This document shows positions 1 to 64,000 of a stretch of 64,000 nucleotides of DNA, piece by piece. Source of the stretch: an uncultured Acidobacteriota bacterium (GTDB lineage: Bacteria > Acidobacteriota > Thermoanaerobaculia > UBA5066 > Gp7-AA6); assembly GCA_963739435.1 (NCBI GenBank), contig CAVUAN010000005.1, forward strand, positions 168,128 to 232,127. Reading direction: 5' to 3'. The notes under the pieces are model-generated. The model made no database searches, was not told the origin of the DNA, and worked only from the letters and a program-made list of their open reading frames with translations. The position numbers and the translations under genes were made by a program. How positions within the stretch are numbered: position 1 is the stretch's first letter; every line of letters begins with the position of its first letter.

Positions 1-74
1 CCTCGTGACCGGGCATCGTGTCTGCCTCCTGCGCGATCAAATCAGACGCCACCGGGCCGTGCAAGCGGCGGGCC

Positions 75-104
75 AAAAAAAATCGGGGGGCCAAAGCCCC
101 CCGA
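75..104 (-). terminator. Rho-independent terminator downstream of the RRM protein gene
   Basis: On the minus strand a 9-bp GC stem (TCGGGGGGC / GCCCCCCGA, 4-nt loop, about 83-104) is followed directly by an 8-nt T run (75-82). It lies 37 nt after the stop at 141. Confidence 0.7.
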
Positions 105-140
105 ATTCAGTCGGTCTCTTTTGAGAACAGCGGCTGATAT

Positions 141-455
141 CTAGTAGCGGTCGCGGCCACCACCGCCGCCGCCGCCGTAGCCGCCACGGCCACCGCCGCC
201 GCCGCCGCCGCCCGTCTTCGGGCGCGCCTCGTTGACCGTCAGCGCGCGGCCGCCAAACTCCTGGCCCGACAGGCCGGAGATCGCTGCGCGGGCTTCGGCC
301 TCGTCCGGAAACTCGACGAATCCGAAGCCCTTGGACCGGCCGGTGTCGCGGTCGGTGATGACGGCCACGGAATCGACAGTGCCGTACTGCGAGAACATTT
401 TGCGAAGATCGTCTTCGCTGGTGTTGTAGGGAAGGTTACCAACGTACAGTTTCAT
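141..455 (-). CDS. RRM-type RNA-binding protein with glycine/arginine-rich C-terminal tail
   Basis: Intact 104-aa ORF. It has the RNP-2 motif LYVGNL and the RNP-1 motif KGFGFVEF. The C-terminal tail is GGGGGGGGRGGYGGGGGGGRDRY. Confidence 0.9.
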   Translation of the reverse strand: MKLYVGNLPYNTSEDDLRKMFSQYGTVDSVAVITDRDTGRSKGFGFVEFPDEAEARAAISGLSGQEFGGRALTVNEARPKTGGGGGGGGRGGYGGGGGGGRDRY

Positions 456-593
456 CGAAGCAGAGTCCTGTTACCGGCGTCTCTTTTCCGGCCCCGCCGC
501 GCCGTTCGGCGGAATCGTCTTCCCGTTCAATTCGATCCGTCTTTGGCGAGCGCAGGAAAGCGTGCAAAAGGCGAGCGAAACGAGAAGGAGCGC

Positions 594-622
594 AGTCTAG
601 CAGCGGACCGCCCGGGAATCAA
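594..622 (-). promoter_or_regulatory. Candidate sigma70-type promoter for the RRM protein gene
   Basis: The minus strand reads TTGATT, a 17-nt spacer, then TAGACT. This would give a 5' UTR of about 130 nt. The -35 element overlaps the stop of the upstream FAD-subunit gene. Identified by pattern match only. Confidence 0.4.
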
Positions 623-1614
623 CCGCGTCCGGCGTTGCGTCCGGCTATTTCTCGCAGAGCCGCAGAAACAAAAGACTTCGTCACCTCTTTACGCCAGTGT
701 AAAGAAAAGTCCGTGTTGTCCATCGGGCGAGAGGGGCCGGCCGCTGCGGCCGAGGCAGCCGCGATCGTGCCGGCATCCAGACGGCGGCCAACGAGGGCCT
801 GCTCGGCCGCCACGAGCCGGATAGGGGCCGACGACACGCCTCCGAGCACCAGGCGGGCCTGCCGCACGGTCTCGCCTTCCCACCAGGCCGCGGCGCCCAC
901 CGAAAGCACCGGGAAGTCGAAGGATCCGCGCCGGCGAAGCTTCGCATAGCTCGCCCGCCAGCCTTCCGGCTTCGGCAGGCGGATCTCCGTCAGAAGCTCG
1001 TCGGGCCTCTTGGTCAGGTAGTGGATGCCGTCGTTCTGGTAGAGATCTTCGACCGCGACCTCCCGTTCTCCGTCCTTCGAGACGAGGAGCACGCGCGCGT
1101 TGATGGCGATCAAGACGGGCACCGAGTCGGCCGATTGGACGGCCAGGCAGGTCGGCGAGCCGGGCGCCACCCAGCAGATGTCGCCGTCCTTCTTCATGCA
1201 GAACTTGATCGCCTGCCGCCACTCGTAGTTCTGGTCGTAGTAGTTGCAGCGCGTGTCGAGCAACACGTTGCCGCCGAGCGTGCCCATGTTGCGCAGCAGG
1301 GGCGTCGATATCTCCTCGATGGCGTGCGCGAGCCCCGCGTAATGGCGCCTGATCCGCCGGTCGCGCTCGATTTCGGAAAGCGGCACGGAGGCCCCGATCG
1401 TGGGCCCCCCGGCGCCGAAGCGCATTCTCCGCAGCGACGGGATGCGCGAGAGGCCGATGACGGTCTTGGGCGTCTGCTGGCGCCGCTTCATGTTCGGGTA
1501 GAGATCGGTCCCGCCGGCGACGAACGACCCCTCGGGACCGGCGTCCGCCTTGATCGCGACCGCCTCCTTCACCGAGGTCGGCGCGTAATAGCGGAAGCGA
1601 GGGAGCCTCATCAT
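619..1614 (-). CDS. FAD-binding subunit of a xanthine-dehydrogenase-family molybdoenzyme (CoxM/XdhB/HcrB-like) with a 4-Cys insertion
   Basis: I trimmed track ORF 619..1686 to the ATG-ATG at 1614 (MMRLPRFRYYAPTSVKEAV...). It contains the FVAGGTDLYPNMK FAD-binding motif. The insertion RCNYYDQNYEWRQAIKFCMKKDGDICWVAPGSPTC gives a C-x15-C-x7-C-x8-C pattern. Confidence 0.85.
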   Translation of the reverse strand: MMRLPRFRYYAPTSVKEAVAIKADAGPEGSFVAGGTDLYPNMKRRQQTPKTVIGLSRIPSLRRMRFGAGGPTIGASVPLSEIERDRRIRRHYAGLAHAIEEISTPLLRNMGTLGGNVLLDTRCNYYDQNYEWRQAIKFCMKKDGDICWVAPGSPTCLAVQSADSVPVLIAINARVLLVSKDGEREVAVEDLYQNDGIHYLTKRPDELLTEIRLPKPEGWRASYAKLRRRGSFDFPVLSVGAAAWWEGETVRQARLVLGGVSSAPIRLVAAEQALVGRRLDAGTIAAASAAAAGPSRPMDNTDFSLHWRKEVTKSFVSAALREIAGRNAGRG

Positions 1615-1620
1615 GAGCGA

Positions 1621-1653
1621 GAGTCCAAAGTCCAAAGTCCAAAGTCCAAAGTC
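1621..1653. repeat. Tandem heptamer repeat (GTCCAAA x4) filling the spacer between the Mo-subunit and FAD-subunit genes; right arm of a 33-bp inverted repeat
   Basis: The plus strand reads gagtccaaagtccaaagtccaaagtccaaagtc. On the coding (minus) strand this is GACTTTG x4, lying between the TGA at 1654-1652 and the ATG at 1614. Confidence 0.8.
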
Positions 1654-4138
1654 ATCGCACTCCCCCGGCGCCGGTAACGACAGCATCGGCGGCCTTGCCG
1701 TCGCCGCCCTCTGAGGGTGTGAGAACGTGGATAGGTTCGGGATAGGGAATCTCCGGAAATCGGGTGGGTCCGTAACGCGCCGGCCTGCCCTGCGCTCTGG
1801 CCTTCAGCGCCTTCAGCACTTTTTCGGGCGTTGCCGGAACCTCATCCACGCGAACGCCCACCGCGTCGTAGATCGCGTTGACGACGGCCGGAGGAATCGG
1901 CAGCAGAGGGCCCTGTCCCACTTCCTTCGCGCCGTAGGGGCCGTTGGGATCCGGGTCCTCGACGAGGTACGTCTCGATCTCGGGCATCTCCATCGTGGTC
2001 GGGCTCTTGTACTCGAGCATCGAGGGAAACTTGTGGACGACGTTGTCGGCGACGTCGTCGCGGTAGGCCATCTCCTCCATCGTCGCTTCGCCCAGGCCCA
2101 TGTACACGGAGCCTTCGACCTGGCCGACGACGAGCGCGGGATTGATGCACTTGCCGACGTCGTGGGCGATCCAGATCTTCGGCACCCGGTAGATGCCGGT
2201 CTCGGGATCGACCGAGACCTCCACGACCGCCGCCGAATAGGAGTAGGCGGGCGACGGGCCGACACCCGCGCCGCGGTAGCGGCCGGCCGAGGGCGGCGGC
2301 GAGTACGAGCCGACCGTGCCGAGCGTGCCGAACTTCGACTCCGCCAGCACCGCGGCCTCGGCAAAGGTCATCCCCTTTTCCGGGTTTTCGACGTCGAAGA
2401 CGCGCCCGCCGGCCAGAGAAATCCGCACGCCGGGCACCTCGAGCTTCGCGCCGGCCGCGGCAACCAGCATCTCGCGGGCCCGCTCGGCCGCCTGAAGCGC
2501 GGCGTTGCCCGTCATGAGCGTGACACGCGAGGAGTAGGAACCCAGATCCACCGGCGTCAAATCCGTGTCGCCCGTCACCACGCGGATGTCGAAGGGGTCG
2601 ATCCCCAGCACTTCCGCCACGATGTAGGCCAGGACCGAGTCCGAGCCCTGTCCGATGTCGGTCGAGCCACAGAAGACCGTTACCCCGCCGCCGCGGTCCA
2701 CCTTCAACTGCACGCCCGACTGCGGCATGGAGTTCCAGTAGATCGGCAGCCCGGCGCCGCAAATGTAGGACGAGCAGGCGAGGCCGAGGCCGCGGTTGGG
2801 TGGCAGCTTGCCGCGCCGCCTCTTCCAGCCCGAGGCCGCGACGACCTTGTCGATGCAGGCGCCGAGGCCCATCGAGCCAATGCGGAGGTAGTTGGCCGTC
2901 AGCGAGTCGGGCGGCTGCAGGTGAGCCTTGCGCATCGCCGCCGGATCGAGGCCCAGGTCGCAGGCGATCTTGTCGAGCTGGGCTTCCAGAGCAAAGCGCG
3001 GCTGCGGCGTCCCGTGGCCGCGCTTGGGGCCGCAGGGCGGCTTGTTCGTGAAGACGCGGGCGCCGTCAAAGCGGTAGGCGGGCACCTCGTAGGTCACAGT
3101 TTGGAGCGCCCCCGTGTAGTACGTCGAGGCGACGCCGTAGGAACCGTAGCCGCCGCCGTCGAGCACCGTTTGCAGGTGCATCGCCGTGATCGCGCCGTCT
3201 TTTGTAACGCCCGTCTTCAAGCGCATCAGGGTCGGATGCCGGCCGCGGTGGCAGTAGAAAACCTCTTCGCGCGTCAGACAGATCTTCACGGGCCGGCCCG
3301 TCACCCGCGAGAGGTGCGCCACCACGATCTCGTGGTTGAACGGATCGGACTTGCCGCCGAAACCGCCGCCGTTGGGCGTCGCGAGGACGCGGATTCTTGC
3401 CGGCGGCATCTCCAGCACCTTGGCGAGGGCGCGGTGCACGTAATGCGGCGTCTGTGTCGAAGACCAGAGCGCGAGCTTCCCGTCGGGCCCGAAATCGGCG
3501 ACGGCCGCGTGCTGCTCGATCGGCAGGTGTGTCGAGCCCTCGTAGAAGAAGAGATCGTCGTAGGTCCGGTCGGCGCGGGCGAAGCCTTCTTCGGTCGAGC
3601 CGAACTCCATCGCCACGAGCTTGTGGAAGTTGCCGGAGTCGCCGTAGTCGTGGATCCTCGGCTCGGGCGTCGCGACGGCCTTTTCGATAGAGCCGATCGG
3701 CGTCAGGTCCTCGTAGACCACATCGATATGGCCGAGCGCAGCGACCGCGGCGTCCTCGTCCACGGCTGCGACAGCCGCCACGGGGTCGCCCACGAACCGG
3801 ACGCGGTCGAGGCACAGCGCGTGCTCGTCCTGCGAGACGGGCAGGATGCCGAAAGAAATCGGCAGGTCGCTTCCAGTTGCGACCGCCGCGACGCCCGGCA
3901 TCTTCAAGGCGCGCGACGTGTCGATCGAGACAATGCGGGCGTGCGCGCGCGTGCTGCGCAGGAGCTTGCAATGCAGCATTCGCGGCAGGACGATGTCGTC
4001 GGCGAACCGCGTCTTTCCAGTGACCTTGTCGACGGCGTCGACCTTGGGATGCGGCCGTCCCACGACGCGAGTCTGCAGGCGCGGCCCCCGACTCTGGACT
4101 TTGGGCTTCGGACTTTGGACTCCCCGCGGTTCGTTCAT
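1652..4138 (-). CDS. Molybdopterin-binding large subunit of a xanthine-dehydrogenase/aldehyde-oxidase-family enzyme (CoxL/HcrA-like)
   Basis: I trimmed track ORF 1652..4552 to the ATG at 4138, which overlaps the stop of the 2Fe-2S gene (ATGA). The N-terminus ..VVGRPHPKVDAVDKVTGKTRFADDIVLPRMLH.. and the length of about 828 aa are typical of this subunit class. An alternative GTG start lies at 4063. Confidence 0.85.
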   Translation of the reverse strand: MNEPRGVQSPKPKVQSRGPRLQTRVVGRPHPKVDAVDKVTGKTRFADDIVLPRMLHCKLLRSTRAHARIVSIDTSRALKMPGVAAVATGSDLPISFGILPVSQDEHALCLDRVRFVGDPVAAVAAVDEDAAVAALGHIDVVYEDLTPIGSIEKAVATPEPRIHDYGDSGNFHKLVAMEFGSTEEGFARADRTYDDLFFYEGSTHLPIEQHAAVADFGPDGKLALWSSTQTPHYVHRALAKVLEMPPARIRVLATPNGGGFGGKSDPFNHEIVVAHLSRVTGRPVKICLTREEVFYCHRGRHPTLMRLKTGVTKDGAITAMHLQTVLDGGGYGSYGVASTYYTGALQTVTYEVPAYRFDGARVFTNKPPCGPKRGHGTPQPRFALEAQLDKIACDLGLDPAAMRKAHLQPPDSLTANYLRIGSMGLGACIDKVVAASGWKRRRGKLPPNRGLGLACSSYICGAGLPIYWNSMPQSGVQLKVDRGGGVTVFCGSTDIGQGSDSVLAYIVAEVLGIDPFDIRVVTGDTDLTPVDLGSYSSRVTLMTGNAALQAAERAREMLVAAAGAKLEVPGVRISLAGGRVFDVENPEKGMTFAEAAVLAESKFGTLGTVGSYSPPPSAGRYRGAGVGPSPAYSYSAAVVEVSVDPETGIYRVPKIWIAHDVGKCINPALVVGQVEGSVYMGLGEATMEEMAYRDDVADNVVHKFPSMLEYKSPTTMEMPEIETYLVEDPDPNGPYGAKEVGQGPLLPIPPAVVNAIYDAVGVRVDEVPATPEKVLKALKARAQGRPARYGPTRFPEIPYPEPIHVLTPSEGGDGKAADAVVTGAGGVR
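4090..4122. repeat. Left arm of the 33-bp inverted repeat (degenerate heptamers) at the 5' end of the Mo-subunit gene
   Basis: The plus strand reads gactctggactttgggcttcggactttggactc. Its reverse complement matches 1621-1653 at 30 of 33 positions. Confidence 0.75.
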
Positions 4139-4734
4139 CGCTGCAGCACCGGAAGCAGGCCGCTCTCGTCGAAGTCCGTGCCGTAGAGGGATTCCTTCGA
4201 CGGGGCTGCGGCTGCTTCGCCGCGCATCCAGGCGGCGGCGAGCTCGACTGCCTCGAAGATCTTGATGTAGCCCGTGCATCGGCAGAGATTGCCGGCCAGG
4301 GCCTGCTGGATCTCCTTCCGCGTGGGCTTGGGGTTTTCCTCGAGGAGAGCTTTTGCCGTCAGGAGGAACCCGGGCGTGCAGTAGCCGCACTGAGCCGCGC
4401 CCAGGTCCGCAAAGGCCTTCTGCAGCGGATGGAGACCGGAAGGTCCCGCCATCCCCTCGACCGTCTCGATCGACTTGCCCTCGCAATCGAGACCGAGCAC
4501 CAGGCAGGAGAGGACGGGCTGGCCGTCCACCAGCACGGCGCACGTGCCGCACTCTCCCAACTCGCAGCCGTGTTTGGTGCCCGTCAGCCCCATGTCCTCG
4601 CGCAGCACCTCGAGCAGCGTCTTGTACGGAGCGAAGGCAACTTCGGCCGTCTCGCCGTTGCAGAGGAAGCGGAGGTGCGCCTTTTCGAGCTCGGGTGCCT
4701 CAGATTTCTTCGGGCGGGACATGGGAAGACGCAA
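4135..4734 (-). CDS. [2Fe-2S]-binding small subunit (CoxS/HcrC-like)
   Basis: The protein has a plant-type cluster, GCELGECGTC (C-x4-C-x2-C), and a second cluster, QCGYCTPG ... NLCRCTGY. The start is either TTG at 4734 or ATG at 4722. Confidence 0.9.
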   Translation of the reverse strand: MRLPMSRPKKSEAPELEKAHLRFLCNGETAEVAFAPYKTLLEVLREDMGLTGTKHGCELGECGTCAVLVDGQPVLSCLVLGLDCEGKSIETVEGMAGPSGLHPLQKAFADLGAAQCGYCTPGFLLTAKALLEENPKPTRKEIQQALAGNLCRCTGYIKIFEAVELAAAWMRGEAAAAPSKESLYGTDFDESGLLPVLQR

Positions 4735-4831
4735 TCTAATCCCTTTGGTTTCTGAAGGAAAGGTCGCGTATGCTGACCGACCGGTCAGGTGGACTGCAAG
4801 CCCCTCTGCTGCAATCTCATAGGCTTGCCCG

Positions 4832-5954
4832 ATGAAGCTCGAAACTCTTTTCGTCCACGCCGCACATCACATCGACAAGGAGACGGGAGCGGTCGCGCCG
4901 CCTATCCACCTCTCCACGACTTTTGCGCGCGGCGCGGACAACGCCCTGATCGGCCCGACGCAGTACATCCGCGAGGGCAACCCGACGCAGTCGCTGCTCG
5001 AAGAGGCGCTGGCGCCGCTCGAAGGCGGCGAGGCGGCCCTGGCCTTCGCGTCCGGAATGGCGGCGGGCGTCGCCGTGCTCCAGAGCCTGGAGTCCGGCAG
5101 CCACTTCATTCTGCCCAACGACATCTACTACGGCTACCGCGTCGCGGCCCGCGACTTCCTCGAGCGCTCGGGCCTGCAGACCGACGCGGTCAACATGGAC
5201 GACCTGGCGGCTCTCAAGAAGGCGCTTCGCCCCAACACCAGGCTCGTCTGGCTCGAATCGCCATCGAACCCGCTCATGAAGGTGACGGACCTTGCGGCGG
5301 CGGCCGCCCTCGCGCGGGCCGCGGGAGCAGTCGTTGTCGTCGACAACACGTTCGCCACCCCGGTGCTCCAGCGCCCGATCTCCCTTGGCGCCGACATCGT
5401 GCTCCACGCCACGACCAAGTACATCGGCGGCCACAGCGACGTCCAGGGAGGGGCCCTCGTCTTCAAGAGCAAGAATGAGTTCTTCGAAAGGGTCGAGCAC
5501 GCCCGGCACATCTTGGGCGGCGTCGGCTCCCCCTTCAACGCCTGGCTCGCCCTCCGCGGCCTCCGGACGCTGCCCGTACGCATGGAGCGCCAGAGCGCGA
5601 ACGCCATGGCGATCGCCCGCGCCCTCGCGAAGCACCCGGGCGTCTCGGCCGTGCACTACCCGGGCCTCGAGTCCGATCCCGGGCACACCATCGCGAAGCG
5701 TCAGATGACGGCCTTCGGCGGCATGCTCTCGATCCGGGTCAAAGCCGGGCGCGAGGCGGCCATCGCGGCTGTGTCGGAAAGTTCGGCTCTTTACGAGGGC
5801 GACCTCTTTGGGCGGCACCGAGAGCTTGATCGAGCACCGCGCCACCAGCGAAGGCCCGACTTCCACGACGCCGCCAGACCTCCTGCGTCTTTCGATCGGC
5901 CTTGAACACTCAGACGACCTGATCGCGGACCTCGACCAGGCACTCCGGTCGTGA
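4832..5954 (+). pseudogene. Cys/Met-metabolism PLP enzyme (cystathionine gamma-synthase / beta-lyase family), single frameshift near 5765-5785
   Basis: The N-terminal 310 aa are typical of the family, including the PLP-lysine motif ATTKYIGGHSD. After ..GREAAIAAV the canonical C-terminus continues in the +1 frame to TGA 5952-5954 (RKVRLFTRATSLGGTESLIEHRATSEGP..LLRLSIGLEHSDDLIADLDQAL). The total length of 1123 nt is not a multiple of 3. Confidence 0.75.
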
Positions 5955-5955
5955 G

Positions 5956-6942
5956 TTAGACCGGCGTCCGCATGGGGACGACCCGGGGCTGACCGGAACC
6001 GCCCAGGGCCGGGATGACTGGCCCGCGCGGCACAGGAGTGAGGGTGGGGCCGGACGGCGTCGGCGTTGCCGTTGGCTGCGGCGTCCGGGTCGGGCTGAAG
6101 ACCGGCGTCGCCGTCGGCGGAAAAGGTGTCGCCGTCGCCAACGGCGTGGCTGACCGGGTGGGCGTTGCCGTCGGCGGCGTGCCGCTCGGGGTCCGCGTCG
6201 GCGTGAATGTCGTCGTTGCCGTACGCGTCGGCGTCGACGTGGGAGGCGTGCCGGTGATCGTGGGCGTGTGCGTCGGGGTTCGGCTCGGCGACGGACTTGG
6301 ACTGGGTGAGGGTGATGCGGTGAATGTCCGGGTGAATGTTGCGGTCGCGGTCGGCGTGAACGTCGGCCCGCTGCTCGTATTCGTCGGCGACGCCGTGACG
6401 CCCGCCGTCGATGTCCGCGTCGGCGTGCTCGAAAGCGTCGGTGTGAACGTCGCTGTCGCCGTGCGCGTCGGCGACGCTGTGAACGTCGATGTCGGCGTCA
6501 GAGAGGGCGTCCACGTCGAGGTATTGGTCGGTGTCGGCCCGTCGTCGTTCAGGATCGTGCCGGTGCCCGTGTCCCGCAGGAGCGTCGCGTTGGTCGGGTT
6601 CGAGAGAACGACGGTGAACGTCTCGTTCTGCTCCGCGACGGTATCCCCGACGATTGGCACGCTGATCGTGCCGACCAACCCACCCGCGAAGATGATGAGC
6701 GTGCCGGACCGGAACTGGTAGTCGTTGTCCGCCAGCGTCGCCGTCCCATCGACGGTCATGTAGTCCACCGTGATCGTGAACGTGCTCGCAGCCGAGAGGT
6801 TGACCGTGAACACCGCGTTCGTCGTCCCGAAGTTGCCTTCGGGCGTCGCCACGTCGTTGATCGATAGGGTCGGAGTCTGCGCCGCCGCGACGCCAGCGAG
6901 CAGCCAGCCAGCGAAGACAGCAAGGAATGTGCGCGTCTGCAG
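5956..6942 (-). CDS. Secreted Calx-beta domain protein with long Pro/Thr-rich C-terminal region
   Basis: The Calx-beta signature is present ([29 protein letters not shown]...[24 protein letters not shown]...GTILNDD). It is followed by about 190 aa of PT/ST repeats. A signal peptide ([22 protein letters not shown]) is encoded upstream of the track start at 6852. The only start option before it is CTG at 6942, preceded by GGAG. An in-frame TAG lies at 6957-6955. Confidence 0.7.
5990..6540 (-). repeat. Low-complexity Pro/Thr/Ser-coding repeat region inside the Calx-beta gene
   Basis: The translation is TPTxTxT / SPSPSPSPS repeats. The GVGVAVG-type ORF 6014..6721 on the plus strand is the antisense artefact of this repeat. 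Confidence 0.6.
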
Positions 6943-7037
6943 ACTTCTCCCGCGCTACGTAAGGTATCGCACCCCGATCCTAAAGAAAACGTTCAAGTCG
7001 AGCCGGCTCGATCCGCCGACACCACAATCACGCACCC

Positions 7038-7604
7038 ATGCGCGCGAGGTTTGTCTTCCTCATCTCGTTCGCTCTCGCCGCCGCCGTCGCGCGCGCGGAC
7101 CAGACCGTCACGGTCGGGCCTGGACTGAGCTTCAGTCCTTCAACTGTCACGGTCGCTCCCGGCGAGCAGGTCATCTGGAATTTCGCGTCCGGGCCGCACA
7201 CGACCACGAGCGACGCGACCTCGGGCCCCGAAATCTGGGACTCGGGGATCCAGTTCTCGGGCACCTTCTCCCACACGTTCACGACGCCGGGGACCTACCC
7301 GTATCACTGCTCGGTGCACAGCTTTGCCGGCGGCACGATGATGAACGGCGTCGTGCAGGTCGCGGCGGTCACCGATACGCCAACGCCGACGCTCACGCCT
7401 TCGAGTCCCCCGACGACGACGCCAACGCCAACGTCCACGAGCGTTCCGACGGCAACGGCGACTGCGGTCGCAGCCCCCACACCGACGCCCACGCCCGCCG
7501 GAGCAGGCGTCGCGGTCCCGGATCTGGGCCTGCCCGGACGGTTCGTGCTCGCGGCAATTCTTGCCGCCGTGGCGCTCTACCTGCTGCTCACCCGCTCCCG
7601 GTAG
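7038..7604 (+). CDS. Secreted type-1 copper (cupredoxin/plastocyanin-like) protein with PT linker and C-terminal TM anchor
   Basis: The signal peptide is MRARFVFLISFALAAAVARA. Copper ligand pattern: H in SGPHTT, then YHCSVHSFAGGTMM (C, H, M). A PT-rich linker follows, then VPDLGLPGRFVLAAILAAVALYLLLTRSR. Confidence 0.8.
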   Translation: MRARFVFLISFALAAAVARADQTVTVGPGLSFSPSTVTVAPGEQVIWNFASGPHTTTSDATSGPEIWDSGIQFSGTFSHTFTTPGTYPYHCSVHSFAGGTMMNGVVQVAAVTDTPTPTLTPSSPPTTTPTPTSTSVPTATATAVAAPTPTPTPAGAGVAVPDLGLPGRFVLAAILAAVALYLLLTRSR

Positions 7605-7619
7605 GAAGCCGTCTCGTCC

Positions 7620-9008
7620 CTACGTCCCGGCGACGGCCTTGCTCGAAAGGTGCTCCGCCATCACGGCCAGGAGGGCGAGCAGCCCGCTGAAGAAGACGAT
7701 GCCGAGGGCGACCAGGGTCGGAGACGTGCCGCGCGTCAAGCGCGGCCCGCCGCTGACGACGACGAGGCTCGTCACGCTGTCCGTGAGGTAGTCGTCGAGG
7801 AGAGTGTTGTACTTCTTCAGAATCTCCCGCAGCTCGCCCGAGAGCGTGTCGATGAGGGCGCGGTAGTTCGCGGGCAAGTCTTGCGCCGACACGTTCTTGG
7901 CCTGCTGCAGGTACACCACGTCCTTCTCGAGCCGCAGCTTCATCGCCTCGAGCAGCTTGCTCTTTGTCTGCAGTTCGCTGATGCGCTCGATCAAGGGCGT
8001 CATGTAATCGCTCTTCATCAGGCGGTCGATGACGGCGCTGTCGACGATCGGAATGGCGTCGCGCCCCGAGCCCTGAGAGGCGGCGAGCGTGGCCGGTTTC
8101 TGAGCCGCCTCCAGGAGACGCATCGCTTCAGCCGTCTCCCCCGCGGCCTGCCGGGCGAAGATGTCCAGGTCCTCGAGGCGGTATTGGGCAGTCAGGAGGG
8201 CGAGGTCCTTGTCTCGGACGAGCCGTCCCTTATACGTTGCGGCCTTCAACGCCTCGAGCCGGATGATCTTCCAGATGTAGAGGTCGTTGGCGACTGCCCG
8301 GAAGGTGTACTGCGTCCGCGAGTCCTTGTAGTCCTTCGATTCCTTGATGAGGCCCACGAGGAACTTCTCGACCAGCTCCACGTCCTGCTCGAGGATGTGC
8401 GGAATCTCCCAGAAGTCGTACTTCTCGGCGAGCCTCTCGTAGCTGGAGGCCGTCAGGTCGCTCGCAAACTTTCCCGCGGCCTTCTGCTCGAATTTGACCT
8501 GGTCGCGGTAGCGCTTGATGATGGCATCGAAGAGCCGGATCGCCTTGTCGGATCCCTCCCGTTCGAGACGGACCTGTATGTCGTACTGGCTCGGCGTGAA
8601 GTCCTCGCGCTTGAACCCGTCGCGGTCCTGTTTCTTCCAACGGGACTGGACCTCCACCGGGATGACCGGCACGATGGTGATGCTGGCCGACAGCCGGCTC
8701 AGGTCGGTGTTGGGCGGCAAGCCGGCATCGGCGACCGCCAGCCGCAGGACGTCGGCAGAGCGAAAGCTTTCGACAGTAAAAGCCTTCCCGCTGGGATAGT
8801 TGCCTTTTTCGATCCCCGAGAACAGGAGCGCCACGCGGCCTTCCACGACCCGGGGGCTCACCCAGAGCCAGACGGCGAAGCCGATTGCCCCGACAGCGAG
8901 AAACAGGATGAAGCGGGCGGCGAGGCGGACCCGCCGGTCGTACAGGAACCACAGGGCGTCTCCGAAGGACGGGGGCTCAGGCTCCTCGGGAGCCATGGCC
9001 TCGTTCAT
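7620..9008 (-). CDS. Polysaccharide co-polymerase / chain-length determinant (Wzz/GumC-like), last gene of the glycan operon
   Basis: An N-terminal TM helix (FILFLAVGAIGFAVWLWV) is followed by a large predicted periplasmic coiled region and a C-terminal TM helix (LVALGIVFFSGLLALLAVM). The gene sits in a glycan-operon context. The assignment rests on topology only. Confidence 0.6.
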   Translation of the reverse strand: MNEAMAPEEPEPPSFGDALWFLYDRRVRLAARFILFLAVGAIGFAVWLWVSPRVVEGRVALLFSGIEKGNYPSGKAFTVESFRSADVLRLAVADAGLPPNTDLSRLSASITIVPVIPVEVQSRWKKQDRDGFKREDFTPSQYDIQVRLEREGSDKAIRLFDAIIKRYRDQVKFEQKAAGKFASDLTASSYERLAEKYDFWEIPHILEQDVELVEKFLVGLIKESKDYKDSRTQYTFRAVANDLYIWKIIRLEALKAATYKGRLVRDKDLALLTAQYRLEDLDIFARQAAGETAEAMRLLEAAQKPATLAASQGSGRDAIPIVDSAVIDRLMKSDYMTPLIERISELQTKSKLLEAMKLRLEKDVVYLQQAKNVSAQDLPANYRALIDTLSGELREILKKYNTLLDDYLTDSVTSLVVVSGGPRLTRGTSPTLVALGIVFFSGLLALLAVMAEHLSSKAVAGT

Positions 9009-9041
9009 CGCCTGTCGTCATGGGCTACCTCCGCAAACCTT

Positions 9042-10977
9042 TCAGTGCCGAAGCAGGCTGGGCGCCGGAGCCCATTTCAAATCGGGAACCGCCGGGGCAT
9101 CTCCGGACTGTTCGGCCGCAATGTATGTCGGGACGAGCCCCTTGAGCGAGCGCAACAGCCCCGCCCGGTCGCTGGTCTCGGCCTGATACCGAAGCCGCGC
9201 CAGCTGTTCCTGGAGGTCGGAGGGCGGCGGCGGGCTCTGCGCGGCGTAGATTCGGTTGCGCACCACCTGGCTCCGCTCCTCCTCCTCGGTCATCAGCTCC
9301 TCGGTCAGCTTCTCGCCGGGACGCAGCCCGGTGAACACGATGCGGATGTCGCTGCCCGGCACGAGGCCGGCCATGGTGATCATGTGGGACGCCAGGTCGA
9401 CGATCTGGATGCGGCTGGCCCATGTCGAGGATGCAGAGCTCGCCGTAGTCGTCCGAGCCCGGCCAGCAGGACGAGGCCGACGGCCTCGGGAATCGTCATG
9501 AAGTAGCGCCGGCACTCCGGGTGCGTGACGGTGACCGGGCCGCCCCGCTCGATCTGCTGCTTGAAGAGGGGGACGACGCTGCCGGCCGAGCCCGAGGACG
9601 TTGCCGAAGCGCACCGCCGTGAAGCGTCGGTCGAGGTCCGCGGCGAGGTCGCGCACCACGCAGCTCGGCGATGCGCTTGGACGCCCCCATCACGCTCGAA
9701 GGATGGACGGCCTTGTCGGTCGAGATGAGGACGAACCGCTCCGCCCCACAGGCCTCGGCCATCCGCGCGACGTTCAGCGTTCCGAACACGTTGTTCTTGA
9801 CCGCCTCTTCCGGTGCGTCCTCCATGAGCGGCACGTGCTTGTGGGCCGCGGCGTGGAAGACGACCTGCGGCGTGGAGCGCGCCCAGCCGCAGGAGACGGC
9901 CGGATTCCCGGACGTCGGCCACCTCGGCGTGGACCTTGAGGTCGGGGCGCTTTTCGCGCAGCTCGCGGTACAGGAAGTAGAGGTCGTTCTCGTTGATGTC
10001 CACGAAGACGAGGCTCTCGCAGCCGTAGCTGGCGACCTGCCGCGCGATCTCGCTGCCGATCGAGCCGGCGCCCCGGTCACCAGGATGCGCTTTCCCGACA
10101 CGAGGCCCGGATCTCCTCCTCGTCGAAGACGATCGGGTCGCGCGGCAGGAGGTCCTCGGGCGAGAGGTCGTGAAGCATCGAGGCCGTGATCCTGCTCGTT
10201 CAGGTAGGTGAACGAAACCGGGATGATCTTGAAGTGGACCTTGAGCCTCGAGCAGAGGCGCAGGATCGTCTGGATGCGCTCGGCGGGCAGGCGCGGGATG
10301 GCGATCAGGACCTGGCTCACCTCGTGCCTCTCGATGACTTCCGGCAGGTCGTCGATCCGGCCGAGCACCGGCCGCCCGCCGAGGTAGGTCCCGATCTTGC
10401 GCGCGTCGTCGTCCACGAAGCCGACGACGCGGTAGCTGTGCTCGTCGGAGCGCTGGAGGTCGCGCAGCAGCAGGTCGCCGGCGCTCCCGGCGCCGACGAT
10501 GACGGTGCGCCGCGCTCCCTCCTGGCGGGAGCGCTGGCGGTCGACGTACCAGCCCGACGCGAGCCGGGGCGAGAAGCGCAAGGTGGCCATCGCCGCCGAC
10601 GTCAGGAAGAACTCCATCAGAATGACCGAGCGGGGCGGCCCCAGCTTCTGGAAAAAGTAGAAGGCCGCCACGAAGCAGGCGCTGCCCGTGAGCGCGGCGG
10701 TCTCCAGTCGGACCGCTTCGTGGAATCCCGGAAGCCGGAACGACCAGCGGTGCAGCCCGAAGAGGGCGGTCATCGCCATGCGCACCGGAACGAGGATGGC
10801 CAGCGCCCCGGGTATCGTGGCCCGCCACTCCGGGGGGATCCGGCCCTCGAAACGCAGCACGAAGGCCAGGTAGAGAGCGGCCGCGGCCGCCGCCCCATCC
10901 AGAGCCAGGAGAGTCGAGTAACGAAACGCGCGCCGGCCGAACAGCGACTCGATCTTTGAAAGTGTGGGGGCCGACAC
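9042..10977 (-). pseudogene. CapD/WbpM/PglF-like membrane-bound nucleotide-sugar 4,6-dehydratase, at least six frameshifts between about 9400 and 10200
   Basis: Family-typical segments are spread over all three frames:
- an N-terminal 4-TM part;
- [40 protein letters not shown];
- [25 protein letters not shown];
- [11 protein letters not shown];
- [32 protein letters not shown];
- [60 protein letters not shown];
- [12 protein letters not shown];
- [35 protein letters not shown];
- the C-terminus in ORF 9042..9659.
The start is assumed to be GTG at 10977. Confidence 0.7.
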
Positions 10978-11009
10978 GCCAGCGAAGGGTACCAGACCGG
11001 AAAGGCCCC

Positions 11010-12035
11010 TCAAAGCGCCGGGGCGGAAGCCGCCGGACGCCCGCGGCCGGAGCGGGAGACGGCGGCGAGCTCGAGGAGGAAGGCCGCCAGAGCCGCCGCC
11101 ACACCGAACCATCCCCAGCTCGGCCGGCGGTACACGAGAGCACCCACCTGTGAAAGCGCCAGGCCCGCGAGGACCAGAAACGCGCTGATCGACCCGTGAG
11201 GCTCGCCCGGCAAAACGAGCTGCTGGTAGCGATGCTCCCGGTGCGACTCGCCCAGGGGCTTGCCCTGCCTCCACCGCCTCAGGACCGTTTCGAAAGGGTC
11301 GAACAGGAAAAGGGCGAGCGCAATCGCCGCCGCCAGGACGGCATCGGGCCGCCGCTCGGACGGGGCGAGCAACGGCAACCCCGCGAGCAGAAAGCCGACG
11401 GGGATCGATCCGACGTCGCCCAGGAAGAGGCGGGACGGAGACCAGTTGAAGACGAGAAAGACGAGGACGGCGCCCGCCAACGCCGACGCGAGAAGGGACG
11501 CATCTGTCGACCATCCGGCCACGATGGCTCCCGCGCAGACCGCAACGGCTTCTCCTCCGGCCAGGCCATCGATGCCGTCCATGAAGTTGAACGCATTGGT
11601 CACTCCCACGATCCAGAGGACGGCCAGGGGACCGGCGAGAAAACCCAGGCGCAGGTCGAGCGGCGCCGGGAGCGGCAGCCGTTCCAACCCTCCGAGCTTC
11701 CAGACGACGAAGGCGGCACAGAGCAGCTGCGTGAGGAAGCGCGGGATGACCGACAGCGACCAGAGATCGTCGGCAAGGCTGACCAGCGCCAGCAGCAGGC
11801 ACGCGGCGAGAAGCGGCTCGAGCGGGTTTCCGGGAGACCCGAAGGCTCCGGCCGCCAGGAGGCCGGCGGCGACGCCGAGGAGGATCCCGATGCCGCCTCC
11901 CCGGACGCGGGGCTTCTGGTGACTCGACCTCTCGTTGGGCCGATCGAGAAGCAGACCGAAGCGCTGGCAGACGATCAGAATCGCCGGGAGCGCAAGCCCG
12001 CAGCAGAGCGCGGCCACCCACGCGGCGCGCACCAT
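11010..12035 (-). CDS. Polyprenyl-phosphate HexNAc-1-phosphate transferase (MraY/WecA/WbpL family), initiating glycosyltransferase
   Basis: This is the C-terminal 341 aa of run-through ORF 11010..12962, starting at the ATG at 12035 (TGATG junction with the upstream gene). It is a multi-TM protein with the hallmark [15 protein letters not shown]. Confidence 0.85.
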
Positions 12036-12962
12036 CACGGCTGTCCCTTTTCGTCCGCGCGCACCCAGGCGACCTCGCGCCGCAATCCGTCGCGGAGGCT
12101 CACCCGCGCTTCGAACCCCGCGGCCCTGCGAAAAGGCTCCGGATCGAAGACGTCTTCGCGCAGCCATTTCTCCAGCCTCTCGCGGACGCGCTCGGGCGGC
12201 CCGCGGCGTCCGGAAAGCCGGCTGGCGGCCCGGGCGAGAAATCGCGCGGCGGAGGGCGTGACGTGCAGGACGGGAACGGGACGGCCGACGGCCGACGCAA
12301 TCTCCGAGACGACCTCTCGCATTGTCACCGCCGGAGCCGACACGTCGTACGTTCCCGGGCCGGCCGATAGAGCGAGAACGCAGGCGCGCGCGGCGTCGCT
12401 CCGGTAGAGAAGGCTCTTGCGGTTTTCCCCCCGGCCGACCCAGACGAAACGTCCTCGCGAAACGGCCCGGATCAACTGCGCCACATTCCCCGGGTCTTGC
12501 TCTCCGTACAGAGTGACCATTCTCAGGATGACGAGCGTCACTCCCGAGGCGGCACACGCCTCGCTCGCGCGGCGTTCCCCTTCTCTCTTGCTCCGGCCAT
12601 AGGCATCCTCCGCGCGGGCGGCGACCGAGCTGACCAGAACCAGGCGTTGAATCCCCGCTCGCCCGGCTGCGAGGGCCAAGTTGGCGGCCCCTTCCGCGTT
12701 GACCCCGAAGATAATCCGAGGCCGTGACGGAGGGCCGGTGCGCCAGGCCGGCGCAGTGAATGATGCTCGTGACTCCCTGGACCGCCCGGTCCAGAGACTC
12801 CGGATCCCGGACATCTCCGACGGCCTCGCCTGGAGAGCCCGAAGAGCGCCGCACCAGCTGGCGAACCGGGACGCCCGACCCGAGCAGCTCGGCGACGACG
12901 GCTTGCCCGAGAAAGCCGGAGGCGCCGGTCACGAGAACCGTCGTCTTAAGAAGGGAGTCCAA
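12035..12962 (-). pseudogene. NAD-dependent epimerase/dehydratase (SDR), single frameshift near 12715-12740
   Basis: The N-terminus TTVLVTGASGFLGQAV..IIHCAGLAHRP lies in one frame. The continuation IIFGVNAEGAANLALAAGRAGIQRLVLVSS...YGRSKREGE... lies in the frame of ORF 12035..12814. The start is TTG at 12962. Confidence 0.65.
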
Positions 12963-14181
12963 GCGTCTCCTGAACCAGAGAGCGGTACCTCTCCCCGGCG
13001 AGGCCGAGGGAGTACTCCGACTCGACGACGGCGCGCGCCCGCGCCCCCATGTCGTGAAGCCGCCGGGGATCGCTCGCCGCCTCCCGAATCGCCACGGCGA
13101 GGCCTTCGCCGTCGCCGGGTCTCACGACCCAGCCGATCGACTTCTCTTGAATAAGCCGAGCGGCCTCGGAGTCGGGATCGGCCACGGCCAGCAGGGGCCT
13201 TCCCGCCGCCAGGATGTTGTAGATGCGGCTGGGCACCGAGACCCCGGCCATGCCCGGGAGGAAGGCGATCACCGCCAGGTCGCACGCGCCGAGCATTGTC
13301 GCCAGGCTGCCCCGCTTCTGGCGCTCCAGGACCGTGACGTTACGGAGGTCATCGCTCCGGACACGCTCCCCGATCTTCTGAAATCGGGCGCCGTTACCCA
13401 CGAAGAGAAAGTGCATGCGCGGTTCGCCGGAGAGCCTCCTGGCGGCATCGAGCAGGACATCCGGATCGTGCGTCCGGCCCATGTTGCCGGCAAACTGGAC
13501 AACGAACCTGTCGGCCAGGCCAAGGTCTTTGAGAAGCGCGTTGGCCGAGCGCACCTGGGGTGTGACCTCGTCGAGGTCCGCCCAGTTCGGGATCAGCGCC
13601 AGCCGGCCGTCCGCCGAGCCGAGCTTGCGCTCGACGAGAGCCTGCATGTCCCGCCCGATCACGACGATCCGCTCGGCCGAGCGGAGGACCCAGTCGAAAA
13701 CGCGCCCGATCGACCGAACCGCCAAGCCCTTCCTTGCCAACAGGCCCGAAACGAAGAGGACGTCGGGGTAAACATCGTGCACGAGGAGGACGAACCGGGC
13801 CCCCTTCCACCGCGACACGAGCGCCGCCAGAACGGGGAGCGTCGGCGGGTTGGTCACGGCGATGACCGTGTCGTTTCGAGCGACGCGCGTGAGCAGCCGG
13901 GCCGACGCGGTTGCGCAGAACGTCACGAGATTGAAGAAACGAAACAGGACGACGTCCTTGTCGAATCGCGTCGACCAGCACCGCAGGATGTCGACTTCCC
14001 GGTACCGTTCGCGCCAGGGCGCGAGGCGTCCCCTCTCCGCGTAGGTTGGCTGAGCGCACACGGCTGTCACGGGATACCGCTTCGCGATCTCCTCGGCAAT
14101 GCCAGTGACGAAGTAACCCGTGGATGTGTCCTCCGGATGGTAGAGCTCGGAGACCATGAACACGCGCCCGGGCATCGTCAC
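12946..14181 (-). CDS. Glycosyltransferase family 4 (WcaI-like)
   Basis: Intact 411-aa ORF. The protein is GT-B type, with the C-terminal E-x7-E region (..SVPSRIYNILAAGRPLLAV..). Its GTG start overlaps the upstream stop (GTGA). Confidence 0.85.
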   Translation of the reverse strand: MTMPGRVFMVSELYHPEDTSTGYFVTGIAEEIAKRYPVTAVCAQPTYAERGRLAPWRERYREVDILRCWSTRFDKDVVLFRFFNLVTFCATASARLLTRVARNDTVIAVTNPPTLPVLAALVSRWKGARFVLLVHDVYPDVLFVSGLLARKGLAVRSIGRVFDWVLRSAERIVVIGRDMQALVERKLGSADGRLALIPNWADLDEVTPQVRSANALLKDLGLADRFVVQFAGNMGRTHDPDVLLDAARRLSGEPRMHFLFVGNGARFQKIGERVRSDDLRNVTVLERQKRGSLATMLGACDLAVIAFLPGMAGVSVPSRIYNILAAGRPLLAVADPDSEAARLIQEKSIGWVVRPGDGEGLAVAIREAASDPRRLHDMGARARAVVESEYSLGLAGERYRSLVQETLGLPS

Positions 14182-15142
14182 GTCGTGAGACCGATCTCAC
14201 GAAGCCAGGCCGCTGTGTCTTGAACGCCGTCCTCGAACGAAAAGGGAGCGGGCCGCAGATTCGCTGCGTCTCCGCGAGGTCGAACTGGTACTCGGTCAGG
14301 ATGTTTCGCAGCCTGAAGGAATTGTATGGGAACGCCCGGATGCCGAGGGCGTTGACGAGATCTCCCACGCGCGCCAGGACGCTCGCCCAGGCGACCGGAA
14401 CGGACCGAATCGGCGGGGCATGGAACGCCGCCCGAAAGGCCTCCGCCCACTCGTGAATCGAAAGGGGCTCGTAGTCCGCGAGGTAGAGGGTCCTGCCGCG
14501 AATCTGATCGGCCGGGACGTCGAGGAGCCGGCAGTACTGGAAGGTGACGTTGCCCACATAGCCATAAGACTTCCGGAGGGGCCGGTGCCCGACATGGAAG
14601 TAACGCCCCCGCGCGATCATCCGAAAGAACCTCTGGTAGTGCGGGCTCATGCCGGGCCCCCACACCGTCGTCGGACGCACCAGGCACCAGGCCACTCCCC
14701 CGCCGTCCTCGGCGCGCACGATGCGCTCGGTTTCGACCTTGCTTTCGCCATAGAAAGTCGATGGCCGATAGTCCGTGTCGTGCCGAGGAACGTAGCCCAC
14801 GCCGCAGACGAGCTGCGAGGACGTGTAGATCGCGCGCTGCACGGATGGCGTCGCCCGAACCGCCCGGACCACGTTGGCGGTGCCGACGCTGTTCGCGGCG
14901 TAATCCTGGAGACTTTTTCCCTCGAGATCGGTCCGAGCAGCCAGATGCACGACGGCTTCCGGCTGAAATTCCCGGAAGGTTTCGAGCACGGCGCCTTTGT
15001 CGAGCAGGTCGCACGTGACGGCCGCCGGACCCGCCGGCGCAGGGGCTCGGTCCAACCCTCGGACCTCGTCGCCCGCTCTCGCCAGCGCCCGCACGAGATG
15101 CCGGCCGATGAAGCCCGAGCTGCCGGTGACCAGAACCCTCAT
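14178..15142 (-). pseudogene. NAD-dependent epimerase/dehydratase (SDR), single frameshift near 14240-14260
   Basis: MRVLVTGSSGFIGRHLV...YGESKVETE... lies in the frame of ORF 13394..16192. The C-terminus ..PFSFEDGVQDTAAWLREIGLTT* lies in the frame of ORF 14178..15257. The length of 965 nt is not a multiple of 3. The start junction is ATGA. Confidence 0.65.
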
Positions 15143-15942
15143 CTTCCGTCTCGCTTTGCCCCGGAGAGAGGCCGCCGCGCCTCGACATAGAGCGAGCCGG
15201 GCTTGTAGATCGTTCCGTCCGGATCGGTGTCCAGGTGGAACCCGGCCCAGCCCGCAATGCCGCTCTCGTCCGGCGAGGCGACGCGGACTTCTTCGAACCC
15301 GCACCGGCCCAGAAGCTCGGCCAGCGAAAACCGGTCGTACATCCAGCGGTGCAGAATCCCGGCCCGCGCCGTGCCTCCGACGAACATCCCTTCCAGCAGC
15401 CGAACGACGGGCGGCTGCGTCTGCCGGCTGGCCGGGACCTGGCGAACCATCTGGTCGAAGATCTCGTCGAGGACGGCGCCGTGCTGTTCGATCAAAGCAG
15501 CTCGATCGCCCCCGGCATCCATGCGTTCCACGATGACTCGGTACCGCCGCAGGAGCTCTTCGAGATCGGGAACCACGATCCGAACGGATCCTCCGGGCTT
15601 CAGCACCCGAAAGCACTCCGCAAGAAAGCCGGGAGCGGCGTCGCGGTCGATGTGCTCCAGGACGTGAGAGTGGTACACGACATCGAAGCTGGAATCCGGG
15701 AACGGGATTCCCTTCGAGAGATCCCAGACGACGGCCTCGCGGTCGACTTTCTGCAGGCGTTCCCACCGGGCATCCGAAATGAGGCCGAGCCGGCGCAGGA
15801 GCCCGGAGGCCTTCGGGTGCCGCGCCATCCGGAAGAGCCAGCTCGAGTCGACGTTGTTCCAGCCGGGCGCAACACGGGCACTGCTGCCGACGTTCAAGCA
15901 CGCGCGCCCGTCGGACAGCCGCCGCACCGGGAAACGGCTCAT
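15139..15942 (-). CDS. Class I SAM-dependent methyltransferase
   Basis: I trimmed ORF 15139..16371 to the ATG at 15942 (ATGA overlap with the upstream GT). Family-typical segments are ..DVVYHSHVLEHIDRDAAPGFLAECFRVLKPGGSVRIVVPD.. Confidence 0.75.
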   Translation of the reverse strand: MSRFPVRRLSDGRACLNVGSSARVAPGWNNVDSSWLFRMARHPKASGLLRRLGLISDARWERLQKVDREAVVWDLSKGIPFPDSSFDVVYHSHVLEHIDRDAAPGFLAECFRVLKPGGSVRIVVPDLEELLRRYRVIVERMDAGGDRAALIEQHGAVLDEIFDQMVRQVPASRQTQPPVVRLLEGMFVGGTARAGILHRWMYDRFSLAELLGRCGFEEVRVASPDESGIAGWAGFHLDTDPDGTIYKPGSLYVEARRPLSGAKRDGR

Positions 15943-17171
15943 GACGCGGCGGACCTGCCCATGCCCTCGGCATAGACGTCGAGCAGGCGGTCCGCCACCC
16001 GGCCCCACGTGTAATCGCGCAAGACGAGCTCGCGGCCGCGCGCCCCCATTCCGGCCAGCTGCTCCGGATGCCGGAGCAGGTCGCCCAGCACGTCGGCGAG
16101 AGCTCCGACTGACCGCGCAGCGACGCGTCCGGCCCCGGCCTGCTCCACTTCCGGAAAGTGGCATCCCGGGGAGATGACCACGGGCGTCGCACTGGCGAGA
16201 GCCTCGAGGACGGCCATGGAGAAGCCTTCTGCGTCGGACGGCAGGCACAGCAGGTCGGCCCGGGCCAGAAGATCGACCTTGTCCTTCCCGCTCACCATGC
16301 CGGCAAAAACCACCCGTTGCGCGAGCCCGGCCGCGCGGATCCGATCCAGGAACGCCGCCGCGATTCCCCATTCGTCCGGCCCGGCGAGAACCAGCCGCGC
16401 CCGGGGAAGCCCCGGGGCGATGCGCAGGAAAGCCTCGAGAAGGATGTCCGCTCCTTTGTGCGGGTGGAGCCTTCCCAGGAAGAGCACGACCGTCTCAGCG
16501 GGCGACAGCGCGAACCGCGACTCGGCCGCGCTCCGCGATCCTCCGAGGTAGGCCTCGACGTCGATCCCGTTGGGGACCACGCGGATCGGGGCCGTGGCGC
16601 CGGCGGCCCTGTAGCTTTCGATCTCGGCCTCGGTCAGCGCGATCAGCGCCGCCGCCTTCCGCAGGGCGGGACGTTCGACCATCCGGATGTACAAGCGTTT
16701 CTTGACGCCCCGGAAGCGCAGCCGCTCCGGATCGAAGACGCCCCGCTGGTTGTAGAAGAGCGGCTTACCGTGCCGGAAGGCCGCCCGAGCGGCCGCCCAG
16801 CTCGGGTAGATGAAGGGCATGTGCGTGTGGACGAGATCGACCCGCGGCACGGCCGCGTCGAGCGCCGCGCGCAGGGCAGGAGCCCAGAGGTATCCGATCG
16901 AGCGGGAAATGTAGGGCACGAACCGCAACTTCTTCTGCAACGAATCGTCGCGCCGGAAATACCAGACGTCGACGCCATCCACCGACACCGGCTGGTCCAG
17001 GGGCACATCGAGATCTTCGTCCAGATTGGAGTTGGTCGTAAAGACGGTGACCCGGTTCCCCCTCGAAACCAGCGTCTCGGCCAGCCGCGAAACGGACACG
17101 ACGGGCCCGCCCAGCCTCCAGGCCGGCTTGTAACCGTGCACGACGAAGAGAATCTGCAGCGGCTGGGTCAC
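15939..17171 (-). CDS. Glycosyltransferase family 4
   Basis: Intact 410-aa ORF. The N-terminus is ILFVVHGYKPAWRLGGPV and the C-terminal region reads ..PSDAEGFSMAVLEALASATPVV.. Confidence 0.85.
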   Translation of the reverse strand: MTQPLQILFVVHGYKPAWRLGGPVVSVSRLAETLVSRGNRVTVFTTNSNLDEDLDVPLDQPVSVDGVDVWYFRRDDSLQKKLRFVPYISRSIGYLWAPALRAALDAAVPRVDLVHTHMPFIYPSWAAARAAFRHGKPLFYNQRGVFDPERLRFRGVKKRLYIRMVERPALRKAAALIALTEAEIESYRAAGATAPIRVVPNGIDVEAYLGGSRSAAESRFALSPAETVVLFLGRLHPHKGADILLEAFLRIAPGLPRARLVLAGPDEWGIAAAFLDRIRAAGLAQRVVFAGMVSGKDKVDLLARADLLCLPSDAEGFSMAVLEALASATPVVISPGCHFPEVEQAGAGRVAARSVGALADVLGDLLRHPEQLAGMGARGRELVLRDYTWGRVADRLLDVYAEGMGRSAAS

Positions 17172-17190
17172 GATCCGGGGCGATCCTCGA

Positions 17191-19057
17191 TCACACGCGT
17201 ATTCCGTAATGGCGCCGCCACAGCTCGAACATCACGAGCGCGAAGAGGCGCTGCGTGTTCGCCAGGCCCCGGCTCTGGCCCCGGACGAGAGAACGAACCG
17301 TGGGAGGGTCGAACAGCGCCGGATCCGCTTCGGAGAGCACGTCCTCGATGAAGCGGCCCCAGTCGCCGCGAAACCAGTCGGCCAGAGGCAGCGCGAACCC
17401 CTGCTTGCGCGAAAGGTCCAGCTCCGCCGGCAGAAGCTTCGCCGCCAGCCGCCGGGGGAGGATCTTGCGCCTGCCGCCCTTCGCCCGCAGGGAATCGGGC
17501 ACGTCGCGGAACGCGAGCTCGATGATCCGCGGATCGAGCCACGGCGCCCGCACCTCGAGCGAGGTCAGCATGCTCGCCCGATCGACCTTGACGAGGATGT
17601 CGTCGACGAGGTACGTCTCGAAGTCGACCGCCGTGGCCTGCGGAGAGAGGGGATGCATGCGGGCCGGCAGAGCCCGGCCTTGTAGTCTTCGGGCGTCCCT
17701 TCCCGCGCGGAAGCGCGCCGGGCGCCAGCAGGCGCCGCCGCGTCCGCGCGTCGAAAAAGAGGTTGACGTGCGCGATGACGCGGGGCACGTCTCCCGCCGC
17801 CGCGATCAGGTAGTTGCGGCCCCGGACGCCCGGAGGAAGGATCGTCGCCGCGCCTCCGACGGCCCGCCGCACCGGCCCCGGGAGCGCGCGCATCACCTGC
17901 TGCTGGCGCTCGATCCAGTCGTAGTGGAGGTAGCCGCCGAACAGCTCGTCGCCGCCGTCGCCGCCCAGGGCGACGGTGGCGTGCTGGCGGATCAGCCGGG
18001 AGACGAGGTACGTCGGCACCATCGACGAGTCGCCGAGCGGCTCGTCGTACTGCCGGGCGAGTTCGGGCAGCAGATCGACGGTCGCCGGCTCGGCCGCGAG
18101 CTCGAGGTGATCGGTGCCGAAGTGCCGGGCCACGAGCCGCGCGTGCGGCGCCTCGTCGAAGTCGCCATGCCCCGGAAACGAGATGTTGAACGTCTTCACC
18201 GGCTTCGACGACACGCGCGCCGCCATCGCCGTCACGAGGCTCGAGTCGATCCCCCCGCTCAGCATGATCCCGACCGGCACGTCCGCGATCAGCCGCAGGC
18301 GCACCGAGTCGAGGAGAAGATCCTCGAGCTCGCGCACGAGCTCGGACGCCGGCCGGTCCGGGCCCCGCTTCCGATCGGGCAGCTACCAGTACGCCCAGGT
18401 CGTCACCAGGTCGCGCTCCAGGTCGAAGGTCAGCGCGTGCCCCTGCGGAAGCTTGTGCACTCCCGCCAGGATGCAGAGCGAGCCCGGGACGTAGCCGTAC
18501 GTGAGGTAGAAGTCCAGGCCCTCGCCATCGAGCTCGCGCGGAAACGCCGGGTCCGTCATCAGGGCCTTCAGCTCGGAGGCGAGGGCGAGCGTCCCGTTGG
18601 CGTGGCGGTAGAAGAGGGGCTTCTCGCCGGCGCGGTCCCGCGCGCAGAAAGACCTGCTCTTCTCGGTGTCGTAGAGGGCGAAGGCGAACATCCCGTTCAA
18701 GCGCGACAGGCAGTCCGTTCCCCACTCCCCGTAGGCCTCGAGGAGCACCTCCGTGTCGCTTGCCGTCCGAAAGCGGTGCCCGAGCTTCTCGAGCTCGGCT
18801 CGCAGCAGGCGGTAGTTGTAGATCTCGCCGTTGAACGTGATCCACCAGCGCCCGGCGGAATCGGACATCGGCTGATGGCCGCCCGGGGAAAGATCGATGA
18901 TCGCCAGCCGCCGCATCGCGAGGCCGACACGCCCGTCGTCCGACCACCAGGAACCCGAGTCGTCCGGTCCCCGGTGCCGGATGCTGTCTCGCATCGCATC
19001 CAGAGGAGGCCGCGGCCTGCCCGCCTCGCGGGCAGCGACGGCGACTATTCCGCACAT
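17191..19057 (-). pseudogene. asnB: Asparagine synthase (glutamine-hydrolysing)-type amidotransferase, in-frame TAG at 18383-18385 plus at least one frameshift near 17660-17720
   Basis: The N-terminal nucleophile is MCGIVAV.. (ATG at 19057). The synthetase PP-loop SGGIDSS lies after the stop, in the same frame. The C-terminus [31 protein letters not shown]... lies in another frame (ORF 17191..17658). Confidence 0.8.
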
Positions 19058-20163
19058 GCGCGGCCTCCGTCGGAAGGAGCGGCGCCCAATTCCCTGTAGA
19101 CCCCCTCGAAGCGGCGCGCGGCCTTTTCCGCCGAGAGCGTCCGCACCCGCTCCCGCGCCCGGGCGGCGCGCTGGCGCGCGAGCGAAGGATCCGCCAGACA
19201 GCGCTCGATGCCCTCCGCCATCGACTCGACTGACGACGCGTCGACGAAAATGGCGCAATCTTCGCTGGCGATCTCGCGGTGGGCGGGAATGTCCGAGAGC
19301 ACGACGGGGCAGCCCGCGGCCATCGCCTCGAGCACCGCGTTGGGCTGTCCTTCCGCGAGACTCACCGACACGAGCACATCCGCGCGCCTCATCAAACCCC
19401 ACACATCGGGACGGTAGCCCGAAACCCGCACGATGTCGGCAATTCCTTCGGACCGGACCGCGTTGTCGACCAGCTCCGGATGGGTTCCGTCACCGACCAG
19501 GAAGGCCGTGACCGGCACCTTTTTGGCAACCCGGCCGATTGCCCCGATCATCCGGGGGAGGTTCTTGATCGGCGTAAAGCGGTTGACGGACAGGATCATC
19601 CGGCTTCCGCGTGGCAGCCCGAGTGCCGCGTCATCGGCCGGCTCGGCCCGCTCGATATCGTCAAACGGAACGATGTTCGCGATGATCTCGCACCTTCCTC
19701 CGGAGGGCGCTCTCCCCCGCCAGTAGGCGACGCCGCCCTCGGAATTGGCCACGATGGCGCCGGCCGTGCGGGCCACGAGAGCCCGAAACCGCTCTTTCAC
19801 CCCGCCCTCGTAGAACGCGGCCGAGCTGCGTTCGGTAAGGACCCACGGAACGCGCAGGATGGCGGCCGAAAGGCCGGCAGCGACGTCCATCTGGAGGAGC
19901 CACGTCTGGACGACGGACGGCTCGAGCCGGCGGATGAGCCGGCAGAGGTCGAGAAGGAGACGCGGATCGTGGCTCCCGCGGCCTTCGAGAACGCAGATGC
20001 CGACACCGGCGTCTTCGAGAAGAGCGGCGATCGGGCCCTGCTTGCCGAAGGCGACGTGGACGCCCCAGCCGCGCCGGACCTGTTCGCGGGCGAGATAGGC
20101 GAGCTGCCTCTGGGAGCCGCCGTTCAGCATGTCGGGGATGCAGTGCAAAATGCTCGGGCGCAT
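19045..20163 (-). CDS. Glycosyltransferase family 4
   Basis: Intact 372-aa ORF containing ..VSLAEGQPNAVLEAMAAGCPVVLSD.. Confidence 0.85.
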   Translation of the reverse strand: MRPSILHCIPDMLNGGSQRQLAYLAREQVRRGWGVHVAFGKQGPIAALLEDAGVGICVLEGRGSHDPRLLLDLCRLIRRLEPSVVQTWLLQMDVAAGLSAAILRVPWVLTERSSAAFYEGGVKERFRALVARTAGAIVANSEGGVAYWRGRAPSGGRCEIIANIVPFDDIERAEPADDAALGLPRGSRMILSVNRFTPIKNLPRMIGAIGRVAKKVPVTAFLVGDGTHPELVDNAVRSEGIADIVRVSGYRPDVWGLMRRADVLVSVSLAEGQPNAVLEAMAAGCPVVLSDIPAHREIASEDCAIFVDASSVESMAEGIERCLADPSLARQRAARARERVRTLSAEKAARRFEGVYRELGAAPSDGGRACAE

Positions 20164-20172
20164 GCGTGCCTG

Positions 20173-21654
20173 TCACCCGGCTTCGACAGCGGCGCCTGCG
20201 GCGCTCCGCGGGGCTGCCTGGCGCTCGCGGCCGCGAAACAGGTTCTCGAGGATCTCGACCGCGAGAATTACCGGAAGCACTCGGTAGAGAAGGAGGACCC
20301 CGAGGTAGAAGGTCGTGTTTCGAAAACACTGGTAGACGGTCAGGGTCATCCACGCATAGATCACGACGGACCAGAATCCCTCTTTCCTCCGGGACGCCCA
20401 GCGGTGGACGAGCGCCAGGACGACGCCTAGCAGGATGCCGCGGCCGATCAGATCGGGCACGCCGCCGCCCGCGATCGACTCGGAGATCGTCCCAAACGCA
20501 AACGCGGCCCCGGCCGCCGCAAAGTCCGGGTAGTACTCGTTGGCGTACCAGACGGCCGGCTCGACCTTCGGGATCGGGGACAACTGCTGCGGCACCAGGG
20601 CCAGGACGTCGGCCAGCCGGAAGCCCAGCGTCACATTCACGTCGTGGTCGGCCCGCCGCTGATCGAGATCGTAGGCATTCGCAAAAAGAGATTCGAACTC
20701 GTTCGTGTACGCAAACGGGTTCCAGCCGACGGAATACTCCGACTGGAGGATGCCGCTGCGCAGGATCCCCGCGGCGAGAAACAGAGCGATGACGGCGCCG
20801 GCGCCAATTGCCAGGAGGCGTTCGGAGACCGGCTTGACCAGCCAGTGGTAGGCCATCATGGTCCCGGCAGAGAGCAGGACGAATTCGGTTCGGCTCCAGA
20901 GCCGGGCGAAGGTCGAAGCCCCGATCGCCAGAAGAATGACTGCGATCAGCCACCGGTAACGGCGGAAACTGGCGCACAGGGTCACCAGGATCGCCACTTC
21001 CAGGGTGAATTTCATGCCGCCGACGTGGTTGGTCACCTGTGCCACGAGGAGCGGCAGCCTCTTCAAGATGAGATAGCTCTCGTTGTACTCCTCGACCGAG
21101 AGATTGAAGATCTGGCCGAGGACCCAGAAGTAGCCGAAGATCGACACCAGCAGCCCGACGATCACCACGACCCGACGCCGCCCCGGAGGGCGCAGCCGCA
21201 CGCGAAACCGGGCCCGTCCCCGGACGATCCGGTACGCGACGGAGAAGCACACGAGGTGGATCACGTAGAACCACGCAATGTGCCCCACCTCCCGCGGCGA
21301 GGGTTGATAGACGAACAGCCGGATATCGTTCGTGACGGCGTAGAGAAGGCGGTTGGCCATGTAGCCCACGAGAGGGAAAACGGCATAGAGCGTCACGACC
21401 GCCGCGTAAACCGTTCCGACCTCCACCACGGCGTCGCCCTGACTGCCGGCCAGCGACCCGTAGAAGGCGCCGGCCACCCAAACGATGGCAACGACCGGCG
21501 CCATCACCGGCAGGTTCCTGTCCGTAGCGAAGACCGCGGCGACGAGCGTCGCGAAGACGGTCAGGAGCAGCCAGGAGGGAACGCGGAATGGAAACGTCCT
21601 CCGTCGGGCGGCCCGAACCGCGACGGGATGCTCTGTTGCGATGTTTTCGGCCAT
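20173..21654 (-). CDS. Polytopic membrane protein, candidate repeat-unit polymerase (Wzy-like)
   Basis: The 493-aa ORF has about 10-12 hydrophobic helices and one large loop. It sits between a GT and a flippase gene. I recognised no diagnostic motif. Confidence 0.5.
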   Translation of the reverse strand: MAENIATEHPVAVRAARRRTFPFRVPSWLLLTVFATLVAAVFATDRNLPVMAPVVAIVWVAGAFYGSLAGSQGDAVVEVGTVYAAVVTLYAVFPLVGYMANRLLYAVTNDIRLFVYQPSPREVGHIAWFYVIHLVCFSVAYRIVRGRARFRVRLRPPGRRRVVVIVGLLVSIFGYFWVLGQIFNLSVEEYNESYLILKRLPLLVAQVTNHVGGMKFTLEVAILVTLCASFRRYRWLIAVILLAIGASTFARLWSRTEFVLLSAGTMMAYHWLVKPVSERLLAIGAGAVIALFLAAGILRSGILQSEYSVGWNPFAYTNEFESLFANAYDLDQRRADHDVNVTLGFRLADVLALVPQQLSPIPKVEPAVWYANEYYPDFAAAGAAFAFGTISESIAGGGVPDLIGRGILLGVVLALVHRWASRRKEGFWSVVIYAWMTLTVYQCFRNTTFYLGVLLLYRVLPVILAVEILENLFRGRERQAAPRSAAGAAVEAG

Positions 21655-21663
21655 AGCAGGACC

Positions 21664-22986
21664 TCAGGCCGACAGGCCCGCGACGCCGTCCTCCACCCTC
21701 AGGCGATACACCAGAACCAACACGAGAGCGAGGGCGGCCAGCCACGCCAACCCGTGCGCCCACGCGAGGCCCAGAGCGTCGAAGCGCGGAACCAGGATCA
21801 ACGCCAGGCCGACCAGGAGCGCATCCCGGGGAATCGTGACACCCAGGAGGAGAGGCCACATCTTCTCCCGGCTCGAGGCAATCTGGGCCACGACGGACCA
21901 CAGGGCCTCGAGGACCGCGGCTCCGAGAAGAACGCAAAGCGCGCCATAGGCTGGACCGTAGTCGGGGCCGTAGAGGCGGAGGAGCGGGCGACCCAGGAGA
22001 GCGATGGCAACGGCCACGCCGAGAGCGAGAGCGCCCGTCGTCGCCAGGCCCATCCGAAACACCGCCCGGTAGCGGGCCTGATCTTTGAGCCGGACCTGGT
22101 TGTTGAGCACGGACATGCTGACGCTGCCGAGAACGCCCGGAAGAAAGAGGGTCATCGTGCGGAAGCTGTTGGCCGCCGTAAAGAAGGCCATCTGCGGAAA
22201 CCCGCCCGGCTGCCGCAGCAGGACGAGGCTGGCCAGCCACACGGAGGGCATCGTCGTAAATCCCGGGACGGCGCTCGGCAAAGCGAATCGCCAGAGGACC
22301 TTTCGCTCCTCCCGCAGGCCGTCCCACCGCAAATGGATGCCCGCCTCGCGGCAGGCGCCGCGCAGCGCCAGGGACAGGACGGCCGTCTGCAGAGCGGCGC
22401 TGACCACGACGCCCGCCAGCGCGCCCTCGAGCCCGAGGAACCACGCCCCCGCGGAGCAAAGGACCAGATACGCCGCCCCGCCGATCGCGAGTGCCTTAGC
22501 CGCCGGGCGGTAGACCTCGAGACCCGAGAGAGCGCCCATCAGGAACCAGTTGAGCACGCTGAAAAACGCGGCGGGGGAAGCGATACGCAGCAGCGAGGCG
22601 AGCCGCGGAGCCTGCAGGCTGTGCGCGGCGACCCAGGATGCCCCGCCCAGCAGCAGCAGGGTCATGAGGGATCCTGTGGCGACGGCGACGACGGCGCAGA
22701 GTCCCAGGACGCGCCCCGCGCGCGTGGGGTCGGCCGTGCGCAGCTCGGCGACGTACTTCGTGGCCGTGTAGCCGGTGCCAAACGAGGCGATCGCGGCGCC
22801 CGTCGCAATCGTCGTCTGCACCGCCGCGTATTCGCCGAAGACGGCCGGCCCCGAGAGGTTCGAGACGACGATGTTGACCGCCAGCGTGCTGCCCTGGTTG
22901 AACACCGCTCCCACGAGATTCCAGAGAAAGCCGCTCCCGAGGCGAGAACGCAGCCCGGTCGCATCCGAAGAGCCGATGGAAGCCAT
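21664..22986 (-). CDS. MOP-superfamily polysaccharide flippase (Wzx-like)
   Basis: I trimmed ORF 21664..23703 to the ATG at 22986 (MASIGSSDATGLRSRLGSGFLWNLVGAVFNQGSTLAVNIVV...). The product is 440 aa with about 12 TM helices. Confidence 0.65.
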   Translation of the reverse strand: MASIGSSDATGLRSRLGSGFLWNLVGAVFNQGSTLAVNIVVSNLSGPAVFGEYAAVQTTIATGAAIASFGTGYTATKYVAELRTADPTRAGRVLGLCAVVAVATGSLMTLLLLGGASWVAAHSLQAPRLASLLRIASPAAFFSVLNWFLMGALSGLEVYRPAAKALAIGGAAYLVLCSAGAWFLGLEGALAGVVVSAALQTAVLSLALRGACREAGIHLRWDGLREERKVLWRFALPSAVPGFTTMPSVWLASLVLLRQPGGFPQMAFFTAANSFRTMTLFLPGVLGSVSMSVLNNQVRLKDQARYRAVFRMGLATTGALALGVAVAIALLGRPLLRLYGPDYGPAYGALCVLLGAAVLEALWSVVAQIASSREKMWPLLLGVTIPRDALLVGLALILVPRFDALGLAWAHGLAWLAALALVLVLVYRLRVEDGVAGLSA

Positions 22987-22991
22987 CCTGC

Positions 22992-23753
22992 TCAACGCTG
23001 CATGCGCAGAACGAGCCACGGGCAGAGAGCCCCGACGTCGAAGGGTTGCGCCAGGCCGGCGAGGTTGAGCGCGGCGACCGCGGCCGCCGCAGCCGGCGCC
23101 GGCCACCGGCGATGAAAGCTGATCAGGCCCGGGAGAAGGCGCCCGAAGCGGTAGACCTCGACGCGCGAAACGAGATCGCGCGGGGCCAGCCCGGCGAGCG
23201 CTTCCAGCGTCATGATGTCGAGATTGTGAATGTCCAGGCTTGCGACATCGAAGCGGCGCTGGATCGTTCCGTACAGACCCCGGTAGTTCGGGATCGCAAT
23301 GAGCGCGGTGCCGCCCGGTGCGAGCAGAGAGGCATGGATCCGGACGAGGGGCCTCGGGTCGTCGAAATGCTCGATGACGCCCAGGCTGTAGACCAGGTCG
23401 AAGCTTCCGGGAGGAAACGTCGTTTGGAAGACGTCCTCGTGGCGAAGGTCGCCCTCGATCTCCAGAGCTGCGAAGAGCTGGCGCGCGGTTGCGATGCCAT
23501 TCTCCGCGAAGTCGACGCCGGCCACCCGGGCGCCCAGGACCTTCGCGACCCAGGCGAGGTACTTTCCCGGCGCAAAGCCGATCTCCAGGACGCGATCTCC
23601 CGGCTCCACTTCTCGGGCGAGCAACCTCTTGAAATTCTTCGTGCCGACCCAGAGCGAGGACGGCAAACGCATTCGGGGCGGGCGGCCGTACTGGCCCTCC
23701 CAATAGGCCATATCCGTCTTCGGCCCGGTCTCTTCTATCGGCGAGCCCTTCAT
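22992..23753 (-). CDS. Class I SAM-dependent methyltransferase
   Basis: Motif I is RVLEIGFAPGKY. The post-I/II regions read DLVYSLGVIEHFDDP and LLAPGGTALIAIPN. Confidence 0.75.
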   Translation of the reverse strand: MKGSPIEETGPKTDMAYWEGQYGRPPRMRLPSSLWVGTKNFKRLLAREVEPGDRVLEIGFAPGKYLAWVAKVLGARVAGVDFAENGIATARQLFAALEIEGDLRHEDVFQTTFPPGSFDLVYSLGVIEHFDDPRPLVRIHASLLAPGGTALIAIPNYRGLYGTIQRRFDVASLDIHNLDIMTLEALAGLAPRDLVSRVEVYRFGRLLPGLISFHRRWPAPAAAAAVAALNLAGLAQPFDVGALCPWLVLRMQR

Positions 23754-24724
23754 CCCTGTCTCACGAGGGAGATCTCTTCATAGAATCTCCGGCTCTTTGC
23801 GAGGCCTTCCTTCAAGCTCGTCTCGGGCTTGAAGCCCAGCTGCCGGGAGACGAGAGACAGGTCCGCCAGCGAGTGCAGCACGTCGCCAGGACGAGCCGCC
23901 TCGAACGCGGGCTTGATCGCCCGCCCGGCGACCTCGCCCACGAGACGCGCCAGGTCCGAGACGGTCGTCTGGGTCCCCCCGGCGACGTTGTACGCGGCCC
24001 CGCAGGCTTCCCGCGGCGCAACGGCGGCGAGCAGGTTCGCGTGCACCGCGTCGGCAACATAGGTGAAGTCGCGGCTCTGCCGGCCATCGCCGTAGATGAC
24101 CGGCGGCTCTCCCCGAAGCACGGCCCGAAAGAAGCGCGGGATGACGGCGGCGTAAGGGCCCTGGGGATCCTGGCGAGGGCCGTAGACGTTGAAATAGCGG
24201 AGGCCGACGGTCTCGAAGCCGTAGCAGCGGTCGAAGACCGAGGCCGTCTCTTCGCCGACACTCTTGGAGAGCGCATACGGCGAGAGCGGCCGCCCCTCCT
24301 CCCCTTCCCGCTTGGGCAGTTTCTCGCTGTCGCCGTAGACGCTCGACGACGAGGCATACACGACACGCTGGACGCCAAACTCCCGGCCGGCGGCAAAGAC
24401 ATTGACCGTGCCCAGCACGTTGACGGCAAAAGTCGTCCCCGGGTCCTTCATCGAGCGCGGAACCGAACCGAGCGCCGCCTGGTGGAACACGACGTCGATG
24501 CCTTTGGAAGCGCGCCCGCAGACGTCCGAATCCCGGATGTCCCCTTCGACGAGCTCCACGCGATCCAGGACGTGGGCGATGTTCTCGCGATGGCCTGTGG
24601 CGAAATTGTCGAGAACCCGGACGCGAGCGCCTCGAGCCAGCAATGCGTCCACGAGATGCGATCCGATGAATCCGGCGCCGCCGGTGACGAGCACCGGCCG
24701 TCCGTCAAAGGAAGGGATGGGCAT
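23750..24724 (-). CDS. NAD-dependent nucleotide-sugar 4-epimerase (WbpP/TviC-like)
   Basis: The Rossmann motif is VLVTGGAGFIGSHL and the catalytic motif is SPYALSK (YxxxK). Also present are ..RYFNVYGPRQDPQGPYAAVIP.. and DGRQSRDFTYV. Confidence 0.85.
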   Translation of the reverse strand: MPIPSFDGRPVLVTGGAGFIGSHLVDALLARGARVRVLDNFATGHRENIAHVLDRVELVEGDIRDSDVCGRASKGIDVVFHQAALGSVPRSMKDPGTTFAVNVLGTVNVFAAGREFGVQRVVYASSSSVYGDSEKLPKREGEEGRPLSPYALSKSVGEETASVFDRCYGFETVGLRYFNVYGPRQDPQGPYAAVIPRFFRAVLRGEPPVIYGDGRQSRDFTYVADAVHANLLAAVAPREACGAAYNVAGGTQTTVSDLARLVGEVAGRAIKPAFEAARPGDVLHSLADLSLVSRQLGFKPETSLKEGLAKSRRFYEEISLVRQG

Positions 24725-24730
24725 TGCCGG

Positions 24731-27499
24731 CTACGCCCGGACCACCGTCGCGGAAACGCCGAGGGGTAAGACGAGATTGCGCGTGTCCACGACGAGCCGC
24801 GCGCCCTTGTACAGCGCCTTGTCGCGAAAAGCCTTGTGGGCCGTGGACACGACGATTGCGTCGTGACGCGCGAACTCTTCGGCGGTGCACGGAACCGAAA
24901 CGAGCCGCAGGTCGTGCTGCCGCCCCTTCCGGGCCACCGGGATGTACGGATCGCAGTAGGCGACGATCGCCCCGCGCTCGGCCAAGAGCTCGATGATCTC
25001 GAAGGACGGGGACTCCCGGTCGTCGTCGATGTCCGCTTTGTAGGAGAGGCCCAGCACGAGAACCCGGGCGCCCTTGACGCTCTTTCCGTGAGAGTTCAAC
25101 GCCTCGGCCGTCTTGTCGACGACGTAGCGCGGCATGCCCGAGTTGATCTCGCCCGCGAGCTCGACGAACCGGGCCCACACACCGTGCTCCGCCGCCTTCC
25201 AGGCGAGGTAGAAGGGATCTAGAGGAATGCAGTTGTGTACGAACACGCCTCCAGTGGTCAAGAACGTATGTGATCCCGGGACCTCGACGGAGAAGACGGG
25301 CTCCTGGCCAGGTTCCAGACGAACGCTCTTAACGGGTGCGGCCCTTCCCCCCGACCAGGGCAAGTTGCGCCGCGGACGCCCCTCCCTAACCCGGCTTTCC
25401 TGCAACCGGTCCAGCCGCCGGCCCTTTTCGCCGCCAAGTAGTCGTGCGAGCCGCTGCAGGCTCTCGGAGCCAGCCATCCGCAAGTGAGGCTTCCCCTTCT
25501 TTCTCATCGGGCTGAAGCCGAGTCCCTGAAGCAGACTCTCAGCCTGGGCAAAAAGCTCGGGGCTCGAAGAGAAGTACCCGACCTTCCCGGAGTTGAACTG
25601 GTTCAGATAGGAACGACCTTTCTTGACATAGGGGCGAGGGCCCGTGCGTACGTCAACATCTCCGTCGCCGCGGAGGAGGCCGGCAAGGACCTCCTCGTGG
25701 TGGCGGTTGGAAGCCCCCATCACCGCCCCGGGGATCCGCATGCTGTAGCAATCCGTACCGGTGCAAAGGACATCCCGGAGGACGTGACCGAGAACGATCG
25801 AGCCGACGCGAAGTGTCGTGGCTTGAAACGTCTTGTCGTTGTGAATCGAGACGCGGACCCCGAGGGCCCGAAGGATCGAAACGACGTCGTCCATGTACTC
25901 ATTCTCGTTCCGATTGAAGGTCAGCCGGACCCGCGGGTTCATTCGCTCCTCGGTGATGCATCCCTCGCTCAGGAAGTACCCAAGGAACCGGCAAAAATCG
26001 GGCGAGAGCTTCAGGATCGCCGGGATTTGAGTGTGCGCCGACCCTCTCCCGCTCAAGAGCAGAAGTTGTTCACGTCCCACATTCAATTCGCTCTCGAGTG
26101 CCAGGTAACGCCTGGCCGAAAGCGAGTCCTTCCGGATCGAGTCGCGAATCGTCCAACCGTAGCGCGACTTGAGGAGCGGCGCGAAACGAGACCAGGGGAT
26201 ATCCACGATCCGTACGTGGAGCTTGTCCGCAACAGCTGCTGGAAGGAGTTTCAAAAGGTCGAGGGCGGGGTCGCCATGCGCCGAAGAATCGGGACCACCG
26301 TCGGACATGCCAGCGAAGAGCGGAACGCGGTCGCCCGGCTTCAAATCTCTGGCCTCTCGTACCACGAGCTGGTCGCCCTCCACGATCAGCATGGGATGAC
26401 GGTCGGTGGTGCGAAGCACTCTGTTTCCCGCCAGCCTGACCTCGGCCATCGGTCCGGCAAACCGACGCCTGAAAAGCCCGGAGACCCTTCGCCAGCTGGC
26501 GCCACCCGTACGAGGATCGATCGACAGAGTTTCCAGACCATCGGGCAGGAGAAGCTCCGCGTCGCCGGCCGTGATTGCCTTGCCTTTTGCGCGGCAGCGC
26601 TCGAAAAGCTCACTCAGGGGCAGAACGGTATTGATCGCTCCATCACGAATGCGAACGGTTTCGCCGCCGGCCAGGCAGTGGCCTCCGAGCCCGGGGCCCG
26701 GCGTGAAAGGCATGAAGCCGAACGGCTTCGTTTTCGCGGCCGCGATCACTTCCCAGACGTCGATGCCCATACGGTCGAGAATGACCTTCATCTCGTTGAC
26801 GAGGGCGATGTTCACCGAACGGAAGATGTTCTCGAGCAGTTTGGACGACTCGGCGACCTCGGGCGAGGAGACGGGCACGACCGTGTCGATCACGGAGCCG
26901 TAGAGGGCGACCGCCGCCTCGAGGGAGGCCGCGTCGATGCCGCCGACGATCTTCGGAATGTTGCGGGTCGAGAACCGCTCGTTGCCGGGATCCTCCCGCT
27001 CCGGCGAAAAGGCCAGGAAGAAATCGCTTCCGCAGGCGAGCCCGCGCGCCGTCAGCAGGGGCAGCAGCTCCTCCCGCGTCGTTCCGGGATAGGTCGTCGA
27101 CTCGAGGACCACCAGCTGGCCCGGACGCAGCCGCCGAGCGATTTCTGAGGCGGCGCTCCGCACGAAGGACAGATCGGGCTCGCGGTGCGGCCCGAGCGGC
27201 GTCGGCACGCAGATGAGGACGGCGTCGCACTCCGAGAGCCTCGCGAAATCGGACGTCGCCCGCGCCCGTCCGCCGGCGAATGCTTTCGCCACACGCTCCC
27301 GGCCGAGGTGCTTGATGTACGACTCTCCGCGAGCCAGTGCCTCGGGCTTCGCCGGATCCGAGTCGAAACCGATGACCGGGAACCCCGCCTCCTCGAAGAG
27401 AAGGGCGAGGGGAAGGCCGACGTACCCCAGCCCGATGACGCCGACGGCGGCCTTCCGCGAGCGGATCCTGTCGAGGAGGCCCGGTGCGCCGGCGCTCAT
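24731..27499 (-). CDS. UDP-sugar 6-dehydrogenase (UDP-glucose/GDP-mannose dehydrogenase family, WbpO/TviB/WecC-like) interrupted by an intein
   Basis: I trimmed run-through ORF 24731..28498 to the ATG at 27499 (ATGA junction). The N-extein is 274 aa ([14 protein letters not shown] ... PGPGLGGH). The C-extein is 166 aa and starts with the catalytic-Cys motif CIPLDPFYL. The exteins sum to 440 aa, a normal size for this family. Confidence 0.9.
25232..26677 (-). mobile_element. Intein (482 aa) with LAGLIDADG homing-endonuclease domain
   Basis: - The intein starts with Cys ([13 protein letters not shown]).
- Block B is RTTDRHPM.
- The two LAGLIDADG motifs are [10 protein letters not shown] and [11 protein letters not shown].
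- The C-terminal splicing blocks are [22 protein letters not shown], followed by the +1 Cys.
- The intein sits in frame inside the conserved GGH|CIPLDP active-site motif. Confidence 0.85.
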
Positions 27500-28449
27500 A
27501 CGGCGACCTTCCGGGCCCTGTTCTCCCGGAACCACGCGACCGACTTCTTCAGGCCCTCGGCAAACGACGTGCGGGCGCTCCAGCCGAATCGCTCGGCCGC
27601 CCGGCTGGTGTCGAGCCGGCGGCGCGGCTGTCCGTTCGGCTTCGTCTTGTCCCAGGCGATGGAGCCTCTGTAACCGGCCTCCTGCGCGATCACCCGGGCA
27701 AGGTCGTGTATCGCGATCTCGATTCCCGACCCCAGGTTGACGGGCTCGGGAGACGCGTAGTGTTCGGCAGCGGCGAGAATGCCCTCGGCGCAGTCCTCGA
27801 CGTAGAGAAACTCGCGAGTCGGCGTTCCGTCGCCCCACAGGACCACCTCGCGCGCGCCGCTCTCGCTCGCCTCGACGAACTTGCGGATCATGGCCGGGAT
27901 CACGTGGCTCGACTCGGGGTCGAAGTTGTCCCGAGGTCCGTACAGGTTGACCGGCAGAAGGTAGATACCGTTGAAGCCGTATTCCTGGCGGTACGCCTGG
28001 AGCTGCACGAGAAGCATCTTCTTGGCCAGCCCGTAGGGCGCATTCGTCTCCTCGGGGTAGCCGTTCCAGAGGTCCTGTTCGCGAAAGGGAACGGGTGTGA
28101 ACTTGGGATAGGCGCAGATCGTCCCGAGGCAAACCATCTTGGCGACACCAGCGATCCGGCATTCCTCGATCAACTGGATACCCATGATCGCGTTGTCGTA
28201 GAAGAACCGCCCCGGGTGGGCTTCGTTCACGCCGATGCCGCCGACGACGGCCGCCGCGTGGATCACCAGGTCGGGGCGCGTCTCGGCAAGACAGCGGACG
28301 ACAGCAGCCCGGTCGCGGAAGTCGTATTCCGCCTGATCGGGCGTCAGCACGGCGGCCGGGCCCATTTCCCGCAGCCTCTCGACGAGGAAGCCGCCCAGGA
28401 AGCCGTGGCCTCCCGTGACGAGGACGCGCCGGGCGCTCCAGAAGCTCAT
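27496..28449 (-). CDS. fcl: GDP-L-fucose synthase (GDP-4-keto-6-deoxymannose 3,5-epimerase/4-reductase)
   Basis: I trimmed the ORF to the ATG at 28449 (ATGA junction with gmd). Family-typical segments are [20 protein letters not shown] (YxxxK), [27 protein letters not shown] and [10 protein letters not shown]. Confidence 0.85.
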
Positions 28450-29507
28450 TGCTGACTGACGAGCCGCGATTCGCGCGCCGCCTCTTCGAGATCGGCATCC
28501 GTCATCAGGTCCGTCAGCTCCTCGAAGGTCAGCTTCGGCGCCCAGCCGAGCGCCCGGCGGGCCTTCGAGGCATCGCCCTCGAGACGGTCGACCTCGGCGG
28601 GCCGCAGGTACCTCGTATCGATCTCGACGAGGGGATGACCTGTCCGGGCGTCGATCCCCTTCTCCTCGACGCCGCCACCCTTCCAGGCGAGGTCGAACCC
28701 GGCGCGCCGAAACGCCCGCTCGCAGAACTCCCGCACGGAGTGCGTCTTGCCGGTTGCGATGACGTAGTCGTCGGGCTCCGCCTGCTGGAGCATAATCCAC
28801 ATCGCCTCGACGTAGTCCTTGGCATAGCCCCAGTCGCGCCGGGCCTCGAGATTGCCGAGATACAGCCGTTCCTGCAGGCCGTGGCGGATCCTCGCGACCG
28901 CGCGCGTGATCTTGCGCGAAACGAACGTCTCCCCCCGGCGGGGGCTTTCGTGATTGAAGAGGATCCCGTTGACGGCGAACATCCCGTAAGCCTCGCGGTA
29001 GTTCACCATCGACCAGTACGCGAAGACCTTAGCGACAGCGTACGGGCTGCGCGGGTGGAACGGCGTCTTCTCCGTCTGGGGAACTTCGGCGGCCTTGCCG
29101 TAAACCTCCGAGGACGAAGCCTGGTAAATGCGCGGGCGCAGCGCCTGCTCGCGGATCGCCTCGAGCAGGCGGATGGCGCCGAGGCCGGTCACATCTGCGG
29201 TGTACTCGGGGGTGTCGAACGAGACCTTCACATGACTCTGCGCCCCGAGGTTGTAGATTTCGTGCGGCTCGACCACGCGCAGGATCCGGTTGAGGGAAGA
29301 GGCGTCGTTCAAGTCCCCGTGATGAAGGAACAGCCGCCGGTTCGGATCGTGCGGGTCCTGGTAGATGTGGTCGATCCGCGCCGTGTTGAAGGACGAAGAT
29401 CGGCGGACGACGCCGTGGACTTCGTACCCTTTCGCCAGAAGCAGCTCGGCCAGGTAGGACCCGTCCTGCCCGGTGATTCCCGTGATGAGTGCGCGTTTTG
29501 TGGGCAT
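28446..29507 (-). CDS. gmd: GDP-mannose 4,6-dehydratase
   Basis: [49 protein letters not shown].. is a near-canonical Gmd N-terminus. [10 protein letters not shown] and [19 protein letters not shown] are also present. Confidence 0.95.
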
Positions 29508-29523
29508 TCTTCTCCGCCCGATC

Positions 29524-30429
29524 TTAAGGCTTCGTGCCCGCGACCGAAACCGGAAACGGCCCGATCCGGAGGTCCACCAGGCCGGATTCGAGAAACCACT
29601 TGCGAACCTCCGGCTCGGTGTGCGTCCACTGAAATCGAGGCGAATACCAGTCGAACGTGTCGAGGACCCGCCACTCGGGATCGGGGTGGCCCGACATCGG
29701 CAGTAGCCACCGGAGGGGCAGGGTGACGATCCGAGGGCTCCGAATCCTTCCGAGGCGATCGGCCATGCGGCTCCACCGAAGGAGCTGCTCCTTGGGCATC
29801 CGGGTCGTTCCGAGGCGATAGAACACGCTCATGAGCGTTCGCCACCGCAGCGAGCGCGGATAGACCCAGATCGCGATCCGTCCGCCGGGGCGAAGGTACG
29901 GGGGAAGCGCTCGGAACGCGTCGCGGGTGCTCGGCGTGTGATGGAGCACACCGACGCTGTAGATCGCATCGAATGTCTCTGGCGCAAAGGGAAGCGAGAA
30001 CAGGTCCGCCTGGACGACGGCGGCGTTCTCGAAGCGCTCCAGGTTGACGGCCGCCGCCTCGACCGCCTGCGAGAGATCCACACCGACGACCCGCGCGCCG
30101 GCGCCGGCGACAACCTCCATGAAACGCCCCATCCCGCACCCGACGTCGAGGATCGTCTTCCCGCGGAGATCAGCCAGGGAAAGGCCCGTCTTGGCGACGA
30201 ACGTGTCTCGAGATTCCGTCGTGCCGGCGGCAGAATCGAGCTGTGTCCGAGTGAAAATGTTCCATTGATATCCGAAGGTCGTCGCATAGGCCTCGGCCTC
30301 GACGAATCGAGGAATGGACCGAACGATCGGATAACGGCCGCCTTTTCCGACCAGGCTCTCGCCGTCCCGACGCAGGACACTGCCGTCGGCCGGATCCCGA
30401 AGCAGCTCCGCTAGCCAGCTTTTCATCAT
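29524..30429 (-). CDS. Class I SAM-dependent methyltransferase with N-terminal Trm112-like segment
   Basis: I trimmed the ORF to the ATG at 30429 (ATGA junction). Motif I is [24 protein letters not shown] and [12 protein letters not shown] are also present. Confidence 0.75.
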
Positions 30430-31769
30430 TTTGCGTGAGAAGGCGAAGATACCGCAGCTCCGCCGCCCGGCAGTTCCGCGGCCTTTGTCGGCGGAGAAGC
30501 AAGGACGGCGGCGAGAGAAAGCGGGTACCACCACCAGAGGTCGATGAAGCTCGCCGTGTGCAGTTGCTGGACGGCCGCGACCACGATGAGCACGGGAACC
30601 GCCAGGGCCGCGAAGGCGTCTGCCGGGCTCGCACGAAAACGCCGCCACGCGAGCGCCAGGGCGCCCGCCAGAAGGAGTGGGCCGAGAATCCCCATCTCAG
30701 CGGCGATCGCGAGCCAGCCGCACCAGGGATCCTTCGCGAAGAGCTGGTCAGCCTGGCGCGCCTCAAACACGATCGCAAACTGTCCCAGGCCGCACCCCAC
30801 GAGCGGCCTCGACTGAAAGAGCTCGGCCAGCAGCCGGACGTTGTAGATCCGGACCCAGGACGACTCCGGCAGCTCCGGGTTCATGGCGGGCAGGGCCGCG
30901 CGGGAGGCCCGGATGTTGTTGTAGCGCTCGACGAGCACCGAGCGAACCGGGCGGCCCCAGGGGGAAGAAACGGCCGCCATCACGAGCAACGCCGTCAGAG
31001 CCGCCGCGGCCAGGAGATTCTTGAGGCGAACGCGGCCGGATCGGATCAGGACGACGCTGCCCGCCACGAGCAGGGCGGAGAGGTCTGCATAGGAGCCCAA
31101 CGAAACCGTCGCCGCGATCGTCGCCGTCAGCAGCAGAGCCGGCACTCCCCAAGAAAAACGCTGCCGCGCCGATGAAGCGGAAAGAAACCCGGCGGCCACC
31201 AGCACGAGGACCCAGACCAGGTATCCACCCAGAAAAGACGGCTCGAGAAACACGGAAGTCGGCCGCAGATAGCTCCCCAGGTACATGAACTGGAAGATCC
31301 CGCGCTGGATCGGCCCGAGGCTCAGTCCCGTCCCGGGCCAATTGCGGAAGTGGCCGAGCGTCTGGTAGATGGCGAAACAGGAGACGAGCGTTGCCATGAC
31401 GACATGCGGGGCGACCAGCCGATTCCGGCCGTGGGGGCGCCCGGGGAGGGACGTCGCTGCCAGGAAGAACGCAGCCACCAGAAGCCAGTGCGCGTAGGAG
31501 ATACCAAACGCGGCGAGCGAAAAGGACGCCGGCCGGGACAGGAGCGCCAGCAGTGGGACCACAGCCGCGCCAAGACCAAACACCGCCGCCCCGGTCGCGA
31601 GCCCTCGCCGGAAGAGGGCCGGCAGACTCGCAACGACGAATGCCGCAGCCAGGACCGTCGCTGAGTCCACGGACTTCCCGAGCAGGTGGAAAGGCGGAAA
31701 CGCGTAGAACGGCACGGCGAGCCCGGTCAAAACGAACAACGCAAAACGCAGGCGTAGGACGGCTTTCAT
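30426..31769 (-). CDS. O-antigen ligase / Wzy_C-family polytopic membrane protein (ligase, polymerase or O-oligosaccharyltransferase)
   Basis: The 447-aa ORF has about 10-12 TM helices and a loop containing ..GSYLRPTSVFLEPSFLGGYLVWVL.. This loop resembles the Wzy_C signature region. Confidence 0.6.
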   Translation of the reverse strand: MKAVLRLRFALFVLTGLAVPFYAFPPFHLLGKSVDSATVLAAAFVVASLPALFRRGLATGAAVFGLGAAVVPLLALLSRPASFSLAAFGISYAHWLLVAAFFLAATSLPGRPHGRNRLVAPHVVMATLVSCFAIYQTLGHFRNWPGTGLSLGPIQRGIFQFMYLGSYLRPTSVFLEPSFLGGYLVWVLVLVAAGFLSASSARQRFSWGVPALLLTATIAATVSLGSYADLSALLVAGSVVLIRSGRVRLKNLLAAAALTALLVMAAVSSPWGRPVRSVLVERYNNIRASRAALPAMNPELPESSWVRIYNVRLLAELFQSRPLVGCGLGQFAIVFEARQADQLFAKDPWCGWLAIAAEMGILGPLLLAGALALAWRRFRASPADAFAALAVPVLIVVAAVQQLHTASFIDLWWWYPLSLAAVLASPPTKAAELPGGGAAVSSPSHAK

Positions 31770-32821
31770 CGGCGCCCGTCCCAGGACGGCTCGCCGCCTC
31801 CGCGCCCGGCCACTTCCTCGAAGATCCGGGCGAGCCGGGGAGCGTTGGCCTTGATCGAGTGCGCGCGCTCGGCGGCAGCCCGGCCCTTCTCACCGCAGCG
31901 GGCCGCGAGCGGCCGGTCCTCATAGAGCCTTTGGAGGCCCTCGAACCATTCCTGCGCGTTTCGCGCCGCGAGGCCAACGGGATCCTCGGCCAGAATCTCT
32001 GCGCCCGATCCGACCGGGCTGACCAGAACCGGAATGCCGAGGGCCATGTACTGGACCATCTTGGCCCCGCACTTGCCCCACGACCAATGGCTCTCCGGAA
32101 GGGGCATGAGGCCGACGTCCATTTTCCCGACGGAGTCCCGCTCCCCCGTCTCCGACCAGCGTTCGAACGTCCAGCTCCGCCGCGGGATTTTCGTAAAGAC
32201 CGGCTCCCGATCGCAGACGACGAGCAGCCGGGCATCCTGGTGCAGAGCCAGGAACTCTGCCAGGGGCTCCTCGATCCAATTGAGAAAAGCGAGGTTGTCC
32301 GCCGATCCGATCCAACCCACCGTCCACCCGCCGTTGCCGTGCGGAGGCCGGGGCTTCCAGACGTCGGTGTCGACACTGGTCGGCACGAGCCAGACTTTCT
32401 CCGAGAGTCCTCGGTAGTGCTCGGCGATGAAGCGGTTGCCGGCGACGACGCCGCGGCACCGCCTCGCGATCTGTTCGGCCTGGCCCGGCCGGCCCATGAG
32501 CCATATGGCGTCGTCCACCTCGAGCACGGTCTCCCGCGGAAGGAAGCGCTCGAAGGTGTAGCGGCCGGCGATCATGTCCCTCTCGAGCCAGACGACGTCG
32601 CTTCGCCGCGCCGTCAGAAGCAACGGGATCCGGGACACGACCCTGCCGACCCTCCAGAGCTGCCGGGCCGCCGGAAAGGGCGGCTTCGAGTACTTCTCGA
32701 CGAACGGACGGTGTTCCCGTACGTCGATGCCGAGGCGCCGCAGCGGCTCGATGTACTGCCGGATCCGAAACCGCGTCGAGGGGACGAAGCGGCCGGCCGT
32801 CAGGGCAGCGACCCTAATCAA
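31766..32821 (-). CDS. Glycosyltransferase (GT-B fold)
   Basis: Intact 351-aa ORF with a TTG start. The C-terminal half (..GLMPLPESHWSWGKCGAKMVQYMALGIPVLVSPVG..) is typical of GT1/GT4-like enzymes. Confidence 0.7.
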   Translation of the reverse strand: MIRVAALTAGRFVPSTRFRIRQYIEPLRRLGIDVREHRPFVEKYSKPPFPAARQLWRVGRVVSRIPLLLTARRSDVVWLERDMIAGRYTFERFLPRETVLEVDDAIWLMGRPGQAEQIARRCRGVVAGNRFIAEHYRGLSEKVWLVPTSVDTDVWKPRPPHGNGGWTVGWIGSADNLAFLNWIEEPLAEFLALHQDARLLVVCDREPVFTKIPRRSWTFERWSETGERDSVGKMDVGLMPLPESHWSWGKCGAKMVQYMALGIPVLVSPVGSGAEILAEDPVGLAARNAQEWFEGLQRLYEDRPLAARCGEKGRAAAERAHSIKANAPRLARIFEEVAGRGGGEPSWDGRR

Positions 32822-33776
32822 GCCGTTGCGCCCACACGGTCATGAGCCCGGTCTGCCGCACGGCGGCCATGAGTCTCGCAATGGGATGGAGCAAAAAGTG
32901 CCACAGGCGTCCTTCATGTTCCGGATAATTCGACATCCAGCGGGCGAGCCGACGCAGGATACGACGATCGGATAGCCAGTAGCCGAAGCTTCCGACGACG
33001 TTCCGCAGGTCCCGGTGGTAGAAGACCCGGTCGAGACGCCAGCCCGACAGACAGGAGGACGCGCCTCAGGGTCTCGGGTGTCGGATGCCAGAGGTGGTTG
33101 GGCAGGTGCAGCGCGTACCACCTCTCGCCGAAGAACCCGAGTTCCCAGCAGGCCGCGTTGGGAACGGACGCGACGAGCCAGCCCCCGGGTCTCGTCCACT
33201 CCCTCATCCTGCGAAGCGCGCCGACGGGGTCGTGCAGGTGCTCGAGCACCATCCAACCCACCACCAGGTCGAACGGCTTTGCCGGCGGCAGGGCGGCGGC
33301 GACCGGGCCGACCTGCACGGAGAGCCCCGCCATCCGCGCCTCGGCCCCCGCAGCGGCCGAGAACTCGATCCCCTCGACCTGCCAGCCCCGGCGCGCCATG
33401 TGATCCAGGAACTTGCCGGAGGCGCAGCCGATCTCGAGCATCCGGCCGGGCGCCTGCTCCGGGAGCCGTTGCGCGTTGCTGTCGAAGATCCGCCAGATCA
33501 ACGCTGCGAGCTTGCGCAGCCACGGAGGGCGCGCGCTTTCTTCCGGCACGCGCGTCCCGCGGTAGGGGCCATAGTCGTCCGGGTAGTAGACCTGGATCGA
33601 TTCGGGCGTCGGCCGCGGATTCGTCCGCAACAAACCGCAGAGGCGGCATCGCACCACCGTGAACTCGCCCGGAAGACCCTGCAGCCGGTCCCGACCCGTC
33701 AGGACGAAGTCGTCCCCCGCCGGGCAGCCCAGGGGGCAGCCGCCGACTCGAGCTCGACTGAGGCCGCCGCGCTCAT
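32814..33776 (-). pseudogene. SAM-dependent methyltransferase with N-terminal Cys4 zinc ribbon, two frameshifts (about 33700-33770 and about 33040-33050)
   Basis: The ATG at 33776 forms an ATGA junction with the upstream gene. The zinc ribbon GGCPLGCPAGDDF...VVRCRLCGL and the MT core (RMLEIGCASGKF; DLVVGWMVLEHLHDP) lie in a second frame. The C-terminus RLDRVFYHRDLRNVVGSFGYWLS...GLMTVWAQRLD* returns to the first frame. The total of 963 nt is a multiple of 3. Confidence 0.6.
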
Positions 33777-34492
33777 TTGCGCGCGATGACCGACCATCCG
33801 AGCGGACCGTTCTTCTCCTTCTCGAGCGGCTCGAGAAGGAGGAGGACGCTCTGCAGGATCCGGACGAGAACCAGGGCGACGAGCCGCACGGGCGCCCAGA
33901 GCAGCCGGCTGAGTCGAAACTGGCCCGACAGGAGGCCGGACCCCGGGATCACTTCCATGACGCGGGTCATCTCGTAGGCGAGCCTTGTAAAGAGCCCCCC
34001 AAACGGCGCGACGTCGACTCGGCCGAACCCCGCGTCGCCGCAGACCGAGCGAAGCCCGAAGGAGGTGAAGCGGAAGAAGTCGTGCGGGACCTGGTGCTCC
34101 GCCTGAGCCATGGGCGCCGTCAGATACAGAACACCGCCGGGCTTCAAGACCCGGTAGAGCTCCCGGACGCATTCTCTCGGCCACTCGAGGTGCTCGAGGA
34201 CCTGCGTGCAGAGAACCGCGTCCAGGCAAGCGTCCCGCAAGGGAAGCCGGTCCAGGAGCGCCAGGGAATCGAGGTTCGCGTAGTTCCAGGCCTGTTCGCC
34301 GACAGCCGAGTCCATGGCCACGTACCTGCAGTGCTTGAAGAACCTCTCGTAGGCGCACTCCCCCGCGCCCGCGTCCAGCAGCAGCGCGCCCGGAGCCACG
34401 GCCGCCGCGACGCTCTCGACGAACCGCGTGACGTGCCAGCGGCCCAGATCCGCGAGCCTCCCCGTGCGGGTGAAATCCTCGTTCAGTCTCAC
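33773..34492 (-). CDS. Class I SAM-dependent methyltransferase (type 11)
   Basis: The GTG at 34492 overlaps the upstream stop (GTGA). Family-typical segments are LLLDAGAGECAY, DAVLCTQVLEHLEWP and LKPGGVLYLTAP. Confidence 0.7.
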   Translation of the reverse strand: MRLNEDFTRTGRLADLGRWHVTRFVESVAAAVAPGALLLDAGAGECAYERFFKHCRYVAMDSAVGEQAWNYANLDSLALLDRLPLRDACLDAVLCTQVLEHLEWPRECVRELYRVLKPGGVLYLTAPMAQAEHQVPHDFFRFTSFGLRSVCGDAGFGRVDVAPFGGLFTRLAYEMTRVMEVIPGSGLLSGQFRLSRLLWAPVRLVALVLVRILQSVLLLLEPLEKEKNGPLGWSVIARK

Positions 34493-35763
34493 CGCGCCAC
34501 TGCCATCTGCGGGCGCAGGGCCTTCTTCATGAACGCCATCTGGAGAACCAGGTTGGCGATCGTGAACAGGCTCGTTGCTACGGCCACTCCGATCAGCCCG
34601 AACTCGAAGAACGCGAGAACCTTCAGCGGAACATAAAAAGTGAACGTGATGATGCCGAAGCGCGTCGGCGTGCGCGTATCGCCGGCCGCGTAGTAGGAGG
34701 CCGAGCTGATCTGGCCCAGCGCTCCGGCGATGAGCACTCCGCCCAGGCCGGCCATGAGCAGCCAGAGCTGGTTCACGTTCTGCGCGGTGACCCCGCCATG
34801 CCCGATGAGCAGGTGCAGGAGCCGATTGCCGGTAGCGAGAAAGACGGCGAACCCACCGCCGGCCAGGACCGCCATCCAGAGCAGCCGCTTGCGCACCATT
34901 CGCCGGAAGACGGGCCAGTCTCTCTGTGCCGCCTGCACGGCCAGCTTCGGGACCATCGGCGAGGTGATGGCCTTGTTCAGGACCTGGGACGCCGCTCCCC
35001 AGATCTGCTGGCCGATCACGAGCAGGGACAGGCCTCCGGCCGGAGCCATCGAAGACAGGAAGCGGTCCACGAGAGGATCGGTCTTGTAGTACGTCGTCCC
35101 GACGAGCAGAGGCCTGATCCGGCGCCAGGCCGTTCGAAACGCCGCGGCATCCCCGTGGCCAGTCCGCCATCCTCCGATGCCGGGCAGCAGGAGGGCGACC
35201 TGCAGGCCGGTCCGCAGCACGCCCGCCCACGCCGCGGCGAGAATGCCGATCCGCGGGAGGGTACCGACGAGGGCCACGAAGGCCAGCGAAGCGGCTATCA
35301 CAGGAACCGTGTCCGCCCAGAGAAAGCGGTGACGGGCGTATTGCGCGGAAGACAGCGCGGCGGCCCCCGCGGTGAACACGATCGAGAAGAGCTGGATGCG
35401 GGTCAGCCGCACGGTCAGCTCGAGAGCGGCCGGGTCGAAGCCCGGCAGAAGCCAGCGGACCCAGAGCGGGGCCGTCGCGAACATGAGGGCCGCGAACGCG
35501 GCAAAGACCCCCGTCACGCCCAGGAAGAAGCCCCAGGCCGTCCGGTTGAAGTGCTCCGGGTCTTCGTTGGCGAGCAGCGGCACGAGGACGTGCACCAGGG
35601 AGCCTCCCACGACCGCCAGGACGAGCTGGGGGACGGCCATCCCGGCGTAAAGCGCATCGGTTGCGACCCCGACGCCCAGGCTCGTGACGACATACCACTG
35701 GATCAGAAGACCCAGCAGCAGGTTCGTCGCCGCCAGCCAGCCCAGAGCGAGATTGAGCTTCAT
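34489..35763 (-). CDS. MurJ/MviN-like MOP-superfamily flippase, first gene of the glycan operon
   Basis: Intact 424-aa ORF with about 12 TM helices. The N-terminus (..LGVGVATDALYAGMAVPQLVLAVVGGSL..) resembles the MurJ family. Confidence 0.6.
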   Translation of the reverse strand: MKLNLALGWLAATNLLLGLLIQWYVVTSLGVGVATDALYAGMAVPQLVLAVVGGSLVHVLVPLLANEDPEHFNRTAWGFFLGVTGVFAAFAALMFATAPLWVRWLLPGFDPAALELTVRLTRIQLFSIVFTAGAAALSSAQYARHRFLWADTVPVIAASLAFVALVGTLPRIGILAAAWAGVLRTGLQVALLLPGIGGWRTGHGDAAAFRTAWRRIRPLLVGTTYYKTDPLVDRFLSSMAPAGGLSLLVIGQQIWGAASQVLNKAITSPMVPKLAVQAAQRDWPVFRRMVRKRLLWMAVLAGGGFAVFLATGNRLLHLLIGHGGVTAQNVNQLWLLMAGLGGVLIAGALGQISSASYYAAGDTRTPTRFGIITFTFYVPLKVLAFFEFGLIGVAVATSLFTIANLVLQMAFMKKALRPQMAVAR

Positions 35764-35781
35764 GAAGCTTGCGCCGCGCCG

Positions 35782-35810
35782 AAAGTCTCAGATTGAGGCG
35801 GAAACGTCAA
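35782..35810 (-). promoter_or_regulatory. Weak candidate promoter for the glycan operon
   Basis: The minus strand reads TTGACG, a 17-nt spacer, then GACTTT, about 18 nt before the ATG at 35763. The -10 element is poor and I saw no Shine-Dalgarno sequence. Confidence 0.2.
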
Positions 35811-35826
35811 ACCGGCCACATCGAGC

Positions 35827-35855
35827 TTGCACGGCGGTCGCGCCGGGATTACCCT
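35827..35855 (+). promoter_or_regulatory. Candidate sigma70-type promoter for fibre-like paralogue A1
   Basis: TTGCAC, a 17-nt spacer, then TACCCT. An equivalent box pair precedes paralogue A2. Confidence 0.35.
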
Positions 35856-35886
35856 AGGCGCACAAGAGATCTCGGTTCTGTTCAGG

Positions 35887-36046
35887 GGGAGTCCAACTCA
35901 ATTGTCTTGAGCCGTCCCAGCGGTTCCGGTTTTGGTCTTTGGACGGGAACCTCGGGGACGCCTCTCGACCGAAAGGAGGCGACCAGACACGGCCACACGA
36001 GCATCGCGATGTCGAAACCTGCTTTCATCAAGAATAGGAGGCTTTC
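35887..36046 (+). promoter_or_regulatory. Conserved leader of about 160 nt, copy 1 (candidate cis-regulatory RNA or operator region)
   Basis: By hand alignment, about 150 of 160 positions are identical to 40180-40337. The leader contains the palindrome CTCAA-TTGTC-TTGAG. It also contains the hairpin CGCCTC(11 nt)GAGGCG, whose 3' arm is a decoy Shine-Dalgarno sequence identical to the real GGAGGC at 36037-36042. Confidence 0.5.
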
Positions 36047-37867
36047 GTGAGTCGGAAAACAACCCGCTGGATCAGTCTCGCCCTGGGTCTGGTGTTCCTC
36101 GCAACGGTCCCCCTGCTCGCGGCCGCAGCAGCACCTCCCCTGACAAACTGGACCTCCCCGGCGACATACACCCCGCAATCGACTCGAAAGGGTCTTCATA
36201 CGGCCGGGGACCTCACGGGCCCACTGCCATTCGTTCCCATCGCACCGTGCCGGCAGTACAACACGACCAGTCCCGTGGCGCCGCTCCTGCAAGCCACGAA
36301 CCGGGCCGTGCCGCTGACGGGCGCGCCCTGCGGGATCCCGACAGATGCGGTCGCGGTTGCGGTCAACATCACGATTTTCAACATCATCGGCGCGGCTGGA
36401 AACGGCGTCTTCAAGGTCGACACCGTGTCGCCGCCACTGAACGCCTGGATCAACTATCCGCCGACGGAGGCGCAAAGGGGTAACGCCGGAGTCGTGTCCT
36501 TGAATGCCAGCGGCCAGATCATCGTTCAGGTGGCCCAGGGCGCCGGCCAGATCGACTTCGTCGTCGACACCAACGGCTACTACCCAAATACGGACTCCAC
36601 ACATCTCCTGAACGTTGGTGAAATGTTCCAGATAGCCTCGAACAACGCCGGCACCCCTGTGATCCTCGGTGTCAACACCAACACCAGCGCCAACAGCACC
36701 GGCGTCCGCGGCCTTGCCCTCAGCACGACCGGTGGCGGAATTGGGGTGTGGGGTCAGCACTTCGGCTCGGGCTGGGGCGTGTACGGCTTTTCGCCGAGCG
36801 GCATCGGGGCCTTCGGCCAATCCAATACCGGTCTTGGCGTTGAGGGACTGAGCACGGACTACAACGGTGTCTGGGCCCAAGCCACGAACTGGGATGCTCT
36901 GGCCGCGTTCGGCGGCCGGGATGGCGGATATCTCCAGGGCGCTCGCCACGGTGTCATCGGCGTCTCGACGGCGACAACCGGCATCGTCTACGGCGTCGAC
37001 GGGTCCTCAGCCAGTCCTGCCAACGGCTCCGCGGGAGTCCGAGGCTTCGATAGCAGCGGATACAGCCCGGCCGGGGCGCCAAACGGGCAGGCTGGAGTCT
37101 TTGGAACCAGTCAAACGACATTCGGTGTGGTGGGTACATCGCGTTACGCGGGTGTTTACGGGCAGCTCATGAACGGAGCGGATGCCCTGATCGCTTATGG
37201 CCTCCTCGGGACGACCTTTGGCACGGCCGCTGACACCACGACGGGTCCCTGGGGAGTCTTCTCCGCCGGTAACTTCGGAGCGACAGGCACGAAGCACTTC
37301 GTCGAGCCGCATCCGAGCGATCCCAAGAAGGTGATCCTGTACTCCTCGATTGAAGGTCGAACAGTCGATAACTTCTTCCGCGGTACGGCTCGTTTCGTCA
37401 ATCATGAAGCTGTCATCGAGGTGCCGGAAGACTTCCGCATCGTTACGGACGAGGACGGCCTGACGGTGCAGCTGACTCCGGTGGGAGGCTTTGCTTCAAT
37501 GTACATCGAGAGCCAGGACCTCAACCGGATCGTCGTGAAGTCCAACAAGGACGTGCAGTTCCACTACCTGATCCAGGGCATACGCCGGGCCTACAAGGAC
37601 TTCCTGCCAGTCCAGACAGGTTACGAGTTCATGCCGACCTCGCCGGAAGACCGGTTGCCCTTGTATCTGACAGAGGAATCCAGGCGGCGCCTGATCTCCA
37701 ACGGCACCTACAACGCCGACGGGACTGTCAATATGACGACGGCCGAGCGGGTGGGTTGGGCAAAGATTTGGGCCGACAAGGCTCAGGCAGCGGCTGAGGC
37801 GGCCAAGGCGGCCCAGGCGCGCGCGCAAGAGATGTCCGTCTCCAGGGTTTCTTCGCAACAGCAGTAG
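36047..37867 (+). CDS. Secreted fibre-like protein, paralogue A1: signal peptide, N-terminal two-Cys module, Gly-rich repeats, conserved C-terminal domain
   Basis: - GTG start after AGGAGG.
- Signal peptide MSRKTTRWISLALGLVFLATVPLLAAAAA.
- Module ..APCRQYNT..GAPCGIP..VVDTNGYY.
- Degenerate G-[VI]-x-G-x-S repeats.
- C-terminal region GTKHFVEPHPSDPKKVILYSSIEGRTVDNFFRG...NGTYNADGTVNM. Confidence 0.8.
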   Translation: MSRKTTRWISLALGLVFLATVPLLAAAAAPPLTNWTSPATYTPQSTRKGLHTAGDLTGPLPFVPIAPCRQYNTTSPVAPLLQATNRAVPLTGAPCGIPTDAVAVAVNITIFNIIGAAGNGVFKVDTVSPPLNAWINYPPTEAQRGNAGVVSLNASGQIIVQVAQGAGQIDFVVDTNGYYPNTDSTHLLNVGEMFQIASNNAGTPVILGVNTNTSANSTGVRGLALSTTGGGIGVWGQHFGSGWGVYGFSPSGIGAFGQSNTGLGVEGLSTDYNGVWAQATNWDALAAFGGRDGGYLQGARHGVIGVSTATTGIVYGVDGSSASPANGSAGVRGFDSSGYSPAGAPNGQAGVFGTSQTTFGVVGTSRYAGVYGQLMNGADALIAYGLLGTTFGTAADTTTGPWGVFSAGNFGATGTKHFVEPHPSDPKKVILYSSIEGRTVDNFFRGTARFVNHEAVIEVPEDFRIVTDEDGLTVQLTPVGGFASMYIESQDLNRIVVKSNKDVQFHYLIQGIRRAYKDFLPVQTGYEFMPTSPEDRLPLYLTEESRRRLISNGTYNADGTVNMTTAERVGWAKIWADKAQAAAEAAKAAQARAQEMSVSRVSSQQQ

Positions 37868-37889
37868 ATTCAGACCTGCGTGCGGATTC

Positions 37890-37927
37890 GAGGGCCGCGG
37901 CGCTAGGCCGCGGCCCTCTTCATTTTT
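37890..37927 (+). terminator. Rho-independent terminator after A1 (lies between convergent genes)
   Basis: A 12-bp perfect stem (GAGGGCCGCGGC / GCCGCGGCCCTC, 5-nt loop) is followed by TTCATTTTT. Confidence 0.7.
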
Positions 37928-40088
37928 GCGGCGGGTCCCCGCGCCGGTTCTTTCTCTTTTCCGCCTGCTCCTGCAGCGCTCGCTCGAGATTGTTCCGGGC
38001 CATCGTCAACCCCGGTTCCAGCCGGAGAGCCTCTCGGTACTCCTCGATGGCCGCTTCCCGGTGCCCCCCCAGGAAGAACGCGTAGCCGAGGTTGTTGTGA
38101 GCCAGGGCGAAACCCGGATTGATGCTCAGGGCCAACCGATACTCGGCCGCGGCCTCGTCGACCCGAGCTTCCTGGAGCAGGAGGCTTCCCATGTCGTTGT
38201 GTGCCTCCGCAAACGCCGGAAAGAGCTCCAGCGCCTGCCGGAGGTGATCGAGCGCATCGACTTTCTTCCCCCGACCCTGAAGCGCGAGGCTCGCGTTCCG
38301 ATGGGCCGCGGCCAGAAATCTGCGCATCTCCTCGGCGGCGGGATCGGCACTTCTTCGATCGAGAGCACGCGCGCCGTCTAAGAGATGGCGGTAGTCTGCC
38401 TCCTGCGGGGCCCGGAGGACGGTACGCTCGAGTTGATCAATGGCTGCTGCCGTCTGTCCATCCACCAGGAGGGCGATCCCGAGCCTTGCCCTGGTCTCTG
38501 CCCAATCGGGAGCCAGACGGGTGGTCGTCTGGTAGAGCCGGACTGATTCTGAGATTTCGCCTTGTTGGAACCGCGTCCTTGCGAGGTTGTTCATGGCGAC
38601 CGGATCTCCCGGCGTCAGGCGAAGGGATTCGGTGAAATGCTGCGCCGCTTCGTCGAACCGGCCCAGTAGAAAAAGAGACCGGCCGAGGTTGGTGTGAACC
38701 TCGTTGGCCTCCGGACGGAGGCGCAAGGCCTCGAGGAGATGGGGCAGAGCGTCCGCAGGCCTGCCCAGCTCGTTGTAGTAGTCGCCCAGATTGGTCCGCA
38801 CGATCGGATTGCCCTTCGTGACCTCGAGGGCGTGGAGGTAAAGGGTCTCGCTGTTCTGCCAGATGCGCGCCTGCCTGGCCGCAAACAACGCCAGAGCAGC
38901 CAGGGCAGCCGCGGCGGCCATCCGGAACGCCAGGTCTCTGTGCCGCCAGGCCAACGGGACCTCCGCAACGCCCCAGGTGATCGCGATGAACAGGCCGACA
39001 AAGGGAAGATAGGTGTAGCGATCGGCAAGTGCCTGCAGGCCCACTTGAACGAGGCCGATGACAGGAAGAAGAGTGATGACGAACCAGAACCATCCGACGA
39101 AAAGATATGGGGCGCTTCGCCGGAAGACGACGGCCGCCGCCGAAACGGCGGCGAGCAGAAGCGCGGCGCCGATGACTTTCCAGGCGGGCAGCGAAGTCCC
39201 CGGATGCGGGTAGAAGACAGCCAGGTTGGTGGGCCAGAAGAGCATGCAGATGTAGCGGACATACGCGACGAGCGCGTTCCCGACGCGAGTCCACAAAGGA
39301 AACTTTTCGAAAGTGCCGAGGGCTCCCCCGGCCCGCTGAGCCACCACGGTCACAACCGAGGAGGCCGCAGCCATCAGGAAGAGAGGAACTTTCTCGAGGA
39401 CTCGTGGCGCCGCGCCACCGCCGTATCTCGAAAGAGGCCAGTCATCGAGAAGAAGCAGCACCACCGGAAGCGAGACCAGCATTGGTTTCGACATGAGTCC
39501 GGCTGCGAACAGGCCCAACACAATCAGGTAGCGGCCGACACCGCGCCGGCGGGCCCAGGAACCATAAGCCCACATCGTCGCGAACCAGAAGACGGCGCTG
39601 AGCAGATCCTTCCTCTCCGCAACCCAGGCGACCGACTCCACGTGCGCCGGATGGACCGCAAAGAGGGCAGCGACAAAGGCACTGCGCCAGGAGTCGGTCG
39701 TCAGGCTGTGAAGCGCGCCGAAGAGAAGAAGCGTAGCGACGACATGCAGCAACAGACTGGTTGCATGATGGCCCGCAGGGTTCAATCCGAAGGCCGAGAC
39801 GTCCGCCATGTGCGAGAGCCAGGTCAGGGGATGCCAATTGGCTGCGTACACCGTCGTGAAGGCCCACCGGAGGCCCGCCCATGTCAACCCTGCGCCGACG
39901 GGGTCGTTTCGCGTCACATAAGAGTTGTCGTCAAAGTTGGTGAAGTCGCTTCGCAGGACCGGCCACAAGGTCGCTACAGAAAGAGAAACGAGAAACAGAA
40001 CAGGGAGGAGTAGTCGGACCGCCTTCGAACCGCTCGGAGAGCCAGCCCGGTCGCGATCAAGCCGATTTGCTGCACGGCGACGCGACAA
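37920..40088 (-). CDS. TMTC-like GT-C-fold glycosyltransferase with C-terminal TPR array
   Basis: The N-terminal half is polytopic and contains the family-typical ..SDFTNFDDNSYVTRNDPV.. and ..ANWHPLTWLSHM.. The C-terminal ~330 aa are tandem TPR repeats. The start is TTG at 40088. Confidence 0.75.
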   Translation of the reverse strand: MSRRRAANRLDRDRAGSPSGSKAVRLLLPVLFLVSLSVATLWPVLRSDFTNFDDNSYVTRNDPVGAGLTWAGLRWAFTTVYAANWHPLTWLSHMADVSAFGLNPAGHHATSLLLHVVATLLLFGALHSLTTDSWRSAFVAALFAVHPAHVESVAWVAERKDLLSAVFWFATMWAYGSWARRRGVGRYLIVLGLFAAGLMSKPMLVSLPVVLLLLDDWPLSRYGGGAAPRVLEKVPLFLMAAASSVVTVVAQRAGGALGTFEKFPLWTRVGNALVAYVRYICMLFWPTNLAVFYPHPGTSLPAWKVIGAALLLAAVSAAAVVFRRSAPYLFVGWFWFVITLLPVIGLVQVGLQALADRYTYLPFVGLFIAITWGVAEVPLAWRHRDLAFRMAAAAALAALALFAARQARIWQNSETLYLHALEVTKGNPIVRTNLGDYYNELGRPADALPHLLEALRLRPEANEVHTNLGRSLFLLGRFDEAAQHFTESLRLTPGDPVAMNNLARTRFQQGEISESVRLYQTTTRLAPDWAETRARLGIALLVDGQTAAAIDQLERTVLRAPQEADYRHLLDGARALDRRSADPAAEEMRRFLAAAHRNASLALQGRGKKVDALDHLRQALELFPAFAEAHNDMGSLLLQEARVDEAAAEYRLALSINPGFALAHNNLGYAFFLGGHREAAIEEYREALRLEPGLTMARNNLERALQEQAEKRKNRRGDPPQK

Positions 40089-40142
40089 GATCCGTCGAGT
40101 TTAACCGAGCCCGCCCCGCTCGCCGAACTGGCCTCGTCGGGG

Positions 40143-40171
40143 TTGCGCTGCTGGCGCGCCGGGGTTAGTTT
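40143..40171 (+). promoter_or_regulatory. Candidate sigma70-type promoter for paralogue A2
   Basis: TTGCGC, a 17-nt spacer, then TAGTTT. The conserved leader begins about 9 nt downstream. Confidence 0.35.
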
Positions 40172-40179
40172 TGTCCAGC

Positions 40180-40337
40180 GGGAGTCCAACTCAATTGTCT
40201 TGAGCCGTCCCAGCGGTTCTGGTTTGGCCTTTCGACGGGAACCTCGGGGACGCCTCTCGACCGAAAGGAGGCGACCTGACACGAGACACGAGCATTGCGA
40301 CGTCGAAACCTGCTTTCATCAAGAATAGGAGGCTTTC
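40180..40337 (+). promoter_or_regulatory. Conserved leader of about 160 nt, copy 2
   Basis: See copy 1. This copy has the same palindrome, the same CGCCTC/GAGGCG hairpin and the same GGAGGC Shine-Dalgarno sequence. Confidence 0.5.
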
Positions 40338-41990
40338 GTGAGTCGGAAAACAACCCGATGGATCAGTCTCGCCCTGGGTCTGGCGTTCCTCGCAACGGTC
40401 CCTCTGCTCGCCGGCGCAGGAGAACCTCCCCTGACAAACTGGACCTCCCCGGCGAAATACACCCTCCCCCCATCGGCTCGAAAGGGGCTTCATACGGCAG
40501 GGGACATCGCCGGCCCGGAGCCATTCATTCCGATCGCACCGTGCCGGCAGTACAACTCGCTTAGCGCGACGCCGCTCCTGCAAGCCACGAACCGGGCCGT
40601 GACGCTGACGGGTGCGCCCTGCGGGATCCCGGCGACTGCGAAAGCGGTTGCGGTCAACATTACGATTTTCAACATCAACGGCGCGGCCGGAAACGGCGTT
40701 CTCAAGGTGGACACGGTGTCGCCGCCGGTGACCGCCTGGATCAACTACCCGCCGACGGAGCAACAAAGGGGCAACGCCGGAGTCGTGTCCTTGAATGTCA
40801 GCGGCCAGATCTGGGTCCAGGTCGCCCAGGGCGCCGGCCAGATCGACTTCGTCGTCGACACGAATGGTTACTTCGGCAGCAGCCCCGCCACCAGCCAGGA
40901 CTGGTTCGAGGTCGACAACAACAGCTCTACCTTTACGATCTTCGGAAATAACTCCTCGACGACCTGCAGTCAAGATTGCGGTGTCGTGGGGCAGACGGCC
41001 AGCGGGTGGGCTGTTTACGGACTCAGCTTCAACGACGTCGGCGTTTACGGATCCAGTTTCGGGAGCGGCATCGGAGTGGCCGGAGTCTGGGGGTCCAGCA
41101 CCGATGCCATCGGCACCTACGGGCACAGCACCAACACCAACGGCATGTGGGCCGACAGCACGACCTTCGACGCTTTGGCCGCGTTCGGCGGCCGCGACGG
41201 GACCTTCAGCCAGGGCGCCCGGAATGGCGTCGTCGGAGTGTCCACCGGCACCACATTGCCGGTCTATGGTGCGATTGGTCAAGGGATGAGCTCTAGCTCC
41301 AGCGCCGCCGGAATCTTCGGCACGACCAATCAAGCTGTCGCCAACGCGGGATACTTCACCAATACCGGCGCCGGGACCATCACATACATCGGTACTCAAA
41401 TCCTCGGAACCAATTACGACATCTTCGGGAGCGGTAGGATCCAGGGCAATTCCCTCAACATCATCGGCGCGCCCAAGAACTTCGTCGCGCCTCACCCTCT
41501 GGACCCCTCCAAAGAGATCGTGTACGCCTCCGTCGAGGCCCCGACCGTGGACGTCTACTTCCGCGGCACCGGGACGCTCTCCAACGGTTACGCGCACATC
41601 GAGGTGCCCGACCATTTCCGCTTCACGGCTCGTGAAGGGACCTACATGACCACGCTGACCCCGGTCGGGCGGCCGATCGGCTTGAGCGTCGAGTCGGAAG
41701 GGCCGGAGGGGATCGTCGTGCGCGGGAGCGGGAACGCCAGCTTTCACTACGTCGTGTACGCCGAGCGCGCCGAGATCGTCGGATACGAGCCGGTCCAGAA
41801 GAACGTGACCTTCACACCCGAGGCCATGGAAAAGATTCAGTTGCTGAACGCGTTGCCGGAGTCGACGAAAGCGCTCCTCGTCAAGAACGGGACCCTCAAC
41901 CCCGACGGCTCCTACAACCTGGAGACGGCTGGCGCCATGGGATGGACCGTCCCGAAGCCGATCGCCACCGACGCAGCGACTCGAAAGTAG
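40338..41990 (+). CDS. Secreted fibre-like protein, paralogue A2
   Basis: Same architecture as A1, with a more diverged C-terminal domain (APKNFVAPHPLDPSKEIVYASVEAPTVDVYFRG...). Confidence 0.8.
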   Translation: MSRKTTRWISLALGLAFLATVPLLAGAGEPPLTNWTSPAKYTLPPSARKGLHTAGDIAGPEPFIPIAPCRQYNSLSATPLLQATNRAVTLTGAPCGIPATAKAVAVNITIFNINGAAGNGVLKVDTVSPPVTAWINYPPTEQQRGNAGVVSLNVSGQIWVQVAQGAGQIDFVVDTNGYFGSSPATSQDWFEVDNNSSTFTIFGNNSSTTCSQDCGVVGQTASGWAVYGLSFNDVGVYGSSFGSGIGVAGVWGSSTDAIGTYGHSTNTNGMWADSTTFDALAAFGGRDGTFSQGARNGVVGVSTGTTLPVYGAIGQGMSSSSSAAGIFGTTNQAVANAGYFTNTGAGTITYIGTQILGTNYDIFGSGRIQGNSLNIIGAPKNFVAPHPLDPSKEIVYASVEAPTVDVYFRGTGTLSNGYAHIEVPDHFRFTAREGTYMTTLTPVGRPIGLSVESEGPEGIVVRGSGNASFHYVVYAERAEIVGYEPVQKNVTFTPEAMEKIQLLNALPESTKALLVKNGTLNPDGSYNLETAGAMGWTVPKPIATDAATRK

Positions 41991-42015
41991 TTTCGTCAAG
42001 CATCGAAGATTCCAT

Positions 42016-42041
42016 CTGCCGCGGCGATGTTGCCGCGGCAG
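42016..42041 (+). terminator. Hairpin (possible attenuating terminator) between A2 and A3
   Basis: A 10-bp stem (CTGCCGCGGC / GCCGCGGCAG, 6-nt loop) is followed by a T-poor tail (AGTCCTTTCTT). Confidence 0.45.
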
Positions 42042-42072
42042 AGTCCTTTCTTATCCCGAGAGGAGGCCTTTC

Positions 42073-43758
42073 GTGACCCGGAAGACAACCCGATCGATTC
42101 ATCTCGGTCTTTGTCTCGCGCTCCTCGCAACAGTGCCCCTACTCGCAGCGGACATACCGCTGAAGAACTGGACCGCTCCGCCGACGTACAGCCCGTCATC
42201 GACCCTAAAGGGTCTCCACACGGCAAGCGACATCTCGGGTCCGGTCCCATACATTCCGACCTCTCCGTGCCGGCAATACAGCTCGCTCGGCACGCCACTT
42301 CCACAAGGGATAAACCGGACCGTGCTCCTGACGGGAGCGCCCTGCGGAATTCCGGCGGGCGCCGTGGCAGTCTCCGTCAATATTACCGTCTTCAACATCA
42401 CGGGCGCAGCCGGAAACGGCGTCTTCAAGGTCGACACCGTGTCGCCGCCGTTGAGCGCATGGATCAACTACCCGCCGACGGAGGCGCAACGGGGCAACGC
42501 CGGGGTCGTGGCTCTGACCATCGGAGGCCAGATCATCGTTCAGGTCGCCCAGGGAGCCGGCCAGGTCGACTTCGTCGTGGACACGAATGGTTATTACTCC
42601 AACACACCCGCCTCGGCGAACAACTACTTCCTCGTGTCGAACAACAGCGACTCGTGGACGATCCAGGGCATCAACAGTTCCTCGAGCTGCATCCAACAGT
42701 GCGGCATCGTTGGGCTGACGAGCAGCGGCTACGCTCTCTATGGAGTCAGTGCCAACTCGGACGGCGTTCACGGCGTCAGTGGCGGGAGCGGCCTCGGTTC
42801 GGCGGGAGTCTGGGGGACCAGCACCGATGCCATCGGCACCTACGGGCACAGCACCAACACCAACGGAATGTGGGCCGAGAGCACGACCTTCGACGCATTG
42901 GCTGCATTCGGCGGCCGCGACGGGACCTTCAGCCAGGGCGCGCGGTATGGCGTTGTCGGAGTCACCTCCGGCAGCTGCTTCGGTTGCGCCGGCGTGAAAG
43001 GCATCGCCTACGATGGAGAAGCACCAGGTAACACCAGCCAGGGCGCGTCCGGGGTGTTCGGTACTTCAACCTTGAACATTGGCGTTCTCGGCACCGCACA
43101 GAGCCTCGGTGAAGGTGTTGCCGGAATCAGTGTGGACGGCTCCGGCGCAATGAAGTCCGCTGGCTATCTCGGATGGTCCAACTCCATCGGTATTGAGTTC
43201 TTCAATGGCCTCGCAGGAAGCGGCACGAAATCCTTCATCGAGCCTCATCCAACCGACGCTTCGAAATTGATCAAGTACGTCTCGATCGAAGGCCCCGAGG
43301 CCGGCGTCTATTTCCGGGGCCGCGGCCGGGCACAAGACGGGCTGGCGACAATCGACGTGCCGGAGAGCTTTCGGATGGTGGCGGCGGGAGAGGGCCTGAG
43401 CATCCAGGTGACGCCGATCGGCGAACCGGCCAACGTGGCCGTTGTCCAGATCGGCCTGGACCGCATCGTCGTCAAGGCCACACAGGACGTCGAGTTCTTC
43501 TACACGGTCAACGGCGTCCGCAAGGCCTACCCCGATTGGAACCCCATTCAGGACAACCTCAAGGAGTTCGTTCCGGAGGGCCCGGGCTCCCGCCTCCCCG
43601 CCTACCTCAGCGCAAACGAGAGGCAGCGCCTGATCGACAACGGCACCTATCACGCCGACGGCACGGTCAACATGGAGACGGCCCGACGGGTCGGCTGGGA
43701 TCAGCTCTGGCAGGCGAAAGCCGAGGAAGCGGCGCGGCGGCGCGAACCGCCTCGGTAG
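42073..43758 (+). CDS. Secreted fibre-like protein, paralogue A3
   Basis: GTG start after GAGGAGGC. Same architecture as A1. C-terminal region GTKSFIEPHPTDASKLIKYVSIEGPEAGVYFRG...NGTYHADGTVNM. Confidence 0.8.
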   Translation: MTRKTTRSIHLGLCLALLATVPLLAADIPLKNWTAPPTYSPSSTLKGLHTASDISGPVPYIPTSPCRQYSSLGTPLPQGINRTVLLTGAPCGIPAGAVAVSVNITVFNITGAAGNGVFKVDTVSPPLSAWINYPPTEAQRGNAGVVALTIGGQIIVQVAQGAGQVDFVVDTNGYYSNTPASANNYFLVSNNSDSWTIQGINSSSSCIQQCGIVGLTSSGYALYGVSANSDGVHGVSGGSGLGSAGVWGTSTDAIGTYGHSTNTNGMWAESTTFDALAAFGGRDGTFSQGARYGVVGVTSGSCFGCAGVKGIAYDGEAPGNTSQGASGVFGTSTLNIGVLGTAQSLGEGVAGISVDGSGAMKSAGYLGWSNSIGIEFFNGLAGSGTKSFIEPHPTDASKLIKYVSIEGPEAGVYFRGRGRAQDGLATIDVPESFRMVAAGEGLSIQVTPIGEPANVAVVQIGLDRIVVKATQDVEFFYTVNGVRKAYPDWNPIQDNLKEFVPEGPGSRLPAYLSANERQRLIDNGTYHADGTVNMETARRVGWDQLWQAKAEEAARRREPPR

Positions 43759-43818
43759 TCGGCGGCAGATTTCTCATCATGACGGAGAGTGCTCTTCCAT
43801 CAGGAACAGGAGGCCATC

Positions 43819-45588
43819 GTGAGTTGGAAAAGAGCCCGATGGATCGGTCTCGTCCCGGGTCTTGTGTTGCTCGCAACGGTTCCCCCGCTCGCCGCCGCGG
43901 ACATACCCCTCAAGAACTGGACCGCCCCAGCGACATACACGCCGCCGGCCGCCCGAAAGGGGCTCCACACGGCAGGGGACATCGCGGGTCCGCTGCCATA
44001 CATCCCGATCGCACCGTGCCGCCAATACAGCTCGCTCAGCGCGACTCCGCTCCTGCAAGCCGTGAACCGGCCCGTGCCGCTGACGGGCGCGCCCTGCGGG
44101 ATCCCGGCAACAGCCGTCGCGGTGGCGGTCAACATCACGATTTTCAATATCGTCGGCGCGGCCGGAAACGGCGTCTTCAAGGTCGACACCGTCTCACCGC
44201 CCCTGACCGCCTGGATCAACTACCCGCCGACGGAGGCCCAACGGGGTAACGCTGGAGTCGTGTCCCTGGACGTCAGCGGAGAGATCATCGTTCAGGTCGC
44301 CCAGGGCGCCGGCCAGGTCGACTTCGTCGTTGACACGAACGGCTACTACGGCATCACTCCCGCCACTGTCTCGAACTTCTTCAAGATCGAGAACAACAGC
44401 CCCGGCTTGTCGATCCAGGCAATCAATGACTCGACAACCTGTTTCGGTCCTTGCGGTATCGAAGGGTTCGTCGAAGGCGGTAACGCCATTTCCGGTTTCG
44501 CCAACGCATCGACCGGCGCCACGTACGGGGTCGAAGGTCACACCCAGAGCGTGAGCGGCAACGCGGCCGGAGTCTTTGGAAGCGCCGGCAACACGAACTT
44601 CCAGGCCGGCTTCGGCGCCGGGCCGGCAGGCGTGCGGGGACAGAACACGTTCAACGGGGTCCTCGGCCTCGCTCAGGATCGAGCCGTCGTTGGCATTCTG
44701 TTCGACGGCACAGGCCCGCCCGCAAACGATATCGCCGAGGGTTGGCTGGGAAAAAGCGGCGCCTCCTCCTCGATCTTCTATGGCGTCGAGGGGGTCCTGG
44801 TCGGGGCCGCATCCAACGGTGCTGCCGGGGTGGAGGGAACCGACGTCGGAGGCATCGTGGGGTCGCCAGACAACTCCTTCCAGGCTGGCGTACGCGGCGA
44901 CTCGGCGGGTAACTTCGGAGTGCTGGGGATCAGCGGCTTCGTTGGCGCTCGCGGTCGCCACTACAGCGGCGTCACCTTCAGCACTCTCGATACCGAGGGA
45001 AGCCTTGCTTGCTCAGCGACAATCGCCGTCTGCGGCCTGGGCAATCTGAGCATCTCGGGATCGAAGTCCTTCGTCGAGCCACACCCAACCGACGCGACCC
45101 GAGTCATAAAGTACGTTTCTCTGGAAGGACCCGAGGCTGGCACGTATTTCCGGGGCACCGCCCGGGTGCGCGGCGGAAAAGCGGTCATCACTGTCCCCGA
45201 GAGCTTTCGGCTCGTCACGTCCAACGACGGGCTGACGGTGCAGCTCACGCCCGTAGGCAGCCTGGCCAGGATGGCCGTCGAGCAACAGGACCTGCAGCAG
45301 GTCGTGGTCATTTCCGACCATGACGTCACGTTCCACTACACCGTCCAGGGAATCCGGCGCGGATTCGAGGATTTTGATGCGATGCCCGAGGATTCGACTT
45401 TCCAACCCGAAGGACCCAACGGCAGGATGCCCGCCGCGCTCAGCGCGGTTCAGAAGGAACATCTCGTCGCAAACGGAACCTACAACGCCGACGGTACCGT
45501 GAACATGCAGACCGCGGAGGCGAGGGGGTGGGCCGCCGCCTGGCGCGACCGCGAGGCCAGGGCGCGTGCGGCGCAAAACGCGAAGTAG
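43819..45588 (+). CDS. Secreted fibre-like protein, paralogue A4
   Basis: I trimmed track ORF 43789..45588 to the GTG at 43819, preceded by CAGGAGGC, by analogy with A1-A3 (VSWKRARWIGLVPGLVLLATVPPLAAA). Same architecture as A1. Confidence 0.75.
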   Translation: MSWKRARWIGLVPGLVLLATVPPLAAADIPLKNWTAPATYTPPAARKGLHTAGDIAGPLPYIPIAPCRQYSSLSATPLLQAVNRPVPLTGAPCGIPATAVAVAVNITIFNIVGAAGNGVFKVDTVSPPLTAWINYPPTEAQRGNAGVVSLDVSGEIIVQVAQGAGQVDFVVDTNGYYGITPATVSNFFKIENNSPGLSIQAINDSTTCFGPCGIEGFVEGGNAISGFANASTGATYGVEGHTQSVSGNAAGVFGSAGNTNFQAGFGAGPAGVRGQNTFNGVLGLAQDRAVVGILFDGTGPPANDIAEGWLGKSGASSSIFYGVEGVLVGAASNGAAGVEGTDVGGIVGSPDNSFQAGVRGDSAGNFGVLGISGFVGARGRHYSGVTFSTLDTEGSLACSATIAVCGLGNLSISGSKSFVEPHPTDATRVIKYVSLEGPEAGTYFRGTARVRGGKAVITVPESFRLVTSNDGLTVQLTPVGSLARMAVEQQDLQQVVVISDHDVTFHYTVQGIRRGFEDFDAMPEDSTFQPEGPNGRMPAALSAVQKEHLVANGTYNADGTVNMQTAEARGWAAAWRDREARARAAQNAK

Positions 45589-45632
45589 ATCGCGCGGCGG
45601 CACGAACCGCCGGGTAGTCGGCGGAGAGGATG

Positions 45633-47402
45633 CTACTGGAAGTAGCCGTTGACGTCGACGACGACGTGGGCGGTGCCGGAGCCCTGCTGGCAGTAGATGG
45701 TGACGGAGCCTGGCCCGCCGAGCGGCATGATGGCGTTGTTGGCCCGGGTCTGTCCCGACTTGTAGTTGATCGTCGCGGCCTGGGGCAGATCGGAGACCCC
45801 GGGCCGCATCGTCAGGAAGCCCGGGCCCGCCGTGGGCTGCGTCACGGCAACGTTGAGCGAAACGGCTGTCGCTGTCGGAGGGATCCCGCACTGCCCTGCA
45901 AGGAGGAAGGTACGATCCGCTCCGTCGTTGAGGGCGGGTCCGCCGTACGGCCCGTCAACGTCGCGCGTATCCACGACCCGGCACGGCTGGACAGTGTAGA
46001 AGCTCGGCGTCGGGCCCGCCGTTACCGGGGCGCACGCGGAAAACTCCGACGTGTCACTGAAAACGTCCGTCGACGTCGCCGTTACGACCGAGCCGGGCGC
46101 GAGGCTCGCCATGAATAGCCCCGAAAACGTCCCGTTGCAGGACGAGTCGGTCGCCACGAGCATCGACCCGATGTAGGTCTTTCCTTCGCCATTTCCGGAC
46201 GCGTTGCAAGATGGCGAAGTGAAGAACTCAAGCGTGTAGAGGGCGTCCGGCTCACTATTCAGCGTCCCGTCGATCCGCACCTGGCTCCCGATCTGCGTCG
46301 CTTGAGTTAGCACCGGAAAGTTCAACAGCAAGTTGGGGCCCGTGTCCGCGTCGCAGGGATCGTTGGGCGTAACGCCAGGTCCCACGCCGCCCACCAGATC
46401 GATGCCCAGACCATTGCCGAAGATCGCGTTCCTCGAGATCGGGTTGCGCACCGATGTCCCGTCGATGGACACACCGGTGCCGTTGAAGGCGATCACGTTA
46501 GCCCCGGCGCCTCCTCCCACGATGGTCCGGCTGCCCGTACTAATGTGTACGCCGGCAAGCTGGCTAGGCAAGGAGCCCTGGCCCAAGGCGTCCGGCCCGA
46601 TTGTGTTGCCCTGAATCGTGACGTCGTTGACGCCGCTGATGTCGATCCCGTATGCGTTGTTGCCGGAAATGAGATTCCCAAAACCGGGGAAAGGTCCCCC
46701 GATCAGTGTTCCGGTAGCGGAAGAGAAGTAGACGAAGATGCCAGTGAAATTAGGAACGGCAGCCGTCCCGGCGGCGTTTGTCCCAATCCGGTTGCCCACG
46801 ATCAGCGCCAGTCCCTGCGCCCAGATTCCGTAATTATTTCCCGAAATGAGGTTCCCCTCGCCGGGCGAAGTGCCGCCGACGGTTGGTCTGTAGGAGCTGT
46901 TCTGAACAATCACCCCGATGCCGTTTGGTCGAGCGAATTGCCCCGTGGGATCCGTCCCGATGAAGCTGCTCACGACCTTCGCGTCCCCTTGCAGGTAGAT
47001 CCCAGCATTGGGGCAGTTGTTGATGACGACGGCCCTGACGACGCTCGACCACCCAAAACCCATACAGGTATAGCCAGCCGGCAGAAGACTTCCGTCGATC
47101 TGGATCAGCGGAGTCCCGGCGTAGCCCGGCTGCGTCGTTCCGTCGACGATCACGGTCCCGGCGACGCCCAGGCCCCCCGATAACGGGCGAATCGTCTTGA
47201 CGCCCGTGCCGATCGAGAAGGCGACTGTTCCACCCGGAAAGCCATCGGCATCAGCCAGTGCCTGCCGCAGCGAGCCTGGTCCCGAGTCGTTCGTGTTGGT
47301 CACGGTATAAATCGCTGCAGCGGCAGTTCCGGGCGCAGCCAGGGCGAGCACGAGCACTAGCCCGAGGCGCAAGAGAGGGCCCGTAGTCGGCTTGACCAGC
47401 AC
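45633..47402 (-). CDS. Secreted right-handed beta-helix protein (CSLREA-type N-terminus) with C-terminal two-Cys module (B1)
   Basis: A signal peptide is followed by IYTVTNTNDSGPGSLRQALADA. Repeated ..GN.I.GN..GI.. beta-helix turns follow. The C-terminus is FYTVQPCRVVDTR...VVVDVNGYFQ*. Confidence 0.8.
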   Translation of the reverse strand: MLVKPTTGPLLRLGLVLVLALAAPGTAAAAIYTVTNTNDSGPGSLRQALADADGFPGGTVAFSIGTGVKTIRPLSGGLGVAGTVIVDGTTQPGYAGTPLIQIDGSLLPAGYTCMGFGWSSVVRAVVINNCPNAGIYLQGDAKVVSSFIGTDPTGQFARPNGIGVIVQNSSYRPTVGGTSPGEGNLISGNNYGIWAQGLALIVGNRIGTNAAGTAAVPNFTGIFVYFSSATGTLIGGPFPGFGNLISGNNAYGIDISGVNDVTIQGNTIGPDALGQGSLPSQLAGVHISTGSRTIVGGGAGANVIAFNGTGVSIDGTSVRNPISRNAIFGNGLGIDLVGGVGPGVTPNDPCDADTGPNLLLNFPVLTQATQIGSQVRIDGTLNSEPDALYTLEFFTSPSCNASGNGEGKTYIGSMLVATDSSCNGTFSGLFMASLAPGSVVTATSTDVFSDTSEFSACAPVTAGPTPSFYTVQPCRVVDTRDVDGPYGGPALNDGADRTFLLAGQCGIPPTATAVSLNVAVTQPTAGPGFLTMRPGVSDLPQAATINYKSGQTRANNAIMPLGGPGSVTIYCQQGSGTAHVVVDVNGYFQ

Positions 47403-47458
47403 AGGAATCTAGCTCGATCCTGTTCTCGCCGTACCGGTTACGTCAAGAGGCAATGCCC

Positions 47459-49096
47459 CTACTGGAAGTACCCGTTCACGTCGATGACGACGTGGGCGGT
47501 GCCGGAGCCCTGGGTGCAATGGATGACGATGCCGCCCGAGGTTCCGAGGGGCACGATCGCGTCGTTGGCTCGCGTTTGCCCTGTCCCGTAGTTGATCGTC
47601 GCGATGGAGGGAAGCAACGAGCCGGCGGGATAGAAAGTCAGGAAGCCGGGCCCGGTGGACGGCTGCGTGACGGCCACGTTGAGCGACACCGAGGTCGCGG
47701 TCGGAGGGATGTTGCACTGGTTCGCAAAGACGATCGTGCGATCGCCACCCGCCGAGAGCGCCGGGCCTCCGTAAGGTCCGTTGGCCAGGCGCGTGTCGGC
47801 CACCCGGCAGGGGGTCAACGTGTAGAAGCCGGCCGCGGAGGGAGGCGCGTACTCGTAGCAGCCGATGTCGTAGCCGATTCCGACCGGACGCGCGCGGCCC
47901 TCGCGGTCTGAGGGCACGTTCGGCTGCGTCTGCCCCGCATCGATTCCCGGGGAGCCCGACTTCAGATGGTAGTCCGCCCCCGGGTTGACAACGAGATTCA
48001 CCAGCGCCGCCGAGAGCGAGTGCGGCTCGTGGCCCATTCCTTTCCATGTCGCGAGGACGATCCGGGTGCCGCCGTCGTCGGGCGACACCGCATCCATGAT
48101 GTTGTAGTCGCTGTCGGCGTCGGCGACGTCCGTGGCGTCCCCGAACACGATTCCGCCGTGACTCGGGTTGTTGTTGAAGAGGATGTTGTTGCGAATCGTG
48201 TTGGTGCCCGTCGAGGCGTGGAGCAGCAGGGCCCAGCGCCCGTTCGCGGCCATGTCGATCGTGTTGTTCAGGATCTGCATGCCCTTGGGCCCCGCGGTGC
48301 CGTCGATCTGGAAGCAGGCGATGCCGGAGGCGTGGTTGTTGTAGAGCAGGTTGTTGCGCACGATCGAGTCCTGAACGCCGTCCAGGTTGATCGCCGCTCC
48401 CCCGGCCGTCCCGTTGTTCCAGGCCACGTTGTTCTCGATCAAGGCGCCCGTGATCAGGCCGTCTCCGCCCTGGGACGCGTCGGCGTTCAGCTGGATTCCG
48501 CAGCCGGCGTTGTCATGGACGCGATTCCCTCGCACGGTCGGGCGATCTCCGGAGTTGGAGACATAGATGCCGTGCTGCGAGCCGCTCGCGTAGCACTCGT
48601 TGTTCTCGAGCAGGAGGTCGTCGGCAAAGTCCGTGAAGATCCCCCACGTGGCGTTGTTGCCGTACACGCCGTTCTTGACCGTGACGTGGTCGCTCTGGTC
48701 GATGCGGACCGCGGCGCGGTTGGCGTTGAACGCTCGCAGTCCTTCCAGGACGACGTAGGACGAGAAGAGGACGTGGATCGTGTCCCGGTTGTCGGAGCGG
48801 TCTCCCGTCGTCGTGACGACGGCGCCCTGGCCGACAGCCTGGATCGTGAAAGGAAGGGAGACGGTCCCGGCCATGCTGTCGAGGTCAAAACCCAGGTAGC
48901 TGCCGTCGGCGACGAGCACCGTGTCGCCGGGATGTCCGACCGAGATCGCCTTGCGGATCTGCCGGAAGGGCAGCGCCTGCGACCCGCTGTTGGAATCGCT
49001 GCCCGAAGGCGAGACGTAGAACGTCCCCGCGGCGGCGAGCTGCGCTCCCGCCAGAAGGATCCCGAACGCGGCGGCAACCTTCCGCTTACTGGAAAT
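47459..49096 (-). CDS. Secreted right-handed beta-helix protein (pectate-lyase-fold-like) with C-terminal two-Cys module (B2); start uncertain
   Basis: Beta-helix repeats are present (NNECYASGSQHGIYVSNSGDRPTVRGNRVHDNAGCGIQL ... NNLLYNNHASGI...). The C-terminus is FYTLTPCRVADTR...VVIDVNGYFQ*. The signal peptide SSKRKVAAAFGILLAGAQLAAAG has no ATG, GTG or TTG in front of it. The nearest candidate start is ATT at 49096. The track start at 49219 would overlap B3 by 134 nt. Confidence 0.7.
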   Translation of the reverse strand: MSSKRKVAAAFGILLAGAQLAAAGTFYVSPSGSDSNSGSQALPFRQIRKAISVGHPGDTVLVADGSYLGFDLDSMAGTVSLPFTIQAVGQGAVVTTTGDRSDNRDTIHVLFSSYVVLEGLRAFNANRAAVRIDQSDHVTVKNGVYGNNATWGIFTDFADDLLLENNECYASGSQHGIYVSNSGDRPTVRGNRVHDNAGCGIQLNADASQGGDGLITGALIENNVAWNNGTAGGAAINLDGVQDSIVRNNLLYNNHASGIACFQIDGTAGPKGMQILNNTIDMAANGRWALLLHASTGTNTIRNNILFNNNPSHGGIVFGDATDVADADSDYNIMDAVSPDDGGTRIVLATWKGMGHEPHSLSAALVNLVVNPGADYHLKSGSPGIDAGQTQPNVPSDREGRARPVGIGYDIGCYEYAPPSAAGFYTLTPCRVADTRLANGPYGGPALSAGGDRTIVFANQCNIPPTATSVSLNVAVTQPSTGPGFLTFYPAGSLLPSIATINYGTGQTRANDAIVPLGTSGGIVIHCTQGSGTAHVVIDVNGYFQ

Positions 49097-49550
49097 AGCC
49101 GGTCGCGTCGATGACGAGATGGGCCGTCGGGCCCACGCCCATCGCCGGGTACACCGAAACCTGCAGCGACGGGTCGGCCGCAAGGGGCGCAATCGCTCCG
49201 TTGGCGATCGCCGGCTCATTCGGGTCGAAGTTGATCGTCGCCACCAGCGGCATGGTCGTGTTGTACGGCCAGACCCGCAGGTTGCCGCCGCTCGTCGGAC
49301 CGACGATGACGACGTTCAACACGGCCGCCTGGGCCGTCGCCGGGATCCCGCAGGTGCCTCCCGTGATCGGGAACGACCGCACCACGTTTCCCGCCAGAAT
49401 CGGGCCGCCCGTCGGGCCGACCGGCCCGCGCGTGTCGACCAGCCGGCATGGCGTGATCGAGTAGAACTGGAAGGGCCCGCCCGCCGGCGCCGACGAGGCC
49501 AGCAGAATGACCACCACCGACAGAAGAATCGACCGGAGTACGCCTCTCAT
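49086..49550 (-). CDS. Stand-alone secreted two-Cys module protein (B3)
   Basis: The 154-aa product is a signal peptide plus the module only (GPFQFYSITPCRLVDTRGPVGPTGGP...TCGIP...HLVIDATGYFQ*). Confidence 0.8.
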   Translation of the reverse strand: MRGVLRSILLSVVVILLASSAPAGGPFQFYSITPCRLVDTRGPVGPTGGPILAGNVVRSFPITGGTCGIPATAQAAVLNVVIVGPTSGGNLRVWPYNTTMPLVATINFDPNEPAIANGAIAPLAADPSLQVSVYPAMGVGPTAHLVIDATGYFQ

Positions 49551-49558
49551 GGAACCTC

Positions 49559-51437
49559 CTATTGGAAATACCCGTTGACGTCGACGACGACATGGACCGT
49601 GCCCGAACCCTGCCCGCAGTGAATGATGAGATCTGTGTTGACACCCAGGAGCGTGTTCACATTGTTACTGCGCGTTTGACCCGACTTGTAGTTGATCGTC
49701 GCGGCCGACGGCAGCGGAGCGCCCACCGGATAGAGCGTCAGGAAGCTCGGGCCCGTCGTCGGCTGCGTCACCGCCACGTTCAAGGACACGCCCCTGGCTC
49801 CCGGCGGAATCCCGCACTGGTTCGCAAACACAAACGTCCGATCCGCTCCAGCCGCGAGCGCGGGCAAGCCATACGACCCATTAGCGATGCGCGTGTCGAT
49901 CACCCGGCAAGGCGGCACCGTGTAATAGCCGACGTTGTTGGTGTAGGTGAAGGCGTTGGGAAGCGCCGCCGCCTGCGCGTCCGGGTTCGTCACCGTCACG
50001 CCGACGGTTGCAGCGCTGCCCGCCGGAGCCGTGGCCTGGAGAGTCGTCGAGTTCGACGAAGGTGCTCGAAACCGACGCGGCTCCGAAGGCAACCGTCGCG
50101 CCCGAGACGAAATTCGTGCCGGCGACCGTAACGAGCGTCCCCCCTGCCGTCGGCCCGAAGTTCGGCGTGACGCTCGTGACCGTCGGCGCCGGCAGCGGCG
50201 CGCACGAGGTGAGCCCGTCGCCGTAGATCCACCGAATGGCGTCCTGATCGTCCGTGCCCAGCGTCGTACGGTTCTGTACAAGCCAGTACATGGTCGCGCT
50301 GCCTTCATCTCCCGGGCAAACGTCGTGCGGTGAGACAACAGTATTGGCCGGGTTCTGCTCGCCCGAGTGGCCGAGACCGAGAGTGTGACCGAGTTCGTGA
50401 GTCACGACGGACTGCATCGTCACTGAGCCGTAATCATTCAGATTGCAGAGAGGGCGTACCCAGACCTTCCCGCTGGTGATCGTCGAATACGTTTCGCCTC
50501 GCCAGGAATGGGATCCTGATAAGGTCTGCGGTCCTCCACAGCCGATGACGCCGGCACCCGCCAAGCAGGTCGACCACCCGCAGGGCGAAGTCGGCGCCGC
50601 GAGGTCGATTATGTTCCCCGAGCCAATTGTGAAGCTGATAGTCGAATCGGGATCGTTCGTCCAGGCGGCCAAGGCACCAATAGCCTCGGCGGTCCCGCCA
50701 CCCGTGATGTTCACTGAGTTCTGCAGCACCCACGAAGCAGTCGGCGGGTTCCACCGAACAAGGCTGGTGCTGCCGTAGATGTTGGACCACTCCGGCTGGA
50801 TTTGCATTCCGCCGGCGACCACATGGACGACGGGGACAGCCGTCCCTGGGGACGGCAGTCGACCGAGTCTCCCGCGCTCCCAATCGCAGCGATCGCAGCA
50901 TCGCCGACAGCTCGCGGGCGGGGTCCGTCGAGAGCGGCGCGTCAGTCTCAAGCCGCTTGCGGCGCGGCTGCACCGTGACCTGCGCATGACCTACCGCGAG
51001 AGCCGGCACGGCGAACGCCACACCGCGCTCGTCATTCTGCACTTCGAACTTCCCGAGCAGCATCTCCGACGTTTGATACTCGCCCTGCACGCGCGCGATC
51101 GCAAAGACAATGACCTCGCGACCGGGGACGTACTCCGGCGCGCCCCACAGCTTGAAGGAACGCCCGTCGGGCAGCTGCCCGCCCAGTTGGTGCAGAATCA
51201 GTGGCCCCCGCAGGCTCCCTTTCAAGACCTCGATCGGCTCAACGACCGTGAGCATCTCGGGCCGGCCCTCGCTCGTCTACAGTCACGTCGCTCGAGACGA
51301 CGATGCCGTGCACGATGACTTGGGACCGGTCGTAGAGCTCCTATCGCTGATCGGGATGATCGAAGTCGCAAGCAACGCTGACGCCCGCGATTGAGGCGAG
51401 CAGAGCCCCCGACAGCTCCCTGCGAAAACCGTGTCAT
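49559..51437 (-). pseudogene. Metzincin-type zinc metalloprotease + IPT/TIG domain + C-terminal two-Cys module (B4), at least four reading-frame disruptions
   Basis: - The ATG at 51437 forms an ATGA junction with B5.
- Lipoprotein-like signal ..ALLASIAGVSVAC.
- HELGHTLGLGHS zinc site.
- IPT/TIG domain PTVTSVTPNFGPTAGGTLVTVAGTNF.
- C-terminus YYTVPPCRVIDTR...VVVDVNGYFQ*.
- These segments lie in different frames (ORFs 50434..51255, 49881..50987, 49559..50338) and there is an in-frame TAG. Confidence 0.65.
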
Positions 51438-53586
51438 TGGTAATACCCGTTGACGTCGACGACGACATGGACCGTGCCCGAACCCTGCCCGCAGTGAATG
51501 ACGAGATCTGTGTTGGCACCCAGGAGCGTGTTCACATTGTTGCTGCGCGTTTGACCCGACTTGTAGTTGATCGTCGCGGCCGCCGGCAGCGGCGCGCCGA
51601 CGGGATAGAGCGTCAGGAAGCTCGGGCCCGTCGTCGGCTGCGTCACGGCCACGTTCAGGGACACGCCCTTGGCTCCCGGCGGAATCCCGCACTGGCTTCG
51701 CGAAGACGAACGTCCGGTCCGCTCCCGCCGCGAGCGCGGGCCCGCCATAGCGGCCCGTTGGCGTTACGGCGTGTCGATCACCCGGCACGGCGTCACCGTG
51801 TAATAACGCCGACGTTGCTGTTGTAGGTGAAGGCGCTGGGGAGCGTCGCCGCCTGCGCGTCCGGGTTGGTCGCCGTCACGCCGACGGTTCCAGCGCTGCC
51901 AGCGGGAGCTGTCGCCTGAGCGTCGTCGAATTGACGAAGGTGCTCGGAACCGACGCGGCTCCGAAGGCAACCGTCGCGCCGGACTGGAAATTGGTACCCG
52001 CGACTGTAACGACCGTGCCCCCGGCCGTGGGCCCGAAGGTCGGCGTCACGCCGCCGATCGTCGGCGGCGGAACAACGATCGAGTAGGTGTAGGCAATCGG
52101 CAGCGTACCGGTCTGGAAGTCCGGGTTCATCACGAGCGACGTCCACCAGCCCCGCCGCGTGCCACGAGTCGTCGCGGTAATGCTGCGGCGCCGACCGTCC
52201 CACGCCACGTTCACGCCTGCCGCGACATCGCCGATCGTGACCGTGGCGCCCGCAGACGAAGTTGCTTCCCGCTGATCGTGACCGGTGTCCCGCCGGCGAT
52301 CAGGCCGGAGGGCGGGCTCATCGTGGAGATCGACGGTCCCGGCCCCGTGCCGAGGCAGGACGCCGACCGAATTCTCCACGAAGTTTCGGATCCGGGTCAG
52401 GACCGCCGGCTGGTTTCCCCGGGTACGCCCAGGTAGAAGTTCGAGAGCGGCATAACCCCCGATGAGGTGGCAGTAGCTCATGATCGTGCCGAGCTCGCGT
52501 GGCACGCTCGTGGGGCCGCTGTAGCCGGAGCCGCCTTCACCCGCGTAACACATGTCGACCGGAGGGATATAACAGTGCGTGTGCGGTGAGCTGAAGTTGT
52601 GCCCGATCTCGTGCGTGACGACGAGAATGTGCGAGTCGAGACCCGGGTTCGTGGTGGAGAAGGATCCGTTCAGGCTGCCGCTCACGCCGTAGCCCAGGCC
52701 TCCGCAGATCTGGCTGAGGTATGCGACACCGCCCCCGAGGCCGCGCATGCTGAGCATGTGCGCCGTGCTCCGCGGGACGGCGGTACGGTTCGTCTGCCAG
52801 TAGGAGAGAACTCGCTCAGCGCGCCGGAGGAGTCTCCGGCCGTCCAGGGGTCGGCGGCCGTCGTCCAGAGGGCAGAGGTCGTGACCCTGGAGGACGACTT
52901 CGACGTCGCGCTGATAGATCGCACTGGCCGCGGCGAAGAGATCGGACACATACTGCGTTGCGCCGGAGACCGAACCGAAGTTGGCGTAAAACTCGTAGTC
53001 GGTCTCGAGGGCCACGCTCGCGTAGTAGACGGTGTTGGAAAGCGGTCGAGGCTGAGCGAGGGTGCGCAGCACCTTGGTCGTCGACGGAGGCTCGGGAAGC
53101 GATTCGGTCCCGCATCTCCACGAGCGCATGCTCTCCGGGACTTCGAGATCGGAAGTCAGGGTGTGCAAGCGCGGTCCATGCGTCGGCCCGCGATAGGCGT
53201 CCGTGTAGGGGGCGAGGACGATCAGCCGGCCCGCCCGTGGAGATCATGCCGCGCGGGCTTTTCTCGCCCGCGAGAAGGACAACGCGACTGGGGATCGCCC
53301 GCGACCTGCCCCGACGAAATACGGATCGGACGTGAGAGGTGAGGTCGTGTCCCCGGAGTCACGAGTGGATCACCAGCTTCGCGTCGGCTGTGAAGGGCTC
53401 AAAGCGCGTCAGGTCCAGCGTGATCTCGGTCCCGTCCTCCGAGTAGCACGTTCCGGCTCTGGAGCTTCGCGCCGGACGGAAGCGGGCTCGAAAGGGCGGT
53501 GAGGAGACCGGCATCCGGTGCGTGCAGGAAGGCCCCGCCGCGCAAGCGAGCAGGAGCCCGGCCAGCAGGATCGGTCGCAACTTCAC
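51434..53586 (-). pseudogene. Reprolysin-like zinc metalloprotease + two IPT/TIG domains + C-terminal two-Cys module (B5), many reading-frame disruptions; N-terminal boundary uncertain
   Basis: The zinc site is HEIGHNFSSPHTH. IPT/TIG segments are PSISTMSPPSGLIAGGTPVTISG and PTIGGVTPTFGPTAGGTVVTVAGTNF. The tail YYTVTPCRVIDT...CGIPPGAKGVSLNVAVTQPTTGPSF...VVVDVNGYYQ* is scattered over three frames. The lipoprotein-like ORF 53359..53586 (MKLRPILLAGLLLACAAG..) may be its true N-terminus. Confidence 0.55.
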
Positions 53587-53707
53587 TGTCTTACCCCCAG
53601 AATGGCCCTTTTCTAAGCAAGTTCCGTTCCCCGGGTAAGGCAGCCTAACTAGCTGAGCCCGAATGGCTTCCGAGGCGCCCCGAAAGGCGAATTGACAAGC
53701 ATCGTCA

Positions 53708-55390
53708 CTATTGGAGGTACCCGTTGACGTCTATGACCAGGTGGGCCGTTCCGGCCCCCTGGCCGCAGAACACCGTGGCCTCCCCGAGAGGCCCCAGTGG
53801 CACGATCGCGTTGTTGGCGCGGATCCTCCCCGCGTTGTAATTGACCGTCGAAGCGAGCGGCCGCGGCGAGCCGCCCGCCGTCAGGGTCAGGAAGCCGGGG
53901 CCGTTGGTCGCGTTGACGACCACGATATTGGCCGACACCCACTTCGCGCCCAATGGAATCCCGCACTGGCCCGCGAACACGAACGTCCGAGTTGCTCCGG
54001 CCGAAAGCGGCGGACCGCCGTAGAGACCCTCCGCTCCGCGCGTGTCCAGCACCCGGCACGGAGGCACCGTGAAAAACTGCAGCGCCGAGGGCGTGGGCGT
54101 CGGGGGCGGGCTCCCGGGGTGCGTGAGCCGGTAGAACCCGCCGCCGCCGGTGCCCAGGTAGATCTCCCCCACGGAATCTTCGCCGAACGTCTGCAATCCG
54201 GGCAGAGTCGGCGTCAGCAGTTGCCCGTTGCCCCAGAGATTGCCGGAGCATTCGTCGCCGTAGAGATACGTGCCGTAGAGGTTCAGGTCCTGCGATCCCC
54301 GATACACGTATCCCCCGATGATCGCGCACCCGAAGCTGTGGTCGTACTCGTAGACGGGCAGCGTGTAGCTCGGGTCGCCACAGATCGGCGGAACGGGGCT
54401 GCACCCGTTGCTGCCGTCCGCGCCGCAGATGCTTCCCTCCATCACCTTCCAGCCGTAGTTCTGCCCGCCGGCGCTCGACTGCGGTTGAAAATCCACCTCT
54501 TCCCGCGCGCTCTGTCCGACGTCGCCGATCCAGAAGTCGCCCGTCGCGCGGTCAAACGAGAAGCGAAAGGGATTCCGCAGGCCCTTCGCCCAGAAAAGAT
54601 TGCGCGGAAAGGGCGAGCCCGCGAAGGGATTGGACGCCGGAATCCCGTAGAAAGGCGACACGCCGACGTTCTGATCGACGTCGATCCGAAGCATCTTGCC
54701 GAGCGCAACGGCGTCGTTCTGCGCGTTGCAGGGCGGATCGTTGCCCGAGCCGCCGTCGCCGGTGCCGATGTAGAGGTAGCCGTCGGGGCCGAACTGAAGC
54801 TGGCCGCCGTTGTGGTTCGCGTTGATCGGGTGCGGGATCGTCAGAAGAATCGCCCGCGTCGTCGGGTCGGCCCGGTTGGCGTCCGAGGCCATGCGCTGGT
54901 AGCGGACGATCTCGATATCTCCGGCCGTGTTGGTGGTGTAGATGAAGAGATAGCCGTTGGCCGCGTACTGCGGGTGGAAGGCGACCGACAGCAGCCCGCG
55001 CTCTCCGCAGCACGAGATGAGAGTCGACACATCGAGAAACGGCGTGGAGAGAATGGCCCCGCCCGAGTAGATCCGGATCTGCCCGGACTGGATCGTCAGG
55101 AAGAGGCGGGAGTCCTTGGCGTTCGTGATCGAGGTGATCGAGCCGAGCCCGGAGGTCAGCAACTGGAGCCCTATAGAGGGTGGCGCGGCCGGCGAAGCCT
55201 GGATGGCCCCGGCGCGGCCGGAACGAACCAGCAGCGCGGCAAGCGCCAGGGCGAGGGTAAGAGCGAGGGCGAAGGCGCCCCGTCGCCTGAACCGACGCCG
55301 CATACCTTTCGAAGCGTCGTCCCGGAGGGTTTCCGCCAGTCCCGGCCATCCGAGCCTCGCGGCAATCATCCGGGCCCAATCGAGGTCCAT
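53708..55390 (-). CDS. PQQ-dependent sugar dehydrogenase-like beta-propeller (sGDH/sorbosone dehydrogenase family) with C-terminal two-Cys module (B6)
   Basis: Family-like segments are ..ERGLLSVAFHPQYAANGYLFIYTT.., HNGGQLQFGPDGYLYIGTGDGG and GLRNPFRFSFDRATGDFWIGDVGQ. The C-terminus is FFTVPPCRVLDTR...LVIDVNGYLQ*. The ATG at 55390 has a GGGAGG Shine-Dalgarno sequence. An alternative ATG at 55303 lies just before the hydrophobic segment. Confidence 0.8.
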   Translation of the reverse strand: MDLDWARMIAARLGWPGLAETLRDDASKGMRRRFRRRGAFALALTLALALAALLVRSGRAGAIQASPAAPPSIGLQLLTSGLGSITSITNAKDSRLFLTIQSGQIRIYSGGAILSTPFLDVSTLISCCGERGLLSVAFHPQYAANGYLFIYTTNTAGDIEIVRYQRMASDANRADPTTRAILLTIPHPINANHNGGQLQFGPDGYLYIGTGDGGSGNDPPCNAQNDAVALGKMLRIDVDQNVGVSPFYGIPASNPFAGSPFPRNLFWAKGLRNPFRFSFDRATGDFWIGDVGQSAREEVDFQPQSSAGGQNYGWKVMEGSICGADGSNGCSPVPPICGDPSYTLPVYEYDHSFGCAIIGGYVYRGSQDLNLYGTYLYGDECSGNLWGNGQLLTPTLPGLQTFGEDSVGEIYLGTGGGGFYRLTHPGSPPPTPTPSALQFFTVPPCRVLDTRGAEGLYGGPPLSAGATRTFVFAGQCGIPLGAKWVSANIVVVNATNGPGFLTLTAGGSPRPLASTVNYNAGRIRANNAIVPLGPLGEATVFCGQGAGTAHLVIDVNGYLQ

Positions 55391-55519
55391 GGGCCCTCCC
55401 GGTGAGCCTCAATTATACAAGCCGAGACGATCTTCCTCAGGGGGGTTAAGGAAACACTAGGGGGCAGGGCGGAGGCCCCGTGGGCCGCCAGCCTGCCCCC
55501 CAAGAACGAAGACGGCGAT

Positions 55520-55990
55520 CTACTGGAAGTAGCCGGTCGCGTCGATGACGAGATGGGCCGTCGGGCCCACGCCCATCGCCGGGTACACCGAGACCTGCAG
55601 CGACGGGTCGTTCGCCAGAGGAGCAATCGCTCCGTTGGCGATCGCCGGCTCATTCGGGTCGAAGTTGATCGTCGCCACCAGCGGCATGGTCGTGTTGTAC
55701 GGCCAGACCCGCAGGTTGCCGCCGCTCGTCGGACCGACGATGACGACGTTCAACACCGCCGCCTGGGCCGTCGTCGGGATCCCGCAGGTGCCTCCCGTGA
55801 TCGGGAACGACCGCACCACGTTTCCCGCCAGGATCGGCCCGCCCGTCGGGCCGACCGGCCCGCGCGTGTCGACCAGCCGGCACGGCGTGATCGAGTAGAA
55901 CTGGAAGGGGCCGGCGCCGTTCGTCGAGCTGGAGACGAGGAGCGCGACCACTCCGATTGCCAGAACACCGAGGGACGATTGCTTCTTCAC
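55520..55990 (-). CDS. Stand-alone secreted two-Cys module protein (B7), near-duplicate of B3
   Basis: The GTG start at 55990 follows GGAGG, 9 nt after the B8 stop. The mature part differs from B3 at only 2 residues. The signal peptide is unrelated to that of B3. Confidence 0.8.
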   Translation of the reverse strand: MKKQSSLGVLAIGVVALLVSSSTNGAGPFQFYSITPCRLVDTRGPVGPTGGPILAGNVVRSFPITGGTCGIPTTAQAAVLNVVIVGPTSGGNLRVWPYNTTMPLVATINFDPNEPAIANGAIAPLANDPSLQVSVYPAMGVGPTAHLVIDATGYFQ

Positions 55991-55999
55991 GCCGACCTC

Positions 56000-58900
56000 C
56001 TACTCAAAGTAGCCGTTGACGTCGAGAACGAGGTCCATGGTCCCCGCTCCCTGGTTGCATTTTACCGTGATTGTGCCGCCCGGCCCGAGCCTGACAAGCG
56101 AACCCTTCGACCGGGTTTGGCCCGTATTGTAGTTGATGGTGGCCGTGATCCCAGGGGTGGACCCGCCCGCGACGATCTGCAGGTTGCCGCCGCTCGTCTC
56201 CCCGGTGGCGGCCACGTTGACAACGATGGCCTGGGCCGTCGAGGGGACGCCGCAATTGCCGGACACGATGAAGGTCCGCGAGGCGCCCGCTGCCAGGGAG
56301 GGCGTGTCCGTCGTCCGGGTATCGATCAAGCGGCAGGGGGTGACGGTGAAGAAGTTGCCGCAGCTGGCATTGATGGCCACGTTCGCCGTGCCGCTCGCGA
56401 AACAACCCGCCGCGTTCGACACCCCTACGCCGAGGACAACGGGGCCGGCAGACGGGTCGGCGCTGAATGTGATCGAAGCGAACCCGGCTCCCGAAGTGAT
56501 GACGCCGTTTGTAATGGTCCAGACGTAGCTTGCGCCCGGGCCGGCGTCGGGCACCGAGGCCACGTTCGTCGTGGACTCGGCGCAGACGACGGAGGGAGCT
56601 GTGATCACCGCCGAGGGCGCCGGGTTGACGGTCACGTTCGTCGTCGCCGGGTCGCTCGAGCAGGTGCCGATCGTGGCCACGACCGTGTATGTGCCCGAGG
56701 CCGCCGCCGTCGCCGAAGGAATCGTCGGGTTCTGAGCGGACGAAGTGAACCCGTTGGGGCCCGTCCAGGAGTAGGTCGCCCCGCCAATCGTCGAGGCGGT
56801 GAGGTTGAGAGTCGAGCCGGCGCAGATCGGCCCGTTGTTGCCCGCCGTGGGCGCCGCCGGGCGGCCGCCGTCGTTGTTGTCGAGCAGACCCGAAATCGTC
56901 ATGTTGTAGCTTGCGCAGCCCGTCGTTGCCACTTCATGGATGACCGTCGTGAAGGACGCTCCGGCCGGGACATTGAACGACCAGGTCGCCGTTCCTGCGA
57001 AGCTCGAGCCGGGATCCGCCAGGTAGTTCGTCTGGATGTTCGCCGGATCGAAGGGGCCGAGATAAGTCACGTAGAAGATGTTCGTTCCGCAACCCGACGT
57101 GACCTGCGTGGTCACGCAAACGGGCGTGCCGAGGGTATTCGTGTACGTGTAGGCGTCGTACCGCCGCAGAACGGAGTCAAGATTGGCCGGCGTGGCGTGG
57201 GTCGCCGAGCAGGTCGTGCTGACGCCATTTCGGGACAGACGGCCCGTCTGCGTGGGGTCGCCCGCCGCGATGCTTCCATTGACCGAGATCGGGAAGCCGC
57301 ACGTCGGAAGGCTGAACAGCAACGGTGTCGATCCGGCCGAGGACGTCACGGTGAGCGTCAGGTCGATGTTCGTGCCGCAAACGAAGCCTGGGGACGTCGC
57401 GATCTGGAAAGGCGTCGTGTTGCCAGTCGCCGATCCCGCGGAGACATTCGGATAGCCGGAATTGGGCTGAACGACCGTGACGCCGGGTGTCGTGGTTGAG
57501 AGAACTCCGGAGATCGCGGTCCCGACGGCGCAACCGACGTTGTTCAAGGGGATATTGACCTTCACGCACTCGTTTCTGTTGATGACGCCATTGTTGTTGC
57601 CGCCGGAGTCATCGATGGAAGCCGTTCCGAGCGAGAACGCAGCCGTGCCCGCCAGGACGAAGTTCCTCGTCGTCACGGCCCCGTTGTTGATCGTTGCGCC
57701 GACGGAGGCGGAAGGCGTGCAGCCGGGCCGCAGCGGAGCCGATGCTGTCGCGTTGACGGCGCCCGGCGGGAGAACGATCGTGTAGATGCCCAAAGAATTC
57801 GTGGCGCCCGAGAAACCATTGTCCAGGTTGACGAGCGCTCCCGGAATCGGCACGCCGAGTCCGTCCTTCACAGTGCCGGTCAGAGTTCCCTTCGCGGGCG
57901 GGGAGCACTCCGCGGGCCCGAAGCGGAAAGCGCCGATGCGGGTATTCCAGTTGAAGCTGCCATTGGCCGGCTGATACTGGTTCGTGTACCAGAATGTGCA
58001 GCCGTCGCGGGGGTCGACAGTCATCGCCGAATAGTCGCCCCAGCGGTTGGCCGTTCCGATCTGCACACCGCCGCCGGTCTTCATCACGGTCTCTGTTCCG
58101 AGCGTGCCCAGCGGATCGCTCGAGAGACGGCCGACGACGTCGATCTCGGGGAGAACGGCGGCGGAGGACTTGCTGTACCCGAGCGCTATGTTGCCGCTGT
58201 TGTCCATCGCAACGCTTCCCATCCACCGGTGATTTGCGTCCGGGGCGTAGGTGCCCTGCTGGAAGACCGTCTCAACGCCGCCAGGCAGGCGAATCTCGTA
58301 CCAGCGGGGAGCCGCGTTGTTGAGCGCCTGGGGAGACGCAAAGGGGTTCGTGTTGACGGTGTCGGAAAGCACGATCGACTCGAAGGCCCCGAAGTTGCGG
58401 TAGGCCACCCGGTTCATCAGGCGGCCGGAAATCGCGTCGACGTTAGTTCCCCCCGGGGGCTGCGGAATGCAGCCGCGATTGAAGTCGCACATGTCCGTGT
58501 TGTACACGGTAATGCCCGGCATATCGGTCGGACCCGTCAGCGTGGTCGCCGGTATCGCGCCCCAGGTGGTCGTCGCCGTCCAGACGTGGAGAGTCGCTGA
58601 TCCAAGCGCCGTCGTGCCGTCCCATTCGAAGGAGCCGGGCGCGAAGATGCGCTCCGGCGTGGTCGCGGGCGGCGGTGTGAGGCCGTCGAGATCAGCAGGA
58701 AGTGCGCCGAAGTATGTGAACGTCAGGTCCATGGGAGTCGGGACCACGCGCGCAGGCAAGCCGGCGAGCATCGCCGGGCGCTCGAACGCAGCGAGCCCCT
58801 GGAAGAGGAAGGCCGTTCCCGCTCCGTTGAAGACGTGGTACGTGGAGTAGTAGGCGTCCGGCCAGACACCGTGGTGGGGATAGTCCCAGAATTGATTGGT

Positions 58901-59884
58901 TCCGAGAGGAAAAGCGTAGAGATAGTAAGCGCCGAGCGGATCACCCGTAACCGAGACCGCGGTGCACTGATAGGAGTCCAGGCTCGCCCCGACTTGCACG
59001 GCGAACTGGGTCAGGATCCAGCGGTCCGCCAGGTTGTCGTAGACGACGAGCGGATCGCCGTCATTGAAGACCACACAGGGCGACGACGGGCCGAGTGCCG
59101 TGAAGAGCGAGTTGCCGGCCGAGGGCCCGTAGAGCAGGGTCCCGCTCTTATCGAAGATCGCGAAGTTCACGTTGATCCACTGGACGTAGTGGTTGGGTCC
59201 GACCCGGCCGTTGTTGTCGGGCGGCGCGAAACCATTTGCCGGAAGGCCGTCGAAATTCACACCGGTCGGCGTCAGCAGCGAGGGTCCCGGAATCTGCTGG
59301 ATCGCTCCGTCCGGCCTGGTCGGGGCGTTCCCAGTCGCCCGGTTGTGGCGGGTGGGGAGGTCCCGGTTCTCGACTTCGGTGTTGGGGTCCGCCTCGACGG
59401 GCCTGGCCGGGATACTGCGCAGCTCCGGTGAAAGCACGGGGACGATGGGGTCGCTCACCTTGACGCGCGAGAGCTCCGCGAGCTCTGCCCTCGAGTATTC
59501 CCTGTGATTCTCTTCGCCGCTGCCTTCGCCGCCGGCCCCGACGCGGCCCGCCATCGCTGCCGCCGCCGGGCCGTCGGGCGAGGAACTGGCGGGACGTGTC
59601 GCACGAGCGGGCTTGACCGTTCTGGCTTTGGAAGGCGTTGTCGCTGTCGTGCTCTGAGGCCGATGAGCTGCCGCGACGGCAGCCGCGATCGCCTTGGCTT
59701 TCGCTTCCTTGTCGGGCGCTGCCACCGGCTCGGGAGCCGGGGCGATCTCGACGACAGATGGAGGTGAAACCGAGCTGGCCAGCTTCGGCCCGCTCGCCCG
59801 ATTCATCGTGAGGATGCCGGCGCCGAGCGCCACACCTGCGACCAGGACGATCGCTGTTGCTAAAATCCGGCGAGTCCCTTTCAT
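56000..59884 (-). CDS. Large (1294 aa) multidomain surface protein with C-terminal two-Cys module (B8)
   Basis: - I trimmed run-through ORF 56000..60910 to the ATG at 59884 (MKGTRRILATAIVLVAGVALGAGIL signal/anchor).
- An Ala/Pro-rich spacer follows.
- A large unassigned globular region follows (..RWGDYSAMTVDPRDGCTFWYTNQY..).
- A CarboxypepD_reg-like segment follows (GTLTGTVKDGLGVPIPGALVNL).
- P-domain-like and Ig-like (ATYSWTGPNGFTSSAQNPTI) segments follow.
- The C-terminus is FFTVTPCRLIDTR...LVLDVNGYFE*. Confidence 0.8.
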   Translation of the reverse strand: MKGTRRILATAIVLVAGVALGAGILTMNRASGPKLASSVSPPSVVEIAPAPEPVAAPDKEAKAKAIAAAVAAAHRPQSTTATTPSKARTVKPARATRPASSSPDGPAAAAMAGRVGAGGEGSGEENHREYSRAELAELSRVKVSDPIVPVLSPELRSIPARPVEADPNTEVENRDLPTRHNRATGNAPTRPDGAIQQIPGPSLLTPTGVNFDGLPANGFAPPDNNGRVGPNHYVQWINVNFAIFDKSGTLLYGPSAGNSLFTALGPSSPCVVFNDGDPLVVYDNLADRWILTQFAVQVGASLDSYQCTAVSVTGDPLGAYYLYAFPLGTNQFWDYPHHGVWPDAYYSTYHVFNGAGTAFLFQGLAAFERPAMLAGLPARVVPTPMDLTFTYFGALPADLDGLTPPPATTPERIFAPGSFEWDGTTALGSATLHVWTATTTWGAIPATTLTGPTDMPGITVYNTDMCDFNRGCIPQPPGGTNVDAISGRLMNRVAYRNFGAFESIVLSDTVNTNPFASPQALNNAAPRWYEIRLPGGVETVFQQGTYAPDANHRWMGSVAMDNSGNIALGYSKSSAAVLPEIDVVGRLSSDPLGTLGTETVMKTGGGVQIGTANRWGDYSAMTVDPRDGCTFWYTNQYQPANGSFNWNTRIGAFRFGPAECSPPAKGTLTGTVKDGLGVPIPGALVNLDNGFSGATNSLGIYTIVLPPGAVNATASAPLRPGCTPSASVGATINNGAVTTRNFVLAGTAAFSLGTASIDDSGGNNNGVINRNECVKVNIPLNNVGCAVGTAISGVLSTTTPGVTVVQPNSGYPNVSAGSATGNTTPFQIATSPGFVCGTNIDLTLTVTSSAGSTPLLFSLPTCGFPISVNGSIAAGDPTQTGRLSRNGVSTTCSATHATPANLDSVLRRYDAYTYTNTLGTPVCVTTQVTSGCGTNIFYVTYLGPFDPANIQTNYLADPGSSFAGTATWSFNVPAGASFTTVIHEVATTGCASYNMTISGLLDNNDGGRPAAPTAGNNGPICAGSTLNLTASTIGGATYSWTGPNGFTSSAQNPTIPSATAAASGTYTVVATIGTCSSDPATTNVTVNPAPSAVITAPSVVCAESTTNVASVPDAGPGASYVWTITNGVITSGAGFASITFSADPSAGPVVLGVGVSNAAGCFASGTANVAINASCGNFFTVTPCRLIDTRTTDTPSLAAGASRTFIVSGNCGVPSTAQAIVVNVAATGETSGGNLQIVAGGSTPGITATINYNTGQTRSKGSLVRLGPGGTITVKCNQGAGTMDLVLDVNGYFE

Positions 59885-60673
59885 CTGCCCACCTCTCTGA
59901 TCCGCGCGTTGTGCGACACCGGTTCGAGGAAGCTGGTCGACGGAGTCGGGTCTTTGTTCGAGTGATGTGGACGCTAACTTCTCCTGCGGTGCTCTGTCAA
60001 GCAAAGAAGCGCGCAGCCGCGTGAGAATGCGCCACGGGTTCGAGGTCCGTTCGCGCAGCCGGGGAGCATCGGACACTGGCCATGAGGACAGGCTGCGGCG
60101 AAGAGATTTCGGCGTGAGTTCCTCCCGCAGGCCAGCAAGGCGGCCGATCACCGCAAACGCCCTCTGGAGCTCCCGGACCGAAAAGGCCGAGCCGTCACGC
60201 CGTCTGTTCTCCCGGGCGACCTCGGAAAGCGCGCAGCCCGCCTGGAGCACCTTATTGAAGAGCGGCAGGGTCGCGCGCAAGCGGTCGCGATACTGCGCGG
60301 TAGCCTTTGAATCGGGCCGACGGCCAGCCCCGTAACGGCGGGGCTCCTGCGAGACAGCTCCAACCTTAACGGGACCTAAGCGGCGGACTTCCCCAATGTA
60401 GCGTCGCCAGGCGGCGTCATCGTCCAATGCCGCGGCGAAACGCTCCCACTCCTCGCAGGTGAAGAGAGCCGGCCCCGGCACCCGAGTCTTGCGATCCGTC
60501 CGCACCTTCGGGGGTTTCGTCCTCGAAGCGGAAGCGATCCTCTCCTTGTAGATTCGGACCGCCTCGGCGTAGGTCACACCCCTCAGGGTTTCCTGACGCT
60601 GCGGGCTGTTCTTCGTGCCGTCCGCGTAGTAGCGGATGACGTAGACGCCGTCCTTGCGCTTGCGAATGGACAT
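59885..60673 (-). pseudogene. Degenerate tyrosine-recombinase (phage-integrase-like) remnant, reads through into B8 without its own stop
   Basis: The N-terminus MSIRKRKDGVYVIRYYADGTKNSPQRQETLRGVTYAEAVRIYKERIA resembles integrase N-terminal domains. ..ELTPKSLRRSLSSW resembles a decayed ..TPHxLRHxxAS.. box. The C-terminal His/Tyr catalytic region is absent. Confidence 0.35.
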
Positions 60674-60740
60674 GGGTTCAAAATCCTTGGCCGGAATCCT
60701 ACTCTTGCCCGGCCCCTGCCGTGACAGGATCTTGCTCGAG

Positions 60741-61193
60741 ATGCCGAAGCCCGGCCGCGCAGCCGCCCTCGTCCTTGCCAGCCTGGTCGGCGCAGCCCCG
60801 GGCGAACTCCTGTCGGCTTCCCCGGCAGGGCCTGCCCGGCCTACGCCAAGCCCCGGCCGGGCGCAGCTCACTGGCAACTGGGGCGGAATCGGAATCAGCT
60901 TGCGGGTCACCCCGGACGGGGCGCGCCTCGAATTCGACTGCGCCCACGGCGAGATTCGTCCTCCCCTGGAGACGGATGAATCGGGCCGATTCCGCCTCGA
61001 GGGCAGCTACACGCAGGAGCGGCCAGGGCCCACCCGGCAGGGCGACGAGTCAAGAGGGATCCCGGCCGTCTACTCCGGCTCGGCCGACGAAACGTCGATG
61101 TCCCTCACCGTGTCGCTGCGCGACCCCGACAGCTCGCTCGGCCCGTACGCGTTGAAGCGCGACGCCCCGCCGCGCCTGCGCCGCTGCCAGTGA
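60741..61193 (+). CDS. Small secreted hypothetical protein
   Basis: I trimmed ORF 60654..61193 to the ATG at 60741 (MPKPGRAAALVLASLVGAAPG.. signal-like). I recognised no motif. Confidence 0.45.
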   Translation: MPKPGRAAALVLASLVGAAPGELLSASPAGPARPTPSPGRAQLTGNWGGIGISLRVTPDGARLEFDCAHGEIRPPLETDESGRFRLEGSYTQERPGPTRQGDESRGIPAVYSGSADETSMSLTVSLRDPDSSLGPYALKRDAPPRLRRCQ

Positions 61194-61196
61194 GCT

Positions 61197-62513
61197 TTAC
61201 TTCCTGTCGTTGCGGTAGACCTTCCCGCCCTTCATGACGAAGAAGACCTTCTCGGTTGTCTTGATGTCTTTGAGCGGGTCGCCCGGGACAGCCGCGATGT
61301 CGGCTTCTTTGCCCTTCTCGATCGTCCCGATCTGAGAGGAGAGGCCGAGCAGGTCTGCTGCCGACGGGATCGTCCGGAGCGACGCGGCTGGCGACAAGCC
61401 GAGGCTCGTCATCAGGGCGAACTCCTGCGCCTGGATGCCGTACTGGAGGGCGGCGTCCGTTCCGAAGGCGATCTTGACGCCGGCTTTCTGGGCCCGCCGG
61501 AACATGTCGGCGCGCACCGAGACGGCCGCCCTGGCCTTCGCTGCGATCGCCGGAGGAAAGGTCGCCGTGGGCCGGGTGACCCACTCGCCGATGAGCAGGG
61601 TCGGCACCAGGTAAGTCCCCTTCGCCTTCATCAGGTTTAGCGTGTCGTCGGTCATGAACGAGCCATGCTCGATCGAGTCGATGCCCGCCTTGACGGCGGA
61701 GCGCGCGGCGGCATCCCCGTGCGCGTGCGCCATGGCTTTCTTGCCCAGTCGGTGGGCCTCGTCCACGGCCGCGGCGATCTCCTCGTCGGTCATCTGCGGA
61801 GCTTGCACGTCGTCGCCGAGCGAGAGCACTCCCCCCGACACGCACATCTTGATGACGTCGGCGCCGTACTTGACCTGGAACCGAACCGCCTGGCGCGCCT
61901 GGTCGGCGCCTGCCAGCTTGCCTTTCTCGGGACCGAAATCGGGCCCAAACGTGTCGGGCGGGAAGCCCGTGCGGTCGCAATGGCCGCCGATCGCTCCCAG
62001 GGCGTAACGCGATACGAGAAGGCGCGGGCCCGGAACGATGCCCTTATTGATCGCGTTCCTCAAGCCCACGTCGATGTCGTCATAGGCGCCCGCGTTGCGA
62101 ACAGTCGTGAAGCCCGCTTCCAGCATCTTTCGAGCGTTGACGGAGGCGATCATGCTCTGCTCCGCCACCGTGCGCCGCAGGTCTTCGAAGAAGTTCAGCA
62201 GGTAGTTGTCGCCCGTGTCGAAGGTGATGTGCTGGTGCGCGTCGATGAAGCCGGGCAACAGTGTCGCGTCGCCGAGGTCCATGACCGTAGCTCCAGCCGG
62301 GACCGCCAGCCCCGATCCCGCCTCGCGGATCTTCGAGCCCTCGACGATCACGACCGCGTTCAGAATCTCGGTGTCGGACCGGCCGTCGAACATCCGGGAT
62401 GCTTTGATCGCCGTCACCGGAGGAGACGCCGCAGTCGCAGGAGCCGACTGGCCCTGGCCGAGGAGGATGGAGCCGGCCGCGAGAAGCCCGAGTGCGAGGA
62501 CCGTCTTCTTCAT
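61197..62513 (-). CDS. Secreted metal-dependent amidohydrolase-family protein
   Basis: I trimmed the ORF to the ATG at 62513 (MKKTVLALGLLAAGSILLG signal). The metal-binding motif is LLPGFIDAHQHI. ..AMAHAHG.. and ..KIAFGTDA.. complete the amidohydrolase ligand pattern. Confidence 0.8.
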   Translation of the reverse strand: MKKTVLALGLLAAGSILLGQGQSAPATAASPPVTAIKASRMFDGRSDTEILNAVVIVEGSKIREAGSGLAVPAGATVMDLGDATLLPGFIDAHQHITFDTGDNYLLNFFEDLRRTVAEQSMIASVNARKMLEAGFTTVRNAGAYDDIDVGLRNAINKGIVPGPRLLVSRYALGAIGGHCDRTGFPPDTFGPDFGPEKGKLAGADQARQAVRFQVKYGADVIKMCVSGGVLSLGDDVQAPQMTDEEIAAAVDEAHRLGKKAMAHAHGDAAARSAVKAGIDSIEHGSFMTDDTLNLMKAKGTYLVPTLLIGEWVTRPTATFPPAIAAKARAAVSVRADMFRRAQKAGVKIAFGTDAALQYGIQAQEFALMTSLGLSPAASLRTIPSAADLLGLSSQIGTIEKGKEADIAAVPGDPLKDIKTTEKVFFVMKGGKVYRNDRK

Positions 62514-62526
62514 CTCTTCCTTCCCT

Positions 62527-63879
62527 TCAAGGTTGTTGGCCTGCCGCCCGAACGGCCGCTTGCCCGCGAGACAGATAGATGACCGCGCCGATTGCAAGCG
62601 CAATGCCGCCGGCGATCCAGTGCTTGGCTTCGGCCGCCGAGAGAAAGAGGACACAAATGGCCAGCGCGATGACCGGAATCGTGTCGCCTCCCGGCAGGCG
62701 CAGGGCCCGCTCGCTCGAGGGCATCCGCCGTCGCAAGACGGGCACCGCCAGGCAGGTTCCGATGTACGTGGCCAGGCGAGCCACGGTCGAGATGACGGCG
62801 AGCTCCTCGGCCAGGCCGAACGTTCCCTTCCAGACGGTCCGCAGGAGGGCGTCGACGCCGATCAAGCCAAGAGCCACGCCCGTCTGGGTCAGCAGGGCCA
62901 CGTAAGGCGTCCGGTACACGGGGTGGATCTTCGCGAAGACGGAGGGAAGGCGCCCGCTTTCAGCCAGCGCGTACAGATAGCGGGGGCCCGAGAGGACCGT
63001 GTTGTTGTTCGTGCCGAGCACCGACAGGACGGCGCCGAGCGTCAAGAGAAAGCCGCCGAAGGGGCCCATCAGCAGACGCCCTGCGTCCGCGAGCGGCGTT
63101 GGTGATTGCCCGAGGTTCGGGATCGTGCCGATCGCAACGAGCTGGACGAGAGTGTAGATCGCCGTCACGATCAGGATCTGGACGACGAGAGCGAAGGGAA
63201 CGTCCCGGCGCGGGTTCTTGAACTCCCCCGCCGGCGCGGCCGTGTTCTCGAAGCCCGAATAGGCGAACAGGACCAGAAGCGCCGCCTTCATGAAGTTGCC
63301 GCTCTCGGGCTTGGGCACCGGGAAGATGCGGTGCCAGTCCACCGAAAAGACGCCGACCAGCACGAGGATCGCGAGAGGCAGGACCTTGCCGATCGCCAGG
63401 ATCACGGCCGTGCGCGCGCCCGACTTGATGCCGACGAGGTTGATCCAGGTCAGGCCCAGAACGGGCAGCACGATCGTGGCGACCTGGCCCCAGCCGTGGT
63501 TGGCTCCGTCCCAGAGGTAGCCCACTGCGCGGGCAAAAAAGACCGAGAGCCCCGAGATCGAGGCCACGCGCGCGATCCAGGTCATCCACCCGACCTCGAA
63601 GCCCGCGAACTCGCCGAAGGCGGCGCGCGTGTACACGATGGCGCCGCCCGGGGTGTCGAAAAGGCTCCCCGCCTCGGCGAAGCACAGCACGAGCAGGAGC
63701 ACCGCGACTCCCGCCGCCAGAATCGCCCAGACGCTCGCCGGACCCAGCAGCATCGCCGCTGCAACCGGCAGGATCAGGTAGACGCCGCTGCCGATGACGT
63801 CGTTGACGGACAGGGCGACGATCTCCCAGCGGGAGACGGCGCGCAGGAAGCCGGCTTTTTCGGGCGTTCTCGAGCTCAA
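62527..63879 (-). CDS. APC-superfamily amino acid permease
   Basis: Intact 450-aa ORF with 12 predicted TM helices. The N-terminal region (..ALSVNDVIGSGVYLILPVAAA..) and ..FAYSGFENTAAPAGEFKNPRRDVP.. are typical of the family. Confidence 0.85.
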   Translation of the reverse strand: MSSRTPEKAGFLRAVSRWEIVALSVNDVIGSGVYLILPVAAAMLLGPASVWAILAAGVAVLLLVLCFAEAGSLFDTPGGAIVYTRAAFGEFAGFEVGWMTWIARVASISGLSVFFARAVGYLWDGANHGWGQVATIVLPVLGLTWINLVGIKSGARTAVILAIGKVLPLAILVLVGVFSVDWHRIFPVPKPESGNFMKAALLVLFAYSGFENTAAPAGEFKNPRRDVPFALVVQILIVTAIYTLVQLVAIGTIPNLGQSPTPLADAGRLLMGPFGGFLLTLGAVLSVLGTNNNTVLSGPRYLYALAESGRLPSVFAKIHPVYRTPYVALLTQTGVALGLIGVDALLRTVWKGTFGLAEELAVISTVARLATYIGTCLAVPVLRRRMPSSERALRLPGGDTIPVIALAICVLFLSAAEAKHWIAGGIALAIGAVIYLSRGQAAVRAAGQQP

Positions 63880-63912
63880 GTGCGCGCCATCATAGCGGAC
63901 GGCTTTCCCGGT

Positions 63913-64000
63913 TCAATGCTGCGGATCGAGGGCGATCTCCCTCGGGCTCACGAGTGCTGTCAGCTGTTTGACGTCGAAGAACTCGAGCAGGCCAAAACAG
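63913..64000 (-). CDS. 3' end of a gene truncated by the window edge (unknown product)
   Basis: The open frame ..LLEFFDVKQLTALVSPREIALDPQH* ends with TGA at 63915-63913. Only 29 codons are visible. Confidence 0.25.
   Translation of the reverse strand, partial: CFGLLEFFDVKQLTALVSPREIALDPQH

Follow-up and report, generated by a model that had tools for sequence, protein, structure and literature searches.

Organization of the cox-like operon

The window, meaning the whole stretch of 64,000 nt that was analysed, comes from the genome of an uncultured Acidobacteriota bacterium (G000, 87% complete). Three minus-strand genes forming a coxS-L-M-like operon were identified in it from their Pfam domains (Table 1), which bore out the molybdopterin- and FAD-subunit genes of the initial annotation. 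The coxL start codon overlaps the coxS stop codon, and the arms of a 33-bp inverted repeat sit at both ATGA stop/start overlaps of the operon. CoxL orthologues, 80-85% identical, were present in all 24 genomes of the family; an exact-protein look-up among public assemblies returned no identical CoxL.

Table 1. Features of the cox-like operon, related sites in the window and the gene-bearing copy of the repeat
Feature	Position	Strand	Description
coxS-like gene, 2Fe-2S small subunit	4135-4722	-	Pfam Fer2_2 (3e-32) and Fer2
Upstream arm	4090-4122	-	Degenerate four-unit array, 3 substitutions; mRNA GAGUCCAAAGUCCGAAGCCCAAAGUCCAGAGUC
coxL / xanthine-dehydrogenase family gene, molybdopterin large subunit	1652-4138	-	Pfam MoCoBD_1, MoCoBD_2, Ald_Xan_dh_C
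Shine-Dalgarno-like GGGGGAG	1660-1666	-	In coxL 3' end, 4 nt before relay-ORF ATG
Relay mini-ORF	1611-1655	-	14 codons (MTLDFGLWTLDSRS, stop); ATGA-to-ATGA arrangement
Downstream arm	1621-1653	-	Perfect array of four heptamers; GTCCAAA on plus strand, CUUUGGA on mRNA
coxM-like gene, FAD medium subunit	619-1614	-	Pfam FAD_binding_5, CO_deh_flav_C
Two-unit relic-like match	35931-35944	-	A1 leader; GTCCAAAGACCAAA
Two-unit relic-like match	40223-40236	-	Paralogous A2 leader; GTCGAAAGGCCAAA
PF05635 cassette	Contig C30, 20972-21609		Arms 20972-21000 and 21579-21609; 138-aa gene in loop, 110 bits

On the plus strand the downstream arm reads gagtccaaagtccaaagtccaaagtccaaagtc, for which Tandem Repeats Finder (TRF) reported, at 1622-1653, a repeat of period 7 present in 4.6 copies with 100% matches. 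It occupies the coxL-coxM spacer and shares its final 2 nt with the coxL stop codon. The earlier description of a copy filling the entire 37-nt spacer (1615-1651) was accurate, except that the GGA motifs in it number four and not five. The upstream arm begins about 13 nt past the coxS stop codon, with CCGCGGGGA as the flank on its upstream side; as first described, it lies just past the ATGA junction and is in frame, supplying residues 6-16 (GVQSPKPKVQS) of the large subunit. The inverted repeat itself was confirmed from the sequence, with TRF and by a repeat search (arms of 33 nt, 91% complementary at 30/33 positions, 2436 nt between them) and was by far the longest within 1500-4300. When the window was searched for the 14-mer with up to 3 mismatches, 8 sites were found against 2.45 expected, a number reached in 0 of 100 shuffles, and six of the eight fall inside the two arms. 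Rfam covariance models run against positions 1-6000 gave no match up to E = 1.

The coxM gene starts with ATGATG (MMRLPRF), and the MMRLP start is kept in orthologues. Within the spacer, a relay ORF overlaps the coxL stop codon with its ATG and the coxM start codon with its TGA, each time as ATGA. The GGAGG/GGGGGAG motif ahead of it was found in all orthologues, there serving the directly overlapping coxM start. Judged by phase and conservation, the relay ORF is probably translated and links coxL to coxM. Phase and conservation likewise suggest that CoxL starts at ATG 4138 with a repeat-encoded N-terminal extension: in 13 of 20 genomes the coxL start codon overlaps that of the coxS stop in frame, and, apart from GTG 4063, no alternative in-frame start exists. 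The latter codon had been put forward as the possible true start, which is unlikely given that the residues T-R-V upstream of it are conserved in orthologues.

Related strings had also been noted in the A1 and A2 leaders. They are present, but in each of these paralogous leaders the match spans only two units and has 1-2 mismatches. About 45 nt downstream of the 35931-35944 match lies a GGGGAGTCCAA-type string in inverted orientation, and the A1 match may conceivably be a decayed family member.

A dispersed family of heptamer arrays

The suggestion that the arms belong to a dispersed REP-like family proved right. Genome-wide, 292 matches to the 14-mer were obtained, compared with 12 for the reversed control, and about 95 arrays were counted on both strands (98 by a custom scan, 84 by TRF). 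Array length was 29-33 nt in 72 of the 98, and the modal TRF copy number was 4 (63/84). Short conserved sequences flank the four units (GGRGA on the 5' side, GRGC on the 3' side), and the variant units GTTGAAA and GTCCAAG/T are common to dispersed loci. The upstream cox arm has the position and flanks typical of the family.

Placement was scored for 83 arrays: 51 lie in co-directional gene gaps, 15 between convergent genes and only 3 between divergent genes, while 14 overlap coding ends. Sense-GTCCAAA arrays begin 1-21 nt past a stop codon, and single arrays comprise about 40 in sense and about 12 in antisense orientation. The genes adjoining arrays share no common function. Relay or in-frame arrangements were seen at 10 of 35 array-bearing junctions compared with about 12% of controls, a moderate enrichment obtained with a crude home-made gene caller.

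Sixteen close pairs were found, all ordered GTCCAAA-arm, loop, TTTGGAC-arm and forming hairpins with dG of -44 to -72 kcal/mol. Other array pairs, 1-3 kb apart, were direct as often as inverted. In a test for the functional strand, the 16 doublet stems held 25 G.U and 15 A.C. Because the doublet loops are non-homologous and the element boundaries vary, a simple cut-and-paste element fits poorly. A single Y1_Tnp gene (PF01797, C16:48392-48724), considered as a RAYT, was rejected; the inverted repeat on either side of it is 27 nt long, perfect and unique, and there are no heptamers nearby. Literature searches on the GTCCAAA unit and on heptameric repeats in Acidobacteria returned nothing relevant.

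Junctions in related genomes

The arms are not a feature of orthologous operons, which carry bare ATGA overlaps or unrelated arrays. The bare junction cgATGATGcgc was found in G004, G010, G013 and 9 metagenome loci. Elsewhere the coxL-coxM junction holds 7-8-mer arrays of GGCGAAA, ATCACCCG, GAGGCGT, AAATTCG, ATTTTGG with GTCTCAC, GATGCGG, ACGAGAT or AATCAATG. The ancestral junction sequence is unrelated to the GTCCAAA unit. A relay ORF running from ATGA to ATGA was present in 9 of the 11 relatives with a spacer of at least 18 nt (shuffle P ~9e-7). Complementary arrays at both junctions were found in 0 of 19 orthologous operons; hairpins in these operons are local doublets at one junction.

The same pattern was seen at a second junction, egtB-egtD, and junction occupancy is correlated between genera despite different units. 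At orthologous junctions of G005 and G000, arrays were present in both genomes at 5, in G005 only at 7, in G000 only at 0 and in neither at 28. Unrelated units at the same junctions of sister genera point to targeted settlement or genome-wide rewriting. Within one genus (G014 and G006), the loop has diverged between arrays that are still nearly perfect, and between congeneric genomes the copy number at one site was 10 in one and 3 in the other. In loci with 10-nt spacers the junction itself is tandemly duplicated over a short local stretch. Target-site duplication was considered for the ATGA doubled around the insert at cox and egt, but boundaries differ between the loci and a fixed duplication was not established; the definition of a relay itself demands NTGA on both sides.

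Cassettes carrying a PF05635 gene

PF05635 (23S-rRNA-IVS/Avd-like; S23p) genes encode a small four-helix-bundle protein. Both such genes of this genome are bracketed by its dominant families, one by GTCCAAA arrays (Table 1) and one by the octamer AATCAATG. Among above-cutoff PF05635 genes of five relatives, 12 of 13 have arrays on at least one side and 11 of 13 an inverted pair; among loci with the C30 cassette protein or a homologue, that of G000 included, the corresponding counts were 20 of 21 on at least one side and 17 of 21 on both. Protein relatedness tracks unit sequence and period: the closest homologues of the cassette protein have the closest units (GTCTAAG, GTCCGAA), and the octamer-flanked proteins form a separate 100/100 clade. 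In G005, many GTCCAAR arrays were found, none of which was detected as an arm of a PF05635 gene, and G001 keeps two PF05635 matches with almost no arrays.

In this genome exactly one PF05635 gene lies between arms of either dominant family, which provides a concrete protein to test. The product of the gene-bearing copy is a candidate partner for the protein-binding array proposed in the initial annotation. An action of this protein on the arrays, and the manner in which copies spread, are presumed here.

Origin of the two arms

The two cox arms are most probably independent, gene-less solo arms of the dispersed GTCCAAA family, and their complementarity a by-product rather than a selected clamp. 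This origin was judged on family membership, positions, reading frames, the comparison of orthologues and the association of cassettes with PF05635, all of them observed directly. The complete form of the family would be a hairpin cassette of arm, loop and inverted arm, copies of which would settle immediately downstream of stop codons. Since all six frames of GTCCAAA are free of stop codons, copies should be tolerated even within translated sequence. Both cox landing sites are ATGA overlaps used in translational coupling, where only phase-preserving outcomes would survive: the upstream copy would lengthen the N-terminus of the large subunit in frame, and the downstream copy would be read as a 14-codon relay ORF whose start is the former SD-ATG at the stop codon of coxL. 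With the TGA of the relay ORF overlapping the coxM ATG, termination-reinitiation coupling would be kept. The mutual complementarity of the arms would follow from family membership.

A long-range RNA clamp, in which the arms pair in the polycistronic mRNA and loop out coxL to set subunit stoichiometry, is improbable. Variants of this proposal have the 33-bp duplex either mask the relay ORF together with the coxM start or undergo RNase III cleavage in the manner of an IVS. Such pairing is energetically possible: co-folding gave a duplex of -55.3 kcal/mol, and the minimum free energy (MFE) structure of the naked 2581-nt RNA contained 31 arm-arm pairs, the forbidding of which cost 41.5 kcal/mol. 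The arms also have the order of all 16 hairpin doublets and of the PF05635 cassette, the genome has an RNase III gene, and heptamer-built 28-bp IVS stems are cut by RNase III (PMC4990558). The comparison of orthologues, however, with its lack of any operon carrying complementary arrays at both junctions, does not support a clamp, and neither do the kilobase-scale pairs elsewhere in the genome with their indifferent orientation. In addition, the downstream arm is of perfect consensus and shows no changes that compensate the upstream arm's three transitions, and ribosomes would normally cover or unwind the upstream arm because it lies in translated codons 6-16, 2.4 kb before its partner. The cox arms do share the head-in polarity of true cassettes and pair in the computed MFE structure, which was counted against the by-product view, and their pairing may have a function.

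It is very unlikely that the CUUUGGA array acts as a set of translation signals, its SD-like or CsrA-type GGA sites and UUG starts driving or throttling coxM. The four GGA motifs are spaced 7 nt apart with the last 9 nt before the coxM ATG, in the CUUUGGA orientation every unit places a GGA 9 nt ahead of a UUG, and a start codon follows 3-23 nt after the end of several arrays so oriented. Yet the family occurs in both orientations, mostly after stops and also between convergent genes, unrelated units without GGA fill the same spacer in relatives, and the conserved strong SD precedes the relay ORF, not coxM. CsrA-type sites in particular, as envisaged in the initial annotation, are improbable, since a PF02599 search of the 87% complete genome found no CsrA gene. 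Coincidental expansion of two microsatellites in place by replication slippage is scarcely credible. Many bacteria have an excess of heptamer simple-sequence repeats, for which slippage has been proposed as the cause (PMC4692102), and the 10 and 3 units at one congeneric site would suit it; the genome-wide census contradicts it, with the same unit, four-unit length and flanks at about 95 loci and shared variants at dispersed ones, as does the unrelatedness of GTCCAAA to the ancestral junction. A protein-binding regulon, in which the arrays are putative RNA or DNA sites for a cognate PF05635 oligomer co-regulating the ~95 junctions, is possible though rather doubtful; on the origin of the arms it is compatible with the preferred reading. 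It draws on the single PF05635 gene between the arms of each dominant family, the protein clades that track unit sequence and period, the near-perfect arrays around a diverging loop in G014 and G006 and the orientation bias of single arrays. Xanthomonas S23p is reported to be a homopentameric toroid (PMC4990558), which the modal number of 4-5 units could fit. Against it stand the lack of a common function among adjoining genes, the near absence of arrays in G001 despite its two PF05635 matches and the apparent lack of expression of Coxiella S23p (PMC4990558).

With the arms read as two solo copies of the family, a tempting but unsupported regulatory story is removed from the operon and its annotation is fixed (ATG 4138 start, relay ORF). 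The relay-ORF rule shows how repeats can enter translationally coupled operons without breaking them.

Comparison with known repeat systems

In the 23S rRNA IVS of Coxiella burnetii, a 28-bp heptamer stem, RNase III cleavage and an S23p ORF were described by Warrier et al. 2016 (PMC4990558). The C30 copy (20972-21609) shares with it a ~28-bp, heptamer-built stem of terminal inverted repeats and a loop encoding S23p/PF05635, and the IVS stem consists of 3-4 tandem heptamers whose number varies between strains. Having ~28-bp inverted repeats and an S23p ORF, the C30 copy is a cassette of the IVS kind, whereas the cox pair, with coxL as its loop, is not. Unlike the IVS, located in 23S rRNA helix 9, 25 or 45, the copies examined here sit between protein-coding genes or at their ends. 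The cox arms bracket a 2.4-kb enzyme gene and apparently arrived separately, and dozens of copies here are gene-less.

With the REP/BIME (REPIN)-RAYT systems the family has in common that it is dispersed, extragenic and genome-specific, that singles and inverted doublets occur, and that one protein gene is flanked by its own repeats. REP elements, reportedly, were noted by Gilson et al. in 1987 at conserved locations with species-specific sequence, a further likeness. In contrast to REP and REPIN, a single GTCCAAA arm is a direct tandem repeat and not a palindrome, so that only doublets fold, and the flanked gene encodes a four-helix-bundle protein and not a Y1 transposase, with no cognate RAYT.

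Mycobacterial interspersed repetitive units (MIRU), said to have been described by Supply et al. in 1997, are short repeats inside operons. Their small ORF reportedly overlaps the preceding stop and the following start, preserving translational coupling, and the units are said to be 40-100 bp long and in one orientation. The relay ORF at 1611-1655 likewise overlaps the upstream stop and the downstream start, as a MIRU-like intercistronic relay element would; the likeness is a functional analogy only, the sequences being unrelated. MIRU differ in not being heptamer-built, in having no known PF05635 link and in their one-way orientation, both orientations occurring in the GTCCAAA family.

The STRR class has been unexplained since 1990. 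Dispersed heptamer repeats were described by Rehm et al. 2015 as GGGAATC in Xanthomonas and GGGGAYT (STRR) in Nostoc/Anabaena, with four units modal, convergent pairs and an intergenic location close to the upstream ORF (PMC4692102), and STRR hairpins occur between hupS and hupL (PMC2670836). The GTCCAAA family is a new member of these STRR/Xanthomonas-type repeats. It shares with them 7-nt units in tandem, head to tail, a single unit dispersed in tens to hundreds of copies over the genome (~90-190, both strands being used), a mostly intergenic position close to where the upstream ORF ends, arrays of about four units and frequent convergent, hairpin-forming pairs. Positions between genes for subunits of one enzyme are also shared, stability or translational coupling having been suggested as function. 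The family differs in its Acidobacteriota host, in the PF05635 gene of its full-length copy, in the relay ORF or frame kept by copies at coupled junctions, in the unrelated units at sister-genus junctions and in a unit without a G-tract. A G-quadruplex account of the four units cannot apply here because GTCCAAA lacks a G-tract; four units are preferred even where the unit cannot form G-quadruplexes. We tentatively propose, as a reading with a fair amount still against it, that heptamer and octamer arrays of the STRR class are cis-arms of selfish or regulatory hairpin cassettes with a PF05635 oligomer as partner protein. In this joint proposal each PF05635 paralogue would recognise a 7- or 8-nt unit of its own, of which four to five would match the oligomer, gene-less arms would spread to, or be rewritten at, stop-codon-proximal sites, and at ATGA-coupled junctions only copies keeping a relay ORF or the reading frame would persist. 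The pair around coxL, as two such sites, might also permit an IVS-like excision of coxL by RNase III. The preference for four units, the unrelated units at shared junctions of sister genera and the PF05635 gene of each dominant family, with protein relatedness that tracks the unit, bear on the old question of what dispersed heptamer repeats are.

Arms of the cox operon

Genes at 619-4722 of the window form a coxS-L-M/xanthine-dehydrogenase-type operon. The 33-nt inverted repeat that the initial annotation had placed around coxL was borne out: 1621-1653 (plus strand; downstream arm) is a perfect heptamer array (TRF: period 7, 4.6 copies, 100% matches), and 4090-4122 (upstream arm) is complementary to it at 30 of 33 positions, 2436 nt separating the arms. 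On the mRNA, the upstream arm is GUCCAAA-like and makes up codons 6-16 of the large subunit, directly past the ATGA in which the small-subunit stop codon and the large-subunit start overlap; it begins ~13 nt past the coxS stop and is preceded by CCGCGGGGA. The downstream arm reads CUUUGGA and occupies the 37-nt spacer 5′ of the FAD-subunit ATG, where four GGA motifs were counted instead of the five annotated. A conserved GGGGGAG Shine-Dalgarno sequence (1660-1666) precedes not coxM but the start of a mini-ORF that runs from one stop/start overlap to the next (relay ORF).

Features of the cox operon (window positions) and PF05635 genes of the source assembly (contig C30)
Feature	Position	Strand	Remarks
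2Fe-2S small subunit gene (coxS)	4135-4722	minus	Pfam
Molybdopterin large subunit gene (coxL)	1652-4138	minus	Pfam
FAD medium subunit gene (coxM)	619-1614	minus	Pfam
Relay ORF	1611-1655	minus	MTLDFGLWTLDSRS, stop
PF05635 gene 1	C30:21101-21514	minus	between (GTCCAAA)4 20972-21000 and (TTTGGAC)4 21579-21609
PF05635 gene 2	C30:37216-37578	minus	between inverted AATCAATG-type octamer arrays 37154-37189 and 37590-37626

The GTCCAAA family in the genome

The source assembly (G000; 3.52 Mb, 67% GC, 87% complete; window at C5:168128-232127) was searched in full with the 14-mer GTCCAAAGTCCAAA, allowing up to 2 mismatches, resulting in 292 matches versus 12 for the reversed control. Together with the 98 arrays found on both strands by our own scan, this confirmed the suggested dispersed repeat family. 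Array length was 29-33 nt, or four units, in 72 of the 98, and TRF gave four copies in 63/84 arrays. Copies share a 5′ flank, GGRGA, often preceded by CCGG, and a 3′ flank, GRGC or TC-G, and the variant units GTTGAAA and GTCCAAG/T recur at dispersed loci; the arrays therefore derive from one another and not from independent slippage. All 16 close pairs were ordered GTCCAAA-arm, loop of 7-55 nt, TTTGGAC-arm, with predicted folding dG of −44 to −72 kcal/mol.

Outside the cox operon, genes were called with our own crude codon-usage caller. By these calls, 51 of the 83 arrays measuring 25 nt or more lay between co-directional genes, 15 between convergent and only 3 between divergent genes, while 14 overlapped coding ends; sense-direction GTCCAAA arrays start 1-21 nt past the stop codon. 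A second family in G000, the octamer AATCAATG, comprises ~47 arrays (mode 4-5 copies), and two further families are minor.

Arrays in TTTGGAC orientation were also seen in frame at the extreme gene start (C8:259689-259718 and C6:90422-90454), where the encoded N-termini resemble signal peptides (MILLPLDFGLWTLDSRKVLVLLLAGIVAVGGC..., MTLGLWTLDFGLWTLRRSVAILALPAAIL...); translation either begins at the in-array UUG or includes the repeat as n-region. Concerning the related strings annotated in the paralogous A1/A2 leaders, a GTCCAAA-like match was found in each, but of two units only (35931-35944 and 40223-40236, minus strand). About 45 nt 3′ of it, in inverted orientation, is a GGGGAGTCCAA-like string. 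The two may represent a short doublet that has decayed, its stem reduced to 6 bp.

Distribution of the unit across 40 relatives is patchy (178 matches in G000, 123 in G005, 38 in G013, 21 in G002, 0 in most), and the exact 29-mer was found, with different flanks, in MAGs of many phyla (Pyrinomonadaceae, Verrucomicrobiota, Planctomycetota, Flavobacteriia). Array density by TRF was ~73 in 400 kb for G005 (at least 10 unit families, mode four copies), ~32 in 200 kb for G014 and 2 in 200 kb for G001. The reversed-pattern control (GAAACCT repeated) matched 294 times in G005, a genome with an abundant CCTGAAA family of its own.

Orthologous junctions and relay ORFs

Orthologous operons were taken from 19 genomes of one family with G000 (CoxL 80-85% identical). 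The bare coxL-coxM junction is a cgATGATGcgc stop/start overlap, present in G004, G010, G013 and nine metagenome loci. Filled junctions read cgaTGA-insert-ATGATG, the insert being a four-unit 7-/8-mer array or hairpin doublet of unrelated unit. Likewise, the basal state of egtB-egtD is a GTGA/ATGA overlap, and this junction carries the genome's own family in G000, G014, G006, G005, G009 and G002.

Array units at two gene junctions
Genome	coxL-coxM	egtB-egtD
G000		GTCCAAA
G001	ACGAGAT	
G003	GGCGAAA	
G005	ATCACCCG	ATCGGGTG
G009	AAATTCG	AAATTCG
G012	AATCAATG	
G014	GAGGCGT	GGCGTNA (with G006; orthologous within genus, 10 vs 3 units)
G018	GATGCGG	
G019	ATTTTGG + GTCTCAC	

Across 40 gene junctions common to G005 and G000, arrays were present in both at 5 (6 with the degenerate cox arm), in G005 only at 7, in G000 only at 0 and in neither at 28. 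Units at the shared junctions differ; site occupancy is therefore conserved or recurrently targeted, and the sequence genome-specific. As the relatives compared with G000 belong to different genera, insertion boundaries cannot be fixed.

Nine of the 11 genomes with a coxL-coxM spacer of at least 18 nt have an ORF that begins on an (A/G)TG overlapping the coxL stop, is stop-free across the entire insert, whose length reaches 112 nt, and has its TGA stop overlapping the coxM ATG (P ~9e-7 by spacer shuffling with random phase). Such relay ORFs would be translated; their genome-wide enrichment, by the crude gene calls, is modest. Relay ORFs running from ATGA to (A/T)TGA across GTCCAAA arrays were seen in G000 at C9:33186-33215 (egtB-egtD) and C9:154227-154257 (HD-domain gene-glyA), encoding MSKAGESKVQSPKSKGARSRR and MRELGSPKSKVQSPKGTR, each followed by a stop. 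The 10-nt spacers of metagenome loci L217 and L221 (TGAcgccATGATGcgcc) look as if the junction had been duplicated locally in tandem, yielding a 3-codon relay ORF; spacers may have first arisen in this way, arrays coming later.

At coxS-coxL, the stop-overlapping start codon is in frame with CoxL in 13/20 genomes. The G000 array lies in frame, with ATG 4138 on one side of it and the conserved T-R-V-V-G on the other. Upstream of T-R-V, G000 has no further start codon in this frame, so that ATG 4138 is, from the sequence, the likely CoxL start and not GTG 4063, as had been considered. A (GTCCAAG)4/(CTTTGGA)4 hairpin at this junction in G005 is also read as a relay ORF.

Pairing of the arms

It was initially suggested that the arms could pair as a long-range RNA clamp setting subunit stoichiometry. 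Pairing itself is predicted: the arm-arm duplex reaches −55.3 kcal/mol, the MFE structure of the 2581-nt RNA contains 31 arm-arm pairs, and forbidding them costs 41.5 kcal/mol. An RNase III gene is present in G000. A selected clamp is nevertheless quite improbable, as the pairing is conserved in no orthologue, G000 alone among the genomes compared having complementary arrays at both cox junctions. Moreover, the downstream arm matches the family consensus exactly, the three upstream-arm differences are all transitions within the translated region, and kilobase-scale array pairs elsewhere are as often direct as inverted. The upstream arm is a typical member of the GTCCAAA array family of G000.

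The CsrA-type sites proposed for the spacer found no counterpart, no CsrA gene being detected in the G000 assembly (87% complete), and window 1-6000 gave no Rfam family match. The only IS200/RAYT-like Y1 transposase gene of G000 (312 aa, C-terminal part DnaA-like) lies within C16:47792-48801 (locus L149 901-1903), between the arms of a perfect 27-nt inverted repeat, GGGTCAGTCGTGTATCCATGTATATTG, absent elsewhere in the assembly.

PF05635 cassettes

Contig C30 carries the two PF05635 genes of G000, one inside the arms of each family; there is therefore exactly one gene-bearing cassette (arm, loop with PF05635 gene, inverted arm) per dominant family. For G005, G014, G001, G019 and G009, 12 of 13 above-cutoff PF05635 genes had such arrays, 11 as an inverted pair, and those in G005 are of the units dominating its TRF census. 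The CCTGAAA family of G005 has a PF05635 cassette at C1:2663675-2664070. Loci of the GTCCAAA-cassette protein or a homologue were flanked by arrays on one or both sides in 20/21 cases, and on both in 17 (that of G000 counted). The closest proteins (61%, 57% and 39% identity) accompany the closest units (GTCTAAG, GTCTAAG and GTCCGAA, respectively), and octamer-associated proteins form a separate clade (support 100/100). This clade represents about one change on the tree, so the link of protein to unit period is suggestive, not statistical. PF05635 proteins may act on the arrays.

Comparison with known systems

No literature was found on such heptamer repeats in Acidobacteria, or joining heptamer repeats, IVS stems, S23p/PF05635 and Avd. 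Xanthomonas has 186 GGGAATC repeats, mostly of four units, 70 being convergent pairs (Rehm et al. 2015; PMC4692102); 89-93% are intergenic, ~28 nt from the upstream ORF, and GGGGAYT repeats were reported in Anabaena too (PMC4692102). For the STRR hairpins located between hupS and hupL, an influence on translational coupling or on the stability of the transcript has been proposed (PMC2670836). In the 23S IVS of Coxiella, the 28-bp stem contains 3-4 tandem GACAGAT heptamers, differing in copy number among strains; RNase III cuts within this stem, and the IVS encloses an S23p ORF (PMC4990558). The S23p of Xanthomonas is a homopentamer (PMC4990558), and PF05635 is similar to the DGR protein Avd (PMC10053308).

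Follow-up and report, generated by a model that had tools for sequence, protein, structure and literature searches.

What is the 482-residue segment that separates the catalytic cysteine of a nucleotide-sugar dehydrogenase from the rest of its active-site motif, where did it come from, and what does it mean for the enzyme that carries it? The dehydrogenase gene, one of a cluster for polysaccharide synthesis, comes from a bacterium of the Thermoanaerobaculia (Acidobacteriota) and was studied within the window, the whole 64,000-nucleotide stretch of the metagenome-assembled contig analyzed here. The taxon was assigned through named homologues of the dehydrogenase and of a housekeeping gene, those of the latter all being Thermoanaerobaculia. 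Taking sequence comparison, profile searches and structure prediction together, we are confident that the segment is a class-1 intein that houses a LAGLIDADG homing endonuclease. It is a probable member of the known "udp" allele, inserted between GGH and Cys; its precursor is predicted to splice and its endonuclease to home, and it probably arrived by horizontal transfer.

The insert and its boundaries

The segment lies between GGH (His274) and CIPLDP of the dehydrogenase, and the limits, length and junctions that had been proposed from the sequence alone are exact to the base (Table 1). Removing it restores the motif GGHCIPLD and leaves an enzyme of 440 residues, as expected for an in-frame insertion into a conserved host protein, and the strings quoted in the sequence-only reading (the start string, TTDRHPM, the two LAGLIDADG motifs and GGVFVHN/CIPLDPFYL) are all present. 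The precursor reading frame is fully open, with 2769 nt free of stops and frameshifts, and NCBI/ENA has a protein identical to the 922-residue precursor (P0001). The ATG of the gene overlaps the stop codon of the upstream GDP-fucose synthase gene (GTATGA), which suggests that the two are translationally coupled.

Table 1. Position and supporting evidence of the precursor gene, its parts and the adjacent genes in the 64,000-nucleotide window.
Feature	Coordinates	Strand	Description and evidence
Precursor gene, nucleotide-sugar dehydrogenase with intein	24731..27499	-	922 aa + stop; ORF, ATG, profile matches
N-extein	26678..27499	-	274 aa; GC3 0.880
Intein, Cys1 to His481-Asn482	25232..26677	-	482 aa, 1446 nt; precursor residues 275-756
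Cys1 codon, block A nucleophile	26675..26677	-	Cys in 119/119 full-length relatives
Block B T91-D-R-H94 (TxxH)	26396..26407	-	T91 and H94 invariant, 119/119 relatives
Predicted nested homing-endonuclease region	25358..26317	-	Residues ~121-440; AF2 secondary structure, Foldseek, conservation, mini-intein deletions
LAGLIDADG motif 1, FLGYFLSEG	25961..25987	-	Acidic E238; E238 and G239 invariant, 119/119
LAGLIDADG motif 2, LAGLLRGDG	25661..25687	-	Acidic D338, in 118/119; regex match at 25687
Block G His481-Asn482 and +1 Cys	25229..25237	-	HN invariant, 119/119; TIGR01443 match
C-extein, starting CIPLDPFYL	24731..25231	-	166 aa + stop; GC3 0.880
SDR epimerase, downstream	23750..24724	-	6 nt past dehydrogenase stop; best sub-threshold match TviC (UDP-GlcNAcA 4-epimerase)
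GDP-L-fucose synthase, upstream	27496..28440	-	NF047922 297 bits, below cut-off
GDP-mannose 4,6-dehydratase, upstream	28446..29507	-	TIGR01472 568 bits (cut-off 415)

A collinear locus with an empty site

The sequence-only reading had proposed a comparison with intein-less alleles as a check on the insertion site, and such an allele was found in another metagenome. It encodes an uninterrupted dehydrogenase of 440 residues (P0128) with 90% amino acid identity to the spliced extein, and its locus (L001) is collinear with the window from the GDP-mannose dehydratase gene to a flippase-like gene and the gene that follows it, the corresponding products sharing 82-96% amino acid identity. Between the two loci the dehydrogenase genes show 88% nucleotide identity with no gaps in the alignment, and a length difference of exactly 1446 bp falls at the GGH/C junction, in support of the proposed insertion site. 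In the empty allele this junction reads ...CCCGGCCTCGGAGGCCAT/TGCATTCCACTGGATCCC..., where the slash marks the position occupied in the window.

No co-conversion tract was seen around the junction, the sliding identity to the empty allele being 0.88-0.93 on both sides. Within the 64-kb window we found neither an uninterrupted homing site, with up to three mismatches allowed, nor a paralogue, and a motif scan of the window in all frames gave no further intein-type LAGLIDADG motif. The occupied and empty collinear loci would offer a bacterial system, found in nature, for demonstrating active homing of an intein.

Splicing domain and nested endonuclease

All the canonical elements listed in the sequence-only reading were recovered, and the corresponding Pfam and NCBIfam cut-offs were passed: Intein_splicing at 40.8 bits (cut-off 35.8), LAGLIDADG_3 at 38.8 bits over intein residues 231-283 (cut-off 22.5), intein_Nterm TIGR01445 at 27.9 bits (cut-off 24.5) and intein_Cterm TIGR01443 at 20.0 bits (cut-off 15.6). 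At the level of sequence the residues expected of a class-1 intein are Cys1, the TxxH of block B, the terminal HN and the +1 Cys, and there are two LAGLIDADG motifs, in each of which an acidic residue is followed by Gly. The position in block F that is often Asp is occupied by Ser463, a residue shared with 112 of the 119 full-length relatives and therefore a family trait rather than a lesion.

Sequence matches in the PDB were the PI-PkoII, CDC21 and RadA inteins. An AF2 model of the intein (pLDDT 91.2, pTM 0.89) was compared with known structures using Foldseek, and the top matches were all endonuclease-bearing inteins, with 2cw7 first (E = 1e-29), followed by 7qss, 1dq3 and 1vde. The model is predicted to contain a HINT fold, since it superimposes on the mini-inteins 5o9i, 4e2t and 6rpp with rmsd values of 1.7-2.4 Å over about 125 columns. 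In the same model the endonuclease region comprises a helical segment resembling a DNA-recognition element and a LAGLIDADG core, and its matches include PI-PkoII, PI-PfuI, the Tli and Pho VMA inteins, PI-SceI and free LAGLIDADG enzymes. The core is predicted to adopt the pseudo-dimeric alpha-beta-beta-alpha-beta-beta-alpha arrangement found in I-Tsp061I, I-DmoI, I-AniI, I-OnuI and E-DreI (E = 1e-9 to 1e-5). Constraint on the endonuclease was judged by region-wise conservation across the 119 relatives, where the LAGLIDADG core (residues 223-400) is the best-conserved part of the intein, with a mean identity of 51% vs 43-45% for the splicing lobes.

Host enzyme and gene neighborhood

The exteins match the Pfam UDPG_MGDP_dh N-terminal (PF03721), central (PF00984) and C-terminal (PF03720) domains above cut-off, the central one being split by the insert. 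Assignment to the nucleotide-sugar dehydrogenases stood, TIGR03026 giving 403 bits for the precursor and 420 bits for the spliced sequence (cut-off 189.8), and the catalytic GGxC...D motif would be complete after splicing. A narrower assignment to UDP-glucose dehydrogenase was not supported, as every equivalog cut-off was failed: the UDP-glucose 6-dehydrogenases AglM (NF041297, 162 bits vs 670) and TuaD (NF047673, 122 vs 700), the UDP-ManNAc dehydrogenases (NF040825, 253 bits vs 750; NF008286, 238 vs 459) and the UDP-GlcNAc 6-dehydrogenase TviB (NF011729, 215 bits vs 592). The best of these sub-threshold matches were the UDP-ManNAc and UDP-GlcNAc dehydrogenases. The His of GGHC is typical of the UDP-N-acetylhexosamine dehydrogenase-like branch (PMC4794789), and intein-less orthologues are named UDP-N-acetyl-D-glucosamine dehydrogenase by JGI. 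Because of this His, the orthologue names and the TviC-like neighbor, we favor this branch, and the host is probably a UDP-N-acetylhexosamine 6-dehydrogenase.

The claim that the +1 nucleophile of the intein is the dehydrogenase's own catalytic Cys was borne out, given that covalent catalysis in these enzymes is carried out by the GGXC cysteine (PMC4794789) and that the +1 Cys aligns with the catalytic Cys in the structures of Cap5O and of the PH UDP-ManNAcA dehydrogenase (4r16).

Elsewhere in the cluster, a neighboring gene resembling asparagine synthase is interrupted by a TAG in frame and by a frameshift; the contig is metagenome-assembled, and with these lesions some sequence error or gene decay at the locus is possible.

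Composition and probable horizontal arrival

The insert had been judged by eye to be less GC-rich than its flanks, and the computed values agree with this impression. GC content is 0.622 in the intein vs 0.677 in the exteins and GC3 is 0.726 vs 0.880, with a sharp step at both junctions, which supports a foreign origin. A codon-adaptation index built on the genes of the 64-kb window gave 0.57 for the intein vs 0.75-0.77 for the exteins, and values of at least 0.61 for 28 reference ORFs that had been pre-selected for GC3 > 0.75. Since a few other ORFs of the window have GC3 values of 0.70-0.74, the intein stands at the low end of the composition of the window and is not unique in it.

The extein has at least 120 intein-less clusters nearer to it (75-90% identity) than the closest intein-bearing cluster among those listed (74%), and the identities of inteins and exteins are weakly correlated (r = 0.38). 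The intein thus probably arrived horizontally, into a dehydrogenase clade that is mostly without it. No sampled intein is more than 66% identical to it.

Distribution and relatives

The precursor matched more than 1,300 protein clusters (90% identity), with the same architecture in all 120 among the matches listed, and a relative of the intein is encoded in at least 279 species genomes, the best match of the species-genome scan being a partial locus at 55% identity. The insertion point is common to 124 of the 127 sequences from the first protein search and the cluster look-up, about 105 of them confirmed by a stricter pattern. Under a strict pattern, 73 of the 80 best genome loci have it as well, to which inspection added three archaeal loci and one more (L083) on the strength of its N-terminal junction only. 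The archaeal loci, from Woesearchaeota or an unclassified archaeon, carry a related intein at the same GGH/C...HN/C point.

The sequence-only reading considered a bacterial copy with an apparently intact endonuclease to be less usual, a view that has to be abandoned: bacterial phyla (Acidobacteriota, Cyanobacteria, Chloroflexota, Planctomycetota and Omnitrophota) account for 77 of the 80 best loci, bacteria already figure in the list of PMC4071816, and the JGI pipeline already has a name for such proteins. The intein is an example of a known mobile element that is very common in bacteria, and no rarity. A literature search for inteins in nucleotide sugar dehydrogenase found no paper.

The relatives also include a series of decayed forms, with partial deletions of the endonuclease that leave inteins of 292 and 378 aa and mini-inteins of 220 and 237 aa; P0022 and P0025, both mini-intein relatives, have lost the endonuclease core. 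After the dehydrogenases, the closest homologues are inteins of PurL (FGAM synthase II), matched by profile over their full length and with both LAGLIDADG motifs (E = 1e-99 to 1e-61) at the insertion point ..GNC/...THN/CVGVPT.

Proposed mechanism and alternative explanations

Splicing, endonuclease and dehydrogenase activities are predicted from sequence, and the steps proposed here are carried over from the intein family. The 922-residue precursor would be translated in a catalytically dead form because its nucleophile lies 482 residues from the remainder of the active-site loop. Cys1 would perform an N-S acyl shift, the +1 Cys would attack the resulting thioester (trans-thioesterification), cyclization of Asn482 would release the intein, and an S-N shift would leave a native peptide bond in the 440-residue enzyme. 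It can soundly be inferred, as had been claimed, that glycan synthesis would then depend on splicing. Once free, the endonuclease would cleave alleles that lack the intein, at the DNA encoding GGH/CIP, and repair from the occupied copy would spread the element (homing).

The strongest competing explanation, which we hold to be possible but doubtful, is that the intein splices while its endonuclease no longer cuts, for instance after loss of DNA-binding specificity. Such an immobile intein would then remain in place only because any inexact removal at the catalytic Cys would destroy the host enzyme. In many inteins the endonuclease is inactive, and the relatives with partly or fully deleted endonucleases indicate that decay does occur in this family; archaeal pairs of active and inactive forms are described in PMC8966425. 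Against this, the two catalytic acidic residues and the glycine of each motif are intact, the reading frame is fully open, and the LAGLIDADG core is the best-conserved region, as it should be if selection maintained the endonuclease.

A role for the intein beyond that of a passenger seems improbable. Here the Cys1/Cys+1 pair, or other cysteines, would make splicing respond to redox, stress or another condition and so gate, after translation, the supply of the uronic-acid sugar and with it the exopolysaccharide in Acidobacteriota. An intein placed on the catalytic thiol must keep the precursor inactive, and this position, together with a Cys at both splice junctions, means that splicing could be condition-dependent; moreover, the homologous catalytic Cys of Cap5O forms a regulatory disulfide (PMC4794789). 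However, the Cys1/Cys+1 arrangement is common in ordinary inteins, close relatives have the same operon without an intein, and the complete decay series is typical of a selfish element.

We give very little credence to a dead intein within a pseudogene and hence a non-functional dehydrogenase. The damaged asparagine-synthase-like gene nearby suggests that parts of the cluster may be decaying, but the dehydrogenase gene has neither stop nor frameshift along its length, all the residues known to be necessary for class-1 splicing are present and family-invariant, and the exteins combine host-like codon usage and all active-site motifs with the high identity to an intact homologue. That the insert is instead a domain native to a dehydrogenase subfamily, as might be suggested by hundreds of homologues built alike at this point, can be given next to no weight, since the empty-site allele and the matches to profiles and folds already exclude it in effect: the boundaries are canonical intein junctions, the profiles and predicted fold are those of HINT and LAGLIDADG domains, near-identical enzymes lack precisely this segment, related inteins sit in the unrelated PurL, and an enzyme whose catalytic Cys is kept apart from GGH could not work.

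An assembly chimera was also considered and is contradicted by the exact in-frame insert with canonical junctions.

On the preferred reading of a spliced, homing intein, a selfish element has settled on the catalytic residue of a metabolic enzyme, and the locus illustrates this cleanly and with good controls. The relatives represent every stage of the homing cycle: full-size inteins, inteins with a partly deleted endonuclease, mini-inteins and empty sites. The locus leaves general knowledge of inteins unchanged, and would gain weight only if splicing proved conditional or homing were demonstrated. The correct annotation is an intein-containing nucleotide-sugar dehydrogenase with a 440-residue mature product; a 922-residue fusion, or UDP-glucose as the assumed substrate, should be avoided.

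Comparison with known systems

PI-SceI of yeast VMA1 is the paradigm of a nested LAGLIDADG endonuclease homing into empty alleles, and the intein described here resembles it in fold (Foldseek E ~1e-12), but PI-SceI is eukaryotic, lies in another host gene and is inserted away from the catalytic nucleophile of its host. The best matches are PI-PkoII (T. kodakarensis Pol-2, 2cw7) and PI-PfuI (1dq3), with phmmer E = 7.5e-12, Foldseek E = 1e-29 and TM scores of 0.59-0.65. In these, too, a HINT domain is split by a LAGLIDADG endonuclease and an extra DNA-binding segment. They differ in sequence (12-18% identity) and in their hosts, a DNA polymerase and a ribonucleotide reductase, and splicing and cleavage have been demonstrated for them, whereas the window intein is known from sequence and model. 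The PurL inteins are alike in being full length with both LAGLIDADG motifs, and differ in host enzyme and insertion point.

The system to which the window intein probably belongs is the "udp" (UDP-GD) allele of UDP-glucose/GDP-mannose-family dehydrogenases, which appears in InBase and in Soucy et al. (2014, PMC4071816) and Novikova et al. (2016, PMC4760082). In 2014 it was recorded from seven Halobacteria, six other Euryarchaeota including M. jannaschii, and two bacteria, Dictyoglomus and Fervidibacteria (PMC4071816). The host superfamily is the same and the intein is likewise full-size with a LAGLIDADG endonuclease; among the loci compared here the insertion point is identical in three archaeal and more than 70 bacterial ones, and the catalogued members from M. 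jannaschii (NP_248048.1), Dictyoglomus (YP_002250310.1) and haloarchaea may share it. In contrast, the window copy resides in the polysaccharide cluster of a mesophile-type, high-GC Acidobacteriota (Thermoanaerobaculia) bacterium, and its host falls in the GGHC UDP-N-acetylhexosamine dehydrogenase-like branch rather than being a proven UDP-glucose dehydrogenase. Described mainly from Euryarchaeota, the "udp" allele is yet widespread across bacterial phyla, with close relatives in PurL.

A LAGLIDADG endonuclease-bearing intein in the dehydrogenase gene

The precursor, an intein-interrupted nucleotide-sugar dehydrogenase gene, runs up to GGH before the insert and resumes as CIPLDPFYL... after it. 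In-silico removal of the 482 residues, whose reading frame is open over its full length, leaves a 440-aa protein; the limits and sizes proposed in the sequence-only reading were reproduced exactly.

Features of the window discussed in the text
Feature	Position	Strand	Remarks
Stop-to-stop frame around the precursor gene	24731-28498	(-)	
Precursor gene	24731-27499	(-)	ATG at 27499; 922 aa
Intein	25232-26677	(-)	Precursor residues 275-756; 482 aa; 1446 nt
ATGA overlap with the GDP-fucose synthase gene	27496-27499		...GTATGA...
Gap between dehydrogenase stop and epimerase ATG	24725-24730		6 nt
Broken amidotransferase gene	17168-19489	(-)	Frame shift near 17800
In-frame TAG of the broken gene	18383-18385		...TGG GCG TAC TGG TAG CTG CCC...
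ORF entered after the frame shift	17191-17805		
Segment not collinear with L001	29508-33948		L001 1-2007
Methyltransferase-like ORF	32914-33948		
Large proteins beyond the glycan cluster	45633-49315	(-)	
	51876-53243	(-)	
	56000-61006	(-)	

Pfam recognised three UDP-glucose/GDP-mannose dehydrogenase family domains in the precursor, the central one in two stretches, and inside the insert Intein_splicing (40.8 bits, cut-off 35.8) and LAGLIDADG_3 (38.8 bits, cut-off 22.5). NCBIfam intein_Nterm and intein_Cterm both exceeded their cut-offs there, and partial matches were obtained to the intein parts of the intein-containing models for Tes, RNA polymerase A'' and PolII. The top PDB sequence matches of the insert were PI-PkoII, the CDC21 intein and the RadA intein. 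Drawing on 15 diverse relatives, AlphaFold2 produced a confident model (pLDDT 91.2, pTM 0.89), whose best Foldseek matches were all endonuclease-bearing inteins, PI-PkoII ranking first (E = 1e-29), followed by the TliVMA and PhoVMA inteins, PI-PfuI and PI-SceI; the splicing lobes matched mini-inteins and the middle region free LAGLIDADG enzymes. Residue conservation was measured on 120 full-length aligned inteins, the window copy and 119 relatives. Cys1, T91, H94, H481 and N482 are invariant, and the acidic residues closing the two LAGLIDADG motifs are present in 119 (E238) and 118 (D338) of the 119 relatives. Within the element, conservation peaks in the LAGLIDADG core, whose mean identity is 51%, compared with 43-45% in the splicing lobes. 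The analysis confirms the observation, and the profile scores, PDB matches, predicted fold and conserved residues support its core reading as an intein with a homing endonuclease; going by its sequence, the element appears able both to splice and to cleave.

The host enzyme and its catalytic cysteine

The general nucleotide-sugar dehydrogenase model is the only one whose cut-off the spliced enzyme clears (420 bits, cut-off 189.8), the scores for all equivalogs examined staying below threshold. Among these the enzyme comes closest to UDP-ManNAc dehydrogenases and TviB, with much lower scores for the UDP-glucose dehydrogenase models; in JGI the intein-less orthologues are annotated as UDP-N-acetyl-D-glucosamine dehydrogenase. 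The SDR epimerase encoded 6 nt downstream has TviC as its best match, and the two genes most likely encode a UDP-N-acetylhexosamine 6-dehydrogenase and 4-epimerase pair. The precursor ATG overlaps the TGA of the upstream GDP-fucose synthase gene, and this overlap, together with the short downstream spacing, suggests translational coupling through the intein-bearing gene. Since the neighbours include GDP-mannose dehydratase, GDP-fucose synthase, methyltransferases, GT4 glycosyltransferases, a MurJ-like flippase and an asparagine-synthase-like amidotransferase, the earlier label of a glycan operon is fair.

The amidotransferase gene of this cluster is broken. Its glutamine-amidotransferase part stops at an in-frame TAG, beyond which the synthase domain, including the SGGIDSS motif, continues in the same frame before shifting into another ORF; it is either a pseudogene or the product of assembly errors. 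Beyond the cluster lies a run of large, probably secreted or surface-located proteins, including two NosD/beta-helix proteins, a reprolysin-like metallopeptidase with a TIG domain and a 1668-aa protein with CarboxypepD_reg, PKD and Ig-like domains, none of them related to the intein finding. The named homologues closest to a trans-sulfuration housekeeping enzyme encoded in the window come without exception from Thermoanaerobaculia, and near relatives of the dehydrogenase agree with this; the contig, assembled from a metagenome, is of bacterial (Acidobacteriota) origin.

In this enzyme family the covalent catalyst is the Cys of the invariant GGxC motif, with a general-base Asp four residues on, as in Cys260 and Asp264 of the S. 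pyogenes enzyme; the equivalent Cys of S. aureus Cap5O is Cys258 (PMC4794789). The spliced sequence aligns across this motif with Cap5O (3ojl) and the P. horikoshii UDP-ManNAcA dehydrogenase (4r16), which bears out the proposal that the +1 nucleophile of the intein is, by alignment, the catalytic Cys of the enzyme itself. Because of this, we strongly infer that the unspliced precursor is inactive. Novikova et al. called a position on a catalytic residue rare for inteins (PMC4760082); though noteworthy in general, this position characterises the allele as a whole rather than the window copy.

An empty allele and the mobility of the element

A protein search with the spliced sequence retrieved P0128, an intein-less 440-aa dehydrogenase 90% identical to it, encoded on L001, a contig from another metagenome (GCA_900681975.1). 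The two loci are collinear over GDP-mannose dehydratase, GDP-fucose synthase, dehydrogenase, epimerase, methyltransferase, flippase-like protein and the next gene, with amino-acid identities of 82-96%. The dehydrogenase genes share 88% nucleotide identity, and their alignment is gap-free apart from the 1446-bp intein, its sole difference in layout, placed exactly between the His and Cys codons. This exact absence confirms the insertion site and rules out a domain native to a subfamily, the alternative that the sequence-only reading had itself named as refuting it. No co-conversion tract was detectable around the junction when window and L001 were compared. Collinearity stops upstream of the GDP-mannose dehydratase gene, where L001 carries a 301-aa methyltransferase 30% identical over 99 residues to the methyltransferase-like ORF of the window; the polysaccharide clusters thus differ in gene content on that side.

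The insert had seemed less GC-rich by eye, and computation agrees: the intein has a GC of 0.622 and a GC3 of 0.726, the exteins 0.677 and 0.880, with abrupt steps at both junctions (50-codon bins). A codon index derived from window genes gives 0.57 for the intein versus 0.75-0.77 for the exteins, and at least 0.61 for all 28 reference ORFs. Only 1.5% of in-frame 1446-nt windows in these ORFs, which were selected for high GC3, reach a GC3 as low as that of the intein, and a few other window ORFs lie at 0.70-0.74. The low GC3 and codon index fit a foreign, incompletely ameliorated element.

Among the matches listed, at least 120 of the closest extein relatives (75-90% identical) lack the intein, and the closest intein-bearing extein is 74% identical, its intein 66%. 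Across the hits, identity in the extein is only a weak predictor of identity in the intein (r = 0.38): where the extein is about 60% identical, the intein shares either about 62% or about 40% of its residues with that of the window. No intein donor was found among the sampled sequences.

Two mini-inteins without endonuclease (220 and 237 aa; P0022 and P0025) and two partial endonuclease deletions (292 and 378 aa) occupy the same site with intact junctions. The decay-series hits of this allele (P0022, P0025, P0041, P0023 and P0024) include the 656-aa P0024, in which the endonuclease interior (...FSSSPE) joins directly to ...TPFYLTWKAA; it is probably a dead allele, since neither the HN/Cys junction nor the remainder of the C-extein is present. 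Decay-series relatives and empty allele together span the whole homing cycle. The intein is of low interest unless splicing proves conditional or homing can be demonstrated by experiment, for which the occupied and empty loci are a convenient start.

Abundance and relation to known inteins

The precursor matched 1,363 protein clusters (90% identity) among the scored candidates; the best 120 all have its architecture, and many matches were already named by JGI. Cys1, terminal HN and +1 Cys at the GGH|C point occur in 124 of 127 sequences (listed matches plus cluster members), about 105 of them confirmed under a stricter pattern. An intein profile search of 1.84 billion representatives returned 307 clusters (50% identity) at E <= 1e-30. 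In a scan of one genome per species at least 279 encode a relative, and the best 80 of these loci comprise 77 bacterial and 3 archaeal ones, the latter with the same junction as the window copy. The bacterial loci belong to Acidobacteriota (Pyrinomonadaceae, Blastocatellia, Thermoanaerobaculia, Holophagae), Cyanobacteria, Chloroflexota, Planctomycetota, Omnitrophota, Elusimicrobia and others.

Outside the dehydrogenases, the nearest relatives are full-length LAGLIDADG inteins in PurL (FGAM synthase II; P0285, P0291, P0295, P0301, P0316; profile E-values 1e-99 to 1e-61), inserted near residue 155 with the junction ...GNC|...THN|CVGVPT, which suggests that the lineage has moved between unrelated metabolic genes. 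A related intein also sits at the corresponding GGxC position of P0309, a fragment of a TuaD-type UDP-glucose 6-dehydrogenase, so the allele is not confined to a single substrate branch of the superfamily.

UDP-glucose dehydrogenase has long been counted among the hosts of inteins (PMC2874743), and Novikova et al. counted 10 such inteins in Euryarchaeota (PMC4760082). The "udp" allele, the catalogued class in UDP-glucose/GDP-mannose-family dehydrogenases, was reported by Soucy et al. from Halobacteria, other Euryarchaeota and two bacteria, and called probably ancient (PMC4071816). These published bacterial members and the bacterial majority among the best loci contradict the suggestion that an intact endonuclease in a bacterial copy is less usual; the window intein is probably a new copy of a known, widespread intein allele.

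What the first reader, a model, noticed from the sequence alone, without database searches (positions are those of the whole stretch)
35887..36046. Conserved leader of about 160 nt in front of A1 and A2, with an anti-SD / decoy-SD / SD arrangement and a palindrome
Regions 35887-36046 and 40180-40337 are about 94% identical by hand alignment (about 8 substitutions and 2 single-nt gaps). This is at least as conserved as the coding sequence that follows. Both follow similar promoter-like boxes (TTGCAC-17-TACCCT and TTGCGC-17-TAGTTT).

Internal features present in both copies:
- a perfect palindrome CTCAA-TTGTC-TTGAG near the predicted 5' end, which looks like an operator or a small hairpin;
- UUUGG[UA]CUUUGGAC-like repeats resembling the GGACUUU heptamers at 1621-1653;
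- the hairpin CGCCUC-(11 nt)-GAGGCG, in which the 3' arm is part of AAAGGAGGCG.

The real ribosome-binding site about 60 nt downstream is the same hexamer, GGAGGC. The CGCCUC element could therefore pair either with the decoy (RBS free) or with the true SD (RBS blocked). That is the architecture of a translational riboregulator or thermosensor.

A3 and A4 have only short spacers with their own GGAGGC.
Basis: partly seen in the sequence, partly recalled or inferred. Interest (0 to 1): 0.6.

Follow-up and report, generated by a model that had tools for sequence, protein, structure and literature searches.

The report
Conserved mRNA leader with decoy ribosome-site
The repeated 160-base block is a real untranslated mRNA leader of two secreted-protein genes in an uncultured Acidobacteriota bacterium; its core, a long hairpin followed by a ribosome-binding sequence with no gene behind it, is kept in another genus and probably stabilises or pre-loads the message rather than acting as the proposed on/off switch.

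Summary
Observation confirmed. 35887-36046 and 40180-40337 differ by 8 substitutions and 2 one-base gaps.

The two copies are so alike because the 5' ~670 bp (leader, signal peptide, N-terminal module) was recently duplicated or converted between paralogues A1 and A2. Relatives show the same mosaic.

The leader is older than that event. Syntenic, murJ-adjacent loci in five genomes of another genus keep three things:
- a ~21-bp imperfect hairpin (35904-35969), with five base pairs changed on both sides;
- directly after it, a start-less GRAAGGAGG (35971-35979), a 9-nt perfect complement of this genome's 16S 3' end.

A covariance model built only from the other genus ranks A1 first and A2 third in the window.

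The anti-SD/decoy/SD toggle is not supported:
- CGCCUC belongs to the 3' arm of the conserved hairpin;
- it never pairs with the true SD in the predicted ensemble;
- its hairpin with the decoy is absent in orthologues;
- the real RBS is no more structured than average.

The palindrome and the UUUGG repeats are not conserved.

Most likely function (inferred, not shown): a STAB-SD-like 5' stabiliser or ribosome-parking module. No Rfam match. No RNA data were available. This scan has noted similar start-less-SD leaders on other DNA.

The parts
35827..35855 (+). Promoter of A1: -35 TTGCAC (35827-35832), 17-nt spacer, -10 TACCCT (35850-35855). Predicted start of transcription is about 35862.
   Evidence: A weak match to the sigma-70 consensus (6/12). 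However, position, TTGC.. and TA.T.T hexamers and the 17-nt spacing are conserved at syntenic murJ-adjacent loci of G011, G017, G033, G127 (x2) and G162/L060. The start site is inferred, not mapped.
35862..35903 (+). Variable 5' segment of the leader. It contains the CTCAA/TTGAG palindrome (35897-35911). A2 lacks 23 nt of this segment.
   Evidence: This part differs between A1 and A2 (23-nt indel), between the two G127 copies, and among genera. The palindrome is absent in orthologues.
35904..35969 (+). Conserved long imperfect hairpin: outer helix GUC/GAC + GAG/CUC + CGUCCC/GGGACG, inner helix GGUUCC/GGAACC, variable apical loop 35928-35945.
   Evidence: Inverted repeat found; local dG -26.7 kcal/mol. 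The same architecture is the MFE fold of six of eight homologues folded singly. The model R3, built without A1/A2, aligns it with 19 of 20 pairs formed. Five pairs show changes on both sides. Simulation P = 1.5e-4.
35971..35979 (+). Start-less extended Shine-Dalgarno-like box GAAAGGAGG (the 'decoy SD').
   Evidence: It is a perfect 9-nt complement of the 16S rRNA 3' end ...CACCUCCUUUCUA found in this genome. No ATG/GTG/TTG lies 4-12 nt downstream in A1, A2 or orthologues. It is conserved as GGAAGGAGG in G011/G017/G033/G127 and as GGAAGGGGG in G162.
35980..36012 (+). Variable spacer between the SD-like box and the RBS region.
   Evidence: It holds 6 of the 10 A1/A2 differences. It is not alignable across genera.
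36013..36049 (+). Translation-initiation region: CGAAACCU / AGG..UUUCG local hairpin, U/C-rich tract, SD AGGAGG (36036-36041), GTG start 36047.
   Evidence: Identical in A1 and A2. The true SD pairs with 36018-36022 at p 0.86-0.97. dG is -10.8 kcal/mol, typical for this genome. The motif 'U-rich + GGAGG + nnCUUCG + start' is shared by many family members.
40143..40171 (+). Promoter of A2: TTGCGC-17-TAGTTT. Predicted start of transcription is about 40177.
   Evidence: Homologous to the A1 promoter and to those of orthologues.
40197..40271 (+). A2 copy of the hairpin (40197-40261) and the start-less GAAAGGAGG (40263-40271).
   Evidence: R3 hit at 40197-40276, 19.2 bits, third-best in the window. 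The single stem difference from A1 (C to U at the position equivalent to 35927) keeps pairing as G-U.
36047..36545 (+). 5' coding part of A1 (signal peptide and N-terminal module) that belongs to the same duplicated or converted tract as the leader.
   Evidence: 88.6% nucleotide identity to A2, against about 50% further downstream.

Best explanation
The block is the transcribed 5' untranslated leader of the murJ-adjacent gene for an exported, glycine-rich fibre-like protein.

Why the copies are alike. A1 and A2 carry near-identical copies because the 5' ~670 bp was recently duplicated or gene-converted between the paralogues. That stretch covers the leader from 35883, the signal peptide and the N-terminal module.

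What the leader contains. It is an older, selected RNA element. From a conserved sigma-70-type promoter the mRNA starts near 35862 (40177 in A2). After a variable segment it folds into a ~21-bp imperfect hairpin (35904-35969). Two bases after the hairpin it shows an extended Shine-Dalgarno sequence, GAAAGGAGG, that has no start codon. The real ribosome-binding site lies about 60 nt further on.

Proposed mechanism (inferred). The hairpin plus start-less SD works as a 5' stabiliser or ribosome-parking module of the STAB-SD type. A 30S subunit bound to the orphan SD, backed by the hairpin, would shield the message from 5'-end-dependent decay (an RNase J-like enzyme is encoded). It may also raise the local ribosome supply for the downstream RBS. 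Either effect would support high expression of a surface protein.

Shown versus inferred. Shown: duplication tract, conserved promoter, conserved hairpin with compensatory changes, conserved orphan SD complementary to the 16S 3' end. Inferred: transcription start, ribosome binding, effect on stability or translation.
For: 1. Duplication tract. Identity is 93-98% from 35883 to about 36090, 80-90% to about 36545, then about 45%. Four-fold sites are 0.18 inside the tract and 0.65 beyond it. The same mosaic occurs in three tandem paralogues of metagenome locus L079 and in the two G127 copies.

2. Orthology. MurJ (60% identity) lies divergently upstream of the homologous gene in G011, G017, G033, G127 and G162, as in the window.

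3. Promoter. TTGC[ACG][ACG]-17-TA[ACG][CT][CT]T occurs at the same place in A1, A2 and six orthologous copies; G011 fits as TTGCAC-17-TTTAAT.

4. Hairpin.
- A model built only from the other genus (R3) ranks A1 first (22.0 bits, E 0.006) and A2 third (19.2 bits, E 0.025) in 128 kb searched.
- In its alignment, 150 of 165 cells are canonical.
- 5 of 21 pairs changed on both sides: GC/AU, CG/GC, GC/UG, GC/AU, CG/UA.
- 0 of 2000 column shuffles reach the observed paired fraction. Sliding the partner columns drops pairing to 36-56%.
- Nine random substitutions in G011's stems keep at least 19 of 20 pairs in only 1.5e-4 of trials.
- G-U pairs lie on the sense strand, which points to RNA rather than a DNA palindrome.

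5. A1/A2 differences avoid the stems, the SD-like box and the RBS. Only 1 of 10 falls there, and it is wobble-compatible.

6. Orphan SD.
- It is a 9-nt perfect complement of the 16S 3' end.
- It is followed by no start codon.
- SD-like boxes of at least 7 nt occur in 7 of 41 non-redundant leaders of the gene family, against 1.6 +/- 1.2 in shuffles. Five of the seven lie at -63 to -75.

7. An RNase J-like ORF is present (379 bits, E 2e-113).

8. The STAB-SD mechanism is described in PMC4113751.
Against: - The 5' end, any processing and the abundance of the mRNA are therefore unknown.
- The SD-like box is predicted to be mostly base-paired. Unpaired probability is 0.08-0.37 in A1/A2, where it pairs with CGCCUC, and 0.13-0.39 in orthologues, where it pairs with a downstream CCUUC. 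This does not fit a freely accessible STAB-SD.
- The covariation rests on few lineages. Four of the five both-sided changes separate G000 from the other genus, so they amount to one branch. The alignment was also fitted by the model.
- Genome-wide the R3 score of A1/A2 is not significant; a chance hit of 23.8 bits exists in a coding region.
- The element was found in only two genera among 105 genomes of the family.
- The RNase J match is below NCBIfam's curated cut-off.
- STAB-SD has been shown only in Firmicutes.
Confidence: 0.45

Rival explanations
1. One reading: a translational riboregulator or thermosensor. The anti-SD CGCCUC pairs either with the decoy GAGGCG, leaving the RBS free, or with the true SD, blocking the RBS.
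For: - The CGCCUC/GAGGCG hairpin exists in both copies (dG -13.8).
- GCCUC can form 5 bp with the true GAGGC.
- In every lineage the SD-like box has a CCUC/CCUUC partner nearby: upstream in G000, downstream in the other genus. Some interplay of SD-like and anti-SD-like segments is therefore recurrent.
Against: - The pairing probability of CGCCUC with the true SD is below 0.03. The true SD is held by a local partner, 36018-36022.
- RBS structure and SD accessibility are average for the genome.
- CGCCUC is the 3' arm of the conserved long hairpin. The decoy hairpin is not conserved in orthologues.
- There is no Rfam thermometer or riboswitch match.
Confidence: 0.08
2. The near identity is only a by-product of a recent partial duplication or gene conversion. 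Beyond the ordinary promoter and RBS, the leader has no function of its own.
For: - There are only two copies in the genome.
- The tract continues into the CDS.
- The same 5' homogenisation is seen in L079 and G127.
- Other homogenised tracts were noted nearby in this window (earlier notes, unchecked).
- Whole-leader folding z-score is about 0.
Against: - The hairpin and the orphan SD are retained at syntenic loci of another genus, where MurJ is only 60% and the A protein about 45% identical. Compensatory changes are present.
- The leader diverged three times less than four-fold sites of the same tract.
- A1/A2 differences, and G127a/b differences, fall in the loop and spacer, not in the stems.
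Confidence: 0.1
3. The hairpin plus purine box is a recognition or processing site for a protein. Candidates are an RNase III cleavage site that creates a stable 5' end, or an autoregulatory or translational repressor binding site as in some surface-layer gene leaders. Under this reading it is not a ribosome-parking site.
For: - A ~21-bp helix with conserved internal mismatches is in the size range of RNase III substrates (established knowledge).
- The conserved internal loops and the invariant segments UCCC/GGGA and GAG/CUC suggest sequence-specific contacts.
Against: - No candidate protein was identified.
- CsrA, the commonest GGA-binding regulator, was not found in the 87%-complete genome.
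- The 9-nt perfect complementarity to the 16S 3' end is better explained by ribosome binding.
Confidence: 0.15
4. Part of the block (35900-35935) is itself a promoter, homologous to the TTGCCG-17-TAGGAT promoter found upstream of tandem paralogues in L079/L058/L066/L069. Under this reading the hairpin's 5' arm is DNA, not RNA.
For: - An 11-mer, GCCGTCCCAGC, and colinear AATT..CTTG are shared.
- Smith-Waterman against shuffles gives p 0.006-0.04.
Against: - A profile of eight such promoters/leaders (R2) does not hit A1/A2 even with filters off.
- The would-be -10 is TTTTGG/TTTGGC and carries an indel between A1 and A2.
- An upstream promoter is conserved with true orthologues.
- Compensatory changes and sense-strand G-U pairs indicate an RNA helix.
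Confidence: 0.05

Closest known systems
STAB-SD 5' mRNA stabiliser of Bacillus thuringiensis cry3A. Sources: Agaisse & Lereclus 1996; Mathy et al. 2007; summarised in PMC4113751, read.
   Same: - A Shine-Dalgarno sequence inside a long 5' UTR that does not direct initiation.
- Extended complementarity to the 16S 3' end. The box here is GAAAGGAGG, which from my memory is the same nonamer as STAB-SD.
- It lies upstream of a gene for a very abundant exported or accumulated protein.
- A 5'-3' exonuclease homologue (RNase J-like) is encoded.
   Different: - The phylum is Acidobacteriota, not Firmicutes.
- The box is immediately preceded by a conserved ~21-bp hairpin.
- The box is predicted to be largely paired.
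- Its position relative to the mature 5' end is unknown.
- Stabilisation has not been shown.
5' stem-loop stabilisers: E. coli ompA leader; B. subtilis aprE leader (stem-loop plus ribosome binding); SP82/ermC 5' stabilisers. Cited from my own knowledge of the literature.
   Same: Structured 5' UTR of a highly expressed envelope or secreted protein gene. A hairpin combined with a ribosome-binding sequence protects the message.
   Different: In those cases the hairpin sits at the very 5' end. Here it lies about 20-45 nt downstream of the predicted start (about 42 nt in A1, about 20 nt in A2), so processing would be needed.
SD-sequestering RNA thermometers (ROSE, fourU) and translational riboswitches.
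   Same: A leader with SD-like and anti-SD-like segments. The true SD sits in a local hairpin.
   Different: - No Rfam match.
- RBS structure is not above the genome average.
- The proposed alternative pairing is thermodynamically negligible and not conserved.
Concerted evolution of 5' regions in surface-protein gene families, for example the conserved 5' UTR plus signal peptide of Mycoplasma vsp/vlp families. Cited from my own knowledge.
   Same: Paralogues share near-identical upstream region, signal peptide and N-terminal part, while the rest of the protein is highly divergent.
   Different: Copies are in direct orientation. There are no recombination sites or homopolymer tracts, and no evidence of phase variation.

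Membership tests
STAB-SD-type 5' stabiliser | SD-like sequence in the 5' UTR with extended complementarity to the 16S rRNA 3' end | tested here: met
   GAAAGGAGG at 35971-35979 and 40263-40271. The 16S 3' end ...GGAUCACCUCCUUUCUA was read from G000 contig C4, giving a 9-nt perfect duplex.
STAB-SD-type 5' stabiliser | Does not direct translation initiation (no start codon at a functional distance) | tested here: met
   No ATG/GTG/TTG lies 4-12 nt downstream in A1, A2, G011, G017, G033, G127 or G162.
STAB-SD-type 5' stabiliser | Lies close to the 5' end of the mature, stable transcript | not testable with these tools
The predicted primary start is about 110 nt (A1) or about 86 nt (A2) upstream of the box.
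STAB-SD-type 5' stabiliser | Box accessible for 30S binding | tested here: inconclusive
   Predicted unpaired probability is 0.08-0.39. The partners differ between lineages, and predictions for GC-rich 200-nt leaders are unreliable.
STAB-SD-type 5' stabiliser | A 5'-3' exoribonuclease (RNase J) whose progress is blocked | tested here: inconclusive
   TIGR00649 match of 378.9 bits, E 2e-113, positions 1-469 of 546, in a 747-aa ORF at G000:C22. This is below the 400-bit cut-off.
RNA thermometer / SD-sequestering riboregulator | True SD or start codon sequestered more strongly than in ordinary genes | tested here: not met
   dG of -35..+6 is -10.8 kcal/mol, the 57th percentile of 600 genes. SD unpaired probability is 0.22, the 32nd percentile of 400 genes.
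RNA thermometer / SD-sequestering riboregulator | Conserved alternative pairing of an anti-SD with decoy and true SD | tested here: not met
   CGCCUC pairs with the true SD at p < 0.03. The CGCCUC:GAGGCG hairpin is absent in orthologues.
Any Rfam 15 family | Score at or above the gathering threshold | tested here: not met
   There are 0 hits in the window and in six orthologous loci. The best sub-threshold hits in 35700-36200 have E 2-4.
CsrA-regulated leader | CsrA encoded in the genome | tested here: not met
   PF02599 was not found in G000, which is 87% complete, so absence is not proven. The controls gave hits.
Intrinsic terminator / attenuator | GC-rich hairpin followed by a U tract | tested here: not met
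   The hairpin is followed by CCGAAAGGAGG. The only terminator-like call, at 35909-35926, is a weak sub-stem, at a rate expected from shuffles.
Sigma-70-type promoter | -35 and -10 hexamers with 16-18 nt spacing, conserved in orthologues | tested here: met
   TTGCAC-17-TACCCT and TTGCGC-17-TAGTTT match the consensus at only 6/12. They align with TTGCAC/TTGCGC/TTGCCA/TTGCGA-17-TAATCT/TAGTCT at six orthologous copies.

The most novel reading that the evidence does not exclude
The hairpin plus start-less extended SD is one instance of a general, undescribed leader design by which many uncultured phyla boost mRNAs of secreted or surface proteins. A 30S subunit would be parked on the 5' UTR at a fixed distance (about 60-75 nt) ahead of the real RBS. 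Within this gene family the orphan SD recurs in 7 of 41 unrelated-looking leaders, five of them at -63 to -75. Notes of this scan report similar leaders in several other phyla.
Probability: 0.25. Interest if true: 0.65.

Novelty: new variant of a known kind. Interest (0 to 1): 0.45.

Why it matters
If the module works as proposed, ribosome-dependent 5' protection of mRNA (STAB-SD) would extend to Acidobacteriota; it has so far been shown only in Firmicutes. It would also link that mechanism to a defined, covarying hairpin.

The module would give a compact candidate expression-enhancing leader for a phylum with almost no genetic tools.

It also shows how promoter, leader and N-terminal module travel together as one converted unit in a rapidly diversifying surface-protein family.

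For annotation, it warns that a perfect SD in a long leader need not mark a gene or a riboswitch.

Tried and rejected
- BLASTN of the 164-nt leader against 60 relatives gave only 25-35-nt chance hits inside coding regions.
- A covariance model of the two copies alone (R1) found nothing. It was run against 150 genomes of the order (the weak hits are not next to family genes) and against 27 metagenome loci.
- A protein-pattern scan of genome contigs found no close relative. The nearest full-length homologue is 57% identical.
- Homology of 35900-35935 to the TTGCCG-17-TAGGAT promoter of the 'MKRFF' clade looked attractive. Its shuffle support is only p 0.006-0.04, and it is rejected by a profile search.
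- uORF idea. A1 has a 13-codon ORF, 36008-36049, whose stop overlaps the GTG start. In A2 the ATG is ACG, and no start follows the orphan SD anywhere.
- CsrA two-site leader: CsrA was not found.
- Extra R3 hits in G154, G013, G104 and G000:C6 lie in coding regions or after unrelated genes and are chance.
- The MAFFT alignment of A1/A2 with orthologues mis-registers the 3' arm. Pair counts were therefore made on the model-guided alignment, using the eight sense-strand rows only.
- The scan's simple promoter consensus search finds nothing in 35600-40500.

Full report
**Observation**

Identity begins abruptly at 35883/40176. Between 35887-36046 and 40180-40337 there are 8 substitutions and 2 single-base gaps. 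The genome is a 3.5-Mb, 87%-complete MAG of Acidobacteriota, class Thermoanaerobaculia by the names of its homologues. It holds only these two copies.

Both copies lie in divergent intergenic regions:
- murJ (34489-35763, minus strand; Pfam MurJ) | A1;
- a TPR protein gene (37920-40088, minus strand) | A2.

The single-base indels exclude a shared reading frame.

**Why the two copies are so alike**

High identity does not stop at the start codon. It runs at 80-98% to about 36545, covering the signal peptide and the N-terminal ~170-residue module. It then falls to about 45%.
- Four-fold sites differ at 0.18 inside the tract and at 0.65 (saturated) beyond it.
- So a ~670-bp 5' segment was recently duplicated or converted between A1 and A2.
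- The same mosaic is seen among three tandem paralogues of a syntenic metagenome contig, L079: upstream region plus first ~600 nt are 87-99% identical, then identity collapses.
- It is also seen between two copies in genome G127.
- Within the tract the leader is the best-kept part: 8/158 substitutions against 17/95 at four-fold sites, p = 0.002.

**Is it more than a duplication?**

First attempts failed.
- There is no Rfam match.
- Whole-leader folding energy is average (z -0.2).
- BLASTN and a model of the two copies found nothing in relatives.
- A tempting similarity to a clear TTGCCG-17-TAGGAT promoter of another clade was rejected by a profile search.

The decisive material came from reading the upstream regions of all family members fetched from relatives.
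- In five genomes of another genus of the same family (G011, G017, G033, G127, G162; G162 is identical to metagenome locus L060) the homologous gene also lies divergently next to murJ. MurJ is 60% identical and the A protein about 45%.
- Their intergenic regions align with ours in four blocks:
  - an AACGTCAAAC box;
  - a long inverted repeat;
  - directly after it, GGAAGGAGG (GAAAGGAGG in G000).

**The hairpin**

- Folded singly, six of the eight homologues give the same long interrupted hairpin as their minimum-energy structure.
- I built a covariance model from the six sequences of the other genus only (A7, R3).
- With filters off it ranks A1 (35904-35984, 22.0 bits, E 0.006) first and A2 (40197-40276, 19.2 bits, E 0.025) third in the 64-kb window.
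- Genome-wide these scores would not be significant. Here, however, the hits fall exactly in the two orthologous upstream regions.

Pair counts on the model-guided alignment, eight sense-strand rows:
- 150 of 165 cells are canonical;
- five of 21 pairs changed on both sides (8-75 GC/AU, 10-73 CG/GC, 11-72 GC/UG, 20-63 GC/AU, 23-60 CG/UA).

Controls:
- Shuffling the 3' letters within columns never reaches the observed paired fraction (0 of 2000).
- Sliding the partners by 1-3 columns drops pairing to 36-56%.
- Placing the nine A1-versus-G011 stem differences at random keeps at least 19 of 20 pairs in 1.5e-4 of trials.

Other points:
- G-U pairs lie on the sense strand, so the constraint is on RNA, consistent with the upstream promoter.
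- The A1/A2 differences fall in the apical loop (35930, 35936, 35941) and the downstream spacer (six).
- The one stem change (35927, C to U) keeps a G-U pair.
- In G127 the two copies likewise differ only in the loop.

Caveats:
- Four of the five compensatory pairs separate G000 from the other genus, which is one branch.
- The alignment was fitted by the model.
- Only two genera carry the element among 105 family genomes searched.
- Further R3 hits there are chance hits in coding regions.

**The 'decoy' SD**

- GAAAGGAGG (35971-35979; 40263-40271) is a perfect 9-nt complement of the 16S 3' end read from this genome...CACCUCCUUUCUA.
- It has no start codon behind it in any lineage.
- The nonamer G[AG]AAGGAGG occurs 86 times in 7 Mb (both strands), so its presence in a given 160-nt leader has a chance of about 0.002.
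- Across the whole gene family, SD-like boxes of at least 7 nt occur in the -200..-30 region of 7 of 41 non-redundant leaders, against 1.6 +/- 1.2 in dinucleotide shuffles. Five of them sit at -63 to -75.

- CGCCUC (35959-35964) can pair with GAGGCG of the decoy (p 0.4-0.84). Its pairing with the true SD has p < 0.03.
- The true SD is held by 36018-36022 in a local hairpin.
- That hairpin is entirely ordinary for this GC-rich genome: 57th percentile of dG and 32nd percentile of SD accessibility.
- CGCCUC is part of the 3' arm of the conserved long hairpin.
- In the other genus there is no equivalent decoy hairpin. There the SD-like box is predicted to pair with a downstream CCUUC instead.
- The CTCAA/TTGAG palindrome and the UUUGG repeats have no counterpart in orthologues. 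The repeat is already broken in A2.
- The toggle is therefore not supported. A looser idea does survive: SD-like and CU-rich segments recur side by side in these leaders.

**Most likely function**

The module is a structured element followed by a start-less, extended SD in the long leader of a gene for an exported, probably abundant protein. The closest known system is STAB-SD of B. thuringiensis cry3A. There, a 30S subunit bound to an orphan SD blocks RNase J1 (PMC4113751).
- G000 encodes an RNase J-like protein (379 bits, just below the curated cut-off).
- G000 has no detectable CsrA.
- I therefore propose a 5' stabiliser or ribosome-parking module.
- This is inference. The predicted pairing of the box argues against simple accessibility.
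- Rivals: a protein or RNase III recognition site, a pure duplication by-product, an internal promoter, or the original toggle.

**Comparison and novelty**

There is no Rfam family for it. It is a new, narrowly distributed leader motif. It resembles STAB-SD in its key feature but differs in phylum and in the coupled, covarying hairpin. This scan's notebook holds several AI notes of similar start-less-SD leaders before secreted-protein genes in other phyla. I reached the reading before seeing them, and they are not independent evidence.

**Verdict**

- The element is a real conserved structured leader whose near-identity in A1 and A2 is due to a recent 5' duplication or conversion.
- Its function is inferred, not shown.

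Noticed in passing
window 1613-1655: A heptanucleotide repeat, AGTCCAA, runs about 4.5 times (1621-1653). It begins 8 nt after an ATG at 1613. A 7-nt unit changes the reading frame when a copy is gained or lost, so this is a candidate slipped-strand phase-variation tract.
   Followed up: no
window 36008-36049: A1 has a 13-codon upstream ORF (ATG 36008; MSKPAFIKNRRLS) whose TGA overlaps the GTG start in a GTGA arrangement. In A2 the ATG is ACG, so the ORF is not conserved.
   Followed up: yes
window 43789-43821: A4 probably starts at the GTG at 43819, which is preceded by CAGGAGGCCATC. The ORF-list start at 43789 is less likely. The N-terminus then aligns with A1-A3 (VSWKRARWIGL...).
   Followed up: partly
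L079:1040-6700 (JGI metagenome contig Ga0683564_0003380): A syntenic locus: murJ, then three tandem paralogues. Each paralogue is preceded by a GGGCCGCGGC...GCCGCGGCCC-TTTT terminator, a well-conserved TTGCCG-17-TAGGAT promoter and a ~65-nt leader without an orphan SD. The same promoter/leader occurs in L058, L063, L066, L069 and L078.
   Followed up: partly
L134 (G127:C233) about 900-1210, minus strand: A third, decayed copy lies between two intact paralogues. It has the hairpin, whose inner helix has a completely different sequence (UUCAGAC/GUCUGAA), followed by GGAAAGGAGG, an RBS and a signal-peptide fragment that breaks off after about 30 codons (frameshift). It is a pseudogene remnant that still keeps the leader fold.
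   Followed up: partly
window 37890-37918 and 42020-42050: A1 ends with a strong terminator, GAGGGCCGCGGC..GCCGCGGCCCTC + T-run. It is of the same sequence type as terminators after homologous genes in L078, L079 and G127. The A2-A3 spacer keeps a weaker version, CTGCCGCGGC..GCCGCGGCAG. A3 and A4 have no room for a promoter and are probably co-transcribed with A2.
   Followed up: no
G006 (L102, L088), L051, L055, L081: Leaders of other subfamilies of the same gene family, in other genera, also carry a start-less AAGGAGG 63-75 nt before the start codon, plus a shared 'CAATGTCG(A/G)TTTTT..GGAGGATCTT' initiation region. Several have ATG/GTG/TTG directly abutting the box, at spacing 0, which is too close for initiation.
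   Followed up: partly
G000:C22:13746-15143 (minus strand): A 747-aa ORF matches RNase J (TIGR00649) over positions 1-469 at 379 bits, just under the curated cut-off, and has a long extra C-terminal part.
   Followed up: no
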